Source of the DNA: Candidatus Thorarchaeota archaeon
GTDB taxonomy: Archaea > Asgardarchaeota > Thorarchaeia > Thorarchaeales > Thorarchaeaceae
Length of the DNA stretch: 64,000 bases
Direction of reading: 5' to 3'
Assembly (NCBI GenBank): GCA_019057475.1
Contig: DXJO01000038.1
Coordinates: forward strand, 32,001 to 96,000
Positions within the stretch are counted from its first letter, which is position 1. Each line of letters starts with the position of its first letter. The notes beneath the pieces were generated by a model that worked only from the letters and a program-made list of their open reading frames with translations, did no database searches and was not told the DNA's origin. A program made the translations under genes and the position numbers. Below, piece after piece: positions 1 to 64,000 of this stretch.

Positions 1-1269
1 GAGATCAAGAGTATTTGCATGTTAAGCACACACGGCTACGTTGATTTTGAACCTCAGCTAGGTAGAACGGACACTGGCGGGCAGGTCGTATACGTGCTCC
101 AGCTGTCCAAGGCTCTTTCCAAACAGGGCATAATAGTCGACATCTACACTAGGTGGTTTGACAAATTAAAAGAAAGCGTTGAGCATGACCTCGGTGATAA
201 CAATCTGAGGATAGTCCGAATACCTGCAGGACCCATGGAATTCGTACCAAAGGAAGAGATCTATGACATTCTGCCTGAGTTGGCTGACAATATGACCAAG
301 TTCATCCGAAAGAATGAGTTGAACTACGACCTATTTCATGCGCACTACGTTGATGCGGGAGTAGTGGCGGTGATTGTGGCCAAGGCTCTTGACAAACCTG
401 TCTTCTTTACCTCACACTCCCTTGGTGCTTGGAAACGCGAGCGGATGAAAGGACATTCTGAGGAAATGGAGAAGAAATACAGGTTCAACCAAAGGATTAG
501 GGATGAACAGATGGTCTTCCGTGCAGTCAATGGACAGACCGCCACAACGAAGGCTCAGATACAGATCATGAAATTACTCTATGACTTCCAGTCCGAGAAC
601 ACTGTGATTATCCCTCCCGGCGTTGATATTGAAGCATTCCATCCAGAAGAAGCATCAGGCGATTCGGAGTTGCCAGCGAACTATATCTTCTGTCTCAGCA
701 GAATCGATGAGAATAAGGGACACGAGGTCCTCCTCAATGCCTTCGACCTTGTGCGGCGGAAAGTGTCGGGTATTCACCTGGTGATAGGTGGAGGGTCTCC
801 ATCCCCCAAACCTAGAGAAGTGAAGCTTCTCAAAAAGATTCAGAGAATAATCGAGGAGCACGGCATGGGTGACCTAGTCCATGTCATAGGATATGTCCCA
901 GACGAGAAAATGCGTGCTCTCTATAAGCGAGCAAGGTTGTTCGTGCTCCCTTCAACTTTCGAGCCATTTGGCATGACCGCCTTGGAAGGCATGGCCTGCA
1001 GAACGCCAACTGTGGTATCCAAGTTCGCAGGAATATCCGAGTTCCTACATGACCACAGGGACTGCATTATCACAGATCCTACGAGCCAAGAGGAGTTCTC
1101 AATTGCCATTGTTGAGTTGCTGGAGAACAGGGAACTTGCAGAGAGAATCGGCCGGGCGGGACTGGCCCTAGTCCGCGATAGATTCAGTTGGGAGGCCATC
1201 GCTGAGAAGCACATGGAGTTCTACAGAGATTTCATGAACAGACCACCAGATGCCAAGTCGGAATCATGA
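1..1269 (+). CDS. GT4 glycosyltransferase, sucrose-phosphate/mannosylfructose-phosphate synthase-like (probably 5'-truncated by the window edge)
   Basis: HG..DTGGQVVYV motif typical of SPS/SuSy; C-terminal EPFGMTALEGMAC GT-B motif; the frame is open from base 1 (EIKSICMLS). Confidence 0.8.
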   Translation, partial: EIKSICMLSTHGYVDFEPQLGRTDTGGQVVYVLQLSKALSKQGIIVDIYTRWFDKLKESVEHDLGDNNLRIVRIPAGPMEFVPKEEIYDILPELADNMTKFIRKNELNYDLFHAHYVDAGVVAVIVAKALDKPVFFTSHSLGAWKRERMKGHSEEMEKKYRFNQRIRDEQMVFRAVNGQTATTKAQIQIMKLLYDFQSENTVIIPPGVDIEAFHPEEASGDSELPANYIFCLSRIDENKGHEVLLNAFDLVRRKVSGIHLVIGGGSPSPKPREVKLLKKIQRIIEEHGMGDLVHVIGYVPDEKMRALYKRARLFVLPSTFEPFGMTALEGMACRTPTVVSKFAGISEFLHDHRDCIITDPTSQEEFSIAIVELLENRELAERIGRAGLALVRDRFSWEAIAEKHMEFYRDFMNRPPDAKSES

Positions 1270-1352
1270 AATAGAACTGAGAGTTCTTCACCTCACAATT
1301 GCTTGGTGTCCTTAGTGACAAGGAAGAAACTCGAAACCCAAAAAACAAGAAA

Positions 1353-1581
1353 GCCGCCCGAGTCTAAGCCCCGACAGGTGTTCGATGATTTCTCGTTCGG
1401 CGCTGCTGTCTTAGTCGCGTCGTTTTACACTCATCGTAAGCGGTTCGTCGCTCAGCTTTGCCTCTCGCCAATCAGCCCTTCATGCTGTCTTAGTCGCTTT
1501 GCCATCTTTCGATTGGGTTTCTGGCTTCGCTCAGCATGACCAGACTCAGCACGTCTGTCGTTAGCGTACTCCTCGGACGGC
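1353..1581 (-). ncRNA. Putative 229-nt structured non-coding RNA of unknown family
   Basis: 10-bp terminal helix GCCGUCCGAG/CUCGGGCGGC; TATA-like TTTATCTTTATTT at 1601-1613 (minus strand); U-rich tract immediately 3' (1337-1352); exact internal 15-nt repeat at 1404-1418 and 1483-1497. Confidence 0.6.
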
Positions 1582-1718
1582 TATCTAACTATTTAGACGC
1601 AAATAAAGATAAACTTTGTGAATGACACTGGAGCAGGATTGCTGAAAGCAATCAGGTTCATCTATGCATTGCTCTGTCCTGCAAATGGCAAGGCAATCAC
1701 GATAAGGAAGAGGGCAGC

Positions 1719-2462
1719 CTATGCTTCGAATAGGCCATTTGCTTTCAGGATCATGGCAAGGTAACGATGAGGTGGAACCTGTACGACACGCCCCAAATCA
1801 ACATTCAAGATGTAGATGGAGTCAAGTGCAGTCTGAGCAAGCAAGTCCATTGCGATTGATGGCGACGAGTAATAGGTATCACAGAGAGCCTTCAGTTGCT
1901 GCAGTTCTTTCTTTTTGCGATCCTCTGGAAAACGGAGAAGGATTTCAGGTACTTGTAGAACATGGTAACCGGGTGTGGCTAGGGCGAATCTTTGGCTATG
2001 ACCACTATACCGGGCTATCTTTGCAGCAATCCGTGCCTGTCTATAGCGTATGGGTGCGAGAGCAGCCTCTGGCGGTACGAATCCGGTTTCCACTTCTACC
2101 ACTAGTGTTTTCCTAGGCCCTGGCGTAGTATTGTCCCTTCTGTATGGCTTCTGGTCGCTACGACTAGGTGAGTCTGTCGAAAATGCTGATTCTTCTGAGC
2201 GAGAGCTCACAGCATATATGTCGGCAACTAGGGCGCCACCATCAAGCGGATGTTCCACAACTACTCGGTACCCATGCTCAATTAGATGCCAGGCACAAAG
2301 AACCTCCATTACACTGTGGTTGATCTTCACGAGGCGTCGCTTGTGAAGGCTCACCAGCCTATTCCGGACTTCAACCAGCTGCTGCATCACTTTTGGATTT
2401 GGCCTAGGCTTGATTTGCATAAGCAGACGGTCCAAATCTCGGGAGAACTTGTCTTTCGCCAC
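1719..2462 (-). CDS. Conserved archaeal hypothetical protein with PD-(D/E)xK nuclease-like motifs
   Basis: GY.V.VEH..LVADIYA...VVEVETG pattern; KINHSVME and ARIAAKIARYS blocks resemble a conserved archaeal family. Confidence 0.55.
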   Translation of the reverse strand: MAKDKFSRDLDRLLMQIKPRPNPKVMQQLVEVRNRLVSLHKRRLVKINHSVMEVLCAWHLIEHGYRVVVEHPLDGGALVADIYAVSSRSEESAFSTDSPSRSDQKPYRRDNTTPGPRKTLVVEVETGFVPPEAALAPIRYRQARIAAKIARYSGHSQRFALATPGYHVLQVPEILLRFPEDRKKKELQQLKALCDTYYSSPSIAMDLLAQTALDSIYILNVDLGRVVQVPPHRYLAMILKANGLFEA

Positions 2463-2570
2463 GATGTCACCAACTCAGTTCTTACTGTGCTGTGGACTCT
2501 CGTGCCTTTTGATATGAAGTCCCTAAGAGCCTACCGCTGTTCTGGTTGGAGTTTCATAGGAAGGAGGGGA

Positions 2571-2843
2571 GGCTTACCCCGAAAGCCCGGAGGAATGCTC
2601 GTCATTCTAAACGGAAATCCTCACGGCCCCAGAGCTTGTCAGGCTCGAAAGGGTCATCCGTGGCTGAGTACTGTGAACAGGCGACTCTCGAGTCGTTTGA
2701 GAGTGCTACCGATCCCGCCATGGCAAAAACCGCGGAAACACCGTCTGCCGCCATCGACGCTCTAAAGGCCTCTGACAGTCATGGCAAAGCAGTGCAGCGG
2801 ACTGAAGCTCAGTCTGGAAAGAGGGATAATGTTCCTGTGAAGT
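2571..2843 (+). repeat. Direct repeat copy 1 of the tnpB 3' region (orphan omega-RNA-like fragment)
   Basis: Aligns ungapped to 15883-16155 with about 19 mismatches in 273 nt (counted by eye). Confidence 0.95.
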
Positions 2844-2885
2844 TAGGGTACTATCCTCTTTGCTGGGAACATTGATGTGTGCACA

Positions 2886-3209
2886 TCAGCTATTTGGACT
2901 CTCCTGAGGGGTAATTCTGTAGTAAAACACATTCTTGCCCAAGGTGAACTTAGCAATCAGTCCCTTGTTTTTGAGTCTAGTTAGGGTTCTTCGTATCTGA
3001 TTTGCCGGCTTCCCGACTAGGTTGGATATTTCACGTATGGTATGAGTCGCATCACAAAGAAGATAGACTATCTTCTGTTCTCCCGTCAAGGCATATCTCT
3101 CAGGCTGTGCAGGTGAAATATGCATCTGCAGTAGTGCTGACAGTAGACCCGATATCCTATCTAATATAACCAGCAGCTTATTCTCAAACTCATTGTTTCT
3201 CGATGTCAA
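2886..3209 (-). CDS. Small winged-helix DNA-binding protein (MarR/ArsR-like)
   Basis: TIREISNLVGKPANQIRRTLTRLKNKGLI HTH followed by a beta-wing (NVFYYRI). Confidence 0.7.
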   Translation of the reverse strand: MTSRNNEFENKLLVILDRISGLLSALLQMHISPAQPERYALTGEQKIVYLLCDATHTIREISNLVGKPANQIRRTLTRLKNKGLIAKFTLGKNVFYYRITPQESPNS

Positions 3210-3437
3210 CTTGCTACTTCTCCATAACTCTTAGATCCGTTGATGGCATCTTGAGTGGAATCTAACTGAAACGCCAAGATATGACACCAATAAGGGATAT
3301 TTATGCTTCCTTTGTTAGTCAGAACTAGGCCAATCGTTGTCTGTGTAATTAAGAAATTACTTGGCAGGCACAAACCAGCCGCCATACGATCATTTCAATT
3401 GACTGATTTACAATGCCTCTTAGAGATATGAACATCA

Positions 3438-4268
3438 TCATTTCTTCTTCTTGACGAGCCGGCCCTTCTCGTCCATTACTCCTTTTATGATTCCTATGAT
3501 TCGAAGCAGCATAATCACAGCTGCGTTTGCATTTTTCCTAATCGAAATCATCTTCTTCTTAGTGACGAAATCTACGACGCTATGCGCTGACTCATTTCCT
3601 TTCCTTCGAAGGCCCTTGATAGAAGCCAGATGGTTTTTCGTGAAACCATACTTCACATAGTCACCAGATATCTGCTCGAAGTTTAGAACTAAGGATTTTA
3701 GGGGGAGAAAACGGTTCGTACCATCATCAAAATACATCTTATGTTGATTCGTCGGTTCATACTTAAAGCGTAGAATATCAATTACTAGATTCTCCACCAG
3801 CTTTCTCAGCATGACACGTGCAGAGGAAAATGCTTCGTACTCAAAGCAGGTGTTAATCTCATCGATTAGCAAACTGTATACCTTGTCAACTCTATACACG
3901 TTTTCAATGTCTATGAAGTCAGGTTGCGAAGGCATCTTCCGGCTAGGTACACTAGTTTCCGCTTTTTCTCCGGGCAAATACATTTGTCCGGGAACTACCA
4001 TTGGGATTTCTTGGGCTAGATCCTTGAACTTCTGTGCAGAACGTTTCCTCATCACGAAGACCATAGTTTCTTTCTTGCATAATGGACATTCGACTCTGCA
4101 AATTCCTTTCTGTATATCCTCACCTGACCGACCTATTTTCATCTGGAATTTGCTGTACTCTTCCGGTTTGAAGTAGAATGCATACCACCCATGCTTGTCA
4201 AAAGCCAGTCGGAGATTCCTACCACAGTCTTCAGTTTGACAGACGATAGGAATGACTACTCCGCTCAT
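3438..4268 (-). CDS. Zn-ribbon + HEPN/DUF4145-like protein (putative RNase toxin)
   Basis: N-terminal CxxxxC...CPLC; C-terminal EINTCF..ARVMLRKLVE and RRKGNESAH (RxxxN/H HEPN-type motif). Confidence 0.6.
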   Translation of the reverse strand: MSGVVIPIVCQTEDCGRNLRLAFDKHGWYAFYFKPEEYSKFQMKIGRSGEDIQKGICRVECPLCKKETMVFVMRKRSAQKFKDLAQEIPMVVPGQMYLPGEKAETSVPSRKMPSQPDFIDIENVYRVDKVYSLLIDEINTCFEYEAFSSARVMLRKLVENLVIDILRFKYEPTNQHKMYFDDGTNRFLPLKSLVLNFEQISGDYVKYGFTKNHLASIKGLRRKGNESAHSVVDFVTKKKMISIRKNANAAVIMLLRIIGIIKGVMDEKGRLVKKKK

Positions 4269-4322
4269 GCAATATCACCACAGACAGACAACATCAGCTC
4301 GAATACAACTGCTCGTGTCCAT

Positions 4323-4755
4323 CTACACTGCGGAGTCCATCTTCTTTTCACACTTAAAAATGACTTCTCCTGCCATTTGAAGTGCCCAACAAATCCTATC
4401 AGGCCTGATCGCGTAGTTGTCACCTTCTTTCTCGAATCCGTCAGCGAGGCCTTCCTGTTTACTTGAAAGATATGTCGCAAGAGAGTCAGGATTAATCATC
4501 AATACATTCTGCAACTCATCTTTCGACATCCCTTGAGGATACTGTAACATCAATGCGCATACAATCTTCTGCTTTGCAGTAGCAGTTCCCTCGGGGAACG
4601 AGATTGCAGTCGCATATTGGTCCGATGCCAACATATGTCGCAACCTTGAGCTTAGTTAATCCAATCTCAATTTCTATCAATGCATCCGACCAATTTTCAA
4701 ATTCGCCGACTTGCAGTTCGTAGTTATTATAGAATGCTGAGAACGTCCGCTTCAT
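4323..4755 (-). pseudogene. Frameshifted member of the winged-helix paralog family
   Basis: ORF 4516-4755 matches the N-terminus of 5808-6302 (NWSDA motif), and ORF 4323-4643 in another frame matches its C-terminal wHTH; frame switch near 4620-4640. Confidence 0.7.
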
Positions 4756-5007
4756 TTTGACAGTACCTCCTACATCAGTGCACTACCCCATTTCCTCCAT
4801 TTTAATCTGGCGTATCGTGATGACTACATCATTAACTTGGGAATCCTTCGAGCAAGAAACATCATAGTGAATTGTGAAACGGTGGAGTCGCTTAACATAA
4901 TTACTACTCATGCAAAGATTAGTTGTTATAAACCCGGTCCACTAATGATGGGCGATAATCAAATATCGGTCTTCTTCATTTAATTAGCCTGACTCTGATA
5001 ATATAAC

Positions 5008-5562
5008 TTGGGTTCTCCTGCGAAGGTGATTAAGCGTATGGAAGAGATTGAAACTAAGGGGGTTATGCTGGAAAGAACTGTACGAAACACGATCGTGCGC
5101 ATCACTGCAAAGAACGGCGAATCTCTTGATGAAGCATACAATAGGCTCGCCGAAATATGCCAGAGTATTGAGGATACTGAAGCAGCCAAAGAGCGCGAGA
5201 AGTGGACTGAGGATATGCACCCAGAGGTGGAAGAAGCCACATCAAAAGTAGAGGCTCTCCTTGGTTTGGATGCCAATGAGAGAAGAGGAGTAAGCCTAAC
5301 AGATGAGTATCACATGGTTATACTGTCACTGCTAATGCATTTTGACGAGTGCAAGGGTTCCGTTTCCATCGCCAAGGAATGGAATATTAACAGCGGCAGA
5401 GTTTCACGAGTCTTCACAGCGTCGCGCAAGAAGCATGAGAAGTACAAGGGGCATTTCGAGAAATGCAAGATGGGAGGTTACCGTTTCACTAGAGAAGGCC
5501 TAAATCACGCATTGGAATATGGGGTGTCCGCGATATTGGGCGAAGAGAGTGATGTCGGCTAG
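5008..5562 (+). CDS. wHTH paralog family protein
   Basis: LDEAYNRLAEI N-module; HMVILSLL..SIAKEWNINSGRVSRVF..GGYRFTREGL wHTH. Confidence 0.7.
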   Translation: MGSPAKVIKRMEEIETKGVMLERTVRNTIVRITAKNGESLDEAYNRLAEICQSIEDTEAAKEREKWTEDMHPEVEEATSKVEALLGLDANERRGVSLTDEYHMVILSLLMHFDECKGSVSIAKEWNINSGRVSRVFTASRKKHEKYKGHFEKCKMGGYRFTREGLNHALEYGVSAILGEESDVG

Positions 5563-5807
5563 CAAGCTCTAGTTTCGTGAGTAGGTCATTTCCCGATTAG
5601 ATGTCGGAAGCAAATAGTTCGCGTTTCTTCATACCTAAATTGGAGTGTTAAGCATTCAATCTGGTTTCAGAGTCATGCTGCCTAGGATCCCCCATTGACA
5701 TCTCCTCTCATTCGATACCAACAAAGCTAATGCTGATGATTTGATGAAAAAGATTTAGTATAGGTTCGGTACTCTCAGCCAACGCGCAAGCAAAGGACCA
5801 TGGTAGT

Positions 5808-6302
5808 ATGACAAAGGAAGAGGAATCTATAGATGACAGTGGGGACTGGGTAGAGCTGCAGATCAAGCATGGCAATACCATACTGTCAGTGGGTGGACAC
5901 AACTGGTCTGACGCCATAGCAAAGGCAGCTCTTGGAAAGATGAAATGCAGAATTGCTGCAGTTGCAGGTTACGCAACAGAGTACAGTTCGGAGCTGAAAC
6001 AGTGGGTCATTGTGTTTGGAGAACCCATAGGCCAAATCAAGAGTCGAATTGCACTAGCGTTGCTGTTAGCTTTTCCAGAAAGGCTCTCAAGGGAGGAGTT
6101 GGTGAAGATGGTCGACATCAAGCCAAATCGGATTAGGGAGTATCTTACCAACACGAAAAAAGGCGTCAAACCCCACGTAGACGAAAACAAGAAGTCCGGC
6201 ATTATTCTGAATACCAAGGGCTACTCATGGGCGGTTGGGATTCTGGAATCAATTGAAGAAGCTAGATCCCACGAATCGAAAGGTGATGATATTGAGCAGT
6301 GA
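5808..6302 (+). CDS. wHTH paralog family protein
   Basis: SRIALALLLAFPERLSREELVKMVDIKPNRIREYL..IILNTKGYSW. Confidence 0.7.
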   Translation: MTKEEESIDDSGDWVELQIKHGNTILSVGGHNWSDAIAKAALGKMKCRIAAVAGYATEYSSELKQWVIVFGEPIGQIKSRIALALLLAFPERLSREELVKMVDIKPNRIREYLTNTKKGVKPHVDENKKSGIILNTKGYSWAVGILESIEEARSHESKGDDIEQ

Positions 6303-6765
6303 TCAGACAGATTTGAAGATTCGATTGAGTAGAACGATGAATAACATCCAGATTGAAGTCTGGCTAAGCAGCGAAGATGAGTTCAGAGAAGGCTATGCGC
6401 TTCTCAGACGACTCTGCGAAAGGGCAGAATTTGAGGAACTCAGACTAGACCTGGGTCAATTTAGAGTCAGAGATGATGAAGGACACAGAATAGCTGAGCA
6501 AGTTACTGAGGGTACGCACAGAGTAGCTCTATCACTCCTTGATAGTTGGCCAGATTCCAAGAGAGTCACCGACATTCAAGTTGAAACCGGACTATCACAG
6601 GGACACGTTTCGAATATACTCGAGGGCCGTCGAGGCGACGTGGGACACTGGTTCGAGAAGGAGAGAGATCTCTGGAAGCTATCACCCATTGGAGTGAGAG
6701 CCATTGTCGAAGAGGTCGTTCCAGCCCTGTTTGAGCAACAACGTTCTGGAGGGGGAACTCAATGA
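6235..6765 (+). CDS. wHTH paralog family protein (true start may be slightly downstream)
   Basis: HRVALSLLDSWP..DIQVETGLSQGHVSNIL..WKLSPIGV..VVP. Confidence 0.75.
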   Translation: MGFWNQLKKLDPTNRKVMILSSDQTDLKIRLSRTMNNIQIEVWLSSEDEFREGYALLRRLCERAEFEELRLDLGQFRVRDDEGHRIAEQVTEGTHRVALSLLDSWPDSKRVTDIQVETGLSQGHVSNILEGRRGDVGHWFEKERDLWKLSPIGVRAIVEEVVPALFEQQRSGGGTQ

Positions 6766-7286
6766 ACGCCAACGAAGAACAGGAGTTGACAGTCGAGATT
6801 GAGAAGTCTAGGAGCGGCACGAAGATTCGAGTTGTGGGAATATCCGCAAGTACGGACGAAGCGCAATTCGATCAAGCATACAAACTAGCGGATGAACTTT
6901 ATAGGAGAATCGAAACACTCGACCTTGAAATTGAATCGGAAAACAAAATCCAACAGGCCAAGAATCAAGTTTCTCATCTTTGGGTTCAAGAGGAAAACAA
7001 ATGGAAACTCTCCGCTTCTGTTACGGAGGCATCACACCGAATCGCACTGTCACTCCTTAGAAGCTATCCGAAGTGCATAACTCAAGCAGATGTAATCAGA
7101 GAAACAAACATAGCTCAGAAGACTGTCAGCAATCATCTAGGAGGACGAAAAAAGGAGGTTCGCATATATTTCTCGAAATGTGATGGCGGTTATCAACTAA
7201 GCCAAGATGGACTCAATTGGACCATCACGAAGGTCATTCCCAAGGCCATTGGCCAAGAGATGCCGAATGAAAGGAAAGAGGAATAG
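6762..7286 (+). CDS. wHTH paralog family protein
   Basis: FDQAYKLADELY N-module; HRIALSLLRSYP..VIRETNIAQKTVSNHL..GYQLSQDGLNW..VIP; ATGA overlap with the previous gene. Confidence 0.75.
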   Translation: MNANEEQELTVEIEKSRSGTKIRVVGISASTDEAQFDQAYKLADELYRRIETLDLEIESENKIQQAKNQVSHLWVQEENKWKLSASVTEASHRIALSLLRSYPKCITQADVIRETNIAQKTVSNHLGGRKKEVRIYFSKCDGGYQLSQDGLNWTITKVIPKAIGQEMPNERKEE

Positions 7287-7289
7287 TTA

Positions 7290-8264
7290 ATGACTGATTC
7301 CGACAAACAAACCTTCTTGATCAGGAAGAAATCAGCAGGACTGGAAATCGAAACACGAGTTGATGAGAAGAATCTCGATAATGCATACCTAAAATTGGAG
7401 GAATTATGGGCACATTTCAGTCAATTGGATGAAGAGTTGGAACCCAAACGAAAAATTCGCGATCTAGTGAAAGAATGTCAGAAGTACTGGGTTCGGAAAG
7501 ATGGGAAACGGTACCTAGCGAAGGACGTTGCTTCTGTATCTCATCGAGTCGGACTATCTGTGCTCGATGGGGGCAACAAAGGAAAGAGCCTGAAGGCCAT
7601 TGCCGACGAAACCGGGTTGTCTTCACCCCTTGCGCGGTATCACCTAACTGACGCCAAGGGAGCATCAGGGTGGTGCTTACAAGATGAAAAAAGACATTGG
7701 AAACTAACACCGGAGGGATTGGAGCACGTTACAAACATAGTAATTCCGTATTTACAGGGCCGTCACGGAAATGAACTCCACATGATTCTGAAATGGATGA
7801 ATAACAGAATATACAAGGGTCAGTTTGATAGCTGGATACTCGGCAAGGTCCAAGGAAAGGTGGACAAAACCAACTTCTTGGAATATGCCGTTGGATTGCT
7901 CCTATCAGCTTTAGGTTTCCTAGTATACCAAGTGGGCATGTATAACGATAGATTCGATATCGTTGCCTGTCCGCCAGATGGGTCTATCATGCTGGTATGT
8001 GACTGTACAACAGGTTCAGTCAGAAAGAAGTCATCGGGTCTCAGCATAGTCGTGGAAGAACTCAGGACCGAATTTCCAGAGATGCACGTAGAGGGTGTTG
8101 TTTTCACAACGGAAAGAATTAGTAAGACTGATCGAAAGGATTTGCTTAGCGACAAGATTGGGATTGTTGATGCAACTCAGATCAAGGAACTCCTCAAGCT
8201 AGCAAAATCCGATCGAAATCCCGAGCTGTTGTTTGATGTCATGAGGAAGAAGGAAACGCGATAG
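7290..8264 (+). CDS. wHTH paralog fused to a C-terminal Mrr-like restriction endonuclease domain
   Basis: LDNAYLKLEELW N-module and wHTH, then FLEYAVGLLLSALGF..RFDIVA..LVCDCT..GVVFT..IGIVD (PD-(D/E)xK-like fold, with a non-canonical third residue). Confidence 0.65.
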   Translation: MTDSDKQTFLIRKKSAGLEIETRVDEKNLDNAYLKLEELWAHFSQLDEELEPKRKIRDLVKECQKYWVRKDGKRYLAKDVASVSHRVGLSVLDGGNKGKSLKAIADETGLSSPLARYHLTDAKGASGWCLQDEKRHWKLTPEGLEHVTNIVIPYLQGRHGNELHMILKWMNNRIYKGQFDSWILGKVQGKVDKTNFLEYAVGLLLSALGFLVYQVGMYNDRFDIVACPPDGSIMLVCDCTTGSVRKKSSGLSIVVEELRTEFPEMHVEGVVFTTERISKTDRKDLLSDKIGIVDATQIKELLKLAKSDRNPELLFDVMRKKETR

Positions 8265-8319
8265 CTATTCTATGCCCAAACGCTCCATAAACAGCTTTGG
8301 TTACTCACTCTTGCATTGT

Positions 8320-9204
8320 TCACTCACTTGGGCGCAGGACAGAACTCATGTATTCCCTTACTCTCTCCGTTTCGAAGAAGTAGTACAATCCATCATCTGA
8401 TAAACGGAAACCTCTCTTGCATTTTGAGAAGTATTGAGAGTGGTCATGCTGTATCCCCGTTATGATTCGGGAAATGGATGACTTAACCAGACCAGTTTCC
8501 AAGGCGATTTCTTGCAGAGTCCTGCAATCGGGGTACGCTCTAAGGAGTGAAACCATAATCTTGTAAGGGGGCTTTGACTCTTCGGACTTTCTGCCAAGAG
8601 CTTCAAGCGAGCCATCATTTACATAGATAGACCAGTGACCGTCTTCCCTGCGCCAGAGATTAGTAGTCCCCTGTTTTGCACGCTTAATCATTTCATCGAA
8701 CTCTTCAGTTACATAGTCAATGGATTGAACCGGATGTTTCTCTGGAAGGGCATTGAGGACACGCAGAATCTGGTCCTGAACCTTCCGTGGGCTCTTCACA
8801 GATGTGGAATTCCCAAAAATTCTCTTGTATTCGATGACGTAGTAGCTTTTAGTGTCGAAAGGAAGTTCTCTTATCTTTTGAGTGAGTAGAATAAATGGCT
8901 TGCTCAAACCCCATGCAAGACCTAACTCTAGGAAGACATTCGGATTCGAGCCTGACAGGTCAGCAATAATCGCCCTAGATTCTTGTATGTTGGCACATAT
9001 CTTGCACCAAATCTCGGGTTTGCTCAAGTCGGAATCGGCTCTATGAACAGTCCAACCTGGCAAAGATTTCAGAACATCGTGAAATAGGCTCTGGGGCGCC
9101 TCCTTCTCTCGAAAGGGCATAAGCACAAACAGTTTGCGTGGATCATACTTCACGTTGACACCACACCGCTCGTAGTTCTTCGGGCATATGATTGGTATAC
9201 TCAT
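8320..9204 (-). CDS. Nucleoside 2-deoxyribosyltransferase/TIR-like domain fused to the family wHTH
   Basis: LFVLMPF..RAD..IQESRAIIADLSGSNPNVFLELGLAWGLSKPFILL; C-terminal SLLRAYP..EIALETGLVKSSISRI..GFRLSDDGL. Confidence 0.75.
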   Translation of the reverse strand: MSIPIICPKNYERCGVNVKYDPRKLFVLMPFREKEAPQSLFHDVLKSLPGWTVHRADSDLSKPEIWCKICANIQESRAIIADLSGSNPNVFLELGLAWGLSKPFILLTQKIRELPFDTKSYYVIEYKRIFGNSTSVKSPRKVQDQILRVLNALPEKHPVQSIDYVTEEFDEMIKRAKQGTTNLWRREDGHWSIYVNDGSLEALGRKSEESKPPYKIMVSLLRAYPDCRTLQEIALETGLVKSSISRIITGIQHDHSQYFSKCKRGFRLSDDGLYYFFETERVREYMSSVLRPSE

Positions 9205-9294
9205 AACTCTACACTTTCTCGGAAGAATCAGCTGCAGCTGCCCTGCTTCCCGTGCCCGATTCCCATGAATCGCATGTTAATTTGCCACTCAAGT

Positions 9295-12200
9295 TCAATG
9301 AGTGACACTTCCTAGAAGATGCTCAATCTTGGAGATGAGTCCATCATAGTTTTCTATCCTCTCCTTTGCTTCCTCATCACTTCCGAAGTACGACTCCACA
9401 ATCTCTTGAATCAGGCTTTCAGCATGGTCAAGTGTTCTAGCAACCCCGCTCTGAGGAGGTGTTGTCGCAAGGATCCAGTTGTACACCTGTTCCCCTGTCT
9501 TGTTGGATCTAGCACTAAGCTGAATTTCTGACTTGAACTTGAGCACAGTACAGACCAACTTCTCTTCGTCCATCTCAAGATAGCTGCCAGCCCGGATTGC
9601 CCTCAGGCCTAGTTCTCTCACGATTCGTCGACTCTCTCTGAACACCATGCCCTCTCTAGTCGTGGGGTCTGGAACGAACTCAAACGCGAACTCGCACCAT
9701 GCATTTCCGAGAAATGCACCTCCTGCCAACATCATTGCAGATATCTCTGAGTCGTCAAGTCCAGTCTTGGTCAGTCCAGATAGGCTGGTATCCTTGTCCC
9801 CATCCGAGAGCTCTACGCGCCAGCATGCACCATGACACTCCATTTCTCCGCTGGCTATGGGACATAGCTCCTCGTCGTGAGTCACAACCAGCGTTTGATG
9901 AGCGACCTCTCGGCTCGTGAGGTCCTCTGCGGTTGATGGCAGGGTCGTGCGAAAGCGGACGTACGGAGTCCTCTGCTCTACGTAGGGCCTCAGAATCTCC
10001 AGTGCATCATAATCAATGTCATCATAGGGGTTCCATGTCAGATAGGTTTCTGTGTCTTTCAGACTCTGCAGTGGAAGACCATCGACTATTGGACGTCGAA
10101 GCAGCGCGAGGAGCTCAGACGTGTGCTGGATGGACCAGCTCTCGATCAATTCGTTTCCATCAGCTCTATTGAACTCAATCGTGTAGTGGTCGTCATCCAC
10201 GTCCAGTGTGCATTTCGTCGAAACACAAAGGCTGAGTGACTCCGATATATCCTCAAGTACTCCTTGCACTCTCTTCCCTAGTGCCCGCGGAAATCGAAAC
10301 CATTCCGGCAGTAGTGGGAAGTCCTGTTCAGGCATTGTTGTGATCTGAAGTCCGCGGATGCCAGCAAGCGTTTCTCCTCTCCTCCTTATCGTGGTGAGCT
10401 TGCCCAGAGGCGTCCAATTCTCTTCATCGCGAAACCAGAAGTAATCTCCCCCGGCGGACCTATGCACGATTACGTCGTACGTGGCAGTTGCACCTACATG
10501 CTTAGACAAGCACAACGCAATCTCATCCTGACGGATTGCAGTCCAGCTTACTGTTTGCTTGGGCACAAATGGTTCGCATCCAATCCATACCCCAATCAGC
10601 ATTTTCCGACGGTCGTAGGGGTTCTCTATCGCCAAGCAATACTCCGGAGTTTCGTGCTCTTCTGACAGCACCAGAATCTGACCGTAGCTCACAGTACTCA
10701 GTTCAGGAACGTTCAGTGAGGTCATGGCTTTAGCCCGTTTCGCAAGTCCTGACCACACAGCTCTCAGATCGAGTCTAGGTGTGACCTCTTCTGACTCAGA
10801 GTTCATAAGGACGAATCCCATCTGCATGATTTGCCAAGACTTGAGAATCCTCCATAGCTCCGATAAATGCCTGTCAGCCAAAGTTGGGAACTCCCTAGTG
10901 AGCCCCAAGAGCAACAGGAAGAGGTAGTTGCCAAGAGAAACGGACAGGTACGGTCGCACACTGAGAAGATCCAGCAGCATCTCCCTGTCCTGTGCTCTCA
11001 GTCCCTCTACCAACCGGCTATCTCGAACCCACTGGAGCGTCGCCCATACTGGCTCAGAAACCGGACTCGTCTGCAAAAATCTCACGATGTCATCAAGCGC
11101 CTCGATGTGACCCTGTTTTCCATCGCCAATCGAAATCAATTCATCGAGCTCATCGAGGAACTGCGACCAGCTCGACCCGTCCTTCTCATGTCCCACTTGC
11201 CGAAGGATCCTGACGGCCTGACGAAGCCGCCTGAGTTCAAGCCGCGTGGCTCTCTCGATATCATGGCCAAAGCGCAGAGTGGCCTCTATGGGAGGTCTGT
11301 AGATACTCGCGCCCGTGCACTCTCGATTACTGTCCTTCCTGTAGGCACGTTGATGTGTGATGCTGTTCCTTGGCAGCAACGCAACACTCTCAACGAATGC
11401 TCTCCCGTGTCCCACTGTCTGCATTCTTGTCCTGTATTTCAGAAAAGGAGCTCCAGAAGGCCTGCTCTTCGAGCCATATTCAGACAGTGGCACGACATGA
11501 ATTTGCCGTCCCCCAGTATCATCCGCTTTCTGTACAATGCTCTCTGACAGATACTGCTTCAACTGAGGCACGAGCTCGATGGAGTCCCGAAAGAAATCAT
11601 CTTGCATCTCTGAATTGTGCATGACATCAGCAGACCGAATCACCGTTCGTCCTCTTTCTCCTTCTTGAGCGGATGAAACTGATGCTCGCCTTGGCTCATT
11701 CCAGAACCTTGGAGACCAGTTGTGAAGCGGTAGTACCTCTACCATGTTGAAAGAGATACCATCAATGTCCTGTCTTATGATGACTCTGAGGTCATCGAAC
11801 GCAGATGTCAACTGGCCTGATGCATACGGTCGCACGGGGAGATTCCATACGATCTCTGTGACGAAGCGGTTGAGTTCGGAACCTTGGAAGAACGGCTCCA
11901 TTGTCCTTCTCTGATAGGATGCTGAAGTACCTTCTGAGTTTCTAGGCCTGTCAAACCAGACTACCGTACAACCTGCCTCATTCAACTCAGCCGCGATTAT
12001 GCGTCGCAGCTCATAGAGTGCCGGCCGTAGTCGTTTTGGTGTGCAGTCATCCAGTACATCCCAGCCACTGACCACAACAACCCTACCATCTAGAGCATCC
12101 CATTCCTCTCCCACGAGCTTTGCTATCGACAGGTCCCCGATTCCTCTGAAGAGGAAGTCCTGTATAGCTGACGAGGCATCGCTGAACATGACTGCGCGGA

Positions 12201-14235
12201 AGAACTCGCGCATGTGGTCACTGCCTTGATCTGACCTGAGTCTAGTCCTAGCCAAAGACTCGGCTCCAAAGTCACCTGCCAAGTCCAACCACAGCATTTC
12301 AGAGTGATCATTCTCCTGTTGGAGGCCGTGGATGAGCTCAAGTCCGTGCCAGTACTTGGCTATCCAAGCAGCAGAGGGCCCTGATCTAGACGCGGAGTTC
12401 ACACTCAGATAGAGAATGAAGCGGCCTCTCGCCTTACCATTCTCCTCTAGTGGGCTGCGTTGCTCAACACCCCACAAAGGCCAGCCCTTTTTCCCAATCT
12501 GTTTCAACTGGTCAGCAGCTATGCCATGCACGATGATAGCAAGTTTCAGCCAATCCCGGGTTCCGTCATTCAAGACAACTCCCACTGGTCTGCTGAGATG
12601 CTCTTTGAGAAGGACTGAGGCGTTCTCACACAGAGCTCGCGTGAGTCGCCATAGTCTGGGACGTACCACAGAGGAGTCCTGCGAAGTGTCAAGGACCACA
12701 GTACCGGTCAGAGGCCGCACCACTGAACGGTCCTCTGTGATTCTCACATACTCCGTAGCAAGACCTTCGGCATAGGCCTCGAGCTGTTTCATGCCGTACC
12801 CCGTTGGCGTTCCGGCAACAGACGCATTCCACTCGGCGTTCGTGAGCCCGCGCTTTCTGAGAACAAACTTGGGAATAACCTTCTGTCCGTGTTTCTTGGA
12901 ATCCTTCTTCTCAGCTTTAATCTCCCAATTGAAAGCAGTCTTGCTCTTGATGTCAAAGACAGCCACGGGTATCCATACGGTCAGTTTGCCCGGCACTCTC
13001 GGGTTCTGAATCACATGACGTCTGAACATCACGAGATCCGCCCGCCCCTTCCCTAGGGAGGTTTCCACAGGGATTTCTGCTGCAAGGAGCCACTGGTCAC
13101 CCTCCTCCACCCAACGGTCACCGTTGAAGACCACCGACTCCAAGTCGTATGGCTGGACGAGTCCGTTAGTCATCAACCTGTGCCATCTGATGCCGTGCCA
13201 TCTCGCCCTCCGCATAACTTCCTTTTGTAGCCACTCACCGTCCTCATCCCGAAGGATGCCACGTTCGCATAGGTCCTTGAGGAAGTCCGCCCAGGCCTGA
13301 CGAATCTCACTCTCGGAGGCTTCCTCTTCCGGATACCTCAACTGCGTGACCTGGTCCAGGAAGAATGAAAGGTCCCACCTAGCCCTCGACTCCTCAATGG
13401 ACTGTGTCAGTGATGGCGCCCGCCCATAGTGTGTCCCGTAAAACGCCTCGATCTCCTGGACTATCTCTCGGAGAATCCAGTTCGCGTCAAGCTGTTCACT
13501 ATCCCTCCGCCCACTTCTTCTCGAACGCTTGAACCCCCGCTTCCCGCTCTCCTTCGAGGTGTAGAGATACTCGAGGAACGGTGACAGCCGCCATATCAGC
13601 AGGCCAACATACCTGCGCGCGTTGTTCATCGGCACGTCGTTGATGAAGCACTTACGACACAGTTCGAAGATGTGGGCTCTCAGCATGTCCCCGAAGTCCA
13701 GCTCCGCAAGGACAGTGTGAGCCACCTCAACCCATGGATAGTCGCTCCCGCCTTCGTACCCTGCAATCCACCTCTTGCCGCGTCGACCTGCTGTCTTTGG
13801 CTCTGGAAACGGAAACCTTGTCACGACCCAGTTCCTCAGTTGTGCGCCAGCCATGTTCAGTAGTCTGTTGAGCGGCCCAATCCTCCCCTTCCTCTCGTTC
13901 TGTATCCGCTTGTACTCCCTGTTGCCGTAGCGCGCGGTGGTTTCCCAGATCATCTTGTTGAAGTTGCGACGCATGTGTTTCTCGACGTTTGTAATGTGAG
14001 AAAAGTCGGGTTTGCCACCGCGTCTGCTCGCGCGCCACTTGCTCAGTGCTTCGGTCCACTGCCTTTGAGTGCTGGCATAGACATCCTCGATGCTCTTGAT
14101 CGTGCGCTCGCGGAAGAGGTCACGCAGTGCCGAAAGACCGTTGAGGTACGCGCGAGCTATGGCCTGCGCTGGGTCGTGGGGGTATGGCCTCTGTTCACTC
14201 TCCTTGAGGTTATCCATCGCGGGCACGCGTATCAC
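9295..14235 (-). CDS. 1646-aa giant hypothetical protein with a PD-(D/E)xK (RecB-like) nuclease motif
   Basis: Long uninterrupted ORF; EIPV..GRADLV..VFDIKSK..QLEAYA motif. Confidence 0.7.
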   Translation of the reverse strand: MIRVPAMDNLKESEQRPYPHDPAQAIARAYLNGLSALRDLFRERTIKSIEDVYASTQRQWTEALSKWRASRRGGKPDFSHITNVEKHMRRNFNKMIWETTARYGNREYKRIQNERKGRIGPLNRLLNMAGAQLRNWVVTRFPFPEPKTAGRRGKRWIAGYEGGSDYPWVEVAHTVLAELDFGDMLRAHIFELCRKCFINDVPMNNARRYVGLLIWRLSPFLEYLYTSKESGKRGFKRSRRSGRRDSEQLDANWILREIVQEIEAFYGTHYGRAPSLTQSIEESRARWDLSFFLDQVTQLRYPEEEASESEIRQAWADFLKDLCERGILRDEDGEWLQKEVMRRARWHGIRWHRLMTNGLVQPYDLESVVFNGDRWVEEGDQWLLAAEIPVETSLGKGRADLVMFRRHVIQNPRVPGKLTVWIPVAVFDIKSKTAFNWEIKAEKKDSKKHGQKVIPKFVLRKRGLTNAEWNASVAGTPTGYGMKQLEAYAEGLATEYVRITEDRSVVRPLTGTVVLDTSQDSSVVRPRLWRLTRALCENASVLLKEHLSRPVGVVLNDGTRDWLKLAIIVHGIAADQLKQIGKKGWPLWGVEQRSPLEENGKARGRFILYLSVNSASRSGPSAAWIAKYWHGLELIHGLQQENDHSEMLWLDLAGDFGAESLARTRLRSDQGSDHMREFFRAVMFSDASSAIQDFLFRGIGDLSIAKLVGEEWDALDGRVVVVSGWDVLDDCTPKRLRPALYELRRIIAAELNEAGCTVVWFDRPRNSEGTSASYQRRTMEPFFQGSELNRFVTEIVWNLPVRPYASGQLTSAFDDLRVIIRQDIDGISFNMVEVLPLHNWSPRFWNEPRRASVSSAQEGERGRTVIRSADVMHNSEMQDDFFRDSIELVPQLKQYLSESIVQKADDTGGRQIHVVPLSEYGSKSRPSGAPFLKYRTRMQTVGHGRAFVESVALLPRNSITHQRAYRKDSNRECTGASIYRPPIEATLRFGHDIERATRLELRRLRQAVRILRQVGHEKDGSSWSQFLDELDELISIGDGKQGHIEALDDIVRFLQTSPVSEPVWATLQWVRDSRLVEGLRAQDREMLLDLLSVRPYLSVSLGNYLFLLLLGLTREFPTLADRHLSELWRILKSWQIMQMGFVLMNSESEEVTPRLDLRAVWSGLAKRAKAMTSLNVPELSTVSYGQILVLSEEHETPEYCLAIENPYDRRKMLIGVWIGCEPFVPKQTVSWTAIRQDEIALCLSKHVGATATYDVIVHRSAGGDYFWFRDEENWTPLGKLTTIRRRGETLAGIRGLQITTMPEQDFPLLPEWFRFPRALGKRVQGVLEDISESLSLCVSTKCTLDVDDDHYTIEFNRADGNELIESWSIQHTSELLALLRRPIVDGLPLQSLKDTETYLTWNPYDDIDYDALEILRPYVEQRTPYVRFRTTLPSTAEDLTSREVAHQTLVVTHDEELCPIASGEMECHGACWRVELSDGDKDTSLSGLTKTGLDDSEISAMMLAGGAFLGNAWCEFAFEFVPDPTTREGMVFRESRRIVRELGLRAIRAGSYLEMDEEKLVCTVLKFKSEIQLSARSNKTGEQVYNWILATTPPQSGVARTLDHAESLIQEIVESYFGSDEEAKERIENYDGLISKIEHLLGSVTH

Positions 14236-14483
14236 TCGGGCATTTTGTAGGGTTATAGCCTAATAAAAGCGCGGTCTTTTCTCATTCTTTCCTCTTACTC
14301 TGGCTTGAAATCTTCGAAGTTAGAACCCGAACAGGTTCCTTTATTCAAATAATCTTCATAGATTTATATGATGTCAGTAGTAAGAAAGTGTGGAGGTTAT
14401 CACCCGACTTCCGTAGAAAGATGTTGAGTGAAAACCCTCTGACCAGAAACAGGTCGGAGATTTATATGGTACGGTGAACTTGA

Positions 14484-16280
14484 GTGGGTCTCTCCAAGGG
14501 AATAGTAACAAGTGTCAAGGTCCCGATTCGTTGGGACTCTATGACCAAACGGCAGCAAACTCGCCTTTCCCGAATCACAAGCCGGGATACTAGGGTGATT
14601 CGTGCCTTCCTTGGAGTGATTGCACGTCACGAGAAAGAACTTCTTGTCGGTAAGAAAAAGAAGAAGATCAGCGGTGCAAAGCTTGAGAAGCTGACCCTGA
14701 CTGCTACAAGATTCAAAGACGCATCTAAGAACCGAACCACAGTTCCCCACGACTTCAAGAAACGATTCCCGAACATATCGCTGAATGAGCTTCAGGAGTG
14801 CAGACAGGTGGCCGCTGCAATGTGGCAGAGCTATCTCGAACTTGGGGGCAAGCCTCCTCTCCATACTCATGGTTACAGGCCGCGCAAGCTGCCTCGGTAC
14901 ATCTATACTCGAAGGTTCAAGATAGTCTATACTCCTGAGAAAGAGATCAAGCACTGGCTCAGGCTGATGGACTCCCTCGACTCTGAAAAGACAGAGGGAC
15001 GATATCATGACTATCTGATGGTTCCTCTCAATCCCTCTTCCTATCATCTGAATAGGATCAACGAGGGCAAGGTGACGTCACTTCGGCTTCTGAAAGATAC
15101 CCGGAAGAAGTGGTGGGTGGTGTTCGCTGTACGCGTGGATGTCCCCGCGGTTGACAACAGCTCGAAGCCACCAGCAGTGACAGGCATAGACCTAGGGATC
15201 AACAAGGCAGTCTGTTCGGTAGTCTTGACTCAGACTCGTGTCAGGTTCGTGGGATACTTCACGCAGCCTGAGAAGGTCAAGCGAATCAAGCGGTACGATG
15301 AGATGGTCGACTCTCTTCAGAGAGAGATGAACACCAGACTCAACAACGGGCAGTCAGCAGATGGAGTCATCCAAAGACTTCGCGAGCTGAGCGGGCGACG
15401 TAACCGAATCAGTATCGACCACGACCGGGTGCTTGTCAGGCGGCTCACTGACCACATCTTGAAGTTGTCAAAGAAGTACGACCTGTACGTGGCGATTGGC
15501 AAACTGACCGGGATTCGGAAGAGTGCCAACAGGGACAGCAAGAAACCGAAGGCATTCCGGGCGATGGTCGGACGGTGGTCTTTTGCAAGAGTCACCAATG
15601 CGTTGAGGCAGAAGCTGTCCGAGAGCGGCTGGAAAGTCAGTGGTCGTGATTCCCGATTCATTCCGGTCCGCGAGTACTGGACTAGCCGAGTCTGTTCCAA
15701 GTGTGGGCACATTGGAATACGCCCGAAGCAGTCTGTCTTCATCTGCCATACCTGCGGTCACAAGACCAATGCCGACAAGAACGGCGCCATCAATATCGCA
15801 AGGCGCCTCATTATGCTCATTCCTTCACTGAAGGATGAGAAAAGACTAGGGAGTTGGCTTCATCCTCACGAAAGAGAGGGGTGGCTTACCCCGAAAGCCC
15901 GGAGGAACGCTCGCCGTTCTAAAGGGAAGTCCTCACGGCCCCAGAGCTTGTCAGGCTCGAAAGGGTCGTCCGTGGCTGAGTACAATGAGCAAGCGACTCT
16001 CGAGTCGTTTGTGAGTGCTACCGATCCCGCCATGGTAAAAACCGCGAAAAAACCGTCTGCCGCCATCGACGCTCTAAAGGCCTCTGACAGTCATGGCAAA
16101 GCAGTGCAGCGGACTGAAGCTCAGTCTGGAAAGAGGAACGATGTTCCCTTGAAGTCTAGCGAAGCCCGTGTCATAGCGTCGGCGTGGAACCCGATGTATG
16201 CTGGCGACAGTCGTCACGGGAAGGGTGGAACGCGTGGGTTGAAGGTTACCGAGGGTGTTCACTCACTTTCTGAAACTTGA
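14484..16280 (+). CDS. tnpB: TnpB/Cas12-family RNA-guided endonuclease with rearranged RuvC-II and a long C-terminal extension
   Basis: RuvC-I GIDLG; VAIGKL (G at the usual E); downstream REYWTSRVC; zinc finger CSKC..CHTC; RuvC-III NADKNGAINI. Confidence 0.9.
   Translation: MGLSKGIVTSVKVPIRWDSMTKRQQTRLSRITSRDTRVIRAFLGVIARHEKELLVGKKKKKISGAKLEKLTLTATRFKDASKNRTTVPHDFKKRFPNISLNELQECRQVAAAMWQSYLELGGKPPLHTHGYRPRKLPRYIYTRRFKIVYTPEKEIKHWLRLMDSLDSEKTEGRYHDYLMVPLNPSSYHLNRINEGKVTSLRLLKDTRKKWWVVFAVRVDVPAVDNSSKPPAVTGIDLGINKAVCSVVLTQTRVRFVGYFTQPEKVKRIKRYDEMVDSLQREMNTRLNNGQSADGVIQRLRELSGRRNRISIDHDRVLVRRLTDHILKLSKKYDLYVAIGKLTGIRKSANRDSKKPKAFRAMVGRWSFARVTNALRQKLSESGWKVSGRDSRFIPVREYWTSRVCSKCGHIGIRPKQSVFICHTCGHKTNADKNGAINIARRLIMLIPSLKDEKRLGSWLHPHEREGWLTPKARRNARRSKGKSSRPQSLSGSKGSSVAEYNEQATLESFVSATDPAMVKTAKKPSAAIDALKASDSHGKAVQRTEAQSGKRNDVPLKSSEARVIASAWNPMYAGDSRHGKGGTRGLKVTEGVHSLSET
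15883..16155 (+). repeat. Direct repeat copy 2, inside the tnpB 3' end (probable omega-RNA scaffold region)
   Basis: Matches 2571-2843; hairpins with a compensatory change between the copies. Confidence 0.9.
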
Positions 16281-16598
16281 AACAGGCCGGTGCATGCAGC
16301 CGATCGTATCTCCCGTGAGGAATCAAAGTGAAGCAGTTAGTGATTCTCACAAGTACTCGCTATGTAGGTAGCCCAAAGTCATCGCCTTTCCTCCTCTCGG
16401 AGTGCTCTGCTTCGGTACCACTCCTAGCGGCTGAAATGAAGGTTTCTCCCTTAATGTGTCCACGGTAACAGTTCACTTTCCGAGTGGTCCAATCATTAGA
16501 ATCAGTTTACCTTTAACAGCTACCGAATTCACATCTGAAGAATTATATGTCATGCTGAATCGACTCCACCAGCGCTCTGCGCCAGCAAGTGATTTAGA

Positions 16599-17009
16599 AT
16601 GCCCCCTAAGGATATGAACGTCATAATTTTTGGATGTATGCAGTGCTGTTACGCTGCAGCGGACCTAGCGGGCACGATGAAGTTACAGTACGACGTGACG
16701 AGCCGGCTAATCCGCATGCCGTGCACCGCGCGCCTGGACATCAACTTCATCCTGAAGGCGTTGCAGGAGGGTGCGGACGGCGTGCTGATTGTTGGCTGTC
16801 ATCCGGGAGACTGCGCGTTCAAGACCGGCAACCTAGGGGCAGAGCGACGCGTCAGATTCGCAAGGAAGCTGATTGGCCAACTGGGCCTGAACGAGAATCG
16901 TGTGAAGATGGTGTTCGTGAGCGCTGCAGAGGGCGACCTGTTCGTCAAGCACGTCAACGACTTCGCAGATGAGATCAGGGCGATAGGGCCAAACCCGATA
17001 AGGCTCTAG
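16599..17009 (+). CDS. mvhD: Methyl-viologen-reducing hydrogenase delta subunit (MvhD/FlpD)
   Basis: CMQCCYAAADLAG, RMPCTAR, GADGVLIVGCHPGDC, VSAAEG motifs. Confidence 0.92.
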   Translation: MPPKDMNVIIFGCMQCCYAAADLAGTMKLQYDVTSRLIRMPCTARLDINFILKALQEGADGVLIVGCHPGDCAFKTGNLGAERRVRFARKLIGQLGLNENRVKMVFVSAAEGDLFVKHVNDFADEIRAIGPNPIRL

Positions 17010-17052
17010 ACGGCAAGCGTTAAACAGAAGCGAAGCCTATGCACCTCGTTGA

Positions 17053-17463
17053 CTAATATCTTCTGACATCAATTCCGACTATTTTCTCATAGTGACGGTC
17101 TTGAGTGATGATTGTGGAGCATCCATTTGTGAAGGCAATTGCGGCAGTCAGACAGTCATTGACACCTATTGGCTTGCCAGATCTCTCCAATTCTGTGTAG
17201 ATTCTGCTGGCACGGTCTGCAGCCTCAACGTCAAGATTCCAGATAGTGATTCTGGAGAGTAGCCTTCTAACAGCCTGTTCTTCGGAAGGGATTCGTCCTC
17301 TGACATCACATCCTCTGAATAGCTCGAATGCATTCACACTTGTACTGGCAAAATGGAAGCCCTCCGACTTGAGCCTGAGATACTGTTCTTGAGCCTTGTC
17401 GACCCCTCTCAGGAAATCGATAAGGAACGCAGTATCAAGGCATGCAAATGTCAATGTGACCAA
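17053..17463 (-). CDS. vapC: VapC-type PIN domain toxin
   Basis: CLDTAFLID..SVNAFEL..G.PIGVNDCLTAAIA..IITQDRHY. Confidence 0.9.
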   Translation of the reverse strand: MVTLTFACLDTAFLIDFLRGVDKAQEQYLRLKSEGFHFASTSVNAFELFRGCDVRGRIPSEEQAVRRLLSRITIWNLDVEAADRASRIYTELERSGKPIGVNDCLTAAIAFTNGCSTIITQDRHYEKIVGIDVRRY

Positions 17464-17663
17464 GCACCCCAGATCTCATCGAGGTCCTCGAATAGGCTTT
17501 CTCTCTCTTCATCGCTCATTGATAATATCCCAAAGAGGTCCGAGATATCGTCAACAGGACCTAGGAGCCGCAAAACGACATCACTGAAGGACTCTCTCTC
17601 TCTTTTCACTCTGCGAAGACGGTCGTAAGCCTTGTCGCTTAATGAGATATTCTTGTAACCCAT
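17451..17663 (-). CDS. vapB: Archaeal VapB-type antitoxin
   Basis: MGYKNISLSDKAYDRLRRVKRERESFSDVVLRLL; overlaps the vapC start. Confidence 0.85.
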   Translation of the reverse strand: MGYKNISLSDKAYDRLRRVKRERESFSDVVLRLLGPVDDISDLFGILSMSDEERESLFEDLDEIWGAWSH

Positions 17664-17772
17664 GGCAATCATCTGTGTATTCATACACAGAAACACAGAT
17701 AAATGCCGCGACTTGCACCCTAGTGCGGAGGTTGTTCCGCTATTCTGGATGCGCATCACTTTTCGCAATACA

Positions 17773-18139
17773 ATGTATGTACGCTGCAGCGGACCTAGCG
17801 GGCACGATGAAGTTACAGTACGATGTCACGTGTCGGCTAATCCGTATGCCCTGCACCGCGCGCCTGGACATCAACTTTATTCTGAAGGCCTTGCAGGAGG
17901 GGGCGGACGGCGTGCTGATTGTCGGTTGTCATCCCGGAGACTGCGCGTACAAGACGGGGAACCTGGGGGCAGAGCGACGCGTCAGATTCGCAAGGAAGCT
18001 GATTGGCCAACTGGGCCTGAACGAGGGCCGAGTGAAGATGGTGTTCGTGAGTGCGGCGGAGGGCGACCTGTTCGCGAGGGAGGTCAACGATTTCGCTGAC
18101 GAGATCAGGGCGATAGGACCTAACCCTATTAGGCTCTAA
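17773..18139 (+). pseudogene. mvhD: Second, 5'-truncated mvhD copy lacking the QCC codons
   Basis: Near-identical protein to 16599-17009; ATGTATG|TACGCT junction versus ATGTATG-CAGTGCTGT-TACGCT in copy 1; unrelated sequence upstream. Confidence 0.75.
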
Positions 18140-18266
18140 TGATCGTAGTCTGGCCTTAGCTTACTGACTCATTTTTTTGTTTGCAACGTCTGACTGGAAA
18201 CCTGATTCTCCCTAGGATGGGGCGCGCGATTCTAGTCGAAACCCACAAGAGGATTATCCGTCTAGA

Positions 18267-19085
18267 ATGGGATGGAGGCAAGAGAATAGAATGGTCGAAG
18301 ATGCATCCAAGGACATTGAAGGAGTCAGAAAGACGTGGGACGCGCATGCCAATAGGTACGATAAATGGTATGAGACCTTTGAGGGTGCAGTTGAACACTA
18401 CGTGGATTGGAAGCTACTAGAGGAATATCTGCCCGAAAACAAAAATGCAAAGATATTGGATGCTGCTGGCGGTACTGGAAGGATAACACTGCTTTTGGCA
18501 AGGATGGGGTACTCGATCACTCTGTGCGACATTTCTCCCAGAATGATGGACGTGGCAAAACAAAAACTACGCAAAGAGCGGCTCTTAGACAGAGTGCAAA
18601 TCTTAGAGTGCGATGTCCGTGACATTCCATTTCCTGACGAGAGTTTCGACTTTGTCCTCTGCTGGGACGGGATGATTGAGGCTGCAAGAGAGCTCATACG
18701 GGTAACAAAGAGAGGGGGAAAGATCTCAGTATTCCTAGTGAACAGATGCAGAGGGGCCATTGATCTATTTCAAGAAGACCCCACATCAGCTCTTGACCTA
18801 ATCAAATCACGTTCGGGCCATGTGCGTCATCATGAAATGAAACGTAGAGCCGTCAGTGCAGAAGAAGCACAATCGCTGTTTGAAGCAGGGGGGATTCGAG
18901 TTCTCGACATATATGCTGTATGTGGTTGGCTACCCCTGCTTCCTATCTCCAAGAAAGTTCTAAAGTCCCGCAGCTGGGATGAAGGATTCTTCAATCAGGT
19001 GACAGAAATGGTGTTAGGCTTGAGCAAAGAGCCCTCTGTTGGGGGGATGTCAAGACACTTGGTTCTATATGGAGAGAGAATCTAG
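18267..19085 (+). CDS. Class I SAM-dependent methyltransferase
   Basis: ILDAAGGTG motif I, CDIS, PFPDESFDFV. Confidence 0.9.
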   Translation: MGWRQENRMVEDASKDIEGVRKTWDAHANRYDKWYETFEGAVEHYVDWKLLEEYLPENKNAKILDAAGGTGRITLLLARMGYSITLCDISPRMMDVAKQKLRKERLLDRVQILECDVRDIPFPDESFDFVLCWDGMIEAARELIRVTKRGGKISVFLVNRCRGAIDLFQEDPTSALDLIKSRSGHVRHHEMKRRAVSAEEAQSLFEAGGIRVLDIYAVCGWLPLLPISKKVLKSRSWDEGFFNQVTEMVLGLSKEPSVGGMSRHLVLYGERI

Positions 19086-19120
19086 AGGCACCTTGAAAAT
19101 CCACTCTGTAAGGAAACGAC

Positions 19121-19179
19121 AGGTCAATGACTTCACTGACGAGATCAGGGCGATAGGGCCGAACCCGATAAGACTCTGA
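19121..19179 (+). repeat. Third copy of the mvhD 3' end (VNDFTDEIRAIGPNPIRL-stop)
   Basis: Near-identical to 16953-17009 and to the end of copy 2. Confidence 0.9.
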
Positions 19180-19484
19180 ACTCTAGAAGTCAGCAATTGA
19201 TTCTTCGACATGCAGTTAGGGTTGAGATTCGAGAAATGTGGGCGGAGCGAAACTGCTCCACTCCACAGCTCTCTTTCAGTAATCCAATTCCGAACGCAGA
19301 TATCGTGGAACAGCTCAGCTGGGTTCGGACCACCTCTCCAATGAATACAGAGCTAACAGCTCACTCAGAATATAGTTGGAGTAGACTTGTCGGATACCCC
19401 CGTCAATGTATTCCGATAAGCTGCAATCCTTATCAGATGCCCTCGTAGTTTGTATACTAGCAGGTCTGCATAAGGGGCGCTCAC

Positions 19485-20513
19485 GTGAGAATCAAAGAGA
19501 AACTCTGGGATTTCTTCTTGAACAGAATCATGTTGCCACAGATGGAGAAACGGATGTACCCTGAGAGATCCTTGGTCGCCAGGCCTGATGCGGTACGTGC
19601 CGCCGCTCAATCACCTGTACGGTTCGGCTTTCATCCCGGGGCTTTCGACCTCGAACACATACGAAGGCTCATGAAACGGCAACCAGGAAGCACATCCATC
19701 TTACACTTGATGGTACGGAGAATGCGTAACTCTGTTCGGTCTATCTCGGTTATGCCTTCAATCATGCGGAACATTCAGTATTCACACTCTTCTTTGGATA
19801 GGAATCCAAAGAGTCCCAAGACTCGAGTTGATGACAAGTTCTTGGGCGAGCTGGAGAGCTATGCAAAAACCCTCGGCATCGGTGCCGTAGGATATACGAA
19901 ACTCCCTCGAAACCTGATATTCCGTGACTTGGCGGTCCTGTACGATAATGCGATTGTGCTCACCATGGAGATGAACGCAAAGAAGATTGACAGAGCACCA
20001 AGCGAAGAGACCCAGGCGATGATCTTTGAAACCTATGATAGCCTTGGAATCGCATCCAACAGGCTCGCAGACTTCCTTAGAGAGCGGGGCTATGCCGCCC
20101 AAGCAAGTCACCCCCTCGGAGGGCCTGTACTGTATCCGCCATTAGCAGAGTTGGCCGGCTTAGGGTGGCACGGAAGACACGGTCTGCTCATCACACCGGA
20201 ATTTGGCCCAAGGGTGAGACTCACTGCCATCTACGTTAACATTGAGAACTTGCCGACTGATACGGAAAACCGACACGCTTGGATTCAGGAGTTCTGTTCC
20301 ACTTGCGGCCTATGCGTTGATAACTGTCCTCCAAATGCGATTTTCTCAGAACCAATCGTACACGAGGGCAACTCGTTGACGCACATGGATGTAGAGAAGT
20401 GCCTTCCATACTTCGCAGAATACTATGGTTGCACGATTTGCATCAAGGTATGTCCTTTCAGCAAAGGGAGGTTCGAGCAAATCAAGAAGCGGTTCCATGA
20501 AGGTCGTTCTTGA
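19485..20513 (+). CDS. Reductive dehalogenase / epoxyqueuosine reductase-like cobalamin Fe-S protein
   Basis: LAELAGLGWHGRHGLLITPEFGPRVRL; CSTCGLCVDNCP and CTICIKVCP Fe-S motifs. Confidence 0.8.
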   Translation: MRIKEKLWDFFLNRIMLPQMEKRMYPERSLVARPDAVRAAAQSPVRFGFHPGAFDLEHIRRLMKRQPGSTSILHLMVRRMRNSVRSISVMPSIMRNIQYSHSSLDRNPKSPKTRVDDKFLGELESYAKTLGIGAVGYTKLPRNLIFRDLAVLYDNAIVLTMEMNAKKIDRAPSEETQAMIFETYDSLGIASNRLADFLRERGYAAQASHPLGGPVLYPPLAELAGLGWHGRHGLLITPEFGPRVRLTAIYVNIENLPTDTENRHAWIQEFCSTCGLCVDNCPPNAIFSEPIVHEGNSLTHMDVEKCLPYFAEYYGCTICIKVCPFSKGRFEQIKKRFHEGRS

Positions 20514-20568
20514 TGTGTGATCAATTCGCATGCGTGCTTGGGATTCACCTATAGGTATTCCAACAAGG

Positions 20569-20588
20569 TTATTAACGATAGTTAATGA
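20569..20588. promoter_or_regulatory. Palindromic operator upstream of the iron permease
   Basis: TTATTAAC-GATA-GTTAATGA inverted repeat about 15 bp before the FTR1 ORF. Confidence 0.5.
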
Positions 20589-20603
20589 TAACTATGTCGA
20601 GCT

Positions 20604-21500
20604 TTGATGATAGTTGCACCCATAATAATCTCATTGAGAGAAGGCATTGAGGCTGCTCTAGTTATTGCCATAATGATCGCCTACCTCCGTAGGTCGAATC
20701 AAAGAGATCTCACCCGATACGTCTTGGGTGGTGCAATCGCCGCCATTGTATCGAGTATGGCTATTGCCATATTGATGAGCATGCTGTGGGGTACATTTGA
20801 GGGCCCTCTACTTGCGGTGTTTGAGGGGACTGTAGTACTGATTGCTGCCTTGCTCCTCACAACGATGATTGTATGGATGTGGGGGGCAGGCTCCGGTGTT
20901 GCCGCTGAGATAGAAGACTCGATGAGTCAAAGAACGGCTCAGAACAGCGGCATTGGAGTAGCCCTCTTGGCATTTGCGCTCGTTCTACGCGAGGGGGTGG
21001 AACTAGTTCTGTTTGCGATGGCTCTAGCGATTCAGGACGGCCCCGAAACCTACCTTGGGGTGGCTATTGGGCTCACGCTTGCATTAGGTGTGGGGCTTGC
21101 AATTCATCAAGGATCCCTGAAGGTGAGCCTCAAGGCATTCTTCAACTGGACTTCTGTCCTTCTAGTGCTATTCGCTGCAGGAATGATGGCATATGGAATC
21201 CATGAGCTGCAGGAGGCAGGGCTGTTCCTGATTGGTCCTCTTGAGGTATGGAACATCAACCCTCCTCAGTTACCTGACGGAAGCTACCCGCTTCTTCATG
21301 AGAAAGGATTCATTGGTGCGATGTTCAAAGCCCTGTTTGGATACAACGGCAACCCCTCTGCGCTAGAAGTCATTGTGTATATCGGCTATCTTGTCGTGTT
21401 ATCGCTCTATTATCTCAGAAACAGAAGCGCGGGCGAAGGTGACACAAAGTCAGCATCTGATGGGAAAGACAATATCACTGTTGGCACTATATCCACATGA
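20604..21500 (+). CDS. FTR1/EfeU-family iron permease
   Basis: Two REGxE motifs (LREGIEA, LREGVEL), multiple TM helices, HELQEAG. Confidence 0.92.
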   Translation: MMIVAPIIISLREGIEAALVIAIMIAYLRRSNQRDLTRYVLGGAIAAIVSSMAIAILMSMLWGTFEGPLLAVFEGTVVLIAALLLTTMIVWMWGAGSGVAAEIEDSMSQRTAQNSGIGVALLAFALVLREGVELVLFAMALAIQDGPETYLGVAIGLTLALGVGLAIHQGSLKVSLKAFFNWTSVLLVLFAAGMMAYGIHELQEAGLFLIGPLEVWNINPPQLPDGSYPLLHEKGFIGAMFKALFGYNGNPSALEVIVYIGYLVVLSLYYLRNRSAGEGDTKSASDGKDNITVGTIST

Positions 21501-21613
21501 CACGAATATGTGCACCATTAGAAACGCCTTTTACAGCACTTAATTCACAAATCTCTACAGGGGGAAGATAGAAACGTGAGAAGATACATCAAGATAGAGG
21601 GGGCGCCGAATAA

Positions 21614-22432
21614 ATGGTAAAGACCCAGAAAGAACGACGAACACTAAAATCTCGAGTCCGTAGGCAACTGAAAGACAATAAACTATGCGAGATAGCGTTT
21701 GATGAATTGGAGAGCGACGTAGAAGTCCAGACTCTCCTAGAGGACTCTAACAGAATGGCAATTGACCGTTTAGGCTACTCCGATCACGGTCATACACACT
21801 CACTGATTGTCACCATGAATGGCATAAGGCTCCTCAAAGAACTCAACAAGGGGATTGAGCCAACAATAGCTCACGAGGCAACTGGGGATATCAAAGATGC
21901 AGAGCTTGTCGTGTTGCTCGGTTGCTATCTACATGACATCGGGATGGTCACAGGCCGAACCAACCATGACGAATTCTCGGTTGTGTTTGCACTTCCTATT
22001 CTCGACAGGATTCTGGCGAAGGTATACCCCGGCGATAGACGCAAGCAGGTTCACATCAGAGGACACGTAGCTCATGCTATCTATTGTCACGATAAGGTTG
22101 CAATTCCCACAACAGTTGAGGCTGGAATAGTCGGAATCGCAGATGCGCTGGACATGACGAAAGGTCGTGCACGAATTCCGTTTGAGGCGGGAAGTGTCAA
22201 CATTCATTCCGCATCTGCAATGGCAATCGAGAAGGTTCAGATTCGTCCGGGAACGGAGAAGACAGTTCGAATCGAGGTCACAATGAACAATGCGTCGGGC
22301 ATCTTCCAGATTCAAGAACTACTAGAGAAGAAAATCAGGAATGCAGCAGCTCTTGTTGACCACATAGAGCTCTATGCTGTTATGTCCCCCCACGAGAACA
22401 AAATCATCAAAGAGCCCCTGAAAGTCCTTTAG
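21614..22432 (+). CDS. HD-domain phosphohydrolase
   Basis: DHGHTH, YLHDIG, ADALDMTKGRARIP. Confidence 0.85.
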   Translation: MVKTQKERRTLKSRVRRQLKDNKLCEIAFDELESDVEVQTLLEDSNRMAIDRLGYSDHGHTHSLIVTMNGIRLLKELNKGIEPTIAHEATGDIKDAELVVLLGCYLHDIGMVTGRTNHDEFSVVFALPILDRILAKVYPGDRRKQVHIRGHVAHAIYCHDKVAIPTTVEAGIVGIADALDMTKGRARIPFEAGSVNIHSASAMAIEKVQIRPGTEKTVRIEVTMNNASGIFQIQELLEKKIRNAAALVDHIELYAVMSPHENKIIKEPLKVL

Positions 22433-22567
22433 GGTTTCTTTGGTTACAACTTGTCACTTTCGGACATAGTTCAGTGCGATTTCGTGCAAACAGTTAATAT
22501 ATATGAGCTAGAACGAACACGAAACCCTGACGCATATACCGGTCTGTCACATTCTGGAGATGATGCG

Positions 22568-23005
22568 ATGAAACTTGATCCTATTGACCAGCAGATTATC
22601 ACAATGTTGCAGAACGATGGGAGACGCTCCTACTCTGAGATAGCAGAAACAGTAGGACGCACAGAAGTTACGATTCGGCGTCGCGTTCGTAGACTTGTGG
22701 ATGAAGGGACTATCAAACGGTTTACAGTCGTTCTAGATCCGCTCAAGACTGGACATAAGATTCGCGCGATTATTCGTGTCAAGACAATGATGAAACAGGC
22801 CAGCTTGATTGCCGAGAAGGTGAAGGGGTACGAGGAGGTCGATGAGGCGTATTTCTTGGATGGAGCTTGTGGGCTTATGTTGAAAGTTACTGTTGATGAC
22901 CTTGGGGGACTGCGCAGATTCCTAGAGAAACAACTGGGCAGTGTTTCAGGTGTGGGTGAAGTGGAAACCTGCATCATTCTTGAAGACATCAAGACAATTA
23001 CCTAG
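22568..23005 (+). CDS. Lrp/AsnC transcriptional regulator
   Basis: LDPIDQQIITMLQNDGRRSYSEIAE HTH plus RAM domain. Confidence 0.92.
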   Translation: MKLDPIDQQIITMLQNDGRRSYSEIAETVGRTEVTIRRRVRRLVDEGTIKRFTVVLDPLKTGHKIRAIIRVKTMMKQASLIAEKVKGYEEVDEAYFLDGACGLMLKVTVDDLGGLRRFLEKQLGSVSGVGEVETCIILEDIKTIT

Positions 23006-23008
23006 ACT

Positions 23009-23452
23009 GTGAGGCTTCTAAAGGTGCAATACACACTGCATCTTCGAGACCGTGACTTGAGCTTGTTACACACTCATGCCGAGAATTGTCTGCCCCTTGA
23101 ATCAGTCGCACTTCTATTTGGCGTCATTGAAGACCATCTAGTGGTCGTTACGCGCATAGAGTGCGTCAGAAATGAGTCTGACAAAGCAGCAACGTCATTT
23201 TACGTCAATCCGGAAGAGGAGTATCAACTTCTGATGGATGCAGAGGCGCGAGGAGAGGAACTGGTCGGAATCTTCCACTCACATCCGGCGGCCCTAATGC
23301 CTTCATCCTCCGACCTTGACAACATGCGACTTAATCCAGTTGTCTGGTTGATAGCCTCGAAGACATCCGGAGCTTGGAGTAGCAAGGGGTTTGTCTTGGA
23401 TGATGCAATTGCAGTTGAAATTCCCATAATGATCATGGCAGATGTTAGCTAG
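23009..23452 (+). CDS. JAMM/MPN+ metalloprotease (desampylase-like)
   Basis: E...HSHP..PSSSD JAMM motif. Confidence 0.88.
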   Translation: MRLLKVQYTLHLRDRDLSLLHTHAENCLPLESVALLFGVIEDHLVVVTRIECVRNESDKAATSFYVNPEEEYQLLMDAEARGEELVGIFHSHPAALMPSSSDLDNMRLNPVVWLIASKTSGAWSSKGFVLDDAIAVEIPIMIMADVS

Positions 23453-23754
23453 CTCAATCCCCTTATCGTACCTGAGGTTTTCATAGGTTCGAACGATACA
23501 CGAGTGTTTCCAATTGAATTTATCATTACAGCAGAGGCTATCACTTTCTCGAGCGCAGCCGCATTGCACTGAAGAATCCCAGTTCCTTTCTTTGCGTCGT
23601 AGCTGTTCAAATAGAACTTGGAATCTGCTGCGCATATTTCGCCGTATAGCGAGAGCAAACTTGACCAAATAGCATTCGAGAACTGCTTCTCCGAGATCTC
23701 TGCACCATTCCTGTGCAGAGTGAACTGCAGATACCGCTTTCTAGTCTTTTTCAC
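23449..23754 (-). CDS. rnp2: RNase P protein Pop5 (Rpp14/Pop5)
   Basis: KRYL..LYGE..KTSGTI; directly downstream of Rpp30. Confidence 0.85.
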   Translation of the reverse strand: MKKTRKRYLQFTLHRNGAEISEKQFSNAIWSSLLSLYGEICAADSKFYLNSYDAKKGTGILQCNAAALEKVIASAVMINSIGNTRVSFEPMKTSGTIRGLS

Positions 23755-24442
23755 GATTACCCCCTCGCTTCACAATCTCAACCCCCGGACCTACAAACTC
23801 CGAACTCAGCTTTCTCTCATTACGCTCAACAATCCGCTGAGGGGTATTGAACACGGCCTCTCTCGAATCTACTCTATTCATGCCAAGCATGAAACCAATG
23901 TATGTCATGGCCATTGGAGATCTCATGTTGATTGGATGGCTTGCTCCGCTCGATAGCACAATCTTCATGCCTGCATCGAGAGCAATTCTTGTAGATTCTC
24001 TGAAGCCCTTGAGGACCCTTGATCTATTCAGTCCTGCGGACTGCAGAATGGCCGTAAACTGAATCTCCAAGGCAGTTCCTGAATGTTCAGCCATGTGGGC
24101 CGTGCTTTCCTTTAGTGTGCTGCCAATATTGTCCTCTCCCAGGGTAAGCAGGTCTACCCTACGGTCCTCAGCCGCCCAATTCGAGGTTTCCACACCAGCT
24201 AACGGAAATGCTACAATTACTGCACGTCTTCTTAGATTTCCCAGTTCCTTCTTCAAGGAATGTATGCGTTTGCCATCTAAGACGGCCCGAGCGTATAGGA
24301 CAAGTCCTTTCCTACTCACCACGACGGGTTCATCGAGATTAATCGAAGGTGCAATTCCAGTGATTCCAAGCCTACCTGCCATATCTTCGAATTCACCTAA
24401 CCTTTCTGAGCCGGGAATTCTCACATTCAGGTCTATTGGCAT
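23741..24442 (-). CDS. rnp3: RNase P protein Rpp30
   Basis: PHP-like fold, VDLL, LSSGA..MRSP; conserved context. Confidence 0.85.
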   Translation of the reverse strand: MPIDLNVRIPGSERLGEFEDMAGRLGITGIAPSINLDEPVVVSRKGLVLYARAVLDGKRIHSLKKELGNLRRRAVIVAFPLAGVETSNWAAEDRRVDLLTLGEDNIGSTLKESTAHMAEHSGTALEIQFTAILQSAGLNRSRVLKGFRESTRIALDAGMKIVLSSGASHPINMRSPMAMTYIGFMLGMNRVDSREAVFNTPQRIVERNERKLSSEFVGPGVEIVKRGGNREKD

Positions 24443-24462
24443 TAGAACTGTCCTCCAGAAAC

Positions 24463-24906
24463 CTACAGTTGGCTCCTCACCAGAGCGATTGCATCATCAA
24501 GAACACACCTAGGATACTGTCTTAGATATACTTTGACACCGACAATGTCAGGGCCTCGGGCTAGAGTGATCCGTTCCAAGAAGGCTTCCTGCTTGTCAAG
24601 CCTGAGAAAGAGCACGCACCGTTCGCTAATGCGTTTATGCAATGTTCTGCCAATTTCGAGTCTGTCTTCTTGAGGGAACGCCTTCATTAGATAGTCAAAT
24701 GTGAGCTTACAGTCCTTCTTCCGATTCAGAACCGCAGAAACAATGACAATCGGGACTTGGTTGTGACTCTGCGTCTTGTTCATCTCTATTTTCAGGTCCT
24801 GACGAATCTCCTCCGCGTAAACATTCGTCACAGCAGCCCTTACTCTATCTATACTCTCAGTTGCATGCGAGTAGGCCCGCGCTTCTATTCGGCTAATGAA
24901 TGGCAT
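24463..24906 (-). CDS. Exosome-associated RNA-binding protein (COG1325 type)
   Basis: HATES..RV and LFLRLDKQEAF motifs; located between L15e and Rpp30. Confidence 0.8.
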   Translation of the reverse strand: MPFISRIEARAYSHATESIDRVRAAVTNVYAEEIRQDLKIEMNKTQSHNQVPIVIVSAVLNRKKDCKLTFDYLMKAFPQEDRLEIGRTLHKRISERCVLFLRLDKQEAFLERITLARGPDIVGVKVYLRQYPRCVLDDAIALVRSQL

Positions 24907-24935
24907 GTTAGACCCCGTCAGAGGATTTTCATCAA

Positions 24936-25517
24936 CTACTTACCTACGTTACCCTTTGCACCAAGAGACGGCCTGATTTTCTCGGCACCTTTGCCCTTCT
25001 TCCTCAAGCCTCTACTTCTCTTACCGGCTGAAGTGAGTCCGCGATTTTCACGTCCCTTTTGAGTAACGTCACAGATCCAGTTGATTTGCGGATCATTATA
25101 GATGACAGGATGATTTGGATCCACCATGATTACTTCATGCCAGACCCACTTATGATCCGAACCGACCCAATACGAGTTGAGCACACGAAGGTTTGGAAGC
25201 TTCCGACCAGCCCGCTCTTCAGCAATCCACCGCCGTGATTTTTGAGGTGTGTATTTGACCACACCCATACTCCTGGGTTTCCTGCCCATTTTGGGTCTTG
25301 GCTTCTCACGCGGTCCTCTGCCAGTCATGACTCTGACAACCACATAACCTTGCTTTGCCTTGTAACCCAAATTGCGCGCCCTTCCAAGCCTCGTTGGTCG
25401 CTTGAGTCTTACAATTCTACCTTGTTTTCTCCAGATCATCAATCTGCTTCTAACAATCTCGGAGCGCTCTTTCTGCTCGTTAATCCAGGCTACATTCATG
25501 TGTCTATAAGCCGACAT
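24936..25517 (-). CDS. rpl15e: 50S ribosomal protein L15e
   Basis: [35 protein letters not shown]. Confidence 0.97.
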
Positions 25518-25556
25518 TTCAATTGCCTTCCTTTGCAGTGATTAAATTCGCTTTGT

Positions 25557-25608
25557 TTGTGGTTCAGCCCTAATGGGCCACATCCCTTGCGGACGTATCC
25601 GCCAACAC
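25557..25608 (-). promoter_or_regulatory. Structured 5' leader of rpl15e (K-turn-like)
   Basis: GCGGA-UACG-UCCGC hairpin, then AGGGAUGUG-GCCC-auua-GGGC-UGAACCACAA. Confidence 0.5.
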
Positions 25609-25694
25609 AAAGGAACGGTTTGGCCTGACCAAGCATTCTTGGTCTAAGCCAATCCCTGTCCATTGATATTCGCTTAAAGAGTTAGCGATGCAAC

Positions 25695-26612
25695 TTACTT
25701 GAACTCGTTGATGACCTTCTCAGCGGTCAGCTCGCCGACCCTTACTTGCGCCTCTTTAGTAGATGACGCGAGGTGTGGCGTTGCGACTAATCTCGGGTGT
25801 TTTACGAGTTTCCAGTCGGTTGGTGGTTCAGCAGTGTAAACATCAAGAGCAGCGCCAGCTATCAGTCCCTCGTCAAGCGCTCTTAGGAGTGCTGCTTCGT
25901 CAACGACACCCCCACGAGCTGTGTTTATCACATACGCAGTCTTCTTCATGCGCTTGAACTGATCATCACCAATCATACCCTTGGTTTCCGGTGACATGGG
26001 CACATTCATTGTGAGATAGTCTGCTTGCTCAATCATTTCGTCAAGCTCTACCTGTGTAGCGCCCAGTTTCTTTGCCTCCTCCTCTCTGCCAGGCCTGTCT
26101 TTCTTGACAATCATGACCTCCATGTCGAAGGCCTTGCCGCGTTTGATAATCTCCTTACCAATTCGTCCGAAGCCAATCACACCAAGCTTCTTCTGCCAGA
26201 GTTCGGTGCCCTTGAGCTTCTTCTTCTCCCACCTCTCATCCTTCATGGAGCTGTCCGCCACGGGAACTTTCCTAGCAAGAGCGAACATCAGAGCAAAGAC
26301 CATCTCAGCCACAGACACGGATGGAGCCTCTGGTGTGTTCATCACCTTCACTCCGTGCGTCTTAGCAGCTTCTTGGTCCACATTATCCAGGCCAACCCCT
26401 GCTCTAACAATCAGTTTTAGATTATCAGCAGCGGCTATGACGTCCTTTGTCATCTTTGTAGCACTTCGGATAACAACACAATCAAACCCTTTGATCTGCT
26501 CCTCAATGGGACCATCCTTTTCCTTGTTTCTGAGAACAATCTCAAGACCTGCATCTTTCATTTTCTGCACAGCTGATTCTGCTAATGCATCTGCAATAAG
26601 TATTCGAGCCAT
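25695..26612 (-). CDS. D-isomer 2-hydroxyacid dehydrogenase (phosphoglycerate dehydrogenase-like, no ACT domain)
   Basis: RAGVGLDNVD, GVIGFGRIG, INTARGGVVDE, TPHLASST. Confidence 0.9.
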   Translation of the reverse strand: MARILIADALAESAVQKMKDAGLEIVLRNKEKDGPIEEQIKGFDCVVIRSATKMTKDVIAAADNLKLIVRAGVGLDNVDQEAAKTHGVKVMNTPEAPSVSVAEMVFALMFALARKVPVADSSMKDERWEKKKLKGTELWQKKLGVIGFGRIGKEIIKRGKAFDMEVMIVKKDRPGREEEAKKLGATQVELDEMIEQADYLTMNVPMSPETKGMIGDDQFKRMKKTAYVINTARGGVVDEAALLRALDEGLIAGAALDVYTAEPPTDWKLVKHPRLVATPHLASSTKEAQVRVGELTAEKVINEFK

Positions 26613-26705
26613 CGTTGAAACCTCTCAATCTGACGACGCGCCAAGTCAACCCATTGCCATCTTAAACTTGACGACTCCAATATTTTCTTAAGTCTGGGCG
26701 CCGTT

Positions 26706-27251
26706 TTGAGGATTATGAAGCGCGAGTTGAAGCCTTCCACGGCATTAGTTCCTTGTCCTGTTGTCCTCCTTAGTGTCACGGGAGAGGAAAAACCCAACAT
26801 AATCACGCTCTCTTGGGCTGCAAATGTATGTAGCAAGCCACCCACAATTGCAGTTGGCATAAGGCAAAATCGTTACAGCCACAAGATGGTGCAAGAAGCT
26901 GGTGACTTCGTCTTGAACATACCCTCAGCCAAGCAGATTGAGGCGACTGTGTTCTCCGGCACGAAGTCAGGCCGTGAATTTGACAAGTTTGCAGAGTGTG
27001 GATTCACAGCTGCAAAAGCATCCAAAGTAACATCACCAATGATAGAGGAGTGCCCAATCAACATAGAATGCAAGACAACGCAGATAGTTGGACTTGGATC
27101 TCATGATTTGTTCATTGCCGAAGTTGTTGCGGTACATATAGACGAATCAGTACTAGGAGAGAAAGGGCGTCTGGATCCTTCAAAGGCACGCTTTTTCACC
27201 TATCTACCACTGATAGGCAAGTACTGGACATTGGGAGAACAACTGCCCTAG
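26706..27251 (+). CDS. Flavin reductase-like (flavoredoxin) protein
   Basis: PCPVVL, SGREFDKF, ECPINIEC, GSHDLFIAEV. Confidence 0.9.
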   Translation: MRIMKRELKPSTALVPCPVVLLSVTGEEKPNIITLSWAANVCSKPPTIAVGIRQNRYSHKMVQEAGDFVLNIPSAKQIEATVFSGTKSGREFDKFAECGFTAAKASKVTSPMIEECPINIECKTTQIVGLGSHDLFIAEVVAVHIDESVLGEKGRLDPSKARFFTYLPLIGKYWTLGEQLP

Positions 27252-27517
27252 ACCGCTTCAACCTCTAGCTCTATTTCCGCCTCTGATTCTTCGCACGATT
27301 CAGAAGAAACGTAGGCACCAAAGGGAATGTGACTATGGGCGAGGAATATATCGAATGTTATTCCCGCGAGAAAACTCCAAGAAAAAAATGATTCAATCGA
27401 TGCTGTACAAGTCTGCCATGCACTCCATCCATCTGAGCCAGGCGTCTCCTGCTTCATGGTGGAGTTCCAGCTCATTCAGATTCGGAGCAATTTACGTGGA
27501 ATTGTTGTTCCCAGACA

Positions 27518-28660
27518 TCAGCTAAGTATTGCCTCCAGATAATAGAGCAACATCTGATTTAGAAAGAATGTAACCAGTATCAGTGCTAGAGCACCAACAG
27601 CTTTCAACATCAGTGTGAGATCCGAAGGCCATGTCTTCATTTTCTGGACTTGCTCGAATAATTGGGTCAACTGCAGACTCACAAGTGTCAGCTGTTGAGA
27701 CGGAGGATCATTCTTCATTGGCGAAGTTGCCAAGTACCTCCTGATATCAGAGAGCACTGTATTGACCTCGTTGCTGACTTCCCCTAGGTGTTTCCTCTTC
27801 TCCTCATCGAGCACCTTGTGAATATAATATTGAGGAGCAAGAAAGAACACGCAGATCGTTCCCACAGCCATGATGAGTCCTAACGCGGGTATGAAAGCTG
27901 TTAACGGGTTCGCTTGACCCACTGTATGAACAACATAGACAAGAAGCGGCATTATCAACAGCAGCAGCGTGGAATACATGAACACACCTTGGAGGAGCAC
28001 TTCAGAGAAGGTAACAAGTCCGCCGGCTCGATCGGGTGATATTGGTTCCACGGAGATTTTCAAAGTTCTCCCAATCTCTTTTGAAACCGAAATAATTACG
28101 AGGCCTATCCAGATTGCTATTCCAAACATTGGCAGCATGACCAGGCTGAACTCCACAATTGCAAGGTACAACCATGGAAACGAGAATGGAGGAAAGGGAA
28201 GAAGACCGTTAGGCATGGTCGGCATGACAAAGAGAAAAATCGAAGCGATCGCGAGAATGACGAAAGGTATCCCGGGCAAAATACCCCTTGGGCTGCTCAA
28301 CCGTTTGAATATACCATTGAGATATTCTTCGAATTCATCATCCTCAATCACAAAGACATACCTAATCTCTCTAATTTTCATCTCTAATGTCCTGTAGTAG
28401 CTATCTAGGAAATACAGACCCACTGCTATAATCAATGAAAAATCCAACTGGGCAAGATGGATAAACGAGAAGAATATGTCTGCCAGATTTCCTGTAGATG
28501 CAGCCACTACCAAGAAGATTAGGTACGTTGTAGCCCAGACCACCAAGATAGATTGTCTGAGTGTAAATGGGCCCTTCGAAAGAACCGCAATTATTGGGTG
28601 CGCTCTATTTTGATTCACAGACGACCCCAATTGCACACGATTCCGCTCCCGGATATTCAT
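27518..28660 (-). CDS. Multi-pass membrane protein of unknown function
   Basis: About 7-8 hydrophobic segments, PDRAGGL loop. Confidence 0.7.
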   Translation of the reverse strand: MNIRERNRVQLGSSVNQNRAHPIIAVLSKGPFTLRQSILVVWATTYLIFLVVAASTGNLADIFFSFIHLAQLDFSLIIAVGLYFLDSYYRTLEMKIREIRYVFVIEDDEFEEYLNGIFKRLSSPRGILPGIPFVILAIASIFLFVMPTMPNGLLPFPPFSFPWLYLAIVEFSLVMLPMFGIAIWIGLVIISVSKEIGRTLKISVEPISPDRAGGLVTFSEVLLQGVFMYSTLLLLIMPLLVYVVHTVGQANPLTAFIPALGLIMAVGTICVFFLAPQYYIHKVLDEEKRKHLGEVSNEVNTVLSDIRRYLATSPMKNDPPSQQLTLVSLQLTQLFEQVQKMKTWPSDLTLMLKAVGALALILVTFFLNQMLLYYLEAILS

Positions 28661-29084
28661 TGATACCGCCCCTTTTGTATCTCACGTTCCATGGTAGTTG
28701 GCCAGTGAAATCGTGTCACATGCCCAGAATCCACCTCAAGTGTATTCGGAAAGGCGAAGAAAAGTACTACGAGCAAGCTGTTTCTATAAACAAATGGCCA
28801 ATATAATAAAAATACTAAACGCTACCTTTTCTTGAGAAACACTACGGCAATGATGACGATTGGCAGCATGAAGAAGGCAACCCTGGAGAGGGGCCAGGAT
28901 TGAATCCACTACATAGGGCAAGTGATTTATTACAAAGATGGCGTATTGTTATTTCGCGTTTTGGATTCATGAAAAGCCTCAAGTTCTTGGACGGCATTCG
29001 CTGCCAGTAGAAACCTAGTATCAGTCGAAACAAGCCATGTCAATCCAATGATAGATTATAGCGAAGCACAATTAATGGTCCAGG

Positions 29085-30314
29085 TCATTTCTTGCGAGTC
29101 GGATGCGACTTTGCTGATATAATGCAAATAACGTCTCGATCCTTGAGAGCGTGCTTGTCACTGATTTGCATCTTTGTCCGTGCATCGATGGCATGTATGA
29201 AGCTATCCATTAGATCTGTATGAATGACGCCAGCGAATTCCTTAGCTGTTATTCCTTTGGGCACCAAAAAGACATCTGGCAAGACGTTTCCATCCCCATC
29301 CGCAAGGGCATTGGCATCGTGCACGGGGTAGACAGTTATCATATCTAGGAAATCGAAAACGGCTTTGTTCAACAGGTTCTGTACACCAGTGCCTCCATGC
29401 TTCTTGAGAATCTCTTCTCTTATCTTCTCCAGCTGAGCCAGCTCGGCCTCATTGAGCACATCGGCTTTCGTTATCTCGAAATCATCATCGCCGGGGATGT
29501 AGCGAATCACACCTTTCTTGTCCAAATCCTTGAGCGCCTTTTCAGCCAGAGCGCTCACGGGAACGACCAGTAGCTCGGGAAAGGTCTCCTGCAGGCGCTT
29601 GAAGTTCTTTTCAGAAGTGGGCCTGTCAATCTTGTTGGCCGCTATGATTATCGGCTTTGCTATCCTCTGCAGAGTCCTGACGAATTCCTTTATCTCTTCT
29701 TCAGTCCAGTTATCTGCAGCTTCGGCCTTCAGTCCTGTGTCCCGAACTGCCTTGAGTATGTGTCCTCTGGATATCTTGAGCCCCGAGAGTTTCTCCAGAA
29801 GTAACTCATCGAGTTTCGCTCCTTCAGCTCTAACCCGCCCAACGATTCTCTTCCAGTCTTTCTGGACAATGGCTAGTGTCCACGCAGTAATCTCTTCCTC
29901 CAAGAACTTCACATCTTCAACGGGATCATGACTGCCTGCATCCATCTCTTGGCCCTCGGCGTCCAAGGCCCCGCTAGCGTCAACAATATGAATCAGAACA
30001 TCTGCCTGTCTAAGGTCGTCCAGAAACTGATTACCCATCCCCCTCCCCGCATGAGCACCTGGTACTAAGCCTGGCACGTCAATCATCTTGATGGGTACAA
30101 GCCTGATGCCATCAATACAGATCGAATTCTGTGGGTTATCTGTCACATCGAAGTCTCTACATGCGCACTGCGTTCGGACATGGGTCACGCCCAAATTAGC
30201 CTCGATTGTTGTGAATGGATAACTCCCTACCTTGAAATCGGTCATACAGGCTGCATTTGTGAAAGATGTCTTGCCACATGAAGGCTTGCCAACTATACCA
30301 ACACTGAATCCCAT
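29085..30314 (-). CDS. ychF: Obg-family ATPase/GTPase, archaeal YchF-like
   Basis: GKPSCGKT, YPFTTI, DVPG, NKID, C-terminal TGS domain. Confidence 0.9.
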   Translation of the reverse strand: MGFSVGIVGKPSCGKTSFTNAACMTDFKVGSYPFTTIEANLGVTHVRTQCACRDFDVTDNPQNSICIDGIRLVPIKMIDVPGLVPGAHAGRGMGNQFLDDLRQADVLIHIVDASGALDAEGQEMDAGSHDPVEDVKFLEEEITAWTLAIVQKDWKRIVGRVRAEGAKLDELLLEKLSGLKISRGHILKAVRDTGLKAEAADNWTEEEIKEFVRTLQRIAKPIIIAANKIDRPTSEKNFKRLQETFPELLVVPVSALAEKALKDLDKKGVIRYIPGDDDFEITKADVLNEAELAQLEKIREEILKKHGGTGVQNLLNKAVFDFLDMITVYPVHDANALADGDGNVLPDVFLVPKGITAKEFAGVIHTDLMDSFIHAIDARTKMQISDKHALKDRDVICIISAKSHPTRKK

Positions 30315-30446
30315 CGTGACTCACTTCCCTTGTACATTACTAGATTGCTCACCCTACATGATAAATCATTACTCTAACGTCTAGATAACACGTTCTCCTC
30401 TCTCGGCAGTCTAAGCGCTTCTCTCGTTCCATACCGATGAGTTTTT

Positions 30447-30486
30447 ATGAATCCAGATTCACAACCTAGTATGAATCCAGATTCAT
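30447..30486. promoter_or_regulatory. Tandem 16-bp palindromic operators overlapping a TATA box
   Basis: ATGAATCCAGATTCA(C/T) at 30447 and 30471 (24-bp period), upstream of the NifX-like operon. Confidence 0.75.
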
Positions 30487-30503
30487 TATACAGGGTGTGA
30501 AAA

Positions 30504-30977
30504 ATGGCGAAAATTTGTGTAACCTCTCAAGGTAACGACCTAGCTGCTCCTATCGATCCTCGGTTTGGTAGATGCGCTTACTTTATTATAGCCGACTCAG
30601 AAACCATGCAATTCGAGGCTATCTCTAACTCGGCCATGCGTGCCTCTGGCGGTGCCGGTATCCAAGCCGCACAGACGGTTGCATCAATGGGTGTGGAAGC
30701 CGTGATTACTGGTAGTGTTGGCCCAAACGCCTATCCCGCACTTCAGAATGCTGGCATTGAAATCATGACTGGCGTATCAGGCACAGTTAAGGATGCAATC
30801 GAGAGCTTCAAGCAGGGATCACTGACCAAGCTTGCTACTCCCGGACCGACCCAAAAGGGTTACGGAGTTGGAATGGGTGGCGGCATGGGTGGCGGTATGG
30901 GCCGTGGTGGCGGGCGTGGTCGCGGCGGAGGACGTGGTGGAGGACGTGGCGGCGGTGGAGGTCGCGGTAGGTGGTAG
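30504..30977 (+). CDS. NifB/NifX-family Fe-Mo cofactor-binding protein with an RGG-rich tail
   Basis: RFGRCAYF, GAGIQAAQ, GPNA; Gly/Arg-rich C-terminus. Confidence 0.9.
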   Translation: MAKICVTSQGNDLAAPIDPRFGRCAYFIIADSETMQFEAISNSAMRASGGAGIQAAQTVASMGVEAVITGSVGPNAYPALQNAGIEIMTGVSGTVKDAIESFKQGSLTKLATPGPTQKGYGVGMGGGMGGGMGRGGGRGRGGGRGGGRGGGGGRGRW

Positions 30978-31348
30978 AAATGACGAGTAAAGTCTTAATC
31001 CCAACTGATGATTCAGAAGGAAAAGTGGTTGCTGCGCATTTCGGTCGCGCTCAATACTTCACGGTATTTGATTTAAACGACGATGGTTCGGTTTCTGCTA
31101 AAACGGTTCATGCCAGTACTAGCGAACACTCAGGCGGTAGGGGACATGCGCACGATAATGTGCTGAACTACCAGCCTAACGTCATTATCGTAAGCGGGAT
31201 GGGCCCCCGAGGAATTAGAAGTTTCGAGAGTCAGAATATTGCTGTCCTTAGGGCAAACAGCCACTCAGTCGATGACGTCGTAGCCTCTTTTGTCAAGCGA
31301 GAGCTTGAAGAGCTCACGGAAGGCTGTGCAGACGCACATCACAAGTAG
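30971..31348 (+). CDS. NifB/NifX-family protein
   Basis: HFGRAQYF, GMGPRG. Confidence 0.85.
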   Translation: MVEMTSKVLIPTDDSEGKVVAAHFGRAQYFTVFDLNDDGSVSAKTVHASTSEHSGGRGHAHDNVLNYQPNVIIVSGMGPRGIRSFESQNIAVLRANSHSVDDVVASFVKRELEELTEGCADAHHK

Positions 31349-31362
31349 ACAGCAATCAAATC

Positions 31363-32211
31363 GTGGAGAAGTGCATCCTGTTGATTGTTGCAGTGGCTAG
31401 TGGAAAGGGTGGTACAGGCAAGACCACCGTGGCAGTAAATCTTGCTCTTTCAATCGGAAGTGCAAGGCTGCTTGATTGCGATGTTGAGGAACCGAATGCG
31501 CATACTCTGCTTCATCCTGCAGACATAGAATCAGTTCCCGTACTATCTCCAACCCCAGTGATTGATTCTGAGAAGTGCACATTATGTGGCAAATGCGCTG
31601 AATTCTGCGAGTTCAACGCACTCTTTGTAGGAAAAACAGACGTTCTTGTCTATGAGGAACTCTGTCATTCTTGCGGTGGCTGCACACTTGTTTGCCCTGA
31701 GAAGGCTATCACCGAAGTCGGAAGGCAGGTCGGTGAAGTACACTCAGCTGACATTGGCGATATTAAGTTGGTCTATGGCGCCTTGAAGGTGGGAGAACCC
31801 ATCGCTACCACTTTGATTAAGGCAGTGAAGAATGAGATAGATCCAAAGGCTATCAATATCCTAGATGCTCCACCAGGAACTGCCTGCCCTGTGATCGAGG
31901 TCATGAGGGAGAGCGACTACGTGATCCTCGTTACAGAACCAACGCCCTTCGGACTTCACGATCTCGCGATGACTGTCGATGTAATTCAGAAACTGGGAAT
32001 TCCATACGGTTTGATAGTGAATAGAGCTGGCATTGGCGACGATAAGGTTCGCGCGTACTGTGCAGAACAAAATATACCAATACTTCTTGAGATTCCCTTT
32101 GACAGGAAGATTGCCGAGTTGTACTCCAGAGGAGTGCCTTTTGTTCTGGAGATGCCCGAATGGCCAGAGAGATTCAGGGCTGTATTCGAAGATATCAAGG
32201 AGGCGCTCTAA
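31363..32211 (+). CDS. MinD-superfamily P-loop ATPase with ferredoxin insert
   Basis: SGKGGTGKTT, DCDVEEPN, two CxxCxxCxxxC motifs, EPTPFG. Confidence 0.92.
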   Translation: MEKCILLIVAVASGKGGTGKTTVAVNLALSIGSARLLDCDVEEPNAHTLLHPADIESVPVLSPTPVIDSEKCTLCGKCAEFCEFNALFVGKTDVLVYEELCHSCGGCTLVCPEKAITEVGRQVGEVHSADIGDIKLVYGALKVGEPIATTLIKAVKNEIDPKAINILDAPPGTACPVIEVMRESDYVILVTEPTPFGLHDLAMTVDVIQKLGIPYGLIVNRAGIGDDKVRAYCAEQNIPILLEIPFDRKIAELYSRGVPFVLEMPEWPERFRAVFEDIKEAL

Positions 32212-32212
32212 G

Positions 32213-33079
32213 ATGGTCGTTGAGATTGCCATCATAAGTGGGAAGGGCGGCACGGGGAAAACAACGATAGCTGCTGCTTTCGCAGCCATTGCAGGCAACC
32301 TAATACTGGCGGACTGCGATGTCGATGCGCCCGATCTACACATTCTCCTTCATCCAGAAATTGTGACCAAGACGGATTTTGTGGGCTCCAAAGTCGCCTA
32401 CATAGACCCAGAACTATGCACTGAATGTGGGCTCTGTTCGGAGCATTGTCGCTTTGAGGCTGCACACCCTCCAGAGATTGACCGAATGGCATGTGAAGGC
32501 TGTAGTGTCTGCGCCTTTGTATGTCCTGAGCATGCAGTAGAGATGAAAGACCGCGTGTCTGGACATCTATTCGAGTCAACTACGCGCTTCGGACCGATGT
32601 CTCATGCAAAGCTGCTGCCTGGTGAAGGCAACTCAGGAAAGCTAGTCACAGATGTGAGACAGCTTGGCATGAAGCTCGCTTCGGCCGCTGGAAAGACGCG
32701 AATCCTTATCGATGGATCTCCGGGAATTGGATGCCCAGTAATCGCAACAGTCACTGGACTTACCATGGGGGTTGTCGTCACTGAGCCTACACTCAGTGGG
32801 GTTCACGATATGGAGCGCATTCTTTCTTTGCTGCAGCGCTTCAACGTGAAATCCGGAGTGATAATCAACAAGTACGACATTAACATAGAAAATACAGAGC
32901 AGATTGAGAAGTACTGTGCAAGCATTGGGGTCACAGTTCTCGGTCGAGTTCCATTCGACCGAACCATGACAAAATCAATGGTCGCCGCAAAGACGGTACC
33001 TGAGTTCGCACCCAAGCACGAACTCACAGAAATCTTGACTAAGATCTGGGGTAGAATTGAAAAGAACCTACCCAAATAA
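32213..33079 (+). CDS. MinD-superfamily P-loop ATPase with ferredoxin insert (paralog)
   Basis: SGKGGTGKTT, DCDVDAPDL, two 4Fe-4S motifs, GSPGIGCP. Confidence 0.92.
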   Translation: MVVEIAIISGKGGTGKTTIAAAFAAIAGNLILADCDVDAPDLHILLHPEIVTKTDFVGSKVAYIDPELCTECGLCSEHCRFEAAHPPEIDRMACEGCSVCAFVCPEHAVEMKDRVSGHLFESTTRFGPMSHAKLLPGEGNSGKLVTDVRQLGMKLASAAGKTRILIDGSPGIGCPVIATVTGLTMGVVVTEPTLSGVHDMERILSLLQRFNVKSGVIINKYDINIENTEQIEKYCASIGVTVLGRVPFDRTMTKSMVAAKTVPEFAPKHELTEILTKIWGRIEKNLPK

Positions 33080-33120
33080 GAAGCGGGAGCGAAGGTGGGA
33101 CTAGTCCCACTCCGCCTTTC
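33080..33120. terminator. Hairpin between convergent genes
   Basis: GTGGGA-CTAG-TCCCAC perfect inverted repeat in a short convergent intergenic region. Confidence 0.5.
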
Positions 33121-33122
33121 GC

Positions 33123-33431
33123 CTATTGCTGCTCTAGTTCCTTCATTCTCTCTTCTATTCGAGAGAGGGTTTCCTGCAACGACTTTAGCTGGGCTTCCAT
33201 CATGTCCTTCTGTTGCTGCAGTGTCTGAATGTTACTAGCAACAACTGGTCGCGCAGCTGCACTGCTTCCTACAGCTGGATTCCAGTAACCTAGACTCCAG
33301 CAGGAGCCCGGCCCATAGAGCCAGCCCGGTCTCTCCCATGGGGGGAGATGACTGAACGGTCCATTGCCTGGCCAACGGCCTCTACCGCCGCCACCACGAC
33401 CGCCTCTGCGACCATAACCACCATATGCCAT
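33123..33431 (-). CDS. DUF5320-like Gly/Arg-rich protein with C-terminal coiled coil
   Basis: GRGGGGRGRWPG..LPPWERPGW; coiled-coil C-terminus; typical of NifX/MinD clusters. Confidence 0.7.
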   Translation of the reverse strand: MAYGGYGRRGGRGGGGRGRWPGNGPFSHLPPWERPGWLYGPGSCWSLGYWNPAVGSSAAARPVVASNIQTLQQQKDMMEAQLKSLQETLSRIEERMKELEQQ

Positions 33432-33542
33432 TTTTCCAATTCACCTTCAAGTTCCTATTTTTGTGCATATACACAACATTATTTCTGTGCATAGGAACGA
33501 ATTTAAGTATGTCGCTTATGATGACTAACGGCGCGGCGACTC

Positions 33543-33890
33543 ATGCAAATCGAGCACCGCATGTGGGTGAACTCAATGCATAGAAGACGAAGGGGTCAAA
33601 GAGGTAGATTTCCAATTCAACCTAACATCAAAGAACATCCTATGGCACGCCGGTTGATTCCTGAACCCTTAGTAGATGATAGAGCACTATACCTAGATCT
33701 TGCGGAAGCTGAAACTCTCAGGTTAGTCGATTTGGAAGGACTGTACCAGGAGCAAGCCGGAGCGGTCATGGGTGTATCCAGGGGCACAATATGGCGGCTT
33801 CTCTTCAGCGCGCGGCAGAAGGTGGTGCGGTCAATCTATGAGGGGCGCCCATTGGTGATTGGACTTCCTGATAGTCCCGATGAGAACTGA
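33543..33890 (+). CDS. DUF134 family HTH protein
   Basis: EAETLRLVDLEGLYQEQAGAVMGVSRGTIWRLL. Confidence 0.85.
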   Translation: MQIEHRMWVNSMHRRRRGQRGRFPIQPNIKEHPMARRLIPEPLVDDRALYLDLAEAETLRLVDLEGLYQEQAGAVMGVSRGTIWRLLFSARQKVVRSIYEGRPLVIGLPDSPDEN

Positions 33891-34052
33891 GCGGCGCTCT
33901 TGCAGCCGCGGAATAGTATTCAATCTGTCCTGTCCGTTTGTTAAGTACCAGTAGTAAAATCGTTACCGTTGAGCGGCACGTTTCGACAGTCGAGATACCT
34001 TGCTCCCTCTTGCTTTTGCTAGGCCGCGTTGGAACACCACTAGAACGCATCC

Positions 34053-34556
34053 TTGAAGCACTCTGTCGTGCTACACTGGCTTATATGTAAGATTTCAAAG
34101 TTGATATTGGAGAGGAACGTGATTCAGTCAAGTGTGTCTAGCCATCCGGTAATGGTCGATGAGTTTGTTCTACTGCGCAGGCCAGCCGTTCCTCGCTTTT
34201 GGGATTCTGATGCAAGGCCGCATGTTGCTGCCATACTGGATGATCCTGTGACTGGAAAGAAGATGCGGTACTATCTGTCTACATTTCCTCAGGGCAATGT
34301 CACAGGTCGCATACCGCTTGAGGTAGTTGATATAGACGCACTTGGGCTTACAGAAGGCACCGGCCTTGAGGTGCGATTTGATGACATGAGATCCAATCTA
34401 TACAAGCTGGAGCTTGTCGAGAATGTGCCATGCTGGCGATGGGTAGGCCGCAGTAGAGGACTGCAGGATGTCGAATACCCGCCGTCCATTGAAAGAGCGT
34501 GGGGGAATCTCGTGTACGATGCCACAGCTGGAGCAGACGAGCTCGTGAAAAAATAG
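34053..34556 (+). CDS. Hypothetical protein (start probably downstream)
   Basis: Open frame with protein-like composition; no motif recognised. Confidence 0.5.
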   Translation: MKHSVVLHWLICKISKLILERNVIQSSVSSHPVMVDEFVLLRRPAVPRFWDSDARPHVAAILDDPVTGKKMRYYLSTFPQGNVTGRIPLEVVDIDALGLTEGTGLEVRFDDMRSNLYKLELVENVPCWRWVGRSRGLQDVEYPPSIERAWGNLVYDATAGADELVKK

Positions 34557-34626
34557 ACCGTTCTCTCACTTGACCAGCTTTTTCGTAGGATAGAAAAACA
34601 TTGACCTCATTGCTACAGAGGAAGTG

Positions 34627-34914
34627 CTAATGGACAACTTCCAATTGCTCCTTCTCAATCCCCTTGACAATCTCAAGGATTCGTCTTCCTCTGGCACTTA
34701 TCCTGTAGAAGTCACCCGCTTCAGTGAATACATGATCTACAAGTGCAAGTCTGTCCAGGTTTGCAACTGCTCTTGAAACCTGCGGATTGTGTGAAACTCT
34801 CAACGCTTTTTTCAAACTTGTGAACGTCATCTCACTCTCACCTAATGATTCCAAGATTTTCAATGACCATTTATGATTCAATACTTCTTTCAATATATCA
34901 ACAGTATTAGTCAT
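34627..34914 (-). CDS. HxlR-like winged-helix regulator
   Basis: KWSLKILESL..MTFTSLKKAL..YRISARGR. Confidence 0.75.
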   Translation of the reverse strand: MTNTVDILKEVLNHKWSLKILESLGESEMTFTSLKKALRVSHNPQVSRAVANLDRLALVDHVFTEAGDFYRISARGRRILEIVKGIEKEQLEVVH

Positions 34915-34930
34915 TTCAACCACACAACCA

Positions 34931-34967
34931 GTAACATTAGCGTTACCATCAGTAACAATAACGTTAC
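34931..34967. promoter_or_regulatory. Tandem GTAAC-N6-GTTAC operators between divergent genes
   Basis: GTAACattagcGTTAC (34931-34946) and GTAACaataacGTTAC (34952-34967), 21-bp period. Confidence 0.75.
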
Positions 34968-35022
34968 TTGGCGATTTAAGTATATCCATTGATTCATACA
35001 AGGTTGTAGCGTGGTAAGAGCG

Positions 35023-35613
35023 ATGTTTCGTGAGGAACTCAGTGAACAAGGCAAAGCAGAAGATCAAAACATCGCCCTCTGGAAACGTGATCACGTTGTC
35101 TTTCTTCTTGGCTCCGGTTTTCCCCCAGAAGCCTTGGAATTCAGGAAGAAAGCAGGGAAGGCGCTCAAGGACCGTGGATACGATATTCTTGTGATGGGGG
35201 AGCTAGATGGGGCTCCGACTGAAGATGACAGCAAGGAGCTTGCAAATGAGAAGTTTCGGCGAATATTGAAGAACTATAGACCGAACTTGTTTCTAATTCT
35301 GGTCAGTCAGAGTCTGCCAGCTGCCAATGGGGTGACCTACGAGATTGCCACACTTATTGAAAGACATGGAATCAAGAAGGCAAGTAGTATGATTCGTATG
35401 TGTGCCAAGAAGATAAAATCTGATGGGGACTCGGATCAGAGCGTGATTAATGAATTGATTTCAGCTGTAATTCATTACATGATGTACCTACAACTACTCA
35501 ATCAGGCTGGCTTCAAACTGGATGTCATTGAAGAGGATTTCTTGTGGACCGCAACCCTTGAGATAACTAAGGAACCAGATGAACAGCTCTTCGATATTCT
35601 CATCCCGTCCTAG
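35023..35613 (+). CDS. Hypothetical protein, possible NDT/TIR-like flavodoxin fold
   Basis: VFLLGSG..ALKDRGYDILV..LFLILV..NGVTYEI pattern. Confidence 0.45.
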   Translation: MFREELSEQGKAEDQNIALWKRDHVVFLLGSGFPPEALEFRKKAGKALKDRGYDILVMGELDGAPTEDDSKELANEKFRRILKNYRPNLFLILVSQSLPAANGVTYEIATLIERHGIKKASSMIRMCAKKIKSDGDSDQSVINELISAVIHYMMYLQLLNQAGFKLDVIEEDFLWTATLEITKEPDEQLFDILIPS

Positions 35614-35772
35614 TCTGGAACTCTCGTGTTCCTTGGCAGGTCAAGATTATTACTAGTCTGGTTGATTTATGTAATCAGACTGTGAACGCCCTTCTGATAT
35701 CAGCAGGCTGTGTTTGGCAAGTATTAAAACCAAGCTCATCAATAGGTTATGCTCACTCAAGGAGGTGAAAGA

Positions 35773-36066
35773 ATGCCTATCTTTGTAATCCTTGCAAAGT
35801 TCACAACTGAAGGTATCAAGGGAATAAAGAAAGCCCCAGAGCGGCTTAAGGCTGCTCAAGAGATTGTCAAATCTGTTGGTTTTGAGATTAAGGGCGCTTA
35901 CTATACGATGGGCCGATACGACTATGTTGCCATTGTCGAGGGACCATCTGTCGAAGCCGCGATGAAAGGTCTGTTCATGCTTGGTACTGGAGGAGTAGTT
36001 AAGACCGAAACTCTTGTTGGACTCTCAATGGAAGAAGCTTTGAAGGTCATTTCAGAGCTACCTTAG
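35773..36066 (+). CDS. GYD-domain protein
   Basis: YYTMGRYDYVAIVE; strong GGAGGTGA ribosome-binding site. Confidence 0.85.
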   Translation: MPIFVILAKFTTEGIKGIKKAPERLKAAQEIVKSVGFEIKGAYYTMGRYDYVAIVEGPSVEAAMKGLFMLGTGGVVKTETLVGLSMEEALKVISELP

Positions 36067-36300
36067 TGAGTCCTCCCTGGTATATGTCAATTAGCACTGG
36101 CACCGCATCAAGTAGAATGCACCATAGTCCACCCGCCAGTTGAACATTCCTGTGTCGTCAATTTTCCGGTGTGCAATTCACCATCAGCCATTTTTAGTCT
36201 CTTTTGTTTCATGGAGTATGCACCTATTTGGTGGCTTGTTACAAACTGAGCGAGATCCAGAATGCAATCCACAGTATCATCATCGGCGGGTTTGGAGAAA

Positions 36301-36357
36301 TGGTGGCGGGTGGTCGATTCGGATGGCCAATCTCGAGGCTATGGGCCCTACGGGATA
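36301..36357 (-). pseudogene. Decayed intron-less 3' fragment of tRNA-iMet (att-like remnant)
   Basis: UAUCCCG-UAGGG-CCCAUAG-CCUCG-AGAUU-GGCCA-UCCGAAU-CGACC-ACCCGCC-ACCA aligns position for position with the spliced tRNA at 39146-39259. Confidence 0.8.
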
Positions 36358-36519
36358 CGAAGGTATGCGAACGCCCTTCTGGGCAACATTCATCTCCTTA
36401 TGATACGACGTAGTTATGGACCCGATTGGGCGTCACACAATCGCCTGGTATGATTCTGTTCGCCCTGCTGCTTCGAGTTCGAAATCTGTGAACGCATCGA
36501 CACGGCATCAAGAGCGGAG

Positions 36520-37305
36520 ATGAAGGTCATGAAGATACCATGGGACTGGGACTCCAAGGAGATACAGATAGTCACTTTGCTCGTGATAGTACTCCTCCTG
36601 TTTGCGCCGTTATTCTTTGGTCTGTACATAATCTACGTGAATCCTCCTCTGGCAAGTGTAGAATATGGTGGTGAAGACACGTTCGTCAGCTCTCTAGACT
36701 CTAGTGAACATTCGACAGACCCAATTATCAGAATCAGCAATTATACTGATGACGGTCATGAAACAGTCGAGATTGGCTTCTTTGAATTCGACTATGTACC
36801 TTTGCCAGGTGGCGGAGAGGTCGTTGCCGTGTACTTCAGTTTCTCTTGCGACGAGGTATTATCAGGTGGTTTGGTCCTATTCCACACCATAGAAAATGAG
36901 AGCCTGTGGAGCCCTTTCGTCACCGATCTTGAGAATCTGACCTACGCGAGCATGCCTTCGTATCACTCAACGCCATTTACCACGACTGATGTGGCAGCAA
37001 ACGGAACCTACACAGTCAAGCTCTCTTCGCCTGGCGGACCTGCTGAGAATCATCTTTCCGCAGTTGTAGTGGTTGTAATTACTGCTGAACAAGGAGTTCG
37101 GCTTCTGCTAGATTCCCTTGAATCGTCTGTGGTATCACGTGTACCGCGGATGATTGTGTACCAAACAATCGGATTCATGATCCGGAATCCTTTGGTATAC
37201 TACCTACATCCTTTGTCCTTAGTGCCTGTGCTCGCCGCAGCCATCTTGTTGAAAGTTCTCTATCAAAAGGTCAGAGCCCAGAAAACCGCTTTCACACCCG
37301 GCTAG
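36520..37305 (+). CDS. Membrane-anchored hypothetical protein (N- and C-terminal TM helices)
   Basis: Hydrophobic termini flanking a Ser/Thr-rich beta domain. Confidence 0.65.
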   Translation: MKVMKIPWDWDSKEIQIVTLLVIVLLLFAPLFFGLYIIYVNPPLASVEYGGEDTFVSSLDSSEHSTDPIIRISNYTDDGHETVEIGFFEFDYVPLPGGGEVVAVYFSFSCDEVLSGGLVLFHTIENESLWSPFVTDLENLTYASMPSYHSTPFTTTDVAANGTYTVKLSSPGGPAENHLSAVVVVVITAEQGVRLLLDSLESSVVSRVPRMIVYQTIGFMIRNPLVYYLHPLSLVPVLAAAILLKVLYQKVRAQKTAFTPG

Positions 37306-37404
37306 TTGCTGGACATTGTAGCGATATTGACCGGTTTGAGGCTGAGCTGTCTGAACGTGAAGCTGTGAGCATGGGGAAATGGCTTCTGTCAACCTCATCT
37401 GGGT

Positions 37405-37424
37405 AGAAGAAATGGTAGCGGGTG
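37405..37424 (-). repeat. Exact 20-bp copy of the tRNA-iMet 3' end and flank
   Basis: AGAAGAAATGGTAGCGGGTG identical to 39138-39157. Confidence 0.85.
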
Positions 37425-37480
37425 GTGACTTCTGAGAGCATTTATGAGCGGTCTGGAATATGGTATAGCGGGTATGAACT

Positions 37481-37969
37481 GTGCGATATGGCTTGGAAGC
37501 AGCAGGAGTGATCATTCTGGCCCTTTTAGTAGCTACATCCTTGTACTGGTCATATCAATCATATCTATCATATCGATTCAGTGTGGTCGAATTCGAGAAA
37601 ACATACTTCGAAGGAGAAATGTATTCGGGCCCAAACAGTGAAGGTAGATGGAGTGTTCACTTTCCTGCTCAATCAATCAACTGGACCATTGAGATCGACA
37701 TAATGTTTCTGGAAGACAGCTTTGACCTTGTAGTCGTTTTTGGCTTCCTCTCTTGGGACGAATATCAGAGTAGGAGAGAAGACGACCCCAGTGTCATCTA
37801 TCTAGAGAAAATCAATGTATCAGAAATCACGGAAACAATTACGATGGACCTTCAGGCACATCAAAGCACAATTCGAATCCTGCTAAATCATGAGAGCAGC
37901 TTAACCCTGACAGGGCACATTGTGGCACGATGTCTTGCCCCCAGATGGGCACGTTGGGATCCCCAGTAG
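37481..37969 (+). CDS. Secreted or membrane-anchored hypothetical protein
   Basis: N-terminal TM helix, beta-rich domain. Confidence 0.6.
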   Translation: MRYGLEAAGVIILALLVATSLYWSYQSYLSYRFSVVEFEKTYFEGEMYSGPNSEGRWSVHFPAQSINWTIEIDIMFLEDSFDLVVVFGFLSWDEYQSRREDDPSVIYLEKINVSEITETITMDLQAHQSTIRILLNHESSLTLTGHIVARCLAPRWARWDPQ

Positions 37970-38052
37970 CACTGATTCATTCGCTGACCTGCGTTGAGCA
38001 AACTGTGTAACCGCTAATGGTAAGGCCATGATGCCAATGAGTCACATAGAAG

Positions 38053-38069
38053 AGAAACGGTGGCGGGTG
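38053..38069 (-). repeat. Degenerate copy of the tRNA-iMet 3' end
   Basis: AGAAACGGTGGCGGGTG, 2 mismatches in 17 versus the tRNA end. Confidence 0.65.
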
Positions 38070-38070
38070 G

Positions 38071-39003
38071 TCACGCATCCTTGACCTTTGCTTTATTCCG
38101 TGGTATGAGAAAACCATTCTCATCGCGCATAGCATCCGGATTGATCCTGAAAAGCTCGCTCAAAGCAAACCTCGTACTCGATGCATCTTTCTCGCGACCC
38201 ATCTCATTGTAGATTTCGACTAGTTGCTCCCATCCATCTACGAAGTCAGGCCTGAGATTCAAGGACCTCTGTATTGCATACTCAGCTTGTTTCAGATACC
38301 CCCCTTCCATATACATCTGGGATAGCCGCCACCAATGGTCCATCTCATTATTCCCTAATTCTACAACTCGTTCCTGTGCTCTAATCCCCTCTCTAAGCCG
38401 CGCCTGCGCATACAGGGTCCTTGCGAGTAAGGCCCAAGCTCTCAAATCGCTCTGATTATTCTCGATAATGGAGCGCGTTAAGTTCTCAGCTTCTTGATAT
38501 CTTTCCACATGAACCAACATTATCGCAAAGAAGAGGCGACTGTTCCTATCTTCGGAATCAATCTCCAGGGCTCTCCTAAAGGCCGATTCGGCTTCTTCAT
38601 TTATCACGTCAGTGAACAGTACTCCGAGTGTACACCACACCTTCACATTGTCAGGCTGCAGTTTCACTGCTTTCTGTAGAAACATCTCAGCTTCATTCCA
38701 TCGATCATCTATGGTCATGAGATAAGCTGCATAAGCTGTCATGGCCCACCAGTGATCTGGATCTATGCGAAGAGCAGTAAGATAGCAGGTTTCTGCATTC
38801 TCATAATTCCCTGTGCTGGCTAGTAGCCTTCCAAGATTCGCCCATGGCTCCACGAAGACTGGGTCGTACCCGATTGATTTCTTGTAAGCTTCAAGGGCTT
38901 CTTGGTGTTTGCCGTTCTCTGCAAGTCTATTTGCCCTCTTGTTCCATTCATATGCATCCTTACTCGCTGTCATTATTTCTCTCAATTGCTGATGAATCGC
39001 CAT
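38071..39003 (-). CDS. Tetratricopeptide-repeat protein
   Basis: Repeated TPR units (EAL.AY..SI..DP...W..LG); the longer ORF start overlaps the tRNA, so a start at 39003 or 38973 is preferred. Confidence 0.88.
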   Translation of the reverse strand: MAIHQQLREIMTASKDAYEWNKRANRLAENGKHQEALEAYKKSIGYDPVFVEPWANLGRLLASTGNYENAETCYLTALRIDPDHWWAMTAYAAYLMTIDDRWNEAEMFLQKAVKLQPDNVKVWCTLGVLFTDVINEEAESAFRRALEIDSEDRNSRLFFAIMLVHVERYQEAENLTRSIIENNQSDLRAWALLARTLYAQARLREGIRAQERVVELGNNEMDHWWRLSQMYMEGGYLKQAEYAIQRSLNLRPDFVDGWEQLVEIYNEMGREKDASSTRFALSELFRINPDAMRDENGFLIPRNKAKVKDA

Positions 39004-39145
39004 TCCTATTGAAGTCCTATTGGCCACAGAATCCAAGTTGCTGCACTTTGACCAAGCGCTCTGGTGCAAGAAACCTCTCGAGCCAATCTTGCCAGCGCTA
39101 TCTTGATGTTCAATATGATGAGCAATTTGGAATGAAGAGAAGAAA

Positions 39146-39259
39146 TGGTAGCGGGTGAATGATTCGAACATTCGATCTCAGGGTTCCTCAAATGCCCGTT
39201 TCTTAAAAAACAGGCTTAATATGAGCCCTGCGGGATAGGCCTGGCTTCCCCAACCCGCT
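39146..39259 (-). tRNA. Initiator tRNA-Met(CAU) with a 35-nt intron at 37/38 (39185-39219), CCA encoded
   Basis: AGCGGGU/ACCCGCU acceptor stem with A1-U72; three G-C pairs in the anticodon stem CAGGG/CCCUG; CUCAUA loop; T-arm GAAUG-UUCGAAU-CAUUC; bulge-helix-bulge CUCA/UGAG. Confidence 0.95.
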
Positions 39260-39495
39260 ATTTGAACAAACAGGTGCCAGAATGAAAACATTCTCGCTGC
39301 TTGCATCTCTCGAATCACGTCACGCGGGTTTTAAGGGTTTTCATAGGCCGAGTCAAGAAGCTTTCTTTCGTTTCTGTCTTCGCCGTTCTCTCGCCTCGTC
39401 TTCCTTCAGTGGGGTGTATAAGACCTATCAATGCATCCAGAACTGACAAATGCTATCCTACATGATGAGAAGCTACAATCATCCGGTGAGGGACA

Positions 39496-39753
39496 ATGAT
39501 TTTCGAGTTGGCGCTACTTGCAGTTATCTACACAATCTGGATCGTTCTGCTAGTCAACGCCATGGTTTCAAGCGAGGAGGTATCACTCACCATTGCTACC
39601 TTGCCCTTCATAGTGACTTTCCCACTCGCCCTGCTCCTGGCAGCGTCAGCGGAGGTCACTATGCCAGGGGTCTTCGCAATCGATGTCCTACTCACGTTGG
39701 TCGTTGGGGTATTACTCTTCGTGAGATGGGTTATGGCCATAGTTGGCGAATAG
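39496..39753 (+). CDS. Small membrane protein
   Basis: Three hydrophobic segments in 85 aa. Confidence 0.6.
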   Translation: MIFELALLAVIYTIWIVLLVNAMVSSEEVSLTIATLPFIVTFPLALLLAASAEVTMPGVFAIDVLLTLVVGVLLFVRWVMAIVGE

Positions 39754-39792
39754 ACTCACAGAAGAAGGATGCAGAAATAGAATTACACGGGC

Positions 39793-39954
39793 TTACTTGC
39801 CCTTGCGCTTGAACTCGGTATAGCCACAGCGCCCGCAGGCGAACCGGTCATAGTGTTCGGCCATGAATGTGCCTTTCTCGCATCGCGGGCACGTTCTCTT
39901 GGTCGATGTGACCTCTCCAGTCTTGGTGTCGACTTTGTACATCTTGTGACCCAC
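39793..39954 (-). CDS. rps27ae: 30S ribosomal protein S27ae (53 aa; absent from the ORF track)
   Basis: GTG start; MGHKMYKVD..RTCPRCEKGTFMAEHYDRFACGRCGYTEFK; directly after S24e. Confidence 0.93.
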   Translation of the reverse strand: MGHKMYKVDTKTGEVTSTKRTCPRCEKGTFMAEHYDRFACGRCGYTEFKRKGK

Positions 39955-40260
39955 TTACTTGCCCTCCTCTTTCTTCGCTTCATTCCTTTTGATCATATAG
40001 GCCAGCTCGATTCTCTTCATCTGCTCTGGGTCTGAGTAGATTCTAGCAGTGCCCTCGGTGATACCAACGCCAAACTTCGTTGTGAGTGTTTCTATAGCAA
40101 CAGCCAATGGGTCTGCATCAAACTGTGCGACAATCTTGGACTTGATGTCCGCCCTGCTTGGAGTTGTGCCTCCAACATGATCAACTCTGAAGTCGATCTC
40201 TCTCCTAGCGAGGGGCTTGTTGTCTTTTTCGCGAAGAATTTCAATCTTCATCGGCATCAC
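39955..40260 (-). CDS. rps24e: 30S ribosomal protein S24e
   Basis: NKPLARREI, TPSR, TKFG..ARIY. Confidence 0.95.
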   Translation of the reverse strand: MMPMKIEILREKDNKPLARREIDFRVDHVGGTTPSRADIKSKIVAQFDADPLAVAIETLTTKFGVGITEGTARIYSDPEQMKRIELAYMIKRNEAKKEEGK

Positions 40261-40361
40261 TTCTAGTTCTATGACCTCCCCTGAGGCCAGTCAGCCCTCC
40301 CACCAGGGGTTGTCTAATAAAGCTTTCACCATCAACAACGTAAACGCGATGTCTGTTCGTC

Positions 40362-40574
40362 TTACCGAACCTTCAGAGCGTACTTACCCGGCTTCTCGAT
40401 GTTGAGACGTTCTGCGATATACGATGTCTTCCGTGGGTCATCTTTTGGATTTCTACCTGGCAGAATCACAACAATGCCTGTGTATGACGTAGACAGACTC
40501 GTACTCTTACAATTTGGACACTGAGTTTCGTTAGTCAAGTAGTGACAATCTCTGCACGCCTTTAGTTTTGCCAC
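40362..40574 (-). CDS. spt4: Transcription elongation factor Spt4 (RpoE'')
   Basis: ACRDC..CPNC, PGKYALKVR. Confidence 0.95.
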   Translation of the reverse strand: MAKLKACRDCHYLTNETQCPNCKSTSLSTSYTGIVVILPGRNPKDDPRKTSYIAERLNIEKPGKYALKVR

Positions 40575-40590
40575 GTGATTTCCCTCTCAG

Positions 40591-41193
40591 CTATTTCTTC
40601 TTCTTTTTCTTGTCCTTCTTCCCTGTTTCGCCCCTTGCAGCCCTAACATCATCCTCGACCCACGAGAGCTGAGGCCCTATTTTACCGAGGAAGGGTTGGC
40701 GCATGGTTAGACCCAGTTTGCCTGACCGAGATCCAGACTCGAAGCTTATGGAAGTTATTCGGGCACGAACTTGGTCGCCCTCCGAGAGGGTTCTGCCAGT
40801 TTCCTTGCCAAGCAGAGCACTTCCTTTCGTGTCCTGCGTAATGAAGTCATCACAAATTTGACTCACGTGGCAGAGACCGTCAAGTGGTCCCATTCGGATG
40901 AACGCACCGAAGTCCATCAGCTCAACCACGTTGCCCTCCACAATCTCTTGTCTGATTGGCTTGAAGACTAGGACTTTGTATGCGACGCTGTGGTATGTCG
41001 CACCGTCACCGGGCATCAGACGACCTTGGCCAATATCGTCAATATCTATGACTGCAATCACGAGACCTATGTCTCTATCCAGTACGTTCTCGTGGTTCTT
41101 CCTTAGGTGGTTCATGGCCGCCGCTTCCATGGGCTGACCAAACTCCTTCGGGGGAATCCGTACGATGTCTCTCACCGTGACAATGCTGTACAT
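40591..41193 (-). CDS. rpoE1: RNA polymerase subunit E' (Rpo7)
   Basis: VRIPP, GDGATY, FGAFIRMGPLDGLCHVSQI, LTMRQPFLGK. Confidence 0.96.
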   Translation of the reverse strand: MYSIVTVRDIVRIPPKEFGQPMEAAAMNHLRKNHENVLDRDIGLVIAVIDIDDIGQGRLMPGDGATYHSVAYKVLVFKPIRQEIVEGNVVELMDFGAFIRMGPLDGLCHVSQICDDFITQDTKGSALLGKETGRTLSEGDQVRARITSISFESGSRSGKLGLTMRQPFLGKIGPQLSWVEDDVRAARGETGKKDKKKKKK

Positions 41194-41324
41194 TTACAGA
41201 CGCACCTCATATACATGACAACTTCTCGTAGAACAATCAGACCCTAGTCGCAACCACAGTGGTCCGGACCCTACGGCTCAGCGATGCATCAATTTGGTGC
41301 GAATAAAAACGTTGTGACATTGAC

Positions 41325-41732
41325 TCAAAAAACGGACCCTTCAAGGACCACTCTTTTCTTGCCTCTAAGCAATAACACTGGTATTCTGCGTTCTCGGGCT
41401 TTCCTTCTGAGTTCTCTATCGTTTGTGGCCAGTGCGCCCTTGACTAAAATTGCATACTCGAGAAGCTGGTCATCGACTGGCATTGCTGTTAGCGATTCTG
41501 GGACCTTGACCACCTTACATCTTTGGATGAGATCCCTGGCAATTTTGAAAACATACCTATCTGTTTTCCCAGCGCCTAGTCCCCCTTTCAATTCGATTTC
41601 TTTGACAGTTGACTCCAGCAGCACGAACTCCACTCGCCTCTCTAGCACTCGCTCAATTTCAGAGAATATGTCTACTCCGAACTGTGCAGGCACTGCTAGG
41701 AAGTTTGTATCCAGTATAACTTGGTATGCCAC
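41325..41732 (-). CDS. PIN-domain protein (Fcf1/Utp24-like)
   Basis: VILDTNFL, VDD.LL, ATNDRELR; conserved position after aIF2-gamma. Confidence 0.9.
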   Translation of the reverse strand: MAYQVILDTNFLAVPAQFGVDIFSEIERVLERRVEFVLLESTVKEIELKGGLGAGKTDRYVFKIARDLIQRCKVVKVPESLTAMPVDDQLLEYAILVKGALATNDRELRRKARERRIPVLLLRGKKRVVLEGSVF

Positions 41733-41749
41733 TTTACTCACAGGACCAA

Positions 41750-42991
41750 TCAGACGACTGCATGACCTATCAATCGCCACTTATTCTCGACTCTTCGACC
41801 GATTGCGATACGCTGTCCCTTCTTGACACACACTGGCCGTTTCAGTTCGAGCTCGACTTCATCTCCATGAAGCTTGGTAATGATTCCCACTGTGGGTGCG
41901 GTTCCAACAACGAGCATCAGAGGTTCCTTTAGTCTTAGATTGTCAACCTCTTTCTTTGATTCCATTCCCACAACTCTTTCCATAAGCTCGGGCTTAATCA
42001 TGAGTTTGTACACTGCTTTTGGCGTTTTTCCTGCTTTGCCAACAATGTTGCCTACAAGCCTATCAGCGCGTGTGAAGGCTGGGTCCAAACCTGTACCGAC
42101 ACCAATCAATCCCCCAGGGTAAGCCTCTTCCAGCTGATTTCCGCTGCCCGAGAGCAGACTTGTAATCTTAGCCTTGATGGGTTTGAATCCCTTCTCAGTC
42201 TTTGCGCCAGGAGAAATCTCTATCTCATCACCAATCTTGAGTTTTCCCTGGATGATCGAGCCGCCAACTACTCCTCCCTGCAAATCAGCTGGTAGTGTGC
42301 CCGGTTTGTTGATATCAAAGGATCTGGCAACATACATCTTCGAATCGGCTTCATCATCTCTCTCTGGAGTTGGAATGACCTCCTCTACGGTTTGGATGAG
42401 GATATCTGCATTTGATCCGAAAACGGCCGATATCGGTATTATTGGAGCATTTTCCGCGACTGTTCCCTTGACGAACTCCTTTATTTGCTGATAGTGCTTC
42501 AAGGCCTGCTCCTTGGAAACAAGCTCAATCTTATTCTGCACGATTATAATATTCCTGACTCCAGTGATATCTAGTGCGTGAAGATGCTCAGAGGTCTGTG
42601 GCATAGGGCATGGCTCATCTGCAGCTATCACCAGAATGGCGCCGTCCATCAGGCTAGCTCCACTAAGGCAGGTAGCCATCAGTGACTCGTGGCCAGGACT
42701 GTCTACAAATGATATCTCTCTGAGTGTTTCGAGCTTGCCGCCGCATTTCGCACACTTTCCTTCCTTTGCCATGTGCGACGTCGTGTACGCGTCGGGTTCG
42801 GGGCATTTTGTGCACTTCATTATAGTGGTAGCAGCATAGCCGAGTCGGATAGATATGCCACGTCTGACCTCATCAGAGTGACGATCAGTCCACTCTCCCG
42901 TGATGAGCTCCACCATCGTTGTCTTGCCGTGGTCGACATGGCCCAATGCGCCTATATTGACTTCAGACTGTCCCTCGTATTTCCTAGTCAC
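41750..42991 (-). CDS. eif2g: Translation initiation factor 2 gamma subunit
   Basis: [30 protein letters not shown]. Confidence 0.97.
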
Positions 42992-43129
42992 CTAGTCTTC
43001 ACTTCCGGCTGCGCCTTGTTCGTTATGGTCGTCAAACTCATCTGGACCTCTTATGAAGTCTATGGTTTAAATGGAGAGATATCGCGTTAAGGCCTGCTAT
43101 AGTGGCTCCTCCAAAATAGCACTCAGAAA

Positions 43130-43513
43130 CTATGCAGCTTTCATAACCAGCTCTTTTAGCGGAGCTGCACCTTTCTCTTCGACCCGCATATTTACTTGTG
43201 CGATATCAGGGCCAAGCTCTCCACCTCGTACTGTCTTGCGCTTGGCAATCCCCTTCCTCTGGGGCCGAAATCCCGGTGGTCCTCGTATCAACACCCTCTT
43301 CTTTCCGCTACCATGAACGCCAGGTCGTATTGGAAAACCAGAAGAGTCGCTGCCGCCGGTAATCTTAAGCTTGTATCCTGGCAGGCCAATTACATCCCCC
43401 TCAATTATCTCTCCCACCGTTTTGCCAACCAGAGCATTTGTTTTTGCATCATCTAATTCATACTGGATGGCCTTTCCCGATTCGGGATCGCTGATTACTA
43501 GTTTGAATGGCAC
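43130..43513 (-). CDS. rps6e: 30S ribosomal protein S6e
   Basis: KLVISDP, ITGGSDSSGFP, RKTVRG. Confidence 0.96.
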   Translation of the reverse strand: MPFKLVISDPESGKAIQYELDDAKTNALVGKTVGEIIEGDVIGLPGYKLKITGGSDSSGFPIRPGVHGSGKKRVLIRGPPGFRPQRKGIAKRKTVRGGELGPDIAQVNMRVEEKGAAPLKELVMKAA

Positions 43514-43539
43514 TTATCGATTCGCCTACCTGATGATAT

Positions 43540-43631
43540 AGGGATGTCCGAAGTGGACTCCAACGGTAGCGAAAGTTGGTCACTTTATGAGGATTGTGGT
43601 CAGGCCGGACGGAAACGCAGGTCACATCCCT
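43540..43631 (-). promoter_or_regulatory. Structured leader or sRNA upstream of rps6e
   Basis: 8-bp terminal helix AGGGAUGU/ACAUCCCU, internal hairpin, AUGUGA...CUGA C/D-like boxes. Confidence 0.45.
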
Positions 43632-43701
43632 GACACAAGCATTATAACAATCACAGGCTTTGCCCCGCAATCGGCACGTGCTCCGCCAGAAGTGATATCT
43701 T

Positions 43702-44877
43702 ATGGACCCAATGATTGTGCTCTTTATTATCGCAGCTATCTACATTGTGCTCTACATTGTCGGCAAAGCGATTGGAGTCAAAAAGCTGAGCGAGAGAGGT
43801 CTTGAGATCGGCACACCCTTCTTCTTGATGTTCAAGACGGAGCGATTGAACGCATTTCTTACGAAAATGGGTAAGAAGTTTCCAAAGGCATTCTTCAACC
43901 TGGGCATAATCGTTGCCTTTGGTGGGATGGCATTTGGCTTCTGGATGTTCGCAGAGAATCTGCTCAAGTTCTTCATTCAGCCTGCTACGGCTGGTGGCGT
44001 GGTTCCGATAATCCCGGGAGTCACCATAACCGGCCTGCCACTATACTACATGATAATTGCTCTCGCAGTCACTCTTCTAACTCATGAGTTTGCGCACGGG
44101 TTAGCTTCATCCCGAGATGACATTCCCATTAAGAGTTCAGGTCTCATCTCCTTTTTCGTACTCTTCGGCGCCTTTGTAGAGCCCGATGAGGAATACTTCG
44201 AGAAGGAAGCAAGTCCAAGAGCACGCATGCGTCTTCTTGCTGCTGGTTCATATGCCAACCTAATCTGGGGACTCATTTTCCTTCTCATCATCGCCAACTT
44301 TACTCCTATGATGTCTATTGCGTTCAACTCTCCCAGTGGAGCATACATTTACGATGTTTCTTCAGGAACGCCTGCCGCCGACGCAACTCTGCAAATAGGC
44401 GACGTCATTATTGGACTCAACGATACAACAATTGAAAGCTGGAGCGATGTCGGCTTGTATATGACTGATACCGAGTCGGGAGCCACGCTCACAATACATC
44501 GCTTGAGCAACTACTCCCTCACAGTAACGCTTGCAGCGCACAAAGACAACGCATCCAGAGGCTACATAGGTGTGTATGGTGCTGACTACTGGGAACCAAA
44601 GACTGGTTGGGGCTGGATTCCTGGAGGCCCGATGTTCGCGTTCCACATGCAGCAGATACTACAGTGGTGTTTCCTAATCCTGATTTCAGTTGCTCTCTTC
44701 AATCTCCTTCCAATACCAATGCTGGATGGTGACAAACTGCTGTCTAATGGATTGAGCCTATTCATTGATGATGAGAAGACAATCAAACTGATCATGTGGC
44801 CTATGAGAATCTTATCATTATCCATAGTGCTTCTTAGCATCGGCCTCTCTCTATGGTTTGGAAAGGGTCTATTCTAG
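43702..44877 (+). CDS. Site-2 protease (M50) with PDZ domain
   Basis: HEFAH, GAFVEPD, FNLLPIPMLDG. Confidence 0.93.
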   Translation: MDPMIVLFIIAAIYIVLYIVGKAIGVKKLSERGLEIGTPFFLMFKTERLNAFLTKMGKKFPKAFFNLGIIVAFGGMAFGFWMFAENLLKFFIQPATAGGVVPIIPGVTITGLPLYYMIIALAVTLLTHEFAHGLASSRDDIPIKSSGLISFFVLFGAFVEPDEEYFEKEASPRARMRLLAAGSYANLIWGLIFLLIIANFTPMMSIAFNSPSGAYIYDVSSGTPAADATLQIGDVIIGLNDTTIESWSDVGLYMTDTESGATLTIHRLSNYSLTVTLAAHKDNASRGYIGVYGADYWEPKTGWGWIPGGPMFAFHMQQILQWCFLILISVALFNLLPIPMLDGDKLLSNGLSLFIDDEKTIKLIMWPMRILSLSIVLLSIGLSLWFGKGLF

Positions 44878-44994
44878 CTGCGCCATGGCTCAGTTGGAAA
44901 CAGAGCGGTACTCAGTATATTATCACGCCATTCCATCTAGCTTGGGATTCTCGGACCTAAAAAGGAACTATAGGGACATTCCGAATGATACAAA

Positions 44995-45417
44995 ATGATA
45001 AGCACTCAGATTGGGACAGTATCTGATGTCCGTGAAAAAACCAGAAAGGCGCTTACCGACTATCTTACAATGTTTCTACCTGGATCGTGGCAAGAACCAC
45101 TTGCAAAGCTGAAACTGATACTTCAGCTAAATGAAGCGATTGACTGGGAGGCCCTGAAGGGACACACTCTGTTATTCTTTGATGAGATGCGTCTCTCCGA
45201 TGATCGTGTAGAAGCATTGGCTCGTATCGAACGCGTTGCTGAGGCCTTCAAGGGGATCCATAGCACCCTGTCACCTGCAGATTGGCACAGAACGGTAGAT
45301 GATATCATCCAAGCTGCGAACTTCCGTGCGTCAAAGGTTGCAGTTCAGGCTAGACAGGTCCGGCCGTTAGTCAAGGAGAAGGATGAATCACCTAAAGAAC
45401 TGCGTTCCAAAAAATAG
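44995..45417 (+). CDS. Hypothetical protein
   Basis: Open frame, helical composition. Confidence 0.6.
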   Translation: MISTQIGTVSDVREKTRKALTDYLTMFLPGSWQEPLAKLKLILQLNEAIDWEALKGHTLLFFDEMRLSDDRVEALARIERVAEAFKGIHSTLSPADWHRTVDDIIQAANFRASKVAVQARQVRPLVKEKDESPKELRSKK

Positions 45418-45497
45418 CACCTTGTTTCCTCCATCCTCTATCAGATGTAAACAAGCAGTTTTAACGAGACTGCTACAGAGGTCTGTCGGAGTGTCCG

Positions 45498-46442
45498 ATG
45501 TCCCAGAAATGCTCGAAGTGTGATTCCCCTGCCGTGTACTTGCGGCGATACACGTCGGAAGCACTTTGCAAGTCATGTCTAATCAAGACAACACTAAGCC
45601 GCGTTAGACGCACAATTAACCGCAAGAAGATGCTCCAAAGGGATGATCGAGTAGCGGTGGCCATCTCTGGTGGGAAAGATAGCGCAGTCTTACTGGACGT
45701 GCTTCACCGGATTGAAAGCAACTTTCCCGATTCAGAGCTTATTCCAGTAACAATTGATGAGGGCATTAAGGGATACAGGGACGAGGCGCTGGAATCAGCA
45801 AAGACACTTACGCATTCATTGGGACTGAAGCTCGAGATCCGATCGTTTGAGGACATATTCGGGCTTTCACTGGATGAGATAGTGCAACTTCGCAGCGACA
45901 TCACTGTTGGTGCTTGTTCATACTGTGGTGTCTTAAGGCGGAGAGCGCTAAACATTGCAGCTTTCGATATCGGTGCTGATGTCATAGCCACCGGTCATAA
46001 TCTTGATGACGAAGCACAGACAATCATGATGAACATGATGCGCGGTGATAGTCAGCGAATTGTGCGAACTAATCGCCCTCGGGACAAGCCTGTTGAGGGG
46101 CTAGTTTCCCGTATCAAGCCCATACTAGAGTTATCCGAGCGTGATGTTGTCGCGTATTCCCATCATCTTGAACTGCCCTACCATGATGTGCCATGCCCCT
46201 ACTACAGGGAGGCAATGCGCAACGATTTGAGGGATTTCTTAAATGAGATGGAGCACAAACGTCCGGGAACTCTTCTTGCGATTCTTCGTTCGGGTGAGGC
46301 AATTACTGCATCTTTAGAAGCGAATTCACACGCACTCCAATCTGAAAGGTGCGAGAAGTGTGGAGAGGTTACTTCTGGCCGGATCTGCAAGGTATGCAGA
46401 TTGATGGATGAATTGCCAAAAAAGAAGAGGATAGCTGGTTAG
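45498..46442 (+). CDS. tRNA 2-thiouridine synthesis protein (NcsA/TtuA/Ctu1 family)
   Basis: Zn fingers at both ends, SGGKDS PP-loop, CSYCGV, TGHNLDD. Confidence 0.92.
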   Translation: MSQKCSKCDSPAVYLRRYTSEALCKSCLIKTTLSRVRRTINRKKMLQRDDRVAVAISGGKDSAVLLDVLHRIESNFPDSELIPVTIDEGIKGYRDEALESAKTLTHSLGLKLEIRSFEDIFGLSLDEIVQLRSDITVGACSYCGVLRRRALNIAAFDIGADVIATGHNLDDEAQTIMMNMMRGDSQRIVRTNRPRDKPVEGLVSRIKPILELSERDVVAYSHHLELPYHDVPCPYYREAMRNDLRDFLNEMEHKRPGTLLAILRSGEAITASLEANSHALQSERCEKCGEVTSGRICKVCRLMDELPKKKRIAG

Positions 46443-46443
46443 T

Positions 46444-47145
46444 ATGTCCAAGAAGCCTGAAACTCTTCATGACAGTCGCATATTCACCTATGATGATTCC
46501 CACTGGGAACTCCTGAACGAGCTAAGAGAGAGAGCACTTGAGGTGATGCAGGCACTACAGGACAATGGTGTCACTTCGTTTGTGTACGGCTCAGTCGCCA
46601 GAGGGGATGTCAGCAAATTATCTGATATCGATATCATCATTCCCTATACGATGTCCAGCTACAAGCTCGAGATTGCAATTGGCTCGGGCATTAGGAGAGA
46701 GCTTGTTCAAGCAACTCCTTCTATGGTCCTAAAGGGGCACATCTGTCTTGAGAATGACATTGTAGTCACTTTTCCCCTCTTCAAGTTCAAGTCGCGGGAG
46801 GAGGAGTTCTACCGATGGGGTGGACAAATGAGCACCAGCCAACTCATCGAAAGAATCCGTGTTCCTGGTGTTGACAAGAGATTGATTCTGATTGAGCCTA
46901 GCGAAACGGGACATGTGGAACGCGGCGTCATTGGCTACGAACATATGGCAGCGAAGAAGGTGGGTGTAAGCATTGATATCGCAAAGGATAGGGTACGAGT
47001 GCTCACTCGTCGTGATAGTGTTGGTCGCACAGGTGTCTACTTAACCAGAAACCTCTCTCCGGATGAGAGCTTCGAGGCTGTTGCTAAGGACCTAATGGAC
47101 AGTGACCCAGCTCTGCGACGCACAATTAAAAGACGTGAGAAATAG
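46444..47145 (+). CDS. Minimal-type nucleotidyltransferase (archaeal)
   Basis: YGSVARGDV..SDID, PGVDKRL, GRTGV. Confidence 0.85.
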   Translation: MSKKPETLHDSRIFTYDDSHWELLNELRERALEVMQALQDNGVTSFVYGSVARGDVSKLSDIDIIIPYTMSSYKLEIAIGSGIRRELVQATPSMVLKGHICLENDIVVTFPLFKFKSREEEFYRWGGQMSTSQLIERIRVPGVDKRLILIEPSETGHVERGVIGYEHMAAKKVGVSIDIAKDRVRVLTRRDSVGRTGVYLTRNLSPDESFEAVAKDLMDSDPALRRTIKRREK

Positions 47146-47148
47146 GGG

Positions 47149-48273
47149 GTGTGCGAAATGACTCGTTCAGTCCGTTCAATCAGTGGTGATTCACTTCTCG
47201 TTGGTGAGCTACCTCGGGGGTGTTCGCTCTGTACTAAGGGCTCAAAGATGGTCCTCTTTGTTACTGGTCTGTGCAACAGCTCGTGTTACTACTGCCCGCT
47301 GTCAAAAGACAAGGTAGGCAAGGATGTTGTATTCGCTGATGAGATGCCGGTTTCTGACGATAGTGACATGTTGTACGAGATTGAGGCAATCGGTGGTGAG
47401 GGGGCTGGCATCAGTGGAGGCGACCCTTTCTGCAGCATCGAGAGAACCCTGTACTACATCTCCCTTCTAAAGACCCGTCAGGGTGATGATTTTCACATTC
47501 ACCTCTATACGAGCCAAGCCAACGCTAATGAGAGTGTACTTCAGAGGTTGCGAGATGCTGGTCTCGACGAGATCCGATTCCACCCCCAAAGTAAGGACTG
47601 GTCTGGGATTTCATCTGCACTCAGAATAGGGCTGGATGTGGGGATAGAGGTGCCGGCACTGCCAGGCAAGGCGGAACAACTGAAGAATGTGGCTCGTAGA
47701 GCGGAGAAGATGGGCGTAGCGTTCATGAACATCAACGAACTGGAATCCAGTGAAACCAACTTCCAGCGCCTTGTGGCCCGCGGGATGCGACTCACAGACT
47801 TGGAGAGTGCAAGCATCGATGGCAGTGCAGATGTAGCAAGGGAGGTACTAGAGTGGACCTCCTCTAACTTGAAAACGCTCTCTGTTCACTATTGCTCCTC
47901 CCGATTCAAGGATTCCGTACAGATGCGTAACAGGCTTGAAAGGAGGCTGGTGCGTACAATGCGCGAGTTTGAGGAACGTGACGAGGATGAGCCTCTGCTC
48001 ATGTTGGGAATCATCCGGGGACATCTTAGTGAGAAACTAGATCAAAAACATCTGGATACTATTCAGCACATTCTGACATCTGAGTTCGAAGTTCCGATCC
48101 GTCTGATGAATGTTGACACAATTCGCATGCGAGTAGAGATTGCGCCATGGGTCCTGGAACAGATTGCTGATGAGCTCAAGCGCCTGCTGCCTCAAGATGT
48201 TGCAATGGAAATTGGCATCGCTCTCGAGTATCCATCTTGGGATCGACTTCAAACAATGTTCAGTCCGCTCTAA
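47149..48273 (+). CDS. Radical SAM protein (archaeal uncharacterised family)
   Basis: CNSSCYYC, SGGDP, HIHLYT, DEIRFHP. Confidence 0.9.
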   Translation: MCEMTRSVRSISGDSLLVGELPRGCSLCTKGSKMVLFVTGLCNSSCYYCPLSKDKVGKDVVFADEMPVSDDSDMLYEIEAIGGEGAGISGGDPFCSIERTLYYISLLKTRQGDDFHIHLYTSQANANESVLQRLRDAGLDEIRFHPQSKDWSGISSALRIGLDVGIEVPALPGKAEQLKNVARRAEKMGVAFMNINELESSETNFQRLVARGMRLTDLESASIDGSADVAREVLEWTSSNLKTLSVHYCSSRFKDSVQMRNRLERRLVRTMREFEERDEDEPLLMLGIIRGHLSEKLDQKHLDTIQHILTSEFEVPIRLMNVDTIRMRVEIAPWVLEQIADELKRLLPQDVAMEIGIALEYPSWDRLQTMFSPL

Positions 48274-49362
48274 TCACTGCTTCATTTTAAATCTCAGAAT
48301 CGCAGCGATACCGCTTAGGTTATGCAATTGGTTTCCTGCTGGATGATCTGTTGAAACAATATGGAACTCTGCACGAATCTTCTCAACATCACGAATGAGC
48401 CGGTCCATCTTGCGCCTTTGCTCGTCAGTGCCCTCTCTAAGCTTCTTATCCGTAATAAGCAGGGTTTCTACTGCCCCGAACTGCACAGCCTTCTTCACTT
48501 CATCATCGCCATACGCAGCTAAACCGTTATCTTTTGTAAGGTATTCTATCAGCTTCTCGATAAGCTGAGTTTCAGCCTCCAGCTTCAATCCCTTAATCGC
48601 CTTGCCGATAATGCCACGAAATAGAATCTCCTTTGCCCCTGGAATCCCTATTGAGTTAGCACTCTCAGCGACAACTGAAGGAAGGTCTTTCACTCCTGCT
48701 GATATCAGATGATTCTTGAAATGGTCTTTGACGAAGCCAGGACCGGCAATGACAATCAATCCGATATCATTCTGTTCAATCTGCGAACGCACAGCAAGAG
48801 TTACACTCGAAAAGAATTCCTTCATGGTCTTATCGTGTGATTTCTGATCTCCTCGTTTCCGAGATATGGTAGTCCTAACCCGGACGCCCTTACTCAGTCC
48901 GAAGTCAGCAGCCAGGAAGAGCTCAGCCATACCATCCTCAATAGTTACTATCAGACAGACAGGGGTTCCTTGCGACTTCTCAGCTTGCCTCAGTCGCGTT
49001 AGTAGATATCCTGGCCAGTGGTCCTTAATGATTGTCAATGTCCTCCCTGGCTCCACGTTGATGGTGTGATGAGATCCTATGTTCACCAAGTCATCGGGGC
49101 CTTCAAGAACGGTACCAAGTATTCTCACTCTATTGCTGAATGTATGAAATGACACATCCTCCACGCTTATCTTGAGAGTCATGGGTTTCCGGACGCTATC
49201 CTGTTTTCTACCATCCTCATCACCCACTCTCACTCGCCGCATAGTCCGAGAAATAACTTGGTCTCCAGGGCCTACTACGTTGTAGAGATGCCAGAGATCA
49301 TCGAGGGTATCAACCTTTAGTTTGATTTTGCCCTCCTTCAGGATTCTTTTCAGGACCTTCAA
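48274..49362 (-). CDS. pelA: Pelota/Dom34 mRNA surveillance protein
   Basis: DDLWHLYN, HHTI, AGPGFVK, GIAAILRF. Confidence 0.95.
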   Translation of the reverse strand: MKVLKRILKEGKIKLKVDTLDDLWHLYNVVGPGDQVISRTMRRVRVGDEDGRKQDSVRKPMTLKISVEDVSFHTFSNRVRILGTVLEGPDDLVNIGSHHTINVEPGRTLTIIKDHWPGYLLTRLRQAEKSQGTPVCLIVTIEDGMAELFLAADFGLSKGVRVRTTISRKRGDQKSHDKTMKEFFSSVTLAVRSQIEQNDIGLIVIAGPGFVKDHFKNHLISAGVKDLPSVVAESANSIGIPGAKEILFRGIIGKAIKGLKLEAETQLIEKLIEYLTKDNGLAAYGDDEVKKAVQFGAVETLLITDKKLREGTDEQRRKMDRLIRDVEKIRAEFHIVSTDHPAGNQLHNLSGIAAILRFKMKQ

Positions 49363-49390
49363 AGCGACACCGCCAGTCTGCGAATGGGCT

Positions 49391-50833
49391 CTAGAAGAAA
49401 TAGTCTCCGTAGCTCTCGTGTGATTTCTCTGTTTGCTTCATGTAAAGACCATGAATTGAATTGGCATCAAATCCTTTGGTCACTTCCTTTGCCCGCTCAA
49501 CTTGCTCTTTGTAGACTGCATCGTGCCCCTCATGTACAGCAAGATCTCCTGCTACCCTGACAAGGCCACCCAATTCGCGTAATCGCAGTGTGAGAGCCTC
49601 TCTTTGTCCATCAAGTCGAAACGCTATCTTCTCAGCAGTTTCCAGAACGGAATGAACTGCATCAACTGTGAGGTGCGGGACTCTCCCGTCTTCCACAACT
49701 GTTTGTGCAATGAATCGCACTAACGAGTCCAAGTTCTCGGTGTTTTTCTTCATCCATGAGGAGAGCATGATTTCATAGCCATAGCCGCGAATTCTTGACC
49801 TGAGGGGTGGTAAAATGCTGGGCAGATCCTCTACATTGCATGCTGCGAAAAGAACGAAATCACATGGTACATCATCGACTCGCACGGCGGCCCCCGAACT
49901 CTGTGGGTTATGTCCTGTAATTGGATACTTCTTGTCTTGCATGGCGGTGAGAAGATGCTTCTGAAGTTGTCCTAATGCATTCAACTCGTCAATGTATAAG
50001 ATACCCTCATGCGCTTCGTGAATGGCCCCTGGCACAACTCTAAGGTGAGCAGGCTTACCCATTGGTTCTGCAGTTCCATAGGGGTCATGCTTAACATCTC
50101 CAAGGAGTTCAACAGGGCTGGCGCCACTTACCCGGATAAACCGCGTTGAGCTTCCGGGAATCAAGACTCGCCAATCATTGTCCTCCACATTGCTTTGTTG
50201 ACGATGCTGAATATTCTGCCTGAATCTAGTTACTCTGATAGTGTCCGAATCTGTTCTTTCATAGACGATTTCATACCCGACTCCATTCACGGATTCTTGA
50301 TGAGTGACCTCGTTCAATGCAGGGGCTCTCACAACGTCCAGCATTCTAAAGAGCCCGTGGAACGATGCGCCACAGTCCATATCAGCCCTCTTTGCGGCTC
50401 CACATTCCATGCAGGTACTGTGACTAGGTAGTGAGAAGCTCCCACATTTGGAGCATCTGTACCCCATCTCTGCAGCAACTTCGAAGGGGATCTCATGCGG
50501 CCGCATGTACACTGTATCACTGGGCTGTTCTCGAACATCCGATGGGACACAATCCTCGTTAGCCCTTACAACTATGACCTCTGGCCTGTCGACTTGGTTT
50601 GGGTTATGACGAAGCACAATCTCCTCTGCTGGTGGTGGAAGCAGAGAATGCGCGGCTTTGGCAAGCATCGACTTCCCTACGCCGGGTGCTCCACAGAGCA
50701 GAACGTGTCTGTGTTGGGTTACTGCGGAGCGAACTAGAGTGACAGCGTGCTCCTGACCTACTATCATCTCAAACAGATCGTTGCCTACTGGTATTCCCTC
50801 TGTGGTCTCCAGTCCGTCGAGTAGAGATGTCAA
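49391..50833 (-). CDS. LonB-like AAA+ ATPase lacking the protease domain
   Basis: GQEHA, GAPGVGKS, LLGDVKHDPY, ILYIDE, LRLRELGGLVR; ends before any Ser-Lys protease domain. Confidence 0.85.
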   Translation of the reverse strand: MTSLLDGLETTEGIPVGNDLFEMIVGQEHAVTLVRSAVTQHRHVLLCGAPGVGKSMLAKAAHSLLPPPAEEIVLRHNPNQVDRPEVIVVRANEDCVPSDVREQPSDTVYMRPHEIPFEVAAEMGYRCSKCGSFSLPSHSTCMECGAAKRADMDCGASFHGLFRMLDVVRAPALNEVTHQESVNGVGYEIVYERTDSDTIRVTRFRQNIQHRQQSNVEDNDWRVLIPGSSTRFIRVSGASPVELLGDVKHDPYGTAEPMGKPAHLRVVPGAIHEAHEGILYIDELNALGQLQKHLLTAMQDKKYPITGHNPQSSGAAVRVDDVPCDFVLFAACNVEDLPSILPPLRSRIRGYGYEIMLSSWMKKNTENLDSLVRFIAQTVVEDGRVPHLTVDAVHSVLETAEKIAFRLDGQREALTLRLRELGGLVRVAGDLAVHEGHDAVYKEQVERAKEVTKGFDANSIHGLYMKQTEKSHESYGDYFF

Positions 50834-50939
50834 GTCATAAAGCCTCGGCCTTCTCTTGCCGATGGAACATGCTGTGATTCGTGAGATAATTCCTTGTAAT
50901 ACATCAGGGCTGCGTTGAGCTGAGTGGCATATTTATGGG

Positions 50940-53456
50940 CTATTCATCTGATTCTGCCACTTTCACGGTAGGTATGAGGCCCTTCCTCCTGAGTGGCGCC
51001 TCAATCCTCTTCCTCGCCTTTTCATTCTCTTCTTTGATCTTATCAATTCCAATGTCTTCAAGCTGCTGAGACATCTCCTTTATAGTGTTCACAAAGATGA
51101 GGCCCTCTGCAGCGGAGATTTCTTTCCAGCGGAGTCTCTCAGGGCTAATCCCGGCTCCCTCTACCACTTTGGCGTATCTCTCGATGCGCTCCTTGGCAAC
51201 CCAGTTTCCGGAGATGTAATGACAATCTGTGGGTAAGTGACAGCCACCGACTAGCACCATGCCTGCACCCAGCCTGTAGGCCTCAGCCACGAAGTCCGTG
51301 TCCACTCGTCCAGAGCACATCACCCGGATGATTCTGGCTGTCGGCGGGTACTCGAAACGACTCGTTCCTGCTAGGTCTGAGCCACTGTAGCAGCACCAGT
51401 TGCAGGCGAAGACCAGTATCTTCTCCTCTGCTTTGTCTTCAAGTGCCGCTCTGATCTGAGCCATTATTTGTTCATCTGTGAAGTGCATCTGAGTTATGGC
51501 GTCTTGTGGGCAAGATGCAACACAAGTTCCACAGCCGTGGCAGTTGGCGACGTTGACTACTGCAGCCTTGCCTTCAAGGGCGTTTATGGCCCCATATGGG
51601 CACTTGTCAACACAGATACCACATTTCCTATCCGTGTTTACGCACGTTTCTGGGTCAATTACTGCAACAATGGGCTCGATTTCCACGGTTTTCTTGGACA
51701 GTACAGTCGCAGCCCTTGCTGCGGCCCCACTGCCCTGAGCAACTGAATATGGAATATCCTTGAGACCCTGACATGCACCAGCCAGGTATATTCCATCAAC
51801 AGGCGTGTCTAGGGGTTTAAGCTTCGGATGTGATTCCATGAAGAACCCATCCCCGCTTCGAGTGATGTGCAGTTTACTGCCAAGTTCGTTAGTACCCTCG
51901 CTGGGCTCGCCAGCCGTCGAGAGTATTAGCAGATCTACCTCAACCTCGATAGGCTCACCCAGAAGGGCATCTTCTGTCCTGATGATGAGGTTCTTTGTGT
52001 CCGGGTCTTCGATGACCTCGTAGGGTCTGCCCTTGATGAATGTGAATCCTGACTCTCTTCCTCGTCTGTAGAAGTCCTCGTAGCCCTTTCCAGAGGTCCG
52101 CATGTCAATGTAGAAGATGTAAATTTCCGTGTCTGGTTCATGCTCCTTGATTAGAACTGAATTTTTGATCGTATACATGCAGCAGAAGTTCGAACAGTAC
52201 TCGTACTTGTTAATGTCCCTTGAGCCAACACACTGAATGAACCCGACCCTCTTCGGGTGCTTTCCATCCGACCTGCGGATGACCTCCCCCCCGGTTGGTC
52301 CACCTGCGCACACAAGTCGCTCTACCTCAAGCGCGGTAAGCACGTTGTCAAACTTACCATAGCCATAATATCCCTTTTCCGCTGGCTTGCTCTCTGACCC
52401 AGGTATTGGTTCATACATTGAGTGGAAACCAGTCGCTACGACTATGGTGCCAACCTCTACCTCAATCTCCTCGGGCTCTTGGGAGAAGTTTATGGCTTGC
52501 CTATCGCCGCAGGCGTCAATACACATGAAACACTCAATACAGTGATCCATGTTTATCGTGAAGACAAGTGGAACTGCTTGGGGAAATGGAATTGATATCG
52601 CCTTTCGCGTTCCGAGGTTCTGCTCCCAGCTGTTTGGATATTCTATTGGACAACTCTCGACACACTCGCCACAGCCTGTGCATTCTGACTGTATCACGTA
52701 TCTTGCTTTCTTCAGAATCTTGACCCTGAAGTTGCCAATGTAGCCATCAACACTGAGTATGTCTGCGTACGAGATAATCTCGATGTTCGGGTTTCTGGAA
52801 CATTCGACCATCTTCGGTCCTTCGATGCAAATCGAGCAGTCTAACGTTGGGAATGTCTTGTCGAGTTGAGCCATGTGGCCTCCAATGCTCTCGTCGCGCT
52901 CCACAAGATAGGTCTTGAATCCCATGTTCGCTAGGTCCAGAGCGGAATGGATTCCAGTAACTCCGCCGCCTATTACCATGGCTTTCGGGGTGACTGGGAC
53001 CTCAAACTTCTGGAGTGGTGCCAAGAGTCGAGCTTTAGCCACCGCCATCTTGATGATCTCTTTTGCCTTCTCTTGTGTAGCCTCTCCCTTGGGGTGGCAC
53101 CATGAACAGTGCTCCCTTATGTTTGCCATTTCAAAATAGAACTCATTGAGACCTGCATCTTTGACAGTGGTCCTGAAGGTTGGCTCATGCATTCTCGGAG
53201 AACAAGCCGCCACCACAACTCTAGTGAGGTCGTGCTCTGCTATTGCCTTTCTAATTTCATCTTGTCCTGGGTCAGCACAAGTATAGCGATTCTGCTTAAC
53301 GAAAACAACATCTGCCAGTTTCTTGGAGTACTCTTCGAGGTCGTCCATGTCAAGAGTTCCAGCGATATTCAAGCCACAGTGGCAGAGGAACACACCTACG
53401 CGGGGCTCCCTGAAATCTACTACCTTGGTAGCGGTATCTGTCTTTGACTCTGTCAT
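50940..53456 (-). CDS. hdrA: Heterodisulfide reductase subunit A fused to MvhD
   Basis: CHCGLNI, ACSP, GGGVTG, DKTFPTLDC, CVGSRD, ferredoxin inserts; C-terminal CNWCCY..RVMCSGR MvhD domain. Confidence 0.95.
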   Translation of the reverse strand: MTESKTDTATKVVDFREPRVGVFLCHCGLNIAGTLDMDDLEEYSKKLADVVFVKQNRYTCADPGQDEIRKAIAEHDLTRVVVAACSPRMHEPTFRTTVKDAGLNEFYFEMANIREHCSWCHPKGEATQEKAKEIIKMAVAKARLLAPLQKFEVPVTPKAMVIGGGVTGIHSALDLANMGFKTYLVERDESIGGHMAQLDKTFPTLDCSICIEGPKMVECSRNPNIEIISYADILSVDGYIGNFRVKILKKARYVIQSECTGCGECVESCPIEYPNSWEQNLGTRKAISIPFPQAVPLVFTINMDHCIECFMCIDACGDRQAINFSQEPEEIEVEVGTIVVATGFHSMYEPIPGSESKPAEKGYYGYGKFDNVLTALEVERLVCAGGPTGGEVIRRSDGKHPKRVGFIQCVGSRDINKYEYCSNFCCMYTIKNSVLIKEHEPDTEIYIFYIDMRTSGKGYEDFYRRGRESGFTFIKGRPYEVIEDPDTKNLIIRTEDALLGEPIEVEVDLLILSTAGEPSEGTNELGSKLHITRSGDGFFMESHPKLKPLDTPVDGIYLAGACQGLKDIPYSVAQGSGAAARAATVLSKKTVEIEPIVAVIDPETCVNTDRKCGICVDKCPYGAINALEGKAAVVNVANCHGCGTCVASCPQDAITQMHFTDEQIMAQIRAALEDKAEEKILVFACNWCCYSGSDLAGTSRFEYPPTARIIRVMCSGRVDTDFVAEAYRLGAGMVLVGGCHLPTDCHYISGNWVAKERIERYAKVVEGAGISPERLRWKEISAAEGLIFVNTIKEMSQQLEDIGIDKIKEENEKARKRIEAPLRRKGLIPTVKVAESDE

Positions 53457-53458
53457 TG

Positions 53459-54352
53459 TTAGTCACCGCCAGCTCCAATCACTTGTCTCCTCGCCATGGA
53501 CTCGGCTATCTTGGAGGTTCTCTTTGTTTGCATCTCCTGTTCCAATGCTGTGCCTGTGGTCAACTTCTCCAATGTTTTGTTCCACGCCCCGGACTTCACC
53601 TGAGTGTGACGGATTGAGGTACGGGTCACTGTCAATGCTTCTGGTTCTGGACAGACCTTGACACACGCTTCACAATAGACGCAGAATTTGTCTATTGGGT
53701 AGACCTTTCCATCGTCCCTGAGCCCCAAGGCATCCACTGGGCACACATCGAAGCAGTTCTGGCAACCCTCAGGACACCGCTCCTGTTCTATCTTGATTGA
53801 CCCATGGAAGATCTTACGGACTTTGATTGCACCATCCGTCTTGTCTTCGCAGACTCTGCAACACGGACAGGACTTCCCATCGATTGAAATTTCACCATCT
53901 TCGACGGAGATGAGCCCTAGTGGACAGAGTGTTTCTGCTCTTTTAATATAGGGCGCAATCTTCGACTCGTCTATGACAATCTCACGGATATACTCGGGGA
54001 AGGCCTCGATTTGGTGTACACAGACTATAGGCTCCCCATTGATGGTGTGTGTTATCGCTGCGAAGGGACAGGTCGCCTCACAGATACCACAATGATCGCA
54101 CAAGTGTGGGTCAATGTCAATCTGGGCTCTCACAGCTCTTTCTTTGCCATCAATGACTTCCTTAGGTCGTTCGTGAAGAGATATTGCGCTTGTGTGGCAG
54201 ACTCTCTCACAAATACCACACCCCCTGCACGTTTCTCTATCAACAATCAGAAGGAATCGCTTAGTATAGAGCCCACGCTCGATTGTCAGAGTGCGGTCGT
54301 CTTCAGTTCTGATGAGTTTTAGCGGCACTATTCTTCCTCCAAGGACGAACAC
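53459..54352 (-). CDS. Polyferredoxin (FwdF-like)
   Basis: Multiple CxxCxxCxxxCP motifs. Confidence 0.85.
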   Translation of the reverse strand: MFVLGGRIVPLKLIRTEDDRTLTIERGLYTKRFLLIVDRETCRGCGICERVCHTSAISLHERPKEVIDGKERAVRAQIDIDPHLCDHCGICEATCPFAAITHTINGEPIVCVHQIEAFPEYIREIVIDESKIAPYIKRAETLCPLGLISVEDGEISIDGKSCPCCRVCEDKTDGAIKVRKIFHGSIKIEQERCPEGCQNCFDVCPVDALGLRDDGKVYPIDKFCVYCEACVKVCPEPEALTVTRTSIRHTQVKSGAWNKTLEKLTTGTALEQEMQTKRTSKIAESMARRQVIGAGGD

Positions 54353-54584
54353 TTAGTCCTAGTTCCGTCCAACACTCCTGTCCATCGGGCGATGCATGGC
54401 ATGTGCTATTCAAATCTGTTTTGCAGACTTAGACCTGCCAATGGGTTTACTTCGGTTTTGAGTTCTCCTTCTTAAATACTAGGAAATAGCGCACACTCAG
54501 ATGACGATATGGTTCATTCATCTACCGAATAACCCTTCCCGATACCTATAATTATAGCAGTGCAGGGCTAATCGAATCAGTCTT

Positions 54585-56498
54585 GTGACACATGAAGAAC
54601 TGAGAGAGTGTTTCGTATTGGATGGATATGCAGGAAAGATACTCTATGTTGACTTGACATCTGGTGTGTCCAGAACCGAGCCGCTTCCCGAGAAGATGGC
54701 TGAGGACTTTCTGGGAGGCGCCGGATTTGGAATCAAGATGATAACTGACCTTCAGCGGCCAGGAGCTGATGCCTTTGACCCTGAGAACCCTATTGTCTTT
54801 TCACTGGGTACCTTCTGTGGCGTGATGGTTCCGGCGGCAAGCAGCAAGTGGGGGGTTGCGGCCAAGTCACCTCAATCAAACGCCCTTGGAGAGGCCTACT
54901 CAACAGGATTCTTTGGATCCGAGATGAGGCGGGCAGGCTACGATATCGTAGTGATAACGGGCAAGGCGAAGAGCCCCGTTTACCTCTACATCGAGAATGA
55001 ATCAGTACAGTTGATGGATGCCTCACATCTCTGGGGGAAGGACAACTGGGAAACTGAAGACATGATAAAGGAGGAGCTAGGCGACCCGGACGTTCGAGTG
55101 GCATCCATAGGACCGGCCGGGGAAAAGCTAGTACGATTCGCATGCATCATCAATGACAGACTGCGCGCAGCAGGACGGACCGGAATGGGCGCAGTCATGG
55201 GTTCGAAGCTGCTCAAGGCAGTCGCTGTGAGAGGCACCGCAGATATCACTGTGGCTGACGTTGAGAAGTTCAAGGAGCTGTCCTTTGAGATGTACAATCG
55301 TGCCAAAGGGCCTGCGACTGAGAAGTATCGAGGGCTTGGCACGGCAGGCAACGTGCTAGTGCTCAATAAGGCCGCAGCCATGCCGACAAGGAACTGGCAG
55401 GACGCAGTCTTTGAGGGCGCCGAAACAATAAGTGGGGAGTATGTGAATGAGCATTATGTCACAAAGATTCAGGGATGCGATGGCTGTGGAAGCAGATGCG
55501 AACATGTGGCCACTGTAAATGAGGGACCATACAAAGGAGCCATTGGGCGAGTCGAATACGAACCAATCTACTCTCTTGGTTCCTGCACAGGCATTGACCG
55601 GCTAGATGCAATTATCAGATCAGTACAGCTATGTGATCTCTACGGGCTGGATGCATTGTCTGCAGGGGTTGCCGTTGCTTTCGGTATGGAGCTTTTTGAG
55701 AAGGGTTTAATCACTGAGAAAGACACTGGCGGAATTGACCTTCACTTTGGGAACGCAGAAGCGCAGACTGAGATGCTTCGGAAGATTGCCTTCAGAGAGG
55801 ACATAGGAGATATCCTAGCTGAAGGCGTGAAGAGGGCATCAGAGAAGATTGGTAAAGGCTCAAAGGCCTTTGCTATGCACATCAAGGGTGTCGAGATGAC
55901 TGGTTATGATGTCCGGGGTCTCAAGACAGCTGCTCTGGGCTACGCTGTTTCCCGAAGGGGTGCTGACCATCAGCGTCATGGAGCATACGGTCCAGACCTA
56001 AAGGGTACAGTAGACCGTTTCAAGGCTGACAAGGATCGTGGACCCCTTGTTGTAGATGGAGAAGATCTGTACAGTGTGATGGACTCACTCATCCTTTGCA
56101 AGTTCAACAGAGGAATCTGGAACTACGATGAGATGGCCCAGATGTACACTTACGTCACCGGGCTTCCAATGACTGGGAAAAAGATACGCCAAGCCGGAGA
56201 GAGAATCAGCAACCTAGCTAGGATATACAATATCCGTGAGGGCCTTGGCAGAGCTGATGATAACTTGCCCATACGGTGCATGAAGGACCCCATCAAGTCT
56301 GGGGTAGCAAAAGGCAGTCTTGTGACACAAAAGGATCTGGATATTCTACTCGATGGCTACTATGAAGCACGTGGTTGGACCAACAAAGGCGTCCCGACAA
56401 AGGCGAAAATCGACGAACTGGGTCTGAGTGAATACTACCAGTACCTCAAGGGATTGGCCAAGACACCGAAAGCCGAAAAGGCTGAGAAGGAGGGTTAG
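54585..56498 (+). CDS. aor: Tungsten-containing aldehyde:ferredoxin oxidoreductase family enzyme
   Basis: GYAGKIL.VDL, SIGPAGE, GRTGMGAVMGSK, CDGC..C, EYE, DLYGLD, YYEARGW. Confidence 0.93.
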   Translation: MTHEELRECFVLDGYAGKILYVDLTSGVSRTEPLPEKMAEDFLGGAGFGIKMITDLQRPGADAFDPENPIVFSLGTFCGVMVPAASSKWGVAAKSPQSNALGEAYSTGFFGSEMRRAGYDIVVITGKAKSPVYLYIENESVQLMDASHLWGKDNWETEDMIKEELGDPDVRVASIGPAGEKLVRFACIINDRLRAAGRTGMGAVMGSKLLKAVAVRGTADITVADVEKFKELSFEMYNRAKGPATEKYRGLGTAGNVLVLNKAAAMPTRNWQDAVFEGAETISGEYVNEHYVTKIQGCDGCGSRCEHVATVNEGPYKGAIGRVEYEPIYSLGSCTGIDRLDAIIRSVQLCDLYGLDALSAGVAVAFGMELFEKGLITEKDTGGIDLHFGNAEAQTEMLRKIAFREDIGDILAEGVKRASEKIGKGSKAFAMHIKGVEMTGYDVRGLKTAALGYAVSRRGADHQRHGAYGPDLKGTVDRFKADKDRGPLVVDGEDLYSVMDSLILCKFNRGIWNYDEMAQMYTYVTGLPMTGKKIRQAGERISNLARIYNIREGLGRADDNLPIRCMKDPIKSGVAKGSLVTQKDLDILLDGYYEARGWTNKGVPTKAKIDELGLSEYYQYLKGLAKTPKAEKAEKEG

Positions 56499-56993
56499 AT
56501 GATGTTACCGAGAGAACACAAGTTTGTGTCTGCAGACCCCAATCTGTGTACTGGGTGTAATGTTTGTGTGTATGCTTGTGCCCTTGAGAAGGATGGCGTG
56601 TTCAATCCATTGAGATCAAGGATTCGGGCGGTCAGGCTCTATCCAAGCGGCAACATTGCAATCACATGTAGACTCTGTGAGAGTGCACCCTGTGTCATTG
56701 CATGTCCAAGAGATGCGCTTACACAATCAGAAGAGAATGGTATAATCCTAGTAGATGATGACAAGTGTGATGGCTGTGGATGGTGCCTTGAAGCATGCGA
56801 CTTCGGTGCAATCACTATCCATCCTGTGACAAAGAAGGCAATAGTGTGCGATCTTTGCGATGGAGAACCCAAGTGCATCGAGATCTGCCCCGTGGAGGCT
56901 CTTTCCCTCGCTAGTCGGGACACTCATGCCACAATATCTCGGATAGAAGCCTCAAGGAAGCTCCTGAAGGCCCAAGAAGAATCAGAACTCTAG
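56499..56993 (+). CDS. 4Fe-4S dicluster ferredoxin subunit (AOR-associated)
   Basis: Four Cys clusters, DmsB/HycB-like. Confidence 0.9.
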   Translation: MMLPREHKFVSADPNLCTGCNVCVYACALEKDGVFNPLRSRIRAVRLYPSGNIAITCRLCESAPCVIACPRDALTQSEENGIILVDDDKCDGCGWCLEACDFGAITIHPVTKKAIVCDLCDGEPKCIEICPVEALSLASRDTHATISRIEASRKLLKAQEESEL

Positions 56994-57005
56994 AGTTGGC
57001 CGAAC

Positions 57006-57530
57006 TCACGTTCGGTCCTTCTCTTTCCTTTTTCTCTCAGCTATTTCACGAATAAGCTGCTTCACTGCACTCTGTTCTCCATGAATCACCACAAGTTTCG
57101 GTGACTCCTCCTTCATAGTGAGTCCTTGGTGCGTCGCAGTTTCTCTCAGCTCGTCAATGGTCACTGTATCGCCAATCTCAACTCGAATCCAATAGTCGCC
57201 CCTAGGTATTCCCGCTGGAAACCCTCTCTTTGCATCCACAGGCTCTGGTTTGCTGTGCCTGGCTTTGCCTATCTTCTGAAGCCAGTCATTGGAATATTCC
57301 TTACCAACCTCCTTCTCGGCCAGGTTGAGTAGTTCTGACTCCAAATCAACGAGATAAGCCTCGATTGTCGTAATTGTATCCTCATAGGTCGGATCGGCAT
57401 CGTATATTGCAATGGTCGCGCGCGTAGAACGAAGTTTCTTTGCTATGTGGTCTGGAATGCTCACCCCCTTGGCTTTCAGCGCAGGCACAAGCTCTTCAAG
57501 GACTTTCCAGACAGCAGAATAATTCTCCAT
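57006..57530 (-). CDS. DUF2096-like archaeal protein
   Basis: WKVLEEL..L..GV.IP, LESELL, GIPRG..WIRV; adjacent to hdrBC. Confidence 0.65.
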   Translation of the reverse strand: MENYSAVWKVLEELVPALKAKGVSIPDHIAKKLRSTRATIAIYDADPTYEDTITTIEAYLVDLESELLNLAEKEVGKEYSNDWLQKIGKARHSKPEPVDAKRGFPAGIPRGDYWIRVEIGDTVTIDELRETATHQGLTMKEESPKLVVIHGEQSAVKQLIREIAERKRKEKDRT

Positions 57531-57569
57531 CCTTCTTCAGCTCCATGCTTTCCTCACAGACTGACCAAC

Positions 57570-58502
57570 TCACGCCGCCTGCGCCATTGCGGTCAGGAAC
57601 CCTTCGGGTTTCACCTTTAGCCCATCCAAAGCCAGTTCTTCAGCCGGTATTCCCATTGCCAGACCTAGTAGCTGAGTGAAATGTAGTACTGGTATGTTGT
57701 AGGTTTCGTCAAACATCTTCTCAGCGGAGGACTGATATTGATCATACATCAAGTGACAACTGGGACATATGGTAGTCATTGCGTCAGCTTGGGCATTTTT
57801 GACGTTGCGGAATTTGTCTGCGATTAAATTCAAAGGTAAATCAAGATTGACACCTGCTATCACTGCACCACAGCATTCCTTCTCGTCTGCATACCTCACA
57901 GGCTCAGCACCCAGCAGTGCAATGAACTCTCGAAGGAATTCGGGGTCCTCAAAGTCGTCAAATTCTAGATACTTGGAGGGCATCAAGAGGTGACAACCAT
58001 AATGGGCGGCTATTCTCATACCGCTGAGAGGGCGCTTGATGTAGGTCTTGAGTTTCTCAAATCCAATGTCTTCGACAAGGACTCTAAGCAGATGCTTGAC
58101 TTCTATGGTTCCCTGGAACTTTGCACGAATGGTCTTGAGGTATCTGTTGACGCGCTCTCTACTCCCTCTGTTTCCCTTCAGATGTTTATTCGTCTTCATT
58201 AGCTGTCCTGTACAACCAGAACAGAGTGTGAGTATGTCTAGACCTTTCTTCTCTGCGATGGCTAGGTTTCGCGCAGACAGAGCAAGAGTCATCTCGTGGT
58301 TGACTGCATCAATCGGAAGGCCGCAGCAATTGGCTCCCTTCATCTCCACGAGTTTTACTCCAAGCTCTTTCAGGACTCTCCTTGCAGATATCTCGTAGGC
58401 ACGCTCACGTAAGGGGGTCGCACAGCCCAGATAGAATGCATATTTTAAAACAGCGTCCTTCTTCGGCTCTGAATTTCCCGCGCTCTCTGACTTGCCACTC
58501 AT
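57570..58502 (-). CDS. hdrB: Heterodisulfide reductase subunit B
   Basis: Two CCG domains (NCCG..CSGC; HYGCH..CCG..CPSC). Confidence 0.95.
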   Translation of the reverse strand: MSGKSESAGNSEPKKDAVLKYAFYLGCATPLRERAYEISARRVLKELGVKLVEMKGANCCGLPIDAVNHEMTLALSARNLAIAEKKGLDILTLCSGCTGQLMKTNKHLKGNRGSRERVNRYLKTIRAKFQGTIEVKHLLRVLVEDIGFEKLKTYIKRPLSGMRIAAHYGCHLLMPSKYLEFDDFEDPEFLREFIALLGAEPVRYADEKECCGAVIAGVNLDLPLNLIADKFRNVKNAQADAMTTICPSCHLMYDQYQSSAEKMFDETYNIPVLHFTQLLGLAMGIPAEELALDGLKVKPEGFLTAMAQAA

Positions 58503-59053
58503 TCTTTGTCCTCCTTCTCGGCGATTGTTTCATGAAATCCTGTGGCTTTAGCCAGCTTTTCCATGTGTGCTGGCGGTGTTTCGGAAAGTGGCGGGAGTCC
58601 TATCGCTATTCTCTTTTTCATCTTAAATTTCGAGATTTTATGCGCATAGCCAGCGTTTAGGATGTTCTTCCCGACTTCTCTATAGACCCTCGGTATGTAG
58701 CCCTTTTTCACTGCCAGATTCTGGAACACGCGAAGCACATCCTTGACTTCTACCCCCTGGGGGCAATGATCGGTACATGTGTAGCAGGCGGCACACAACC
58801 ATAGTGTATCGCTGGATAGAAGCCTCTCCTCAAGTCCCAGTTGGGCCAGCCGTATTGCTGTACGAGGGCGGTACGAGTCTGTGATGTCAGCTATCGGGCA
58901 GCAGGAAGTACAGGTCCCACATTGGAAGCAGTACTTGAGGGTTTCTCCACCAGGCATGCTCAACACCTCATGCTTGAACTCTGGATCGACCCTTGAGGGT
59001 GTCTGCAGTTTCACTCCTTCAGATTCTACAGCATTATCGGTCATATCATCCAC
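58499..59053 (-). CDS. hdrC: Heterodisulfide reductase subunit C
   Basis: CFQCGTCTSCCP, WLCAACYTCTDHCPQ. Confidence 0.95.
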   Translation of the reverse strand: MDDMTDNAVESEGVKLQTPSRVDPEFKHEVLSMPGGETLKYCFQCGTCTSCCPIADITDSYRPRTAIRLAQLGLEERLLSSDTLWLCAACYTCTDHCPQGVEVKDVLRVFQNLAVKKGYIPRVYREVGKNILNAGYAHKISKFKMKKRIAIGLPPLSETPPAHMEKLAKATGFHETIAEKEDKE

Positions 59054-59210
59054 TCGCTTCCGCTTCGTGAGTCAGAGAATGCATTGCTCTCGGAGCCAAG
59101 ATGCAAGTATTAACGTTTGCGAAGTGTGAGCTTCAACTCTGAAAAAAAAATAGTGGCATATGGAGCCCCGAATGGAGCTCTTATCTGCCTGTGATGCAAC
59201 TAGTGGCGGT

Positions 59211-59654
59211 CTACCTGTGAATGATTTCTAGGTTCTCAATTATCTTTACACAGCTGCCTTCAAGACACTGCCCAATCGGGCACGTGTTGACCGCAATCTC
59301 GAAGAGTCTCTGAACCTTCTTGTCAGCCACACCTTCCGGCACGGTCACCTTCGTGTTGATGTAGATGTCGGTGAAGGAGCTTAGTTGAGTTTCCCCATTG
59401 GTTTCATAGGTGCCTGTGATATCAGACGTCAGGTCTAGGACCTCAATTCGACCCTTGCCACACGCAATCTCGAAAATGATGTTGACACAGGAACCGATGG
59501 ATGCAAGGAACAACTTGTGAGGGGTTGTTGTTCCGGGGTGGTTCGTCAGATTCGGTGGTGCACACACAGCGGCGCTCTGGTAGCCGCCAAGTGTGATGTG
59601 ATGAATCTCAGGAACTGAGGTTCTTTCCAGTTTAGCTTTGAACATCTTTACCAT
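59211..59654 (-). CDS. OsmC/Ohr-like protein
   Basis: TTPHKLFLASIGSC..CPI two-Cys pattern. Confidence 0.8.
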   Translation of the reverse strand: MVKMFKAKLERTSVPEIHHITLGGYQSAAVCAPPNLTNHPGTTTPHKLFLASIGSCVNIIFEIACGKGRIEVLDLTSDITGTYETNGETQLSSFTDIYINTKVTVPEGVADKKVQRLFEIAVNTCPIGQCLEGSCVKIIENLEIIHR

Positions 59655-59815
59655 TGCATTTCCACTCTGTCAGATAAAACTGGCGGCAAGTGGTGTCACA
59701 TTGACGCCTCGTTACCTGTTGGCCCAATTCCTTTGCCATTTAAACTTGCAGTTACCACCCAAATACCCAATGAACGGCCATATTCTGTAACCAATTGGCT
59801 CCATTGAGTTTCCAT

Positions 59816-61147
59816 TCACTGTTCTACGTCATCAAAGGTAGCAACTCGCATGGTCGCAGGTTTCTTCTCGATGTCAGCCTTCGCAGCTCCAATCAGCAGT
59901 TTTACCTTCTTGCTGTTCGCCACGTCAACTAGGCGTTGCGTAACAACACCATCGAAAATCACGGCATCAACGGAGTCCTGTGACTCCAATGTCCTGGCTA
60001 AGTCAGCAACCCCGCATTCAACTAGGACTTTCTGATCGCTGCCAAACAGAACAGCTTTGAACGATTCCTTGACATCGGTCACCGCCTTAATGTAAGCCGC
60101 ATCTACATTCTCAGTCGACAGTCTGGGTGTTCTACCTCTTCTCGGTGTTTCAGCACGTTTAGTCGTAGTTCTCTTAGGCGCCCGAGCGTGCATAGTCCGA
60201 GTTTTATCCGGCGTCCTAGTGCGTGTGATTCTAGTCCTCCCGGTCTTTCGAAACGCCTCCTCTCTCCTGGGCTGGCGTCTTATCTTTGCAGGTGCCTTTA
60301 CCTTTCGACTACTAACAAGAGCCAAAGCTTGGTCCGCCGGTATCCTAGTCTGCAAAGCCTTAGTCACTTGACGACGTGAGAGTTCTTCGACCTCCTTTCC
60401 CTCAGGAGCCCTTGCGATGTAGTCTACATTAGCTACTTGCATTAGCTCACGAAGGATTAGATCCCCACCACGGTCCCCATCGAGGAACGCGATTGTTGTC
60501 ATTCCTCTCTTCTTTGTCAAGTCGATGACTGTTTTGGGCACACGTGTTCCCTCAACGGCGATTGTGTTGTTGATTCCCATCTTCATCAGGTTGATTATAT
60601 CCGCTCTGCCCTCAACAATGATAATCTCCTTGCTGCCAGCAAGTTCTGGACCTGCTGGAAGCTTATCCAGCCCATACTTGGCGACGTTCCTCTTGCTGGC
60701 CTTCGTGACAGCAGACGTTATCTCATCCGACCCGGGGGCTATGTCCTCTTCCCATCCTTTGAGTATGCTAATTGCCCGGCTTACAACCTTTCTACGCTTG
60801 GCACCTCGGATATCCTCAAGCTTCAACAATGTAACCTTGGCCACACAAGGGCCTACCCGATCGACGGTTTCTAGGGACGCTGCCAAGATTGCTGTGGCTG
60901 TCTTATTGAGTGATACTGGAATCACTACTTCGCCTTTACTCTTGCCGCCTTGGGATCTGATGACAATCTGAATTCTTCCAATTCTACCTGTTCGCTGAAG
61001 TTCTCTTAGGTCAAGATCCTCTCCAAGAAGTCCCTCTGTCTGTCCGAATACTGCCCCAACGACATCCGGCTTGTCGACTACCCCATCTATTTCGATCTTT
61101 GCTCTAATGACATATTTTGCCGTAGAGCTATCGAAGTCTGTACCCAT
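59816..61147 (-). CDS. dnaG: Archaeal DnaG (primase-like exosome subunit)
   Basis: DVVGAVFGQTEGLLG, VEGRAD, DGDRGG TOPRIM, DGVVTQRL. Confidence 0.96.
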   Translation of the reverse strand: MGTDFDSSTAKYVIRAKIEIDGVVDKPDVVGAVFGQTEGLLGEDLDLRELQRTGRIGRIQIVIRSQGGKSKGEVVIPVSLNKTATAILAASLETVDRVGPCVAKVTLLKLEDIRGAKRRKVVSRAISILKGWEEDIAPGSDEITSAVTKASKRNVAKYGLDKLPAGPELAGSKEIIIVEGRADIINLMKMGINNTIAVEGTRVPKTVIDLTKKRGMTTIAFLDGDRGGDLILRELMQVANVDYIARAPEGKEVEELSRRQVTKALQTRIPADQALALVSSRKVKAPAKIRRQPRREEAFRKTGRTRITRTRTPDKTRTMHARAPKRTTTKRAETPRRGRTPRLSTENVDAAYIKAVTDVKESFKAVLFGSDQKVLVECGVADLARTLESQDSVDAVIFDGVVTQRLVDVANSKKVKLLIGAAKADIEKKPATMRVATFDDVEQ

Positions 61148-61918
61148 CTATTTTCTACTCCTATTGTCTTCTCATATGATACTGCCATGTGTACGCCTCC
61201 GACTGACCGAGTCTCCGCCTAGATGGCTCGTCACAGCCTATGCTATCTCTTCACATTCCGTTTGGAATGAACTACCAACTACCGCGGCAATGATTCATGA
61301 CATTTGTGAAATGATGATTGTGATATGATAATCCCGTGAATGATGATGGTCCTTAGACCAGCGTAATGGTTTCTTACGGCTCGCTCTTGAGCCAGAGGAA
61401 CCACATGGCATTTGTAATATGATGATTTTATGATATGCAAAGTTTCACTGGAACATGTCCAGCAGTACTCTACACATAAAAAAAGGGAATGTATCTATTT
61501 GAAGCTGTCGCTGTTAACATATGGTCTTGCAATTCAAAAGCTTCCGCTTCGCCAATCGATTGCAGTTCGCGCCAATTAGCAATGCTAATAACAATCCATG
61601 TTTAGGTTCTCAAGTCCGGATTTAACACGCCCGGCCGCGAGGGCGCACTGAGATTTGCTCGATGATGTGTTGCGCAAAGGCTGGGAAACAGTCTGGATTC
61701 AGCCTGTTGAATACCATTTGGACGAGCCACAACGGACTCGTATGATAGGGATGTAAATCCTCAGATGAATCATGGGTCACCCTGGTTTCGTACATTGACA
61801 GGCCGGTCAGTGCCATAATGTCCCGGCACGAGACAGCTCAGTGGAGCCGGAGGTAACCTCTGACGCTGTGATACTGGGAGTTAGTGTGATGGGACACAGG
61901 CATTGACCACCATCGTAG

Positions 61919-62593
61919 TTAGACTTCTACAGACTCGCCGGGCTTGACAATCTCAACCTTTACTTCTGGAACTTGCTTGTTCACAAGACGCTTGAACTCC
62001 GCAGGGTCTGCCTGGATGACCGGGAAGGTGTCGTAGTGCATCGGAATCACAACGCGTGGCTTGATTAGCTCAGTAGCCGCGGCGGCCTGGTGGACATCCA
62101 TAACATAGTATGATCCAATAGGCGCAAAGAATACGTCGGGTTCATAGAGCTGTCCGAACAGCTTCATACTGGCAAACACACTAGTATCCCCTGGATGATA
62201 GAAAGTGCCACTGGGAAATCTGACGATGAAACCAGTAGGCGCTCCCACTCCACATGAATGAAACGCCTGCACCAGTGTCACGATTACACCATCAATATCC
62301 ACACTACCGCCAATGTTCAGAGTGTGAACGTTCTTGGCACCCCCCTGCTCTCGTGCTTGGATTGCCAGCTCGTTTATTGCTACGAAGTAGGCTCTGGTCT
62401 TCTTGCAGATCTCGAGCGCTTCTGAATAGCCATGGTCCCCGTGATCATGAGTGACAAGCACAATGTCCGCTTTATCTACATCTTTGACCTTCATCGGTGA
62501 GGTTGGACCATTCAACCAAGGGTCAACATATACAGTCTTGCCATCTGCTTCAACCTTGAATGAAGCGTGACCGAGATATGTAATCTTCATCAT
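61919..62593 (-). CDS. Metallo-beta-lactamase fold hydrolase (UPF0173)
   Basis: LGHAS, THDHGDH, HPGDT, PMHYDTF. Confidence 0.92.
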   Translation of the reverse strand: MMKITYLGHASFKVEADGKTVYVDPWLNGPTSPMKVKDVDKADIVLVTHDHGDHGYSEALEICKKTRAYFVAINELAIQAREQGGAKNVHTLNIGGSVDIDGVIVTLVQAFHSCGVGAPTGFIVRFPSGTFYHPGDTSVFASMKLFGQLYEPDVFFAPIGSYYVMDVHQAAAATELIKPRVVIPMHYDTFPVIQADPAEFKRLVNKQVPEVKVEIVKPGESVEV

Positions 62594-62750
62594 ATCATTC
62601 CCTGAATTATTCTAGGTCCATACTTGAGCAGTTTCTTACTTCAATGCTTTGGCTTGTTCGATACGTTGCGCAAGTGTTGATGGCGTGCGTCATTTGCGGC
62701 CATCAAGCAGCTTTAAGACCGCGCCTGAGGCCGGCTGCATGATTATTCAC

Positions 62751-63647
62751 ATGACAATTCGTCCGACTCCAGATTTCATTAAGGCTGGAGCTATTGCCGC
62801 AAGGGTTCTGAGTGAAGTCGTTAAAGAAGTCCGACCGGGTGTGAAGGTCATTAGGATTTGCCAGCTGGCTGAACATAAGATAGCAGAGTATGGGGGCAAA
62901 CCAGCCTTTCCCTGCAATGTTTCGATAGATGATGAGGCTGCTCATTACACCAGTCCCCATGGGGACAAGAAGGTGTTTCCGGACAAAGGGCTCGTCAAGG
63001 TGGACCTAGGGGCGCACGTGAATGGTCATCTATCTGATACAGCAATAACAGTAGACCTAGATGGATCTTACGAGAAATTTGTCACAGCAGCCAAAAATGC
63101 TCTTGAGAGGGCAATCGAGGTGATTGAACCTGGTGTGAAGCTTGGAGAGGTAGGCGCAGTCATCGAGAGAGAGATAAAGAAACATGGTCTACGTCCGGTC
63201 CACCAACTCTCAGGACATCAACTGAAGCCTTGGATGCTTCACGCAGGAAAAACTGTGCCAAATGTTGGCATGCGAAGAAGCGAGAGGATGAACCTTGGCG
63301 AAACCTTCGCAATCGAACCCTTCTCCACCGACGGCAATGGAACAGTCAAGGGCAGTAAGGATGCATACATCTTTTCGAATATCATGTCCAGCAAGAAGAA
63401 GCTGGACCGCCTGTCTGCACAGATTTGTACCATAGCTCGGCGCAAATTCGGAACACTACCCTGGGCAGTAAGATGGCTAAACGACAAAAAGATAGACGTC
63501 ACAGCAGCTCTTCACTCCCTCCTAAAGGCTGGTGTCATCAGAGCCTATCCTGTCCTGCTCGAAGGCAAGAGCGGCATGGTCGCCCAGTTCGAACACACGA
63601 TTTTTGTCGCGGAGGAAGGGGCGATTGTTACAACTCTGCCCAATTGA
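62751..63647 (+). CDS. map: Methionine aminopeptidase type II
   Basis: AFPCN..AAHY, KVDLGAHVNG..SDTA, GH, AIEPF, QFEHT. Confidence 0.93.
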   Translation: MTIRPTPDFIKAGAIAARVLSEVVKEVRPGVKVIRICQLAEHKIAEYGGKPAFPCNVSIDDEAAHYTSPHGDKKVFPDKGLVKVDLGAHVNGHLSDTAITVDLDGSYEKFVTAAKNALERAIEVIEPGVKLGEVGAVIEREIKKHGLRPVHQLSGHQLKPWMLHAGKTVPNVGMRRSERMNLGETFAIEPFSTDGNGTVKGSKDAYIFSNIMSSKKKLDRLSAQICTIARRKFGTLPWAVRWLNDKKIDVTAALHSLLKAGVIRAYPVLLEGKSGMVAQFEHTIFVAEEGAIVTTLPN

Positions 63648-63712
63648 CAGTAGATAGCGTGTTCAAAGAACTTCTTAAGAGCGCGACACGAACCACTTCT
63701 GCGTGCACATCA

Positions 63713-64000
63713 ATGAATGCAAGACCTAGTCCTGCTCAAGTGAAGGCGGGCAAGATCGCAGCCAGGGTCCTTCAAGAAGCCTGTCATGAGGTGAAGCCGG
63801 GGGCTTTGGTCCGCACAATCTGCAGCACTGCAGAGAAGAAGATAATCAAATATGGCGGCAGCCCTGCCTTCCCATGTAATATTTGCATAGACCAGATCGC
63901 TGCACACTACACATCACCCAAAGATGATCGGGTCAAAATCCCTGATTCTGGTCTAGTGAAGGTTGACATCGGCGTGCACGTCGATGGATACATCGCCGAT
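63713..64000 (+). CDS. map: Second methionine aminopeptidase paralog (3'-truncated by the window edge)
   Basis: MNARPSPAQVKAGKIAARVL..PAFPCNIC..AAHYTSP..VKVDIGVHVDGYIAD. Confidence 0.9.
   Translation, partial: MNARPSPAQVKAGKIAARVLQEACHEVKPGALVRTICSTAEKKIIKYGGSPAFPCNICIDQIAAHYTSPKDDRVKIPDSGLVKVDIGVHVDGYIAD

What the first reader, a model, noticed from the sequence alone, without database searches (positions are those of the whole stretch)
1337..1613. Unannotated 229-nt RNA gene with two repeated internal domains
Seen in sequence (minus strand): TATA-like box ~25 nt upstream; 10-bp closing helix; a second helix CGACAG/CUGUCG; oligo-U terminator directly after. Inside are two copies of the module GCUGAGCGA-[variable insert]-GCGACUAAGACAGCA, whose ends pair (CAUGCUG/CAGCAUG in the first), and GGCAAAGC occurs twice. 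It lacks the SRP helix-8 motif and the canonical RNase P GAGGAAAGUCC, although it ends in GGCUUA before the closing helix. Inference: a novel tandem-domain ncRNA (aptamer, ribozyme or protein-binding scaffold), or a highly diverged known RNA.
Basis: partly seen in the sequence, partly recalled or inferred. Interest (0 to 1): 0.7.

Follow-up and report, generated by a model that had tools for sequence, protein, structure and literature searches.

The report
Predicted circular RNA with nuclease-like partner
This is a real, undescribed RNA gene of Thorarchaeota (Asgard archaea) whose ends carry the tRNA-splicing signal, so it is probably cut out and sealed into a 202-base ring, and across several archaeal groups such RNAs sit beside the same uncharacterised nuclease-like protein, which points to a new RNA-protein partnership.

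Summary
The 229-nt RNA gene (window 1581-1353, minus strand) is real: no Rfam hit, and the RNase P and SRP genes lie elsewhere. 64 homologues in 48 of 86 Thorarchaeaceae genomes covary strongly and share a BRE/TATA box and a U-tract. (1) Each repeated arm closes a covarying pseudoknot. (2) The base of the RNA is a canonical bulge-helix-bulge. EndA cleavage and RtcB ligation would give a 202-nt circle whose junction forms a C(UUAG)G tetraloop. (3) The RNA travels with the upstream 247-aa PD-(D/E)XK-fold gene. All 21 full-length copies beside that gene keep the exact motif; 3 of 39 other copies do. Bathyarchaeia carry the same motif with one or two modules or other cargo. A second, unrelated RNA family beside the same gene also has a bulge-helix-bulge, giving a GNRA junction. 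Best reading: a stand-alone circular RNA that binds and probably regulates this protein. Circularisation, expression and binding are inferred, not shown. Energy models favour a non-BHB pairing of the precursor by 5 kcal/mol.

The parts
1606..1619 (-). Archaeal promoter: purine-rich BRE and T/A-rich TATA-like box
   Evidence: Sequence; position-specific profile over 60 homologues. Not shown by transcript data.
1353..1581 (-). 229-nt precursor RNA gene
1572..1581 (-). P1 5' strand (outer helix h; pairs 1362-1353)
   Evidence: 99% of cells paired, 6 of 10 pairs with double changes
1563..1571 (-). BHB 5' half: 4-bp helix strand GAGU (1571-1568), 3-nt bulge ACG (1567-1565), h' CU (1564-1563); predicted cut between 1566 and 1565
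   Evidence: cut rule checked on the host's tRNA introns
1363..1371 (-). BHB 3' half: h' GG (1371-1370), helix strand GCUU (1369-1366), 3-nt bulge AGA (1365-1363); predicted cut between 1364 and 1363
1364..1565 (-). Predicted mature 202-nt covalently closed circle; the junction forms a C(UUAG)G-capped hairpin
   Evidence: Inference; null rate 0.9%
1555..1560 (-). P2 5' strand (pairs 1377-1372)
   Evidence: 97% paired, all 6 pairs with double changes
1468..1545 (-). Module A: long hairpin with a 1x8 A-rich internal loop; apical loop 1516-1511 pairs with 1473-1468 (pseudoknot 1)
   Evidence: The pseudoknot pairs were not in the model yet rank among the top covarying columns, 100% paired; 91% paired over six pairs
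1383..1462 (-). Module B: same fold; apical loop 1436-1431 pairs with 1388-1383 (pseudoknot 2)
   Evidence: Best helix score 6.1 with own flank vs 5.4 with swapped partners, maximum 5.7; 77% paired despite register shifts
1340..1352 (-). U-rich archaeal terminator-like tract
   Evidence: Sequence; conserved U profile
1719..2462 (-). Partner gene: 247-aa uncharacterised protein with a PD-(D/E)XK (restriction-endonuclease-like) fold; invariant E70, D81, E123, E125, R144, K148, R151, Y152
   Evidence: No Pfam/NCBIfam/PADLOC family; model pLDDT 89; best match MmcB-family 3dnx Z 10.3, rmsd 2.8, 106 aligned; linkage

Best explanation
A stand-alone gene for a circular non-coding RNA that works with the protein encoded next to it. 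Step 1 (shown by covariation and flanks): a 229-nt precursor is made from its own promoter and folds into a closing stem and two pseudoknotted arms. Step 2 (inferred, about 0.8): the host tRNA splicing endonuclease EndA cuts the basal bulge-helix-bulge after the second base of each bulge, and RtcB seals a 202-nt circle; the basal stem slips into a second register capped by a C(UUAG)G tetraloop. Step 3 (inferred, about 0.7): the PD-(D/E)XK-fold protein binds this capped basal stem, the only part kept across all RNA variants. Step 4 (least certain, about 0.35): the exonuclease-proof circle acts as a long-lived inhibitor or decoy that holds the putative nuclease in check, in the manner of an RNA antitoxin, while the interchangeable cargo (one or two pseudoknot modules, other junctions, or a plain rod) adds compaction or lineage-specific contacts. 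The confidence given is for steps 1-3 together.
For: Canonical hBHBh' in 21/21 gene-adjacent Thorarchaeaceae copies, 28/30 Thermoproteota copies of the same class, and 17/17 copies of a sequence-unrelated family beside the same gene; also in 3/3 copies from a second Asgard family. The central helix varies only in ways that keep pairing (G-U/A-U and C-G/U-G, 99% paired) and changes on both strands in the second family. The predicted junction makes C(UUAG)G, C(UUUG)G or C(UUCG)G in class I and GNRA in class II, with stems up to 9 bp; random BHB geometries do so 0.9% of the time (58/6575). Bulge bases kept in the circle are nearly invariant while the discarded middle base of the 5' bulge varies. 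A GNRA-capped BHB junction is documented for circular 23S rRNA (PMC12918454). The genome has EndA (two subunits) and RtcB, and host tRNA introns fit the cut rule. Partner link: exact motif in 21/21 adjacent vs 3/39 other copies; tandem, divergent and convergent layouts all occur; all 21 of 150 Thermoproteota genomes with the RNA have the protein, 19 adjacent.
Against: No expression, junction-read or binding data. ViennaRNA puts the BHB conformer 5.0 kcal/mol above the product-like register in this precursor (family medians 3.8-7.6), whereas four host tRNA BHBs fold as such (helix probability 0.58-1.0 for the arm alone). About 28 of 40 non-adjacent copies have lost the BHB yet keep both modules, so the cargo can persist without circularisation or the protein. 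The protein occurs in Nitrosopumilus-like and Sulfolobales genomes where neither model found an RNA. Linkage counts come from related genomes and are not independent, and model R3 was trained on many of the loci it was tested on. Nothing tests inhibition; the canonical Lys of the nuclease motif is replaced (E-x-E).
Confidence: 0.58

Rival explanations
1. The RNA stays linear. The basal motif is a 6x5 internal loop (RAGYAN opposite UUAGA) recognised by the neighbouring protein, and the BHB geometry is incidental. It would work like a Y RNA: a conserved protein-binding stem with variable cargo.
For: This register is the predicted minimum-energy fold; the motif tracks the protein gene; BHB-less copies are still conserved.
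Against: It does not explain why an unrelated family beside the same gene has the same 4-bp/3-nt geometry with compensatory changes, nor the tetraloops that appear only after ligation.
Confidence: 0.17
2. The RNA is circularised, but the protein serves the RNA: it is a maturation factor (a chaperone or EndA accessory that captures the unfavourable BHB conformer, or a nuclease that reopens the circle). The function then lies in the pseudoknot modules, for example as ligand-binding domains, since a bent hairpin whose loop pairs at its base is also the topology of c-di-GMP-II and SAM-I aptamers (own knowledge).
For: The BHB is metastable in silico. The fold search lists tRNA-endonuclease subunits weakly (Z 4.9-5.4). 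Complex prediction with the host EndA catalytic subunit gave weak support: 0.42 vs best control 0.08; the mark was reached by 58 of 80 solved and 2 of 110 mismatched pairs, but at 0.60 or under by only 7 of the 80 and by both mismatches; runs agree in 0% of contacts, partner pLDDT at least 76. Both proteins share a fold, so likeness may explain it.
Against: The cargo is not conserved across the family (plain rods of 77-140 nt exist), which fits a protein-centred function better. No downstream gene to regulate. The EndA Tyr-His-Lys triad is not at the equivalent positions (own knowledge of EndA).
Confidence: 0.17
3. A domesticated selfish or viroid-like circular RNA, or an RNA-guided nuclease module.
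For: Patchy presence, paralogues in 16 genomes, four dispersed copies in one complete genome, rod-like forms.
Against: No variable guide segment, no transposase or repeat ends; single chromosomal protein gene in 140/301 Thermoproteota; almost nothing in viral contigs; the protein tree follows lineages.
Confidence: 0.05
4. A diverged or permuted known RNA (RNase P, SRP, C/D or H/ACA guide, ribozyme).
For: A GGCUUA word before the closing helix; permuted BHB-flanked SRP genes exist (PMC4731332).
Against: No Rfam match even at E 10; RNase P and SRP genes present elsewhere; CUGA and ACA words are not conserved; the junction lies at the tip of the closing stem, so permutation would not hide an internal match.
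Confidence: 0.03

Closest known systems
Circular, permuted SRP RNA of Thermoproteus (PMC4731332)
   Same: Own gene whose leader and trailer form a BHB; EndA cleavage and ligation create a loop needed in the mature RNA; not a tRNA or rRNA.
   Different: No SRP helix 6/8 motifs, and a separate SRP gene exists; the cargo is a double pseudoknot; linked to a different protein.
BHB-derived circles: tRNA introns, pre-16S/23S rRNA, circular 23S rRNA capped by GNRA (PMC12918454, PMC7714728, PMC12558985)
   Same: Same splice geometry; tetraloop cap at the junction.
   Different: There the circle is a by-product or intermediate of another RNA; here the rejoined flanks give only a 27-nt hairpin, so the circle is the product.
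Type III toxin-antitoxin systems (ToxIN) and other nuclease-ncRNA pairs (own knowledge)
   Same: A nuclease-fold gene beside a pseudoknotted RNA in tandem units.
   Different: Units are about 75-80 nt, inside a closed stem, processed by a host splicing motif rather than by the toxin; PD-(D/E)XK fold, not ToxN; not in PADLOC.
Y RNA-Ro60 (own knowledge)
   Same: Ends pair into a conserved bulged stem; variable internal cargo.
   Different: No TROVE gene found in the genome; different stem motif; BHB.
PhoH2-associated structured RNAs (bioRxiv 10.64898/2026.10.21.760802)
   Same: One nuclease-bearing protein family with lineage-specific, unrelated RNA neighbours of unknown function.
   Different: Bacterial, PIN-PhoH protein, no BHB reported.
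MmcB family (PF06319, PDB 3dnx) and XisH
   Same: Closest folds to the partner protein (Z 10.3 and 9.3).
   Different: 15-17% identity, E-x-E instead of E-x-K, no Pfam hit; no RNA partner known to me.

Membership tests
Archaeal BHB (EndA) substrates | 4-bp helix with a 3-nt bulge 3' of each strand, flanked by helices h and h' | tested here: met
   (h 10 bp, h' 2 bp); definition from PMC6379350
Archaeal BHB (EndA) substrates | BHB is the favoured fold of the precursor | tested here: inconclusive
   5.0 kcal/mol above the alternative register; host tRNA controls mostly favour the BHB
Archaeal BHB (EndA) substrates | EndA and RtcB encoded by the host | tested here: met
Archaeal BHB (EndA) substrates | Cleavage and circular junction observed | not testable with these tools
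   Needs RNA-seq or an assay
RNase P RNA (RF00373) | CR-I/CR-V P4 pseudoknot with P2, P3, P5; model match | tested here: not met
   true gene at C42, 171.9 bits
SRP RNA (RF01857) | Helix 8 SRP54 site, Alu domain | tested here: not met
   gene at C54, 95 bits
Y RNA | Ro60/TROVE gene in the genome | tested here: not met
   0 hits in a 96% complete genome, control positive
C/D or H/ACA guide RNA | Conserved C/D boxes, or K-turn, pocket and ACA | tested here: not met
   Words not conserved in the alignment; no Rfam hit
Known riboswitches and self-cleaving ribozymes | Rfam model match; regulated downstream gene | tested here: not met
   terminator and variable neighbours downstream
Type III toxin-antitoxin | ToxN/CptN/TenpN toxin after short tandem repeats | tested here: not met
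   No Pfam or PADLOC family; the fold is PD-(D/E)XK
Type III toxin-antitoxin | Protein toxic, neutralised by the RNA | not testable with these tools
   Needs an expression assay
PD-(D/E)XK nuclease superfamily (partner protein) | Core alpha/beta fold with acidic residues on strands 2 and 3 | tested here: met
   (D81, E123 invariant)
PD-(D/E)XK nuclease superfamily (partner protein) | Catalytic Lys two residues after the Glu | tested here: inconclusive
   Glu125 instead (as in BamHI-type sites, own knowledge); invariant K148 nearby in sequence

The most novel reading that the evidence does not exclude
An ancient TACK-Asgard system in which a dedicated gene makes a covalently closed circular RNA through the tRNA splicing machinery, and the circle controls a conserved nuclease through its splice-junction hairpin, so that nuclease activity is coupled to splicing capacity, with interchangeable RNA cargo (including a new pseudoknot module) tuning it in each lineage.
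Probability: 0.3. Interest if true: 0.92.

Novelty: categorically new. Interest (0 to 1): 0.8.

Why it matters
Known BHB-made archaeal circles are by-products or forms of tRNA, rRNA and SRP RNA. A gene whose only plausible product is the circle, kept with one partner protein across Thorarchaeia, Bathyarchaeia and Nitrososphaeria, would add a new job for the tRNA splicing machinery and a first protein partner for a dedicated prokaryotic circular RNA. It also gives a handle on a protein present in nearly half of the Thermoproteota genomes searched that has no annotation. The prediction is exact (junction 1364 to 1565) and can be checked in existing sediment metatranscriptomes; a class II copy lies in a single-contig Nitrosocaldus-like genome (L297). 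The biogenesis route is known; the RNA families and the pairing are what I could not find described in Rfam 15 or the papers searched.

Tried and rejected
Rfam at gathering and E-value thresholds on the window and on Thermoproteota homologues: nothing. A helix pairing 1471-1467 with 1386-1382, which I first modelled, was replaced by two pseudoknots after mutual-information analysis. K-turn, sarcin-ricin and interdigitated T-loop readings of the loops do not fit the pairing registers. A tRNA-linked location: not seen. Viral occurrence: none for the RNA pattern, one weak protein hit. Recent transfer from Bathyarchaeia: Asgard proteins form their own clade (support 98, quick tree), so this is not claimed. 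RNA partners in Nitrosopumilus-like, Sulfolobus and Sulfurisphaera genomes: not found with R2, R3 or a pattern, which does not show absence. The R3 search of Asgard genomes missed the window's own copy and is uninformative. The sigma-70 and hairpin-terminator scan does not apply to archaea. Literature searches found no description of the family. No common neighbour for the orphan copies.

Full report
Observation. It lies in a 450-nt gap between a glycosyltransferase gene (19-1269, +) and a 247-aa ORF (1719-2462, -). Rfam gives nothing. The genome has its own RNase P and SRP genes elsewhere. Homologues of the neighbouring protein are named Thorarchaeota.

Conservation. BLAST found 15 genomes; a covariance model found 64 copies in 48 of 86 family genomes, 16 with two copies. 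On the alignment, 87% of cells pair, 58 of 67 pairs have double changes, no shuffle reaches the score and slid registers collapse. A BRE/TATA profile upstream and a U-tract downstream are shared. So this is an independent structured RNA gene; transcription itself is inferred.

The repeated module. Each arm is a long hairpin with a single A opposite an 8-nt A-rich loop. Mutual information, with no such pairs in the model, ranked three pairs between the apical loop of arm A and the bases just 3' of the arm among the strongest, 100% paired. The same holds for arm B. Each arm is therefore a pseudoknot in which the hairpin bends back on itself, with the 1x8 loop as the likely hinge (inference). Bathyarchaeia RNAs carry the same module once (about 135 nt) or twice (about 229 nt), so the duplication is real, but exact sequence identity of the repeats is local to this genus.

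The partner gene. The upstream ORF has no family in Pfam, NCBIfam or PADLOC. Its model (pLDDT 89) matches PD-(D/E)XK proteins, best MmcB 3dnx at Z 10.3, with invariant D81, E123, E125, R144, K148 and R151 that are kept as far as Sulfolobales. It is found in 28 of 86 family genomes, 27 of 301 Asgard genomes and 140 of 301 Thermoproteota genomes. Twenty-one full-length RNA copies lie next to it in tandem, divergent or convergent layout, and all keep the exact basal motif, against 3 of 39 others, two of these in genomes with the gene elsewhere. Related genomes are not independent, so the test statistic overstates, but linkage through rearrangements argues against a simple UTR element. A second Asgard family shows the pair in 3 of 3 loci. 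In Thermoproteota the same basal motif closes several unrelated cargos, down to plain rods; all 21 of 150 genomes with such an RNA have the protein and 19 have them adjacent (partly circular because of training). Nitrosocaldus, Terraquivivens and some Bathyarchaeia have instead a second, sequence-unrelated RNA family beside the gene, also absent from Rfam.

The basal motif is a splice signal. It reads as outer helix, 4-bp helix, and a 3-nt bulge 3' of each strand: the bulge-helix-bulge cut by EndA (PMC6379350). It is present in 21/21 adjacent copies, 28/30 Thermoproteota class I copies and 17/17 class II copies. The host's own tRNA introns fit cutting after the second bulge base, and EndA and RtcB are encoded. 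Applying the rule gives a 202-nt circle (1565-1364) and a 27-nt flank hairpin. The junction forms C(UUAG)G, C(UUUG)G or C(UUCG)G in class I and a GNRA loop in class II, on stems of 3-9 bp, features that cannot exist in the linear form. Random BHB geometries in this genome give such loops in 0.9% of cases. A GNRA-capped junction is known for circular 23S rRNA (PMC12918454), and loop restoration by circularisation for Thermoproteus SRP RNA (PMC4731332). Among non-adjacent copies about 12 of 40 keep the BHB, mostly having lost the G bases that make the tetraloop, and the rest have lost it. This is the basis for proposing that the protein reads the junction hairpin.

What speaks against. The BHB geometry alone is weak: 35 chance matches occur in the genome. 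Energy models prefer the product-like register in the precursor by 5 kcal/mol, unlike most host tRNA introns, so EndA or a helper must capture a minor conformer, or the RNA stays linear. Orphan copies keep their modules without BHB or protein. Many genomes with the protein show no RNA with my models. A predicted complex of the protein with EndA was only weakly supported (0.42 vs 0.08, runs disagree).

Verdict. Shown: a conserved, unannotated RNA gene with two pseudoknotted modules, a canonical BHB and tight linkage to one nuclease-fold gene. Inferred: circularisation (0.8), binding to the protein (0.7), inhibition of a nuclease (0.35). It is not a member of any RNA family tested. The route of biogenesis is known; the families and the pairing were not found in Rfam or in the papers searched.

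Noticed in passing
L089:3215-3436, L104:3249-3468, L128:3176-3388, L108:3154-3380, L157:3140-3373, L137:3149-3438, L297:1501-1721: A second unannotated 207-290-nt RNA family beside the same gene in Nitrosocaldus, Terraquivivens and some Bathyarchaeia: three hairpins, BHB, predicted GNRA junction; no Rfam hit.
   Followed up: partly
L286, L289, L290, L291 (genome G465): One complete Thermoproteota genome has four dispersed copies of the class I RNA, all with intact BHB, none beside its single protein gene.
   Followed up: partly
L293:1501-1667 and L287:1501-1604: Class I copies whose cargo is a nearly perfect double-stranded rod (predicted circles of 140 and 77 nt).
   Followed up: partly
   Followed up: no
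window 39146-39259 (-): tRNA-Met(CAT) with a 35-nt intron and canonical BHB, missed by the scan without intron search.
   Followed up: yes
window 25556-25602 (-): Match to the eL15-Euryarchaeota ribosomal protein leader (RF03144, 53 bits) in an Asgard genome.
   Followed up: no
window 2886-14235: A run of small winged-helix-like ORFs, a TIR-like PADLOC effector hit (8320-9204) and a 1646-aa ORF with a nuclease-like motif just upstream of the partner gene; looks like a variable or defence island.
   Followed up: no
G000:C54:119886-120193: The host SRP RNA scores 95 bits, just under the Rfam cut-off of 96.5, so standard annotation would miss it.
   Followed up: no
L084, L090, L101, L103, L113, L129, L132, L154 and L013: An ATP-dependent DNA ligase gene flanks the pair in a Bathyarchaeia clade and one Thorarchaeote; DUF123 and helicase-like neighbours occur elsewhere, a weak hint of DNA repair.
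   Followed up: partly
L157:2023-2333: An SRP RNA gene lies directly upstream of the partner gene, with the class II RNA downstream.
   Followed up: no
L181:1994-2219 and 3604-3828 (G017): Two diverged copies 1.6 kb apart, without BHB, in a 98% complete genome where the protein was not found.
   Followed up: no
G000:C54:106528-106620: ARAGORN calls a tRNA with anticodon TTA, probably a misplaced intron boundary.
   Followed up: no

Follow-up and report, generated by a model that had tools for sequence, protein, structure and literature searches.

The 64,000-nt stretch of Candidatus Thorarchaeota DNA that we analysed (the window) carries a tnpB gene (14484–16280, plus strand) encoding a 598-aa protein, and, divergent from it, a gene for a giant partner protein of 1646 aa (9295–14235, minus strand). 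Beyond the giant gene lies a cargo segment (2844–9294) whose GC content is 44.7%, against 48.3% for the genome, and at its far end stands a partial duplicate of the tnpB tail (2564–2843, plus strand), termed here the left copy. On the other side, a 13-nt guide (16291–16303, plus strand) is followed by a resident full-length mvhD gene (16599–17009, plus strand), for a FlpD/VhuD-like iron-sulfur subunit. A displaced mvhD copy (17768–18139, plus strand) starts at codon 14, 5 nt inside the guide target site; it is separated from the full gene by an islet of vapC with an upstream antitoxin-like ORF (17053–17768, minus strand). A third mvhD 3′ relic, of 58 bp, lies behind a methyltransferase gene (19120–19177, plus strand). 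Seven of the cargo ORFs, including a 324-aa ORF (7290–8264) and a 294-aa ORF (8320–9204), have a common paralogous HTH-like domain. The 294-aa ORF has a nucleoside-deoxyribosyltransferase-like domain of the TIR-system effector kind (PADLOC E 1e-10), and other cargo ORFs encode a 276-aa protein of no known family and a 107-aa ArsR-like HTH protein.

TnpB matched the Pfam profile Cas12f1-like_TNB (E 4.5e-13). It has a rearranged RuvC domain and a poorly conserved tail that overlaps the scaffold of its omega-RNA. The RuvC-II glutamate is replaced by glycine, and an alternative glutamate precedes the zinc finger. The glycine had suggested a dead, TldR-like TnpB, which we rejected because the alternative glutamate is invariant; the rearranged RuvC residues were unchanged in all 48 TnpBs compared. 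Jiang et al. 2023 (PMC10530073) showed this pattern to be active in TvTnpB, one of the RuvC-rearranged TnpBs (TnpB2). The present protein is like these in its glycine at the canonical RuvC-II position and its alternative glutamate downstream, but the latter is 58 residues away instead of ~45, and its setting also differs from that of TnpB2, with no Y1 TnpA in the genome, a scaffold of ~455 nt, and a carried spacer as guide rather than the insertion flank. The TnpB family is present in 55 of 86 genomes of the family, and all named homologues of both tnpB and the giant gene are from Thorarchaeota.

The full omega-RNA scaffold spans 15835–16290 (plus strand, ~455 nt). Its limits were taken from full-length orphan copies elsewhere in the genome, which start at the equivalent of 15835 and finish at the terminal repeat. 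Within it, a GTTCACTCA motif occupies 16257–16265 and an 8-nt terminal repeat 16283–16290, directly before the guide; the GTTCACTCA motif downstream of tnpB is nearly invariant across the family. A consensus built from an alignment of 43 tnpB tails has 86 pairs, 59 of them changed on both sides, which upholds the proposal of the initial annotation that this DNA holds a covarying part of an omega-RNA overlapping the tnpB 3′ end. Pairing was found in 95.8% of alignment cells, against 82.7% in shuffles and ~40% when partners were slid. No Rfam family matched within positions 1–20000.

Part of this scaffold is duplicated. The direct repeat pairs 2564–2843 with 15876–16155 (the right copy), ungapped over 280 bp at 93% identity, far beyond chance (blastn E 1e-116). 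The initial annotation had placed the right edges correctly (2843 and 16155) and the start at 2571, where the true start is 2564; its count of about 19 differences is exactly 19 between 2571 and 2843. It had also seen a compensatory pair, and this is real: T2596/A2604 on the left answer to C15908/G15916 on the right, and the base of that hairpin covaries across the family (alignment columns 74:87, GC in 20 and AU in 17). A second hairpin that it had taken as conserved, CACGG..CCGUG, is not a family structure; the partner of CCGUG lies ~70 nt further downstream, in helix 8 (columns 143–149 with 220–226). The right copy sits inside the 598-aa tnpB ORF, past the zinc finger.

The left copy corresponds to scaffold model positions 40–324 of 453, an internal fragment (61%) of the scaffold and tnpB tail. 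It lacks the 5′ 41 nt, the 3′ 135 nt and 31 of the 86 consensus pairs, with the loss of helix 1, the 3′ strand of the strongly covarying long-range helix 11, and helices 16–19. The GTTCACTCA motif, terminal repeat and guide are absent from it, and no end motif was found downstream of it. One of two functions proposed for the repeats in the initial annotation, transcription of the left copy as a scaffold of its own that retargets TnpB in trans, is barely credible. Such a role would fit the 53 intact pairs among the 55 that it retains, one private compensatory change, and the existence of full-length orphan scaffolds elsewhere in the genome. The missing parts just listed, at both ends, argue against it, however, as do the loss of the segment with which the leader guide (described below) pairs and the failure of sister genomes to maintain the copy. 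Energies of the leader duplex (−27.7 kcal/mol with the scaffold end, −28.5 kcal/mol with the left copy) did not discriminate between the two. Scanning the surroundings of the left copy for sigma-70 promoters, with a model ill-suited to archaea, gave no more than chance matches.

The left copy is also not a fresh local duplication, since the right copy is closer to its counterpart in strain G005 (15 differences) than to the left copy (20 of 280 sites). The left copy is as far from the right copy as the alleles of other strains are; a tree of the 280-bp segment did not resolve their branching. An assembly artefact is ruled out by an independent genome, GCA_030603095.1, in which the fragment begins likewise and joins the left flank at the same point. 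In that genome, whose giant protein is 91% identical, only 23 bp of the left copy remain at the junction, followed by different cargo that includes restriction-modification genes. Incompleteness, allele-level divergence and the 23-bp remnant in the sister together indicate an eroding piece of a once-functional allele, and we consider the left copy very probably a non-functional relic.

The initial annotation had seen no transposase or integrase, yet the 1646-aa ORF of the island begins with a Cas1-like domain. In the predicted structure, a helical domain at aa 40–230 matched four Cas1 entries (Z 9.2–10.2), followed by a Cas4-like PD-(D/E)XK nuclease at aa 268–575 (Z 8.7) and a RecA-like fold at aa 602–838 (Z 12) in which the Walker A lysine is absent; the C-terminal half gave no clear fold match (best Z 6.4). 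Conservation of Glu85, His173, Asp180 and Asp183 extends to at least 120 of 127 homologues; the PD-(D/E)XK residues Glu387, Asp400 and Lys430 are invariant. A profile of 127 giant-protein sequences matched a profile of 30 Cas1 sequences with E 0.0012 and an HH probability of 20%, with the Glu, Asn and Asp motifs in register; the smaller comparison of 30 N-termini with 11 Cas1s gave E 0.25, which is not significant. The likeness is modest: the helical fold match lies under the tool's caution line of Z 13, His173 does not align with the Cas1 histidine, and the N-terminal beta domain of Cas1 is absent. Searches of Pfam, PADLOC and the ESM Atlas returned no matches for the giant protein, and the Atlas fold search gave RecA-like clusters only. 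Of 93 tnpB loci, 66 have the giant gene in divergent orientation and 27 lack it. These predicted folds and profiles point, with modest strength, to a divergent Cas1 homologue adjacent to TnpB.

The guide follows the terminal repeat directly and is antisense to mvhD codons 11–15. It matches exactly the alleles at seven other loci, but has three wobble-position mismatches (16637, 16634 and 16631) to its target site in the resident gene (16630–16646, minus strand). The same pattern was found in a set of 30 guides from 26 loci. None matched its own allele exactly, and only 2 were within one mismatch of it where 11.2 were expected (0 of 20,000 permutations reached so few), whereas 25 of the 30 matched another genome's allele exactly. 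When alleles were drawn from guide-less genomes instead, the shortage of near-perfect own matches persisted (P 0.0006), while the mean mismatch count was not higher (P 0.16), so that only the near-perfect-match shortage is significant. Related genomes are not independent samples, which somewhat weakens these statistics; yet guides and alleles differ within genera. Mismatches sit at wobble positions 6, 9 and 12 of the guides, and contiguous matches reach at most 8 nt on the own allele, against 13–16 nt on the best foreign allele in 25 cases. The target-adjacent motif (TAM) ends in AT (or AY), and several loci carry two guides with a repeat. Judged from these alignments, the guides appear to target the mvhD spelling of other strains, with the resident allele differing enough to escape. 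A rival allele that is matched beside a resident one that is mismatched is what homing calls for, and it is seen here at the level of sequence.

A second, shorter guide lies in the tnpB leader. The leader mini-guide unit (14423–14468, plus strand) consists of a complement of the scaffold 3′ end, an 8-nt repeat (14450–14457) and an 11-nt guide identical to sequence of the tnpB promoter. The matched promoter site (14356–14370, plus strand) has the TAM TCAT (14356–14359) and an 11-nt protospacer that includes a TATA-like box. Across the family, leader guides match their promoter mostly over 12–15 nt, behind TAAT or TCAT (71 of 75). From this arrangement the leader guide probably represses the tnpB promoter, and since leader guides matching their own promoter persist in most loci, matches of 12–15 nt must be tolerated.

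This tolerance raises the question of whether TnpB cuts at all. Guides too short for cutting or insertion might leave TnpB only to bind, silencing foreign mvhD and its own promoter, with the relics arising by ordinary recombination. Persistence of the promoter-matching leader guides speaks for such a role, as does the span of just 13–16 nt over which mvhD guides match foreign alleles. We nevertheless find it distinctly unlikely. Nine of ten displaced downstream mvhD copies begin at codon 14, 4–6 nt from the TAM, and in strain G014 an mvhD stub breaks off after codon 11; because displaced copies and stub both end at the target, DNA appears to have been broken there and rejoined. The invariant RuvC residues also speak against a purely silencing role, as does a deletion in strain G005 that ends 16–18 nt from the promoter TAM. 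G005 has no cargo, its left flank being joined straight to the tnpB leader. We considered this as a clean empty site and rejected it, since the tnpB promoter, still spelled out in the leader guide of G005, is missing from that strain; promoter loss, with the junction 16–18 nt from that promoter's TAM, makes a later deletion probable.

Relics of the scaffold recur beyond the giant gene, co-oriented with tnpB, at 6 of the 7 mvhD loci with enough sequence; G045, an mvhD locus with the giant gene, has none. They end at different places: at model positions 40–324 in the window, as the 23-bp stub in GCA_030603095.1, and at 188–266, 196–443, 252–329 and 330–429 in the others. With every relic in the five other genomes ending differently, the repeats are not recombination sites. 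The fullest record is that of G014, where the far end holds the 3′ half of an old scaffold, its old guide, a promoter, and a stub of mvhD codons 1–11; beyond the stub, cargo and the giant gene take up 11 kb and are followed by a tnpB from a different subclade, then by a new guide and a full mvhD.

These observations bear on the other function proposed in the initial annotation, in which the copies bound an excisable element and recombination between them frees a 13.3-kb circle that carries the cargo, the giant gene and most of tnpB. Homologous recombination across 280 bp at 93% identity could occur occasionally, and the segment between the copies does vary among strains. Such excision is nonetheless very improbable as the meaning of the repeats: relic end-points differ in every genome, 23 bp alone remain in the sister genome, in cargo-less G005 the junction lies elsewhere, at the tnpB promoter, no recombination product was found in the relatives searched, and the circle would be without the scaffold 3′ end and guide. 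What stands of the initial annotation is the covarying scaffold and the repeat as marking the edge of a mobile, cargo-carrying island; both functions proposed for the repeats are unlikely, and the guide, its mvhD target and the Cas1-like partner had been missed.

On another account, the left copy would be either the product of a chance duplication in place or just one among many scaffold remnants strewn over the genome, at an ordinary variable hotspot and with no mvhD targeting involved. Scaffold fragments are indeed scattered: a genome-wide search gave 21 matches, only 4 of them with a full TnpB. Cargo turns over freely among strains at this site, and cargo homologues occur there without the repeat in G010, G020 and G022. 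The scatter and these repeat-free homologues are two of the three outcomes that the initial annotation had named as counting against its own reading. In G007 and G051 the relic and the strain's own tnpB are 95–98% identical, as local duplication or conversion would also produce. Against this account, relics recur co-oriented at the same far end in 6 of 7 loci, the relic of G014 keeps its former guide together with an mvhD stub whose break falls at the target, and by subtype the left copy groups with the mvhD-linked scaffolds (93%), not with the multi-copy orphans. We regard it as unlikely.

Known element classes were compared with the island. An IS200/IS605 or IS607 element was rejected: no Y1 or serine TnpA was found among the island ORFs and no Y1 in the whole genome, and the guide is an antisense piece of mvhD ~300–330 nt away, not the insertion flank. 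Two resolvase-family genes, both on other contigs, may act on the island in trans. An integrative element with att direct repeats was rejected on the differing end-points among six genomes, with no fused single repeat in the genomes searched. A casposon was likewise rejected, no inverted repeat being found around the island and no family B polymerase match among the ORFs scanned.

The island is instead a Thorarchaeota aCas1-TnpB locus. The origin of aCas1 is reportedly Makarova et al. in 2020. Such Asgard TnpBs associated with aCas1 (Cas1H-Asgard-1/-2), in loci "often flanked with repeats", were described by Altae-Tran et al. 2023 (PMC10691335), who proposed aCas1 as a transposase and a variable stretch upstream of GTTCACTCA as a possible guide, naming no target. 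The present locus shares with theirs the Asgard host, a TnpB with a divergent Cas1-like protein, GTTCACTCA downstream of tnpB, and flanking repeats. It departs from their proposal in that the stretch upstream of GTTCACTCA lies here within the last arm of the scaffold, complementary to the leader, and the guide comes 25 nt further on, after the 8-nt repeat, matching rival alleles of the adjacent essential gene; the flanking "repeats" are read here as relics of earlier occupants. The aCas1-TnpB pairing is thus already published, while guide position and guide targets were reported in no paper of the literature searched (most subscription papers lie outside it).

On balance we favour, as the probable though by no means certain history, a serial RNA-guided takeover of mvhD by this element, with the left copy a trace of the previous occupant; its sequence of steps is pieced together from metagenome assemblies that belong to different species. 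The site would be a hotspot occupied repeatedly by an Asgard aCas1-TnpB element. TnpB would load the 455-nt scaffold with a 13–16-nt guide against mvhD codons 11–15, in the foreign spelling only. When element-bearing DNA met a sensitive allele, the guide would mark the target site. One side of the donor would then be joined in through homology, and the other, at the target, through a non-homologous joint that the Cas4-like and Cas1-like domains of the giant protein probably make. The newcomer would bring a differently spelled mvhD, so that the gene is retained and the host becomes immune. A donor bringing cargo, giant gene, tnpB, guide and the mvhD 5′ part would send the old tnpB, guide and 5′ stub to the far end of the island, where the displaced occupant would decay, the left copy being such a relic. 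A donor bringing the mvhD 3′ part and cargo would shove the old 3′ part downstream, as in the copies at 17768 and 19120. The duplicated segment would then be only a fossil, yet one that records the order of occupation.

As to who makes the joint, we give the partner a bare edge over plain TnpB cutting followed by host repair. Features favouring the partner are the tolerated 12–15-nt promoter self match and the closeness of the joint to the TAM; those favouring TnpB cutting are the intact RuvC, the loci that have no giant gene, and the breaks 16–18 nt from the TAM. We offer only tentatively, as a possibility we would not bet on, the boldest form of the favoured history: that a guide of 13–16 nt, too short to support routine cutting, brings a Cas1-like enzyme to a non-self allele of an essential gene, and that this enzyme joins in donor DNA, kilobases long, 4–6 nt from the TAM and swaps in a recoded gene. 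Such RNA-guided integration would need neither Tn7 nor CRISPR parts, its components being TnpB and the fusion of Cas1-, Cas4- and RecA-like domains, and the nested relics would be its insertion record. If the Cas1-like partner does make the joint, the pair would be a two-gene programmable integrase unrelated to the known CRISPR transposons.

CRISPR-associated transposons (Tn7-like, with Cas12k) use homing spacers to a conserved host gene. Like them, the present locus combines a TnpB-family protein and a short guide to a conserved gene with a DNA-joining enzyme and cargo. No TnsABC or TniQ was seen here, however, RuvC appears intact, and the joints interrupt both protospacer and gene, so that the gene must be replaced by a recoded copy.

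In free-standing homing, a conserved gene has a nuclease gene as its neighbour, and the nuclease attacks the version of the conserved gene carried by a rival; in phages, sequence changes or an ORF-less intron shield the resident allele. Here, too, the rival allele of a neighbouring gene appears to be targeted and the resident spared. Such free-standing endonucleases of T4-like phages are treated in PMC2988022, a review that covers intronless and collaborative homing, and in PMC2790892, on mobE. The present system differs from phage homing in its retargetable RNA guide, sometimes several in a row, in its cellular archaeal host, and in having one joint that is often non-homologous and leaves nested relics. 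The locus yields testable predictions on guide position, targets and movement, since scaffold ends, guide, TAM, sensitive and resistant alleles, and joints are all specified.

We searched generally for targets in the neighbourhood of all loci. Matches of at least 11 of 13 nt were found for 20% of guides, against 5.5% for shuffled guides, and included five tRNA matches. Because this enrichment is moderate, we assign neighbour targeting to the mvhD and 16S loci and not to the whole family. Were the takeover history true, TnpB would have become a homing device that can be retargeted and is aimed at essential genes (mvhD, 16S rRNA, tRNAs), driving allele turnover and the spread of rRNA mini-introns in the lineage closest to eukaryotes. 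Sister loci next to a 16S rRNA gene follow the same logic, with one to three guides aimed at 16S, and at 10 of the 13 targeted 16S sites the resident gene holds a hairpin insert of ~30 nt. One 16S guide retains a 12-nt match to its own gene.

The sequences of this genome (G000) that qualify as candidate guide RNAs, whether stand-alone or mobile and non-autonomous, are orphan scaffolds elsewhere, not the left copy of the scaffold (2564-2843). Full-length scaffolds lacking tnpB, of a subtype other than that of the left copy, were found three times on contig C21, on C34, and on C18 at position 123298; halves of scaffolds of the same orphan subtype lie at the ends of contigs C37 and C2. The sequence following each orphan scaffold differs from copy to copy, and the assembly is broken at several of them.

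Scaffold remnants were also seen in other genomes, upstream of mvhD. In nine genomes (loci L166, L171, L174, L178, L185, L187, L253, L258 and L265) the scaffold 3' end alone occupies this position, with no tnpB ORF, and the guide, where present, is still mismatched to the resident mvhD allele. At another locus, L053 (G011:C17:5765-8027), mvhD is directly preceded by an inverted 3' part of tnpB together with a piece of the giant gene, and a second scaffold relic is found at a distance of 5 kb.

To the left of the island is a 247-aa ORF (window 1719-2462, minus strand) that matched no family, though a PD-(D/E)XK-like motif was recognized by eye. This ORF is patchy, present in 25 of 86 genomes and in other genomes often at a different place, and the variable region therefore reaches left of 2564. 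Between it and the glycosyltransferase gene, window 1330-1583 shows 69-78% conservation in several genera, and no ORF in it reaches 80 aa. A 7-mer containing the TAM is common to the left flank (2552-2558), where it sits just ahead of the left junction, and the tnpB promoter (14355-14361). The left-flank copy may be a chance occurrence or a vestige of the old promoter.

Further copies of the giant gene were found in G000. A C-terminal fragment (71%; C51:92906-93734) adjoins a homologue of the C-terminal domain of the 324-aa cargo ORF, and two more giant genes (C53:2067-6794 and C54:166693-171516) are near more distant TnpB-like matches. At C9:14000-23100, and at loci L055, L116, L118, L123 and L056, a 16S rRNA gene adjoins tnpB and a giant gene, and short guide arrays are present. 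These 16S genes carry hairpin inserts of ∼30 nt at up to four sites, one of which falls within the anti-Shine-Dalgarno region; in L116, displaced 16S 3' ends are also present downstream. Guides of four other loci (L128, L240, L244 and L217) and of G000 C54:73334-75550 match neighbouring tRNA genes.

Elsewhere in the window, a 21-nt motif (repeat family D4) occurs four times within 36295-39160, at spacings of 645-1112 nt.

Follow-up and report, generated by a model that had tools for sequence, protein, structure and literature searches.

What is the function of a cluster of winged-helix paralogues, some fused to enzyme domains, in an Asgard archaeon? The cluster lies between positions 4323 and 9204 of a 64,000 nt stretch (the window) of Candidatus Thorarchaeota contig DXJO01000038.1. 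The question has three parts: whether the genes form one family, whether the associated enzymes belong with them, and whether the proteins act as a complex, as regulators or as guards of toxic effectors.

One module is shared by all seven genes

The seven ORFs listed by the initial annotation are all present (Table 1), and its proposal that they have one module in common was borne out when pairwise local alignments were compared with 500 shuffles. The products of 5008, 6235, 6762, 7290 and 8320 interlink at z 9–25, and for most pairs the score was reached by none of the 500 shuffles; direct alignment is weak for 5008 against 7290 and for 7290 against 8320. The 4323 and 5808 products match each other at z 14, and their links with 6762 have z 5.8 and 8.9. 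The module is approximately 155 aa long and consists of a beta-hairpin, a long helix, a short hairpin and a MarR/ArsR-like winged helix. Separate N-terminal modules had been described, DEAY-type in four genes and NWSDA in two, but both motifs belong to a single domain, because the 5808 and 6762 subfamilies match in profile–profile comparison across residues 11–143 (E 3e-12).

The AlphaFold2 model of 6762 (pLDDT 91.5) contains the three-helix bundle and beta wing of the winged-helix superfamily (helices 90–101, 108–115 and 119–126, strand 137–146). A VIA fold search, which covered residues 84–174 alone, matched MarR proteins at Z 8.6 (rmsd 4.4, 84 residues) and Z 8.5 (rmsd 2.6, 79 residues). 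Pfam did not place the module in the MarR/ArsR family, the best matches (E 0.003–0.008, in one or two of 40 members) being below cut-off, and the modelled N-terminus, a beta-hairpin followed by a helix of 40 residues, contrasts with the all-helical dimerization arms of the MarR/ArsR families. Pfam, NCBIfam and PADLOC all lack a model for the module, and sequence searches found no solved relative of the module, the nuclease or the HEPN protein. No additional module copies were found in the same genome; module alignments are too diverged for pattern scans.

Organization of the cluster

Table 1. Features of the cluster and the adjoining element (window coordinates)
Feature	Position	Strand	Remarks
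Partial copy of the adjoining tnpB 3' region	2564..2843	+	280 nt, 93%; left bracket of the island
Zn-finger and DUF4145-like HEPN protein, putative RNase	3438..4268	-	276 aa; conserved residues in 8 orthologues
Module gene, subfamily C	4323..4755	-	frameshift close to 4640; a pseudogene in the present strain
Module gene, subfamily E	5038..5562	+	ORF open from 5008; likely start 5038
BRE-TATA-like promoter GAAAAAGATTTAGTA	5746..5790	+	conserved; conserved GCGC motif ~22 nt downstream; function inferred
Module gene, subfamily D	5808..6302	+	first gene of the operon
Module gene, subfamily I	6286..6765	+	ORF open from 6235; likely start 6286
Module gene, subfamily F	6762..7286	+	hairpin 10–25, helix 33–73, hairpin 74–83, wHTH 90–164
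Module (subfamily J) with C-terminal PD-(D/E)xK-fold domain	7290..8264	+	E198, D223, (D/E)-C-T 238–240
Cys-rich NDT/TIR-like domain with module, subfamily G	8320..9204	-	invariant E93; module without first hairpin
Giant multicopy Thorarchaeota protein, probably aCas1	9295..14235	-	1646 aa; outside the module family
TnpB-like nuclease	14484..16280	+	ends in GTTCACTCA (16257–16265)

The cluster genes occupy both strands in approximately four units, 4323 and 8320 being on the minus strand. Tight packing had been noted for 5808–8264, and the gaps of −17, −4 and +3 are indeed operon-like, but the array outside these limits is not. The count of seven held for module genes, but overlooked an eighth cluster gene, encoding the Zn-finger HEPN protein. 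Nor is 4323–4755 the intact gene it was taken for, since the sequence is frameshifted and falls into two frames (4516–4755 and 4323–4643); its module homology stands, and intact orthologues exist elsewhere. At the frameshift the window is identical to the probable source run, and pieces of two other runs differ, with 8 gap letters. The promoter and GCGC motif aligned over most subfamily D upstream regions. An HTH gene at 2886–3209 was rejected as a family member, and GTTCACTCAC at 8318 was rejected as an element end because it occurs seven times in the genome against 6.4 expected. No tRNA was found in the window.

Effector domains

The 3438 product has the helical domain and R-x-H-type motif of HEPN proteins: R221-x2-G-N-x2-A-H229 is invariant in eight aligned rows, and C10, C15, C61 and C64 are invariant in the eight orthologues. 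The DUF4145 profile gave weak, sub-cut-off matches in orthologues (E 4e-4 in one). No relationship was detectable between the two HEPN-like families, and the NC10 HEPN relative had no called module neighbour.

The 7290 gene had been read as carrying an Mrr-like toxic nuclease. The PD-(D/E)xK fold of its C-terminal domain is supported by VIA matches to BspD6I (Z 11.1, rmsd 3.4, 143 aligned), AF1548 (Z 10.6) and FokI (Z 10.3), by Foldseek (E 5.6e-4) and by the invariant acidic residues E198 and D223. Despite this fold, the lysine of motif III, (D/E)-x-K, is absent, and (D/E)-C-T takes its place in 9/9 rows; the nuclease can therefore be called only putatively toxic. The invariant K247, seven residues past motif III, might substitute for the missing lysine. 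Mrr_cat (PF04471) gave E 0.0033 in two of the nine relatives and no match to the window protein, and one relative showed a weak match to an inactive-nuclease family. The dN/dS of the nuclease part is 0.04. Pattern scans of genome and viral contigs with the nuclease fusion as query revealed no relative.

The proposed NDT/TIR-like domain of 8320 was upheld. The N-terminal domain has the fold signature and catalytic glutamate (E93, invariant) of NDT/TIR hydrolases and matched a PADLOC TIR effector (E 1e-10); against Pfam NDT it scored 20.2 bits, below the 28.8 cut-off.

An old family with exchangeable effectors

The module was found in 11 of 85 genomes of the same family, and the 150 matches listed fall into approximately 135 clusters at 50% identity. 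A single small module duplicated early within this Thorarchaeota family, giving rise to approximately ten subfamilies that are old and under purifying selection (dN/dS 0.04–0.55). Recognition helices are conserved inside subfamilies and divergent between them. The family was not described in any literature that the searches found. The present analysis defines an archaeal protein family that was without annotation, and ties it to toxic-type effectors.

Loci hold from one to approximately eight module genes. Clusters usually have one gene per subfamily in two divergent operons, with toxic-type enzymes fused or adjacent, and the divergent gene order is often conserved. A HEPN, PD-(D/E)xK, NDT/TIR-like or deaminase domain is present in 19/19 multi-gene loci (at least two module genes and sufficient flank; the loci are related and so not independent). 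The effectors change partners: the same nuclease is joined to subfamily J in some loci and to E in others, NDT to G or to A, and G/F-like modules carry a second family of HEPN domains. In some loci, the slot after subfamily F holds a deaminase or a nuclease of 450 aa. Module genes also stand alone, with no effector next to them (subfamilies H and E). The minimal form, a module–module–HEPN unit seen in Nitrosotalea as well as in another family of Asgard archaea, offers a three-gene version that is directly testable. Some strains skip 5843–8297 or 6185–9314, and a tandem two-module ORF, found on a single 1.5-kb contig, could reflect a lost stop codon. Genes for type I R-M, Swt1 HEPN, ParE/PemK and RAMP proteins are among the cluster neighbours.

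Comparison with known systems

The initial annotation recognized no named defence system, and PADLOC agreed, with no system model matching the module proteins. PADLOC v2 (2023 library) gave one short generic HTH match in one of 40 module members and nothing else; the family is missed by present defence-annotation libraries. The NDT/TIR-type fold and conserved catalytic glutamate of 8320 are also found in CBASS TIR effectors (Cap12) and in the NDT-wHTH effector of retron Eco1. In contrast to both systems, the locus is without cyclase, STING domain or msDNA partner, and the module takes the place of the partner; no cyclase (CD-NTase) model matched the locus proteins scanned. The module genes share their winged-helix fold and divergent promoter layout with MarR/ArsR/PadR-type regulators and with CapH, BrxR/CapW and Csa3, but differ in the N-terminal domain, have no WYL or CARF ligand-binding domain and fall below all Pfam cut-offs.

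In the type IX retron Kva2, a winged-helix protein helps to suppress a HEPN RNase until infection, and both systems encode a winged-helix protein with a HEPN RNase (10.64898/2026.07.14.738597). The cluster described here differs in having many paralogous winged-helix proteins and several effector types, and its genome, which is 96% complete, gave no match to the reverse transcriptase (PF00078) expected of type II-A and IX retrons. Kva2 is a precedent for HEPN suppression by a winged-helix protein. The type IV restriction endonucleases DpnI and FcyTI resemble 7290 in joining a winged helix and PD-(D/E)xK in one chain (PMC11037411), whereas 7290 has its winged helix N-terminal, an extra hairpin–helix module, effector-free paralogues and (D/E)-C-T as motif III. 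DpnI was absent among the listed fold matches of module residues 84–174, an absence that is still compatible with a DpnI-type winged helix and 6mA-dependent cleavage.

A proposed toxin-and-guard cassette and its alternatives

We lean towards the reading that the cluster is a modular toxin-and-guard defence cassette of the abortive-infection type, which we consider rather probable. Both the subunit binding and the defence activity are predictions. The N-terminal hairpin and long helix would let modules pair, unlike pairs included, and effector-free paralogues would hold the HEPN RNase, PD-(D/E)xK DNase or NDT/TIR-like nucleotide hydrolase inactive; some may also repress the promoter of the cassette. 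The differing winged helices would read different nucleic-acid or protein cues. Removal or binding of a guard by a virus or mobile element would set the enzyme free, leading to cell arrest or death. Such a cassette would operate as small separable units, not as one fixed complex.

The consistent presence of effectors in multi-gene loci, the effector swaps, the defence-type neighbours, the purifying selection, the minimal unit, the Kva2 precedent and the two-module ORF count in favour of the cassette, and the patchy distribution and strain-level block loss fit defence islands. Against it count the non-canonical motif III of the nuclease, with one relative weakly matching an inactive-nuclease family, and the single module genes without adjacent effectors; effector genes in a hotspot may also co-locate without functional partnership. 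If the paralogues pair and gate effectors, they show how an Asgard archaeon can enlarge its immune repertoire through duplication of one adaptor and exchange of effectors.

A less probable reading is an Asgard immune system in which a combinatorial set of paralogous winged-helix subunits hetero-oligomerizes through the shared hairpin–helix domain, each subfamily responding to its own cue and docking exchangeable effectors of RNase, DNase, NADase-like or deaminase type.

It is more doubtful that the paralogues are transcription regulators of the island, each acting on its own operator to control neighbouring toxins or cargo, like C proteins, CapH and BrxR, with the fusions as independent DNA-guided toxins. 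The MarR/ArsR-like fold, the subfamily-specific recognition helices, the single module genes and the divergent operons, whose promoter and a motif close to the start site are both conserved, are what such regulators would show. However, a search of the window's intergenic DNA gave no palindromic operators (four intergenic regions yielded no short inverted repeat), the winged-helix parts of two window members are acidic (pI 4.7 and 5.2), and it is hard to explain why two or three enzyme genes would need seven or eight regulators, with translational coupling within one operon.

The interpretation originally offered fares unevenly: the undescribed family, conserved clustering, interchangeable effectors and defence-island context stand, but the hetero-oligomeric sensor or scaffold went beyond what could be established. 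In that model, for which ESCRT-II or PCI complexes offer an analogy, all paralogues form one scaffold or sensor that docks any module-bearing effector. We regard it as unlikely, although it would account for the usual single gene per subfamily, the conserved order D-I-F-J with overlapping genes, the exchange of effectors between paralogues and the tandem ORF. No subfamily is universal among loci of one to approximately eight members, window member C is broken, strains lack the blocks given above, and two members of one subfamily occur in loci L044, L053 and L060. An obligate seven-subunit complex is unlikely because of this variable membership, the block loss, the pseudogene and the single genes. 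Complex prediction for the D, I, J (residues 1–160) and F proteins scored 0.02, which counts neither for nor against the model. Smaller hetero-pairs of module proteins are plausible.

The adjoining, probable aCas1-TnpB element

The GTTCACTCA motif has been described at the tnpB 3' end of aCas1-TnpB loci of Asgard archaea (PMC10691335). The same motif ends tnpB here and in related loci, and the neighbouring giant gene, whose product had no Pfam match, together with this tnpB fits that description (PMC10691335). The cluster probably occupies a hotspot beside this probable aCas1-TnpB element, most copies of which are without a module cluster. That the module genes are accessory or addiction genes of this element, serving regulation or post-segregational killing and not anti-virus defence, is quite improbable: in the window and at G007, L035, L037, L053 and L060 the cluster does adjoin the giant gene or a tnpB end, subfamily H directly follows tnpB and two clusters are bracketed by partial tnpB copies, but the giant protein is present in 56 of 85 family genomes, only one of its five full-length places in this genome has a cluster, and L044–L046, L058, L061 and L064 have clusters without it within the DNA examined. 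The bracketing local copy at the G007 cluster is comparable to that in the window, at 83 nt and 95%.

Module family and fold

The window carries seven mutually related ORFs, as the initial annotation claimed, with relatedness far above chance level, and a profile built from the seven found no eighth copy elsewhere in the 3.34 Mb, 96% complete genome. The two N-terminal motifs that had been taken for distinct modules proved to be one domain. The predicted model of the 6762 product (pLDDT 91.5) runs from a beta-hairpin through a 40-residue helix and a short hairpin to a winged helix. Searched alone, the winged-helix half scored Z 7-8.6 against MarR/ArsR/PadR-type folds, a level that is often seen, and whole-module structural matches (TM ~0.54) were to unnamed archaeal clusters, mainly from Bathyarchaeota. 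The family was indeed undescribed in the libraries and papers searched, and none of the Pfam, NCBIfam or PADLOC models covers the module. Given the unnamed Bathyarchaeota and Nitrososphaerota clusters in the ESM Atlas (142-171 aa, similar to the whole module), it may be far wider across archaea.

The module profile gave 185 matches against 1.84 billion representatives; among those listed, ~137 belonged to the family, with a median length of 157 aa, whereas ten were repeat-HTH noise. The family tree contains about ten subfamilies, the majority well supported, with recognition helices that differ between subfamilies; dN/dS between orthologue pairs was 0.04-0.55. The subfamily C gene is read across two frames. 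Because its orthologues are intact, the probable source sequencing run shows zero differences from the window and pieces of two further runs depart from it by 8 gap letters over this gene, it is a real pseudogene of this strain. On one short contig, a single ORF (L050:161-1120) encodes two complete modules of unlike subfamilies.

Features of the window
Feature	Position (strand)	Remarks
247-aa gene	1719-2462 (-)	nuclease-like acidic motifs, no family match; also borders the cluster of another genome, G007
107-aa TrmB/ArsR-type HTH gene	2886-3209 (-)	within island; no kinship to module family
mvhD 5' relic, 40 nt	3404-3443
Zn-finger HEPN gene	3438-4268	further part of cluster
Module gene, subfamily C	4323-4755 (-)
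Module gene, subfamily E	5038-5562	separate
BRE-TATA-like promoter	5746-5790	GCGC motif downstream
Module gene, subfamily D	5808-6302
Module gene, subfamily I	6286-6765
Module gene, subfamily F	6762-7286
Module gene, subfamily J	7290-8264	nuclease fusion
Module gene, subfamily G	8320-9204 (-)	NDT/TIR-like fusion
Giant gene, 1646 aa	9295-14235 (-)	one unit with divergent tnpB (9295-16280)
GTTCACTCA-like motifs, inverted	14425-14433, 16257-16265	both sides of tnpB
TnpB ORF	14484-16280	long low-complexity C-terminal extension past residue 440
Full mvhD-like gene	16599-17009
mvhD 3' duplicates	17780-18138, 19120-19177

Effectors and proposed function

Each of the 19 loci that hold at least two module genes and sufficient flank had one or more effector domains (HEPN, PD-(D/E)xK, NDT/TIR-like or deaminase); these loci are kin rather than independent. 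The C-terminal domain of 7290, a putative nuclease, has a PD-(D/E)xK fold (Z 11.1 to BspD6I) with invariant E198 and D223, but motif III reads (D/E)-C-T; conservation of the domain is strong (dN/dS 0.04). The N-terminal domain of 8320 is NDT/TIR-like, as first suggested, and has an invariant E93. The protein encoded at 3438 carries four cysteines together with an R-x2-G-N-x2-A-H motif that does not vary. The effectors are also interchangeable, as had been supposed: the nuclease domain is fused to J or E, NDT to G or A, G/F-like modules carry a second HEPN family, and the slot after F may hold a 450-aa nuclease or a deaminase. Several module loci adjoin type I R-M, Swt1 HEPN, ParE/PemK or RAMP genes.

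The cluster is real and conserved. It probably works like a toxin-regulator defence cassette, and we somewhat favour a guard-and-toxin arrangement. Modules would pair via the hairpin-helix domain, effector-free paralogues would inhibit or gate the effectors, the cassette would repress itself at the D promoter, and infection would release the effector. The best mechanistic precedent is retron Kva2, in which a WH protein encircles the HEPN active site (10.64898/2026.07.14.738597); the retron has a reverse transcriptase, whereas none was found in this genome. A combinatorial hetero-oligomeric immune system is a possible but distinctly weaker reading. Of three rival explanations, all much less probable than the guard-and-toxin arrangement, pure transcription regulators rank first.

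Gene order and distribution

A search of 400 genomes, many incomplete, located module genes in 11 of the 85 that belong to the same family and in a single genome from a different Asgard family; close cluster relatives in named records are Candidatus Thorarchaeota. Two divergent operons recur, with A, C, Zn-HEPN and B2 leftwards and D, I, F and J-nuclease rightwards (loci L045-L047 and L049; partially L034, L009 and L040), and most loci share the promoter and GCGC motif upstream of D. Within the window, the operon-like packing held for 5808-8264 only. The order is reshuffled in L025, L037 and L060, L058 is cut down to two genes, and contigs of related strains lack 2588-5728, 5843-8297 or 6185-9314. 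Single module genes occur as subfamily H 3' of tnpB and E next to mvhD. The minimal form, two module genes then a HEPN gene, was found in the genome from the other Asgard family (G211) and in a Nitrosotalea record with an integrase gene nearby. One obligate large complex of paralogues, to be set beside both the recurring layout and this variable content, is improbable. Panacea/SocA-like genes with ParE- or PIN-like partners adjoin the cluster in L045, L046, L049, L058 and L027.

Neighbouring probable mobile element

Least probable is that the module genes are accessory genes of a mobile element. The giant gene occurs in 56 of the 85 family genomes. The window's genome has it five times at full length (window, C9, C42, C53 and C54), in copies that have diverged to 26-42% identity and lie back to back with tnpB (three) or a 719-766-aa gene (two). 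Giant gene and partner are probably an aCas1-TnpB element; the window tnpB end bears GTTCACTCA, a motif described for aCas1-TnpB loci (PMC10691335). The majority of giant-gene copies come without the cluster, and the giant gene is missing from several clusters; co-resident or occasional cargo is therefore the better description of the cluster. In the window, as in G007, a partial copy of tnpB bounds the cluster. The site can be recognised as an integration hotspot by its repeated pieces of mvhD. Relatives have as many as four copies in this position, which suggests that mvhD is a repeated integration target.

Inverted GTTCACTCA-like motifs also flank tnpB in L025, L029, L030 and L063; on the 3' side, the motif is followed by ~20 variable bases and a conserved GGTGCATGCA motif. 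The TnpB C-terminal extension probably overlaps its own guide RNA. Elsewhere in the window's genome, C51:92903-98065 holds two further copies of the 7290-type nuclease domain without the module, adjoined by a C-terminal giant-gene fragment (71% identical).

Follow-up and report, generated by a model that had tools for sequence, protein, structure and literature searches.

A giant Cas1-like protein divergently paired with TnpB in Thorarchaeia: a candidate RNA-guided element directed at alleles of mvhD

Introduction

The Cas1-like protein aCas1 was reportedly introduced by Makarova et al. in 2020. Asgard loci in which aCas1 is associated with TnpB have been described as the groups Cas1H-Asgard-1 and Cas1H-Asgard-2, and the main text of that report, to which our comparison refers, proposed aCas1 to be a transposase (Altae-Tran et al. 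2023, PMC10691335). The window analysed here (the whole 64,000-nt stretch of Candidatus Thorarchaeota archaeon DNA, positions 32,001 to 96,000 of contig DXJO01000038.1 in assembly GCA_019057475.1) has an Asgard host, a Cas1-like protein next to tnpB and the GTTCACTCA motif after a variable stretch, and its relatives likewise comprise two TnpB groups. Because of this combination of host, Cas1-like domain, linked tnpB and GTTCACTCA motif, the locus is identified, by its sequence features, as a member of the Asgard aCas1-TnpB group of that publication.

The locus differs from the published account in several respects. The main text of PMC10691335 gives no target, replacement gene or allele avoidance, and suggests the variable stretch before the motif as the guide, whereas the target-matching guide found here lies ~25 nt after the motif. 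Its description also differs from the window locus in the second guide that we found upstream of tnpB. The gene pair is thus already published with its function left open, and what is new, set against that main text, is the mechanism; a literature search, chiefly of openly accessible papers, found no description of targeting by this gene pair. For this mechanism the window supplies the named parts, being the guide, the TAM, the naive and resistant alleles, the junctions and a probably self-regulating guide. We hold, with slightly more conviction than doubt, that TnpB would cut a naive host allele and that the giant protein would integrate an island whose own copy of the targeted gene is resistant.

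Results

The giant aCas1-type gene occupies 9295–14235 on the minus strand and encodes 1646 aa from a GTG start (the database call uses an ATG six codons downstream, yielding 1640 aa). The open reading frame of the original prediction was real, and every motif quoted from it was found in the translation. The GC content of the giant (0.535) and of tnpB (0.533) was indeed higher than the genome mean (0.483, with an sd of 0.019 per 5 kb), and the value of the giant was not attained by any 5-kb block of the genome. Named homologues are Ca. Thorarchaeota proteins of 1,500–1,800 aa, and the family is present, often in multiple copies, in 51 of the 87 genomes of the class Thorarchaeia. Sequence searches with the giant and its domains against Pfam, NCBIfam, PADLOC and PDB yielded no match, and neither did a related-loci search. 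A lone remnant of its last 146 codons, the DNA of which is 81% identical to the window copy, was seen at G000:C51:93259-93735.

The predicted PD-(D/E)xK nuclease with its QxxxY motif was located at residues ~370–520 of the giant, and its residues E387, D400, D/E428, K430, Q484 and Y488 were conserved in 92/92 homologues. In the structural model this domain follows the order helix-three-strand-helix-strand, and motif and secondary-structure order together support its assignment to the RecB/Cas4-type PD-(D/E)xK nucleases. Searches with the domain against Pfam and PDB gave no hit, an Atlas search revealed only weak leads (0.83–0.85) to UL24, PDDEXK_3 and PDDEXK_9, and no conserved Cys was present in the domain alignment where the four Fe-S cysteines of Cas4 were looked for. 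The predicted fold of residues ~595–830 matched the RecA/RAD51/KaiC core, with Foldseek at E 5e-7 and VIA at Z 11.1. The P-loop domain proved as degenerate as had been suspected, with the Walker A Lys position being Pro620 in the window copy (Lys in only 17/92 homologues) and the Walker B Asp position being Ser723 (Asp in 37/92).

The remaining ~1000 aa had been called unrecognised, which held for the ~650 C-terminal residues (without a domain match, and blank in an Atlas search) and did not hold for the N-terminal 250 aa. When the predicted structure of residues 1–370 (pLDDT 81.6) was compared with 48,161 chains, the best 12 were all Cas1 or casposase (Z 9.4–12.9), followed by a next chain at Z 6.3. 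The best match was 8flj_A (Z 12.9, rmsd 3.9, 177 aligned residues) and the casposase 6opm was also among the matches (Z 10.9), with Foldseek in weak agreement with Cas1. Residues E85, N123, H173, D183 and R186 were invariant in 92/92 homologues and, from their order and the fold, E85 (or E107), H173 and D183 would correspond to E141, H208 and D221 of Cas1. In the model of the Cas1 catalytic helical domain (residues ~10–250), residue 7–10 is aligned to residue 80–114 of the Cas1 hits, suggesting that the N-terminal beta-sandwich domain of Cas1 is absent from the giant, although a displaced equivalent may be located elsewhere in it. Canonical Cas1 was not reached from the giant by sequence search, and ordinary Cas1 was not among the 132 clusters (at 50% identity) gathered with a profile of the N-terminal domain. 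The missing sequence link to canonical Cas1 and the apparent lack of the beta-sandwich domain both weigh against our favoured model. Judged by the structural model, the giant carries a diverged Cas1 catalytic domain, which the original prediction had overlooked together with the island boundaries and the guides.

The tnpB gene (14484–16280, plus strand) starts 248 nt from the giant on the opposite strand, in line with the ~250-bp divergent promoter region that had been proposed, and the putative scaffold RNA extends over its final ~150 codons. Both the RuvC triad and the zinc finger of TnpB were found. The RuvC site is rearranged (D236/E397/D431, with Gly at the canonical RuvC-II position), and its three residues were conserved in 31/31 TnpBs. 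A dead TnpB, as the RuvC-II Gly might indicate, was rejected as a reading in view of the invariant E397, and TnpBs of this rearranged RuvC-II class are considered likely to be active (PMC10691335). The window TnpB represents type A (Gly at RuvC-II plus the invariant substitute Glu), while the 700-aa type B has a canonical site and IS607-like ends.

Linkage of the homologues to tnpB, which had been set beforehand as a refutation test alongside the conservation of the nuclease residues seen above, was observed as a divergent head-to-head tnpB in 97/105 Thorarchaeia loci with enough flank (48/48 and then 49/57 loci chosen by the giant alone), including 5/5 full-length giant copies of this genome. 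This linkage held at 30% identity, with the divergent spacer fixed at 150–270 nt. The proposed co-travelling module of an RNA-guided nuclease and a mobility protein was therefore the right kind of reading, given the linkage and the invariant residues, and is qualified by partner swapping. Indeed, giant and TnpB lineages exchange partners, with the target going with the TnpB clade, so that the two appear from their sequences to travel as a module and not as a strictly co-evolving pair.

Most of the linkage exceptions belong to a subfamily of giants of 1,410–1,430 aa (L100, L103, L111, L117, L128 and L135), in which a divergent tnpB is missing and the giant is followed by a RadA-like paralogue, sometimes with two further genes behind it, one of 230 aa and then one resembling tnpB. 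An IS607-type tnpA adjoins the giant in L020 (G000:C53:742-9286), L076, L077, L079, L086 and L111, and in L020 the guide start is duplicated over 11–13 bp upstream of tnpA. No tnpA was found at the window locus.

Ordinary TnpB homing could in principle account for the element. The giant would then be defence or selfish cargo that travels as a passenger, and mobility would be provided in trans, whether by IS607 serine recombinases, by recombination of the host or by other means. Type-B elements do end like those of IS607, several having tnpA next to the giant, and solo tnpB copies persist at mvhD. A passenger role is nevertheless difficult to align with the 97/105 linkage at 30% identity across a fixed 150–270 nt spacer, with the invariant Cas1 and nuclease residues, or with the absence of tnpA from the window locus, and we consider it quite improbable. 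Integration by the giant, which we favour, has to face part of the same evidence, as the IS607 tnpA or RadA paralogue beside some giants could be the mover, and as solo tnpB genes without a giant are found at mvhD (L220, L222).

The element is part of a 14.3-kb island that splits the host gene mvhD. A displaced 5′ piece of the host gene (codons 1–10; 3413–3443, plus strand; sharing 25/31 nt with the intact copy) marks the left junction and a displaced 3′ piece (codons 14–136; 17768–18139, plus strand) the right junction, and the island therefore spans from ~3444 to 17767. Such a left junction had been expected under the insertion model before it was located, at 3413 in the window and, as 5′ mvhD pieces of 10–12 codons, at four other loci (L057, L093, L231 and L234). 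In about a dozen genomes, a truncated mvhD that starts at codon 12–14 was present downstream of the intact gene. An intact mvhD (FlpD) is located within the island (16599–17009, plus strand).

Codons 11–13 of mvhD are lost, the island ends are not conserved, and neither conserved terminal repeats nor a target duplication were found at the island junctions; near the stop codon of the giant, no consistent terminal repeats or target duplications were found either. The missing repeats and duplication, unlike the situation in known Cas1 integrases, count against our favoured model. Where flanking repeats like those of the published Asgard aCas1-TnpB loci were looked for, a 15-bp inverted pair was seen around tnpB, together with an exact 13-bp direct repeat (8317–8329 and 16256–16268) that brackets the 294-aa gene, the giant and tnpB. 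Neither is at the island junctions, and the left copy of the direct repeat coincides with the point where homology to L093 ends.

The left cargo (3444–9204, GC 0.449) comprises a HEPN-like 276-aa gene (motif recognised by eye), winged-helix paralogues, a 324-aa gene and a 294-aa TIR/deoxyribosyltransferase-like gene. From 4323 to 9204, a run of related small winged-helix proteins with an RIALSLL-like motif is accompanied by the TIR-like and HEPN-like genes, possibly as an unnamed defence cluster. The right cargo holds a PIN-domain gene (17053–17463, minus strand). A remnant of an older copy (2563–2843, plus strand), corresponding to the tnpB 3′ end and scaffold at 93% nt identity, and an mvhD tail at ~19125–19180 probably stem from an earlier insertion round, with the allotment of the mvhD 3′ pieces to insertion rounds being not certain. 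In a close relative (L094:7058-9554) the element directly adjoins the tnpB remnant, and the segment corresponding to window 2673–9270 is absent.

Non-autonomous derivatives of the C42 element (at the end of G000 C18 and in C21, C34, C37, C38 and C2) retain the left part and ~450 bp of the scaffold, between unique flanking sequences. A 30-plus-copy repeat near these derivatives was considered as the left end and rejected, as it proved to be an IS607-type miniature element in its own right. This miniature element, ending in GGCAACGG, occurs at ~39 places in G000 and breaks many contigs. Elsewhere in the window, a leader RNA of ribosomal protein eL15 (Rfam RF03144) is located at 25556–25602 on the minus strand.

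A putative omegaRNA scaffold (15880–16290, plus strand, with an approximate 5′ limit) includes an anti-repeat (16018–16026), the GTTCACTCA motif downstream of tnpB after the variable stretch (16257–16265) and a terminal repeat (16280–16290), all on the plus strand. The terminal repeat covaries with the complementary segment ~240 nt upstream, being the anti-repeat, and the folding energy of the scaffold was not significant (z –0.97). In the window copy, the terminal repeat has a C where close relatives have a T, weakening the predicted pairing with 16021–16026, and this T-to-C change may impair the homing guide of this copy, a point against our favoured model.

The first 13–17 nt after the terminal repeat form a conserved stretch corresponding to the guide. 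The homing guide of the window (16291–16303, plus strand) is antisense to codons 11–15 of mvhD in other strains, which it matches exactly, and shows three wobble mismatches to the resident mvhD. The resident protospacer (16630–16642, minus strand; flanked by a TAM-like GCAC at 16643–16646) is found on the other strand at a distance of 327 nt, still inside the island.

Guides matched to their own flanks only revealed no enrichment because their own alleles are mismatched, and a cross-locus test resolved this. When the 32 guides of 26 mvhD loci were compared with their own allele, none matched perfectly, two had one mismatch and 30 had mismatches at 2–3 of 13 positions, while 28/32 had a perfect 13–18 nt match to the allele of another locus. 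Under permutation over 23 mvhD loci, ~10 guides would be expected to have at most one mismatch, and random pairing is rejected at P 5e-5 to 2.5e-4, a significance inflated by the non-independence of related genomes. Variation among mvhD guides is almost confined to wobble positions, and the putative TAM in this clade is NCAY. Across 70 elements, 21 guides (18 after subtraction of three spurious ones) matched the cognate neighbour gene, as opposed to 0/210 shuffles; their targets include tRNA-Lys, tRNA-Asp, tRNA-Arg, 16S and others, and for about half of the elements the guide target was not found, which counts against our favoured model. Based on these sequence comparisons, guide-directed and allele-specific targeting of mvhD appears highly probable.

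In the 16S-linked clade, the four separate target sites have GRAT as a common TAM, and at most resident sites a small insertion breaks the match after 2–10 nt. Such small insertions in 16S rRNA at the four guide-targeted sites (seen in L017 (G000:C9), L055, L056, L058, L060 and L097) are probably introns. One L097 guide seems to follow an intron-containing 16S allele, and one 16S guide that had been read as intron-targeting matches 16S proper. The tRNA-Lys elements L019:13868-14025, L071 and L087 form a cycle in which the guide is nearer to the tRNA-Lys D-arm of another genome than to its own. The guide of L088 spans the exon junction of the adjoining intron-containing tRNA-Asp, and L080/L133 have a perfect guide match, preceded by bases that differ from those of the L088 allele. 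Alleles of mvhD with a non-synonymous change at Met14 (to Asn or Gln) were observed in L096 (G021:C2) and L231, and L096 carries a guide with the Asn spelling of codon 14.

Cas1 and a RecB/Cas4-type nuclease constitute an adaptation pair, and the giant might in turn be a guide-acquisition module (Cas1 plus Cas4-like) that adds repeat-guide units behind tnpB as a proto-CRISPR, with the island spreading by host repair of TnpB breaks. Some loci indeed contain 2–4 tandem repeat-guide units that differ in spelling or site, and the L096 guide follows a non-synonymous escape allele. However, Cas2 is absent, the repeat measures only 7–11 nt, only the first 13–17 nt of each unit match anything, and every traced guide targets the neighbouring host gene. 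Moreover, gene conversion does not leave a host gene split by a long stretch of non-homologous cargo, and guide acquisition seems to us an unlikely role for the giant.

The divergent spacer harbours a small crRNA-like unit with a hairpin (14396–14468, plus strand). It contains a 15-nt segment (14425–14439) complementary to 16251–16265 at the scaffold 3′ motif, the same repeat as the terminal repeat (14447–14457) and a second guide (14458–14468), the 11 nt of which are identical to a stretch of the TATA box 98 nt upstream (14360–14370). This promoter TATA box region (14356–14370, plus strand) begins with a TAM-like TCAT (14356–14359). A self-promoter match of 10–15 nt was present in 47/49 type-A elements, at a distance of 90–101 nt, with a mean of 12.4 versus 4.6 for the promoters of other elements. 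The self-promoter guides comprise 30 distinct sequences, and T(A/C)AT precedes 44/47 of their targets. Clade by clade, this promoter motif is consistent with the TAM used for homing, being TCAT in the six mvhD elements scored and TAAT in the 16S elements. The second guide likely serves autoregulation of the element's own promoter, and a functionless preserved duplication would be hard to reconcile with the covariation. The 10–15 nt promoter match overlaps the homing-guide range, and our favoured model does not explain how cutting would be confined to one of the two targets, which counts against it.

In a CAST-like explanation, TnpB would only bind by means of its short guides and the nuclease of the giant would open the target, so that insertion would be guided without being TnpB-cut. 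Guides that match only 13–17 nt and an 11-nt self-target tolerated at the promoter would fit this explanation, as would the break inside the protospacer at positions ~5–14 from the TAM, since a typical TnpB cuts farther from the TAM. The arrangement also resembles the delocalised homing guides of CASTs (PMC11656645). Nevertheless, the catalytic triad of TnpB is fully conserved, the strictness with which the resident allele is avoided points to damage, and a tight interface would hinder the free swapping of giants and TnpBs of two families, making the CAST-like route rather doubtful in our view. This explanation, guide acquisition and our favoured model all share the guide-directed and allele-specific targeting of mvhD.

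Discussion

In our favoured model, TnpB together with its long scaffold RNA and 13–17 nt guide would recognise the naive mvhD allele next to an NCAY TAM and cut it. The giant would act as the insertion machine, with its PD-(D/E)xK nuclease trimming the ends, its Cas1-like domain joining the donor segment into the break and its dead RecA fold possibly providing a DNA-binding scaffold. Because the island brings a complete and synonymously different mvhD, host function would be kept and the occupied site would be immune. The second small RNA would direct TnpB to the element's own promoter and probably limit expression. The system would resemble a naturally occurring, RNA-guided form of gene drive with a load of 14 kb.

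More tentatively, and with somewhat less confidence than doubt, we propose that these elements represent a new, Tn7-independent class of RNA-guided integrating systems. Through an active TnpB and a multidomain integrase derived from Cas1, they would put >14 kb at a guide-chosen site, swap the broken gene for a resistant copy, self-regulate by a second trans-pairing guide and gain guides, as a TnpB-to-CRISPR intermediate built on Cas1. Such an allele-chasing drive would also explain the small 16S rRNA and tRNA introns in Thorarchaeia, and would supply a selective cause both for these and for the wobble diversity. If true, natural RNA-programmed insertion of large cargo by means of a Cas1 relative would join CASTs and IS110 bridge recombinases as a third route, and would give a direct view of TnpB, Cas1 and multi-guide arrays coming together.

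By the features compared, the element is not a casposon, a CAST or an IS200/IS605 element. It shares with casposons a Cas1-family protein as candidate integrase, but the island genes include no PolB, terminal inverted repeats and a target duplication are missing, a small loss occurred at the junctions, and a multidomain giant takes the place of a casposase of 350–400 aa. Like CAST I-F and V-K with a delocalised homing crRNA (PMC11656645), it combines a short self-targeting guide at an adjacent conserved host gene with large cargo, but TnsB, TnsC and TniQ are absent at the window locus, the nuclease is apparently active, and insertion occurred inside the protospacer without duplication, whereas CASTs have a dead effector and insert at a fixed distance with a 5-bp duplication. 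The TnpB with its 3′-overlapping scaffold RNA and downstream guide recalls the restorative homing of IS200/IS605 and IS607 TnpBs, whereas a TnpA is absent here, and the guide is internal, retained in the island and directed at an allele instead of consisting of the flank that abuts an excision scar.

By analogy, the element would work most like a free-standing homing endonuclease with an RNA guide. As judged from the sequences, its apparent recognition of the recipient's version of a conserved gene and sparing of the donor's version parallel the intronless or collaborative homing by free-standing homing endonucleases of T-even phages, in which neighbouring DNA also spreads without sharp ends and introns can ride along (PMC13565253). 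It differs from the T-even endonucleases in that recognition would be RNA-guided, in that the target gene is split and replaced instead of converted, and in that a dedicated Cas1-like protein is always present.

Follow-up and report, generated by a model that had tools for sequence, protein, structure and literature searches.

In the window, the whole 64,000-nucleotide stretch of Thorarchaeota DNA analysed here, a tnpB gene is flanked by a large gene on the opposite strand, whose start lies ~250 nt upstream, and on its downstream side by the host gene mvhD. Short repeats are found at both ends of tnpB, each followed by a candidate spacer. The coordinates of these features are collected in Table 1.

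Table 1. Features of the tnpB locus, in window coordinates unless another locus is named
Feature	Position	Strand	Remarks
Orphan copy of the tnpB tail/scaffold	2564..2843	+	93% identical to 15876-16155; left bracket of the 13.6-kb island
aCas1 fusion partner, 1,640 aa from ATG 14217	9295..14235	-	linkage, fold, motifs
Cas1-fold domain of the partner, aa ~7-250	13468..14199	-	invariant residues and structural alignment
Putative promoter target: TTCAT flank (TAM-like) 14355-14359 and TATA-containing protospacer from 14360	14355..14373	+	
Putative leader RNA: GGAG box, GAGTGAA box, TGACC hairpin, repeat CAGGTCGG at 14450-14457	14390..14457	+	
Leader spacer copying the element's own promoter	14458..14471	+	
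tnpB, 598 aa	14484..16280	+	ORF; profile, fold and alignment matches
tnpB zinc finger, C4	residues 404-424, within 14484..16280	+	
tnpB disordered tail	residues 466-598		overlaps the guide scaffold; AF2 model
Putative guide-RNA scaffold inside the ORF tail	15870..16290	+	boundaries approximate
Anti-repeat CCGATCC	within 16020-16028	+	
Motif GTTCACTCA	16257-16265	+	in most copies; motif also in PMC10691335
3' repeat CAGGCCGG	16283-16290	+	
3' spacer, antisense to mvhD codons ~11-15	16291..16306	+	wobble mismatches at positions 6 and 9 against the adjacent allele
mvhD (FlpD, PF02662), host target gene	16599..17009	+	protospacer on the minus strand, 16632-16642
VapBC toxin-antitoxin pair, between full and truncated mvhD	17053..17672	-	
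Second mvhD copy, 5'-truncated	17771..18139	+	starts at Gln15, inside the guide target
Second aCas1-linked TnpB type	L167 6995-9286; L168 7221-9368 (G000 C53, C54)		several relatives end beside tRNA genes

The rearranged RuvC site of TnpB

The protein is a member of the TnpB/Cas12f superfamily, with RuvC motifs I to III, a C4 zinc finger and a Cas12f-like fold. It matched PF07282 (E 4.5e-13) and also NF040570, the latter at 90.3 bits, under the cut-off of 100; in a Foldseek search with its model, the top matches were Cas12f and TnpB structures (best E 1.8e-16). The RuvC-I aspartate is D236 (GIDLG, codon at 15189) and the RuvC-III aspartate is D431 (NAD, codon at 15774). The RuvC-II position is occupied by G339 (VAIGKL, codon at 15498), which aligns with the glutamate of canonical TnpBs, and a relocated glutamate, E397 (VREYWTSRVC, codon at 15672), is found 58 residues further on, six before C404. 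In the AF2 model, G339 closes the canonical RuvC-II strand (333-340), E397 comes directly after the next strand (392-396), and the tail is disordered, with pLDDT <50. When the Thorarchaeota family was aligned, D236, G339, E397, D431 and the four zinc cysteines were invariant in 111/111 members. The exchange of glutamate for glycine, the relocated glutamate and the intact RuvC-I and RuvC-III aspartates of the original prediction are therefore real and conserved, and its reading of the swap as a known rearranged RuvC site agrees with what is described for RIIr/TnpB2 enzymes, activity having been demonstrated for one of them (PMC10691335, PMC10530073).

Judged by its motifs, TnpB is of the RuvC-II-rearranged type (TnpB2/RIIr), with D-phi-G and an alternative glutamate. 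It shares with enzymes such as TvTnpB the E-to-G change in RuvC-II, the alternative glutamate before the zinc finger and the D-phi-G of RuvC-I; it differs from them in having neither a Y1 nor a serine TnpA, in an open tail of ~110-150 codons that covers the scaffold, and in its several guides. TvTnpB is the active enzyme referred to above (PMC10691335, PMC10530073), and in ApmFNuc the alternative glutamate, E467, makes the active site complete and is needed for cutting (PMC10530073). The strict conservation of these residues, together with the avoidance of the cis allele by the spacers (see below), suggests that the window enzyme is probably active. Far longer proteins are also present in the same G339 clade (P0130, 852 aa; P0142, 736 aa; P0137, 672 aa).

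It had also been hoped that this protein, taken as a solo TnpB related to Fanzors, would bear on the origin of the eukaryotic Fanzors. Both have the swap of glycine and alternative glutamate, which in Fanzor2 and the pro-Fanzors is likewise six residues ahead of the zinc finger (PMC10711439), and by source names the G339 clade reaches Heimdallarchaeota and Odinarchaeota. However, the defining features of Fanzors and pro-Fanzors are DPG together with the alternative glutamate, and IS607 TnpA; most pro-Fanzors are cyanobacterial (PMC10711439). The window enzyme is archaeal, neither cyanobacterial nor eukaryotic; it has aCas1 and no IS607 TnpA as its partner, and L237, which makes the motif DLG, was found in 111/111 family members. 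DPG was absent from ~210 G339 sequences of Thorarchaeota and other Asgard archaea (best library matches of at least 330 aa), and in the PDB sequence search Fanzor2 (9b0l, E 3e-6) was a weaker match than Cas12f (E 6e-10). Furthermore, the G-for-E swap arose in many TnpB branches (PMC10691335). Our tree, made with FastTree, covers TnpB sequences only. We give such a connection hardly any probability; the claim is unsupported, and the window TnpB does not inform Fanzor origins in the way that had been hoped.

The Cas1-fold partner and the copies of the element

The large partner gene accompanies tnpB in 71/113 copies. Within the first 250 residues of its product, E79, N117, H167, D174, D177 and R180 are invariant, and the model of this domain (pLDDT 87) has the catalytic helical fold of Cas1. 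The top 12 structural matches obtained with VIA-align were all Cas1 proteins or casposases (Z 9.4-12.6; best non-Cas1 match, 6.1), including 4n06 (Z 12.6, rmsd 4.1, 197 aligned residues) and the casposase 6opm (Z 10.7). The top five Foldseek matches were also Cas1, with E values of only 0.07-0.16, and Pfam, PDB profile and Atlas searches detected no Cas1 by sequence. After the Cas1 domain there is a PD-(D/E)xK/Cas4-like motif (E...D...(D/E)xK...QxxxY), whose D, K, Q and Y are invariant in 32 sequences, and then a degenerate P-loop-like segment followed by the C-terminus; the nuclease and P-loop parts are assigned by motif only and gave no match to Pfam or PDB profiles. The statement that tnpB lacked a transposase thus did not hold, with a Cas1-fold fusion gene beside it in most copies, and this fusion is probably the integrase of the element.

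Among the recurrent neighbours of the 113 loci there was no Y1 or serine TnpA, no TnsB, TnsC or TniQ, and nothing else besides the aCas1 fusion and the target genes. Casposons are marked by a family B polymerase, terminal inverted repeats (TIR) and a target-site duplication (TSD); here, judged by the size of the neighbouring genes and by the element ends, no recurrent polymerase-sized neighbour, TIR or TSD was seen. The flanking repeats seen were tRNA-half duplications in some copies, with none at the window locus.

An Asgard element that combines aCas1 with TnpB has been reported, and aCas1 was proposed there as its transposase (PMC10691335). Because of the Cas1-fold partner and the GTTCACTCA motif, the window locus is to be identified as this aCas1-TnpB element. 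It has in common with Cas1H-Asgard-1/-2 (Altae-Tran et al. 2023, PMC10691335) an Asgard host, a Cas1-like partner beside tnpB, the same motif downstream of the nuclease core, and two TnpB types associated with one aCas1 family. The second type, of 715-763 aa and present twice in the source genome, keeps the canonical RuvC-II glutamate, so the rearranged site is not needed for the partnership. The nuclease type and its association with aCas1 were already known. Makarova et al. 2020 is a further reference for Asgard aCas1-associated TnpB, with which overlap is possible; in the literature we found no paper on the guide positions, targets or guide logic, and none joining Thorarchaeota and TnpB.

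The homologues bear Thorarchaeota names. A match to the aCas1 profile was present in 44/76 genomes of the host's family, as well as in 3/11 from a single further Asgard family. The TnpB family is present in 55/87 genomes of the order, with up to 15 matches in each, and the source genome has four full tnpB copies and three fragments. Domestication, which had been suggested, is unsupported in a family that is multicopy, occurs in many contexts and travels with aCas1. Viral contigs gave only two weak, partial relatives, and plasmid TnpBs were at most ~31% identical to the window protein. In other Asgard families there are solo, multicopy TnpBs of the G339 type (L305-L324, 483-561 aa), with no aCas1 of the window family within ~7 kb; most of them end in an AACTCA motif, followed by variable flank.

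To the left of the partner gene, between 2886 and 9204, there are about ten small genes of lower GC (42-47%), several with winged-HTH-like segments, among them a restriction-endonuclease-like gene (7290-8264) and a nucleoside-deoxyribosyltransferase-like gene (8320-9204). They are probably the cargo of the 13.6-kb island. In another genome (G084, L009), the sequence preceding 2560 continues straight into the tnpB leader, with neither aCas1 nor cargo in between. Further loci (L006 and L007 on G000 C26 and C39, C40:43435, and L171 on C51) comprise scaffold remnants, which are short or gene-less, and an aCas1 C-terminal fragment that is 71% identical to the window protein.

Repeats and spacers at both ends of tnpB

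Compared with the core, the tail of tnpB had a 4.5-fold lower dS and a dN/dS of 0.55-0.62 instead of 0.10, which bears out the earlier proposal that the tail runs through an RNA scaffold. Of 95 elements, 98% nevertheless keep the tail frame open over at least 100 codons; for the other two forward frames the figure is 0%. No Rfam family was matched over the tail, and its folding energy was not unusual (z -1.1). A GGTCRG repeat is present one to three times ~20-30 nt past GTTCACTCA, and each repeat is followed by a spacer. The segment at codons 513-515 is complementary to this repeat, and a dinucleotide agrees between the two in 41/61 cases, compared with 18.9 after permutation. This covariation suggests a pseudoknot or a tracr-like pairing that would serve several units.

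Up to now no mechanism has been attached to the aCas1-TnpB element, and the guide was presumed to lie upstream of GTTCACTCA (PMC10691335). We considered that position and rejected it: within clades its sequence is conserved, and it pairs with the nucleotides directly downstream. The present account differs further in its possible mini-arrays, in an extra unit in the leader and in the identification of targets. With spacers, candidate TAM and targets located, the element becomes directly testable.

Among the 3' spacer candidates, 40/182 matched tRNA or 16S rRNA at 12/13 nt or better, a few of them being tRNA flank rather than true spacers, compared with 31/3,380 (0.9%) of shuffles. First spacers with a match of at least 11/13 within 900 nt of the element amounted to 30% versus 3.6%, and it should be noted that all spacer and locus counts overstate the significance since the loci are related. 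The elements lie 30-700 nt from their targets, and the target type follows the TnpB clade in the FastTree tree.

At the other end, every tnpB copy has a conserved upstream leader that ends in GGTC(A/G)G, and the 10-17 nt after it copy a TATA-containing site, mostly 92-100 nt upstream. The window leader spacer matches its own promoter exactly over 11 nt, and at 12/14 positions in total. A self-match of at least 10 nt anchored at the repeat was observed in 75/95 copies; in the control, which set the guide of one copy against the promoter of another, the share was 3.5%. TTMAT (TTAAT or TTCAT) precedes the promoter target in 62/78 elements; that it could be a general host promoter element was discarded, only 8/342 TATA-like sites of the genome having TYMAT there. 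The self-match was intact in 59/62 aCas1-linked copies versus 11/23 solo copies, and it recurs in another Asgard family. We infer that the leader spacer is a short guide with which TnpB would bind its own promoter and repress it. A short match to the promoter of the effector itself is likewise described for promoter-targeting CRISPR RNAs (Cas9 tracr-L, crlRNA); the guide proposed here differs in belonging to the TnpB leader of a mobile element, and its function is putative.

In addition, the GAGTGAA box region (14425-14439) is complementary to 16251-16265 at 14/15 positions. Terminal inverted repeats of a solo tnpB were considered and rejected: only a core of ~8 bp is conserved, with weak covariation beyond it, conserved sequence and aCas1 lie outside, and GAGTGAA/TTCACTC brackets tnpB only. 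The pair is read as RNA pairing or as a repeated scaffold motif.

Host-gene targets and proposed homing

The mvhD target of the window 3' spacer is 323 nt downstream. None of the 39 mvhD spacers, which come from related loci and are not independent, matched the cis allele over 11 nt, and permutation expects 8.2 of 37. At position 9, the Gly12 wobble, 36/39 spacers differed from the cis allele, but only 19/39 did so at position 6, the Cys13 wobble; in L016 the spacer corresponds to a Cys-Asn-Gln variant. All the alleles concerned occur in other genomes. Orphan 5' fragments of mvhD end at codon 11-12 (L190, L198 and L225), and 3' fragments start at codon 14-15 (the window copy at 17771 and L215, both read by eye). 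These breakpoints fit an insertion inside the protospacer by an element that would carry a recoded 5' end up to Gly12; the left 5' piece was absent from the source genome. The truncated copy shows 43 differences from the full one in 372 nt, and the VapBC pair between them may represent a second insertion at the same hotspot. VapBC is also found after mvhD in L222 and L223.

We lean towards RNA-guided homing into conserved host genes, with restoration of an immune allele, as the explanation of this locus. Alternatively, the host might have domesticated TnpB as an RNA-guided regulator that only binds and so controls the expression of mvhD, rRNA or tRNA. Such a role would be in keeping with the mvhD clade, which is one branch (support 0.997) at one host locus and often without aCas1, and with the self-repression module. 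Nevertheless, the family is patchy, multicopy and accompanied by decaying fragments, the spacers fit other alleles better than the gene supposedly regulated, and the site contains broken copies of mvhD as well as islands of cargo, all of which makes such a regulator very improbable.

The element on contig C9 directly follows the 16S rRNA gene, as its relatives do. In this 16S clade the spacers match near-universal sites, four in number, which are distributed over both strands and preceded by CGGAT or AGAAT. In the adjacent 16S genes, hairpin insertions of 28-32 nt, most of them with bulge-helix-bulge (BHB) geometry, are located inside the targeted sites. A cis insertion was present in 7/11 scorable spacer/site pairs, the other four having a seed mismatch or only 12 matching nt, and in C9 a spacer match of 27 nt is interrupted, 10 nt in, by an insertion of 30 nt. 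Insertions were found in 9/10 genes with aCas1 after them versus 4/13 without. The neighbouring copy of the target is usually recoded or intron-interrupted, and would therefore escape its own guide.

At tRNA genes, the tRNA-Gly copies L151 and L152 have the tRNA 3' half duplicated at both ends, which we count in favour of homing, as we do the observation that spacers at either end of tnpB begin exactly behind one and the same repeat. The Cas1 fold of the partner and its linkage, the invariant catalytic residues, the spacer matches to tRNA and 16S, the mvhD and 16S patterns and the leader self-match are further points in its favour. The tRNA-Asp copies L128, L144 and L150 are an exception and count against it, matching the cis tRNA at 13/13 nt. 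In these three copies the tRNA-Asp, which lies to the left of the aCas1 stop and was missed by ARAGORN, has its D-loop extended by a hairpin insertion of ~29 nt.

Some of these data could also be expected from ordinary TnpB retention, in which aCas1 itself would pick conserved sites in a casposase-like manner, the "spacers" would be leftover insertion flanks and TnpB would only keep the element from being lost. In IS200/605 and IS607 it is the flank that serves as guide (PMC10711439), tRNA pieces abut the ends of L141, L151 and L152, and the solo relatives of other Asgard families end, as we mentioned before, at AACTCA and a variable flank. However, up to three repeat-spacer units match separate sites on both strands of a 16S gene that lies 5 kb off, at the opposite end of the element; leader spacers copy the promoter of their own element, and the spacers mismatch the local allele. 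We regard retention alone as quite improbable.

A CAST-like behaviour would mean that TnpB binds with little cutting and recruits the aCas1 fusion, which would integrate close to the target, the mismatches and introns being target immunity or later drift. CASTs (I-F, V-K) home to tRNA sites by short, delocalised crRNAs (PMC11656645), and the element resembles them in its short spacers behind degenerate repeats, which point to tRNA or conserved genes beside it; many matches are only 11-15 nt, those in cis at tRNA-Asp and at the promoter are perfect, and the distances to the targets are short, as given above. It differs from CASTs in an effector that keeps its catalytic triad, in having no TnsABC/TniQ, and in a target gene that would itself be broken and restored. 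The invariance of the RuvC triad, the strict avoidance of the cis mvhD allele and the breaks inside the protospacer, not at a fixed distance, speak against this possibility, and the pairing of aCas1 with the distant canonical-Glu TnpB argues against a tight TnpB-integrase interface. We consider it unlikely.

According to the homing that we favour, the guides would be expressed and loaded in such a way that one tail scaffold pairs with the short GGTCRG repeats and presents several spacers. The 3' spacers would aim the rearranged-RuvC TnpB at near-universal sites in mvhD, 16S rRNA and tRNA genes, where it would cut element-free alleles. The element with its cargo would be inserted at or beside the site by the aCas1 fusion, perhaps with host recombination, leaving a working but immune copy of the gene; immunity would come from a recoded wobble base (mvhD Gly12) or from a small BHB intron (16S). 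The leader spacer, with its match of 10-17 nt, would send TnpB to its own TATA box for binding and repression, with no cutting. Against homing we also count that a perfect promoter match of 10-17 nt is tolerated whereas an 11-nt mvhD match was never seen, that the flanks of the host-gene targets (AGAAT, CGGAT, RCAT/RCAC, GRCT) are looser than TTMAT, that ~40% of the elements have no identified target, that the Cas1 domain lacks the N-terminal beta domain, and that neither a target-site duplication nor a clean terminal repeat was found.

More tentatively, the element may be a natural reprogrammable gene drive of Asgard archaea: an active TnpB with its mini-array would cut essential genes (16S rRNA, tRNA and mvhD) of element-free chromosomes, the Cas1-Cas4-like fusion would insert the element and might write spacers, linked recoding and BHB mini-introns would immunise the copies and spread rRNA introns, and the leader guide would throttle the promoter. 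Free-standing homing endonucleases, with intronless or collaborative homing (phage T4 Seg/Mob; PMC2988022), are comparable in that the nuclease, encoded close to a conserved gene, acts on the cognate site of other alleles, its own allele is immune, and there is a partnership with nuclease-less introns. In the archaeal chromosomal setting described here, specificity would instead be encoded in RNA and reprogrammable, and a Cas1-like fusion and cargo are added.

If homing is true, one mobile element would unite a TnpB nuclease with Cas1 and with a repeat-spacer array of proto-CRISPR type, and aCas1-TnpB would be a natural intermediate towards type V CRISPR. It would also provide a compact nuclease that takes several guides, perhaps along with a programmable integrase, and the small introns at universal Thorarchaeota 16S sites would be explained. 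Insertions at four conserved sites near the 16S 3' end were observed in the C9 gene (L170, 501-2032) and in L325-L354. Two of the targeted sites overlap common primer-binding regions, and the hairpin insertions may defeat common PCR primers.
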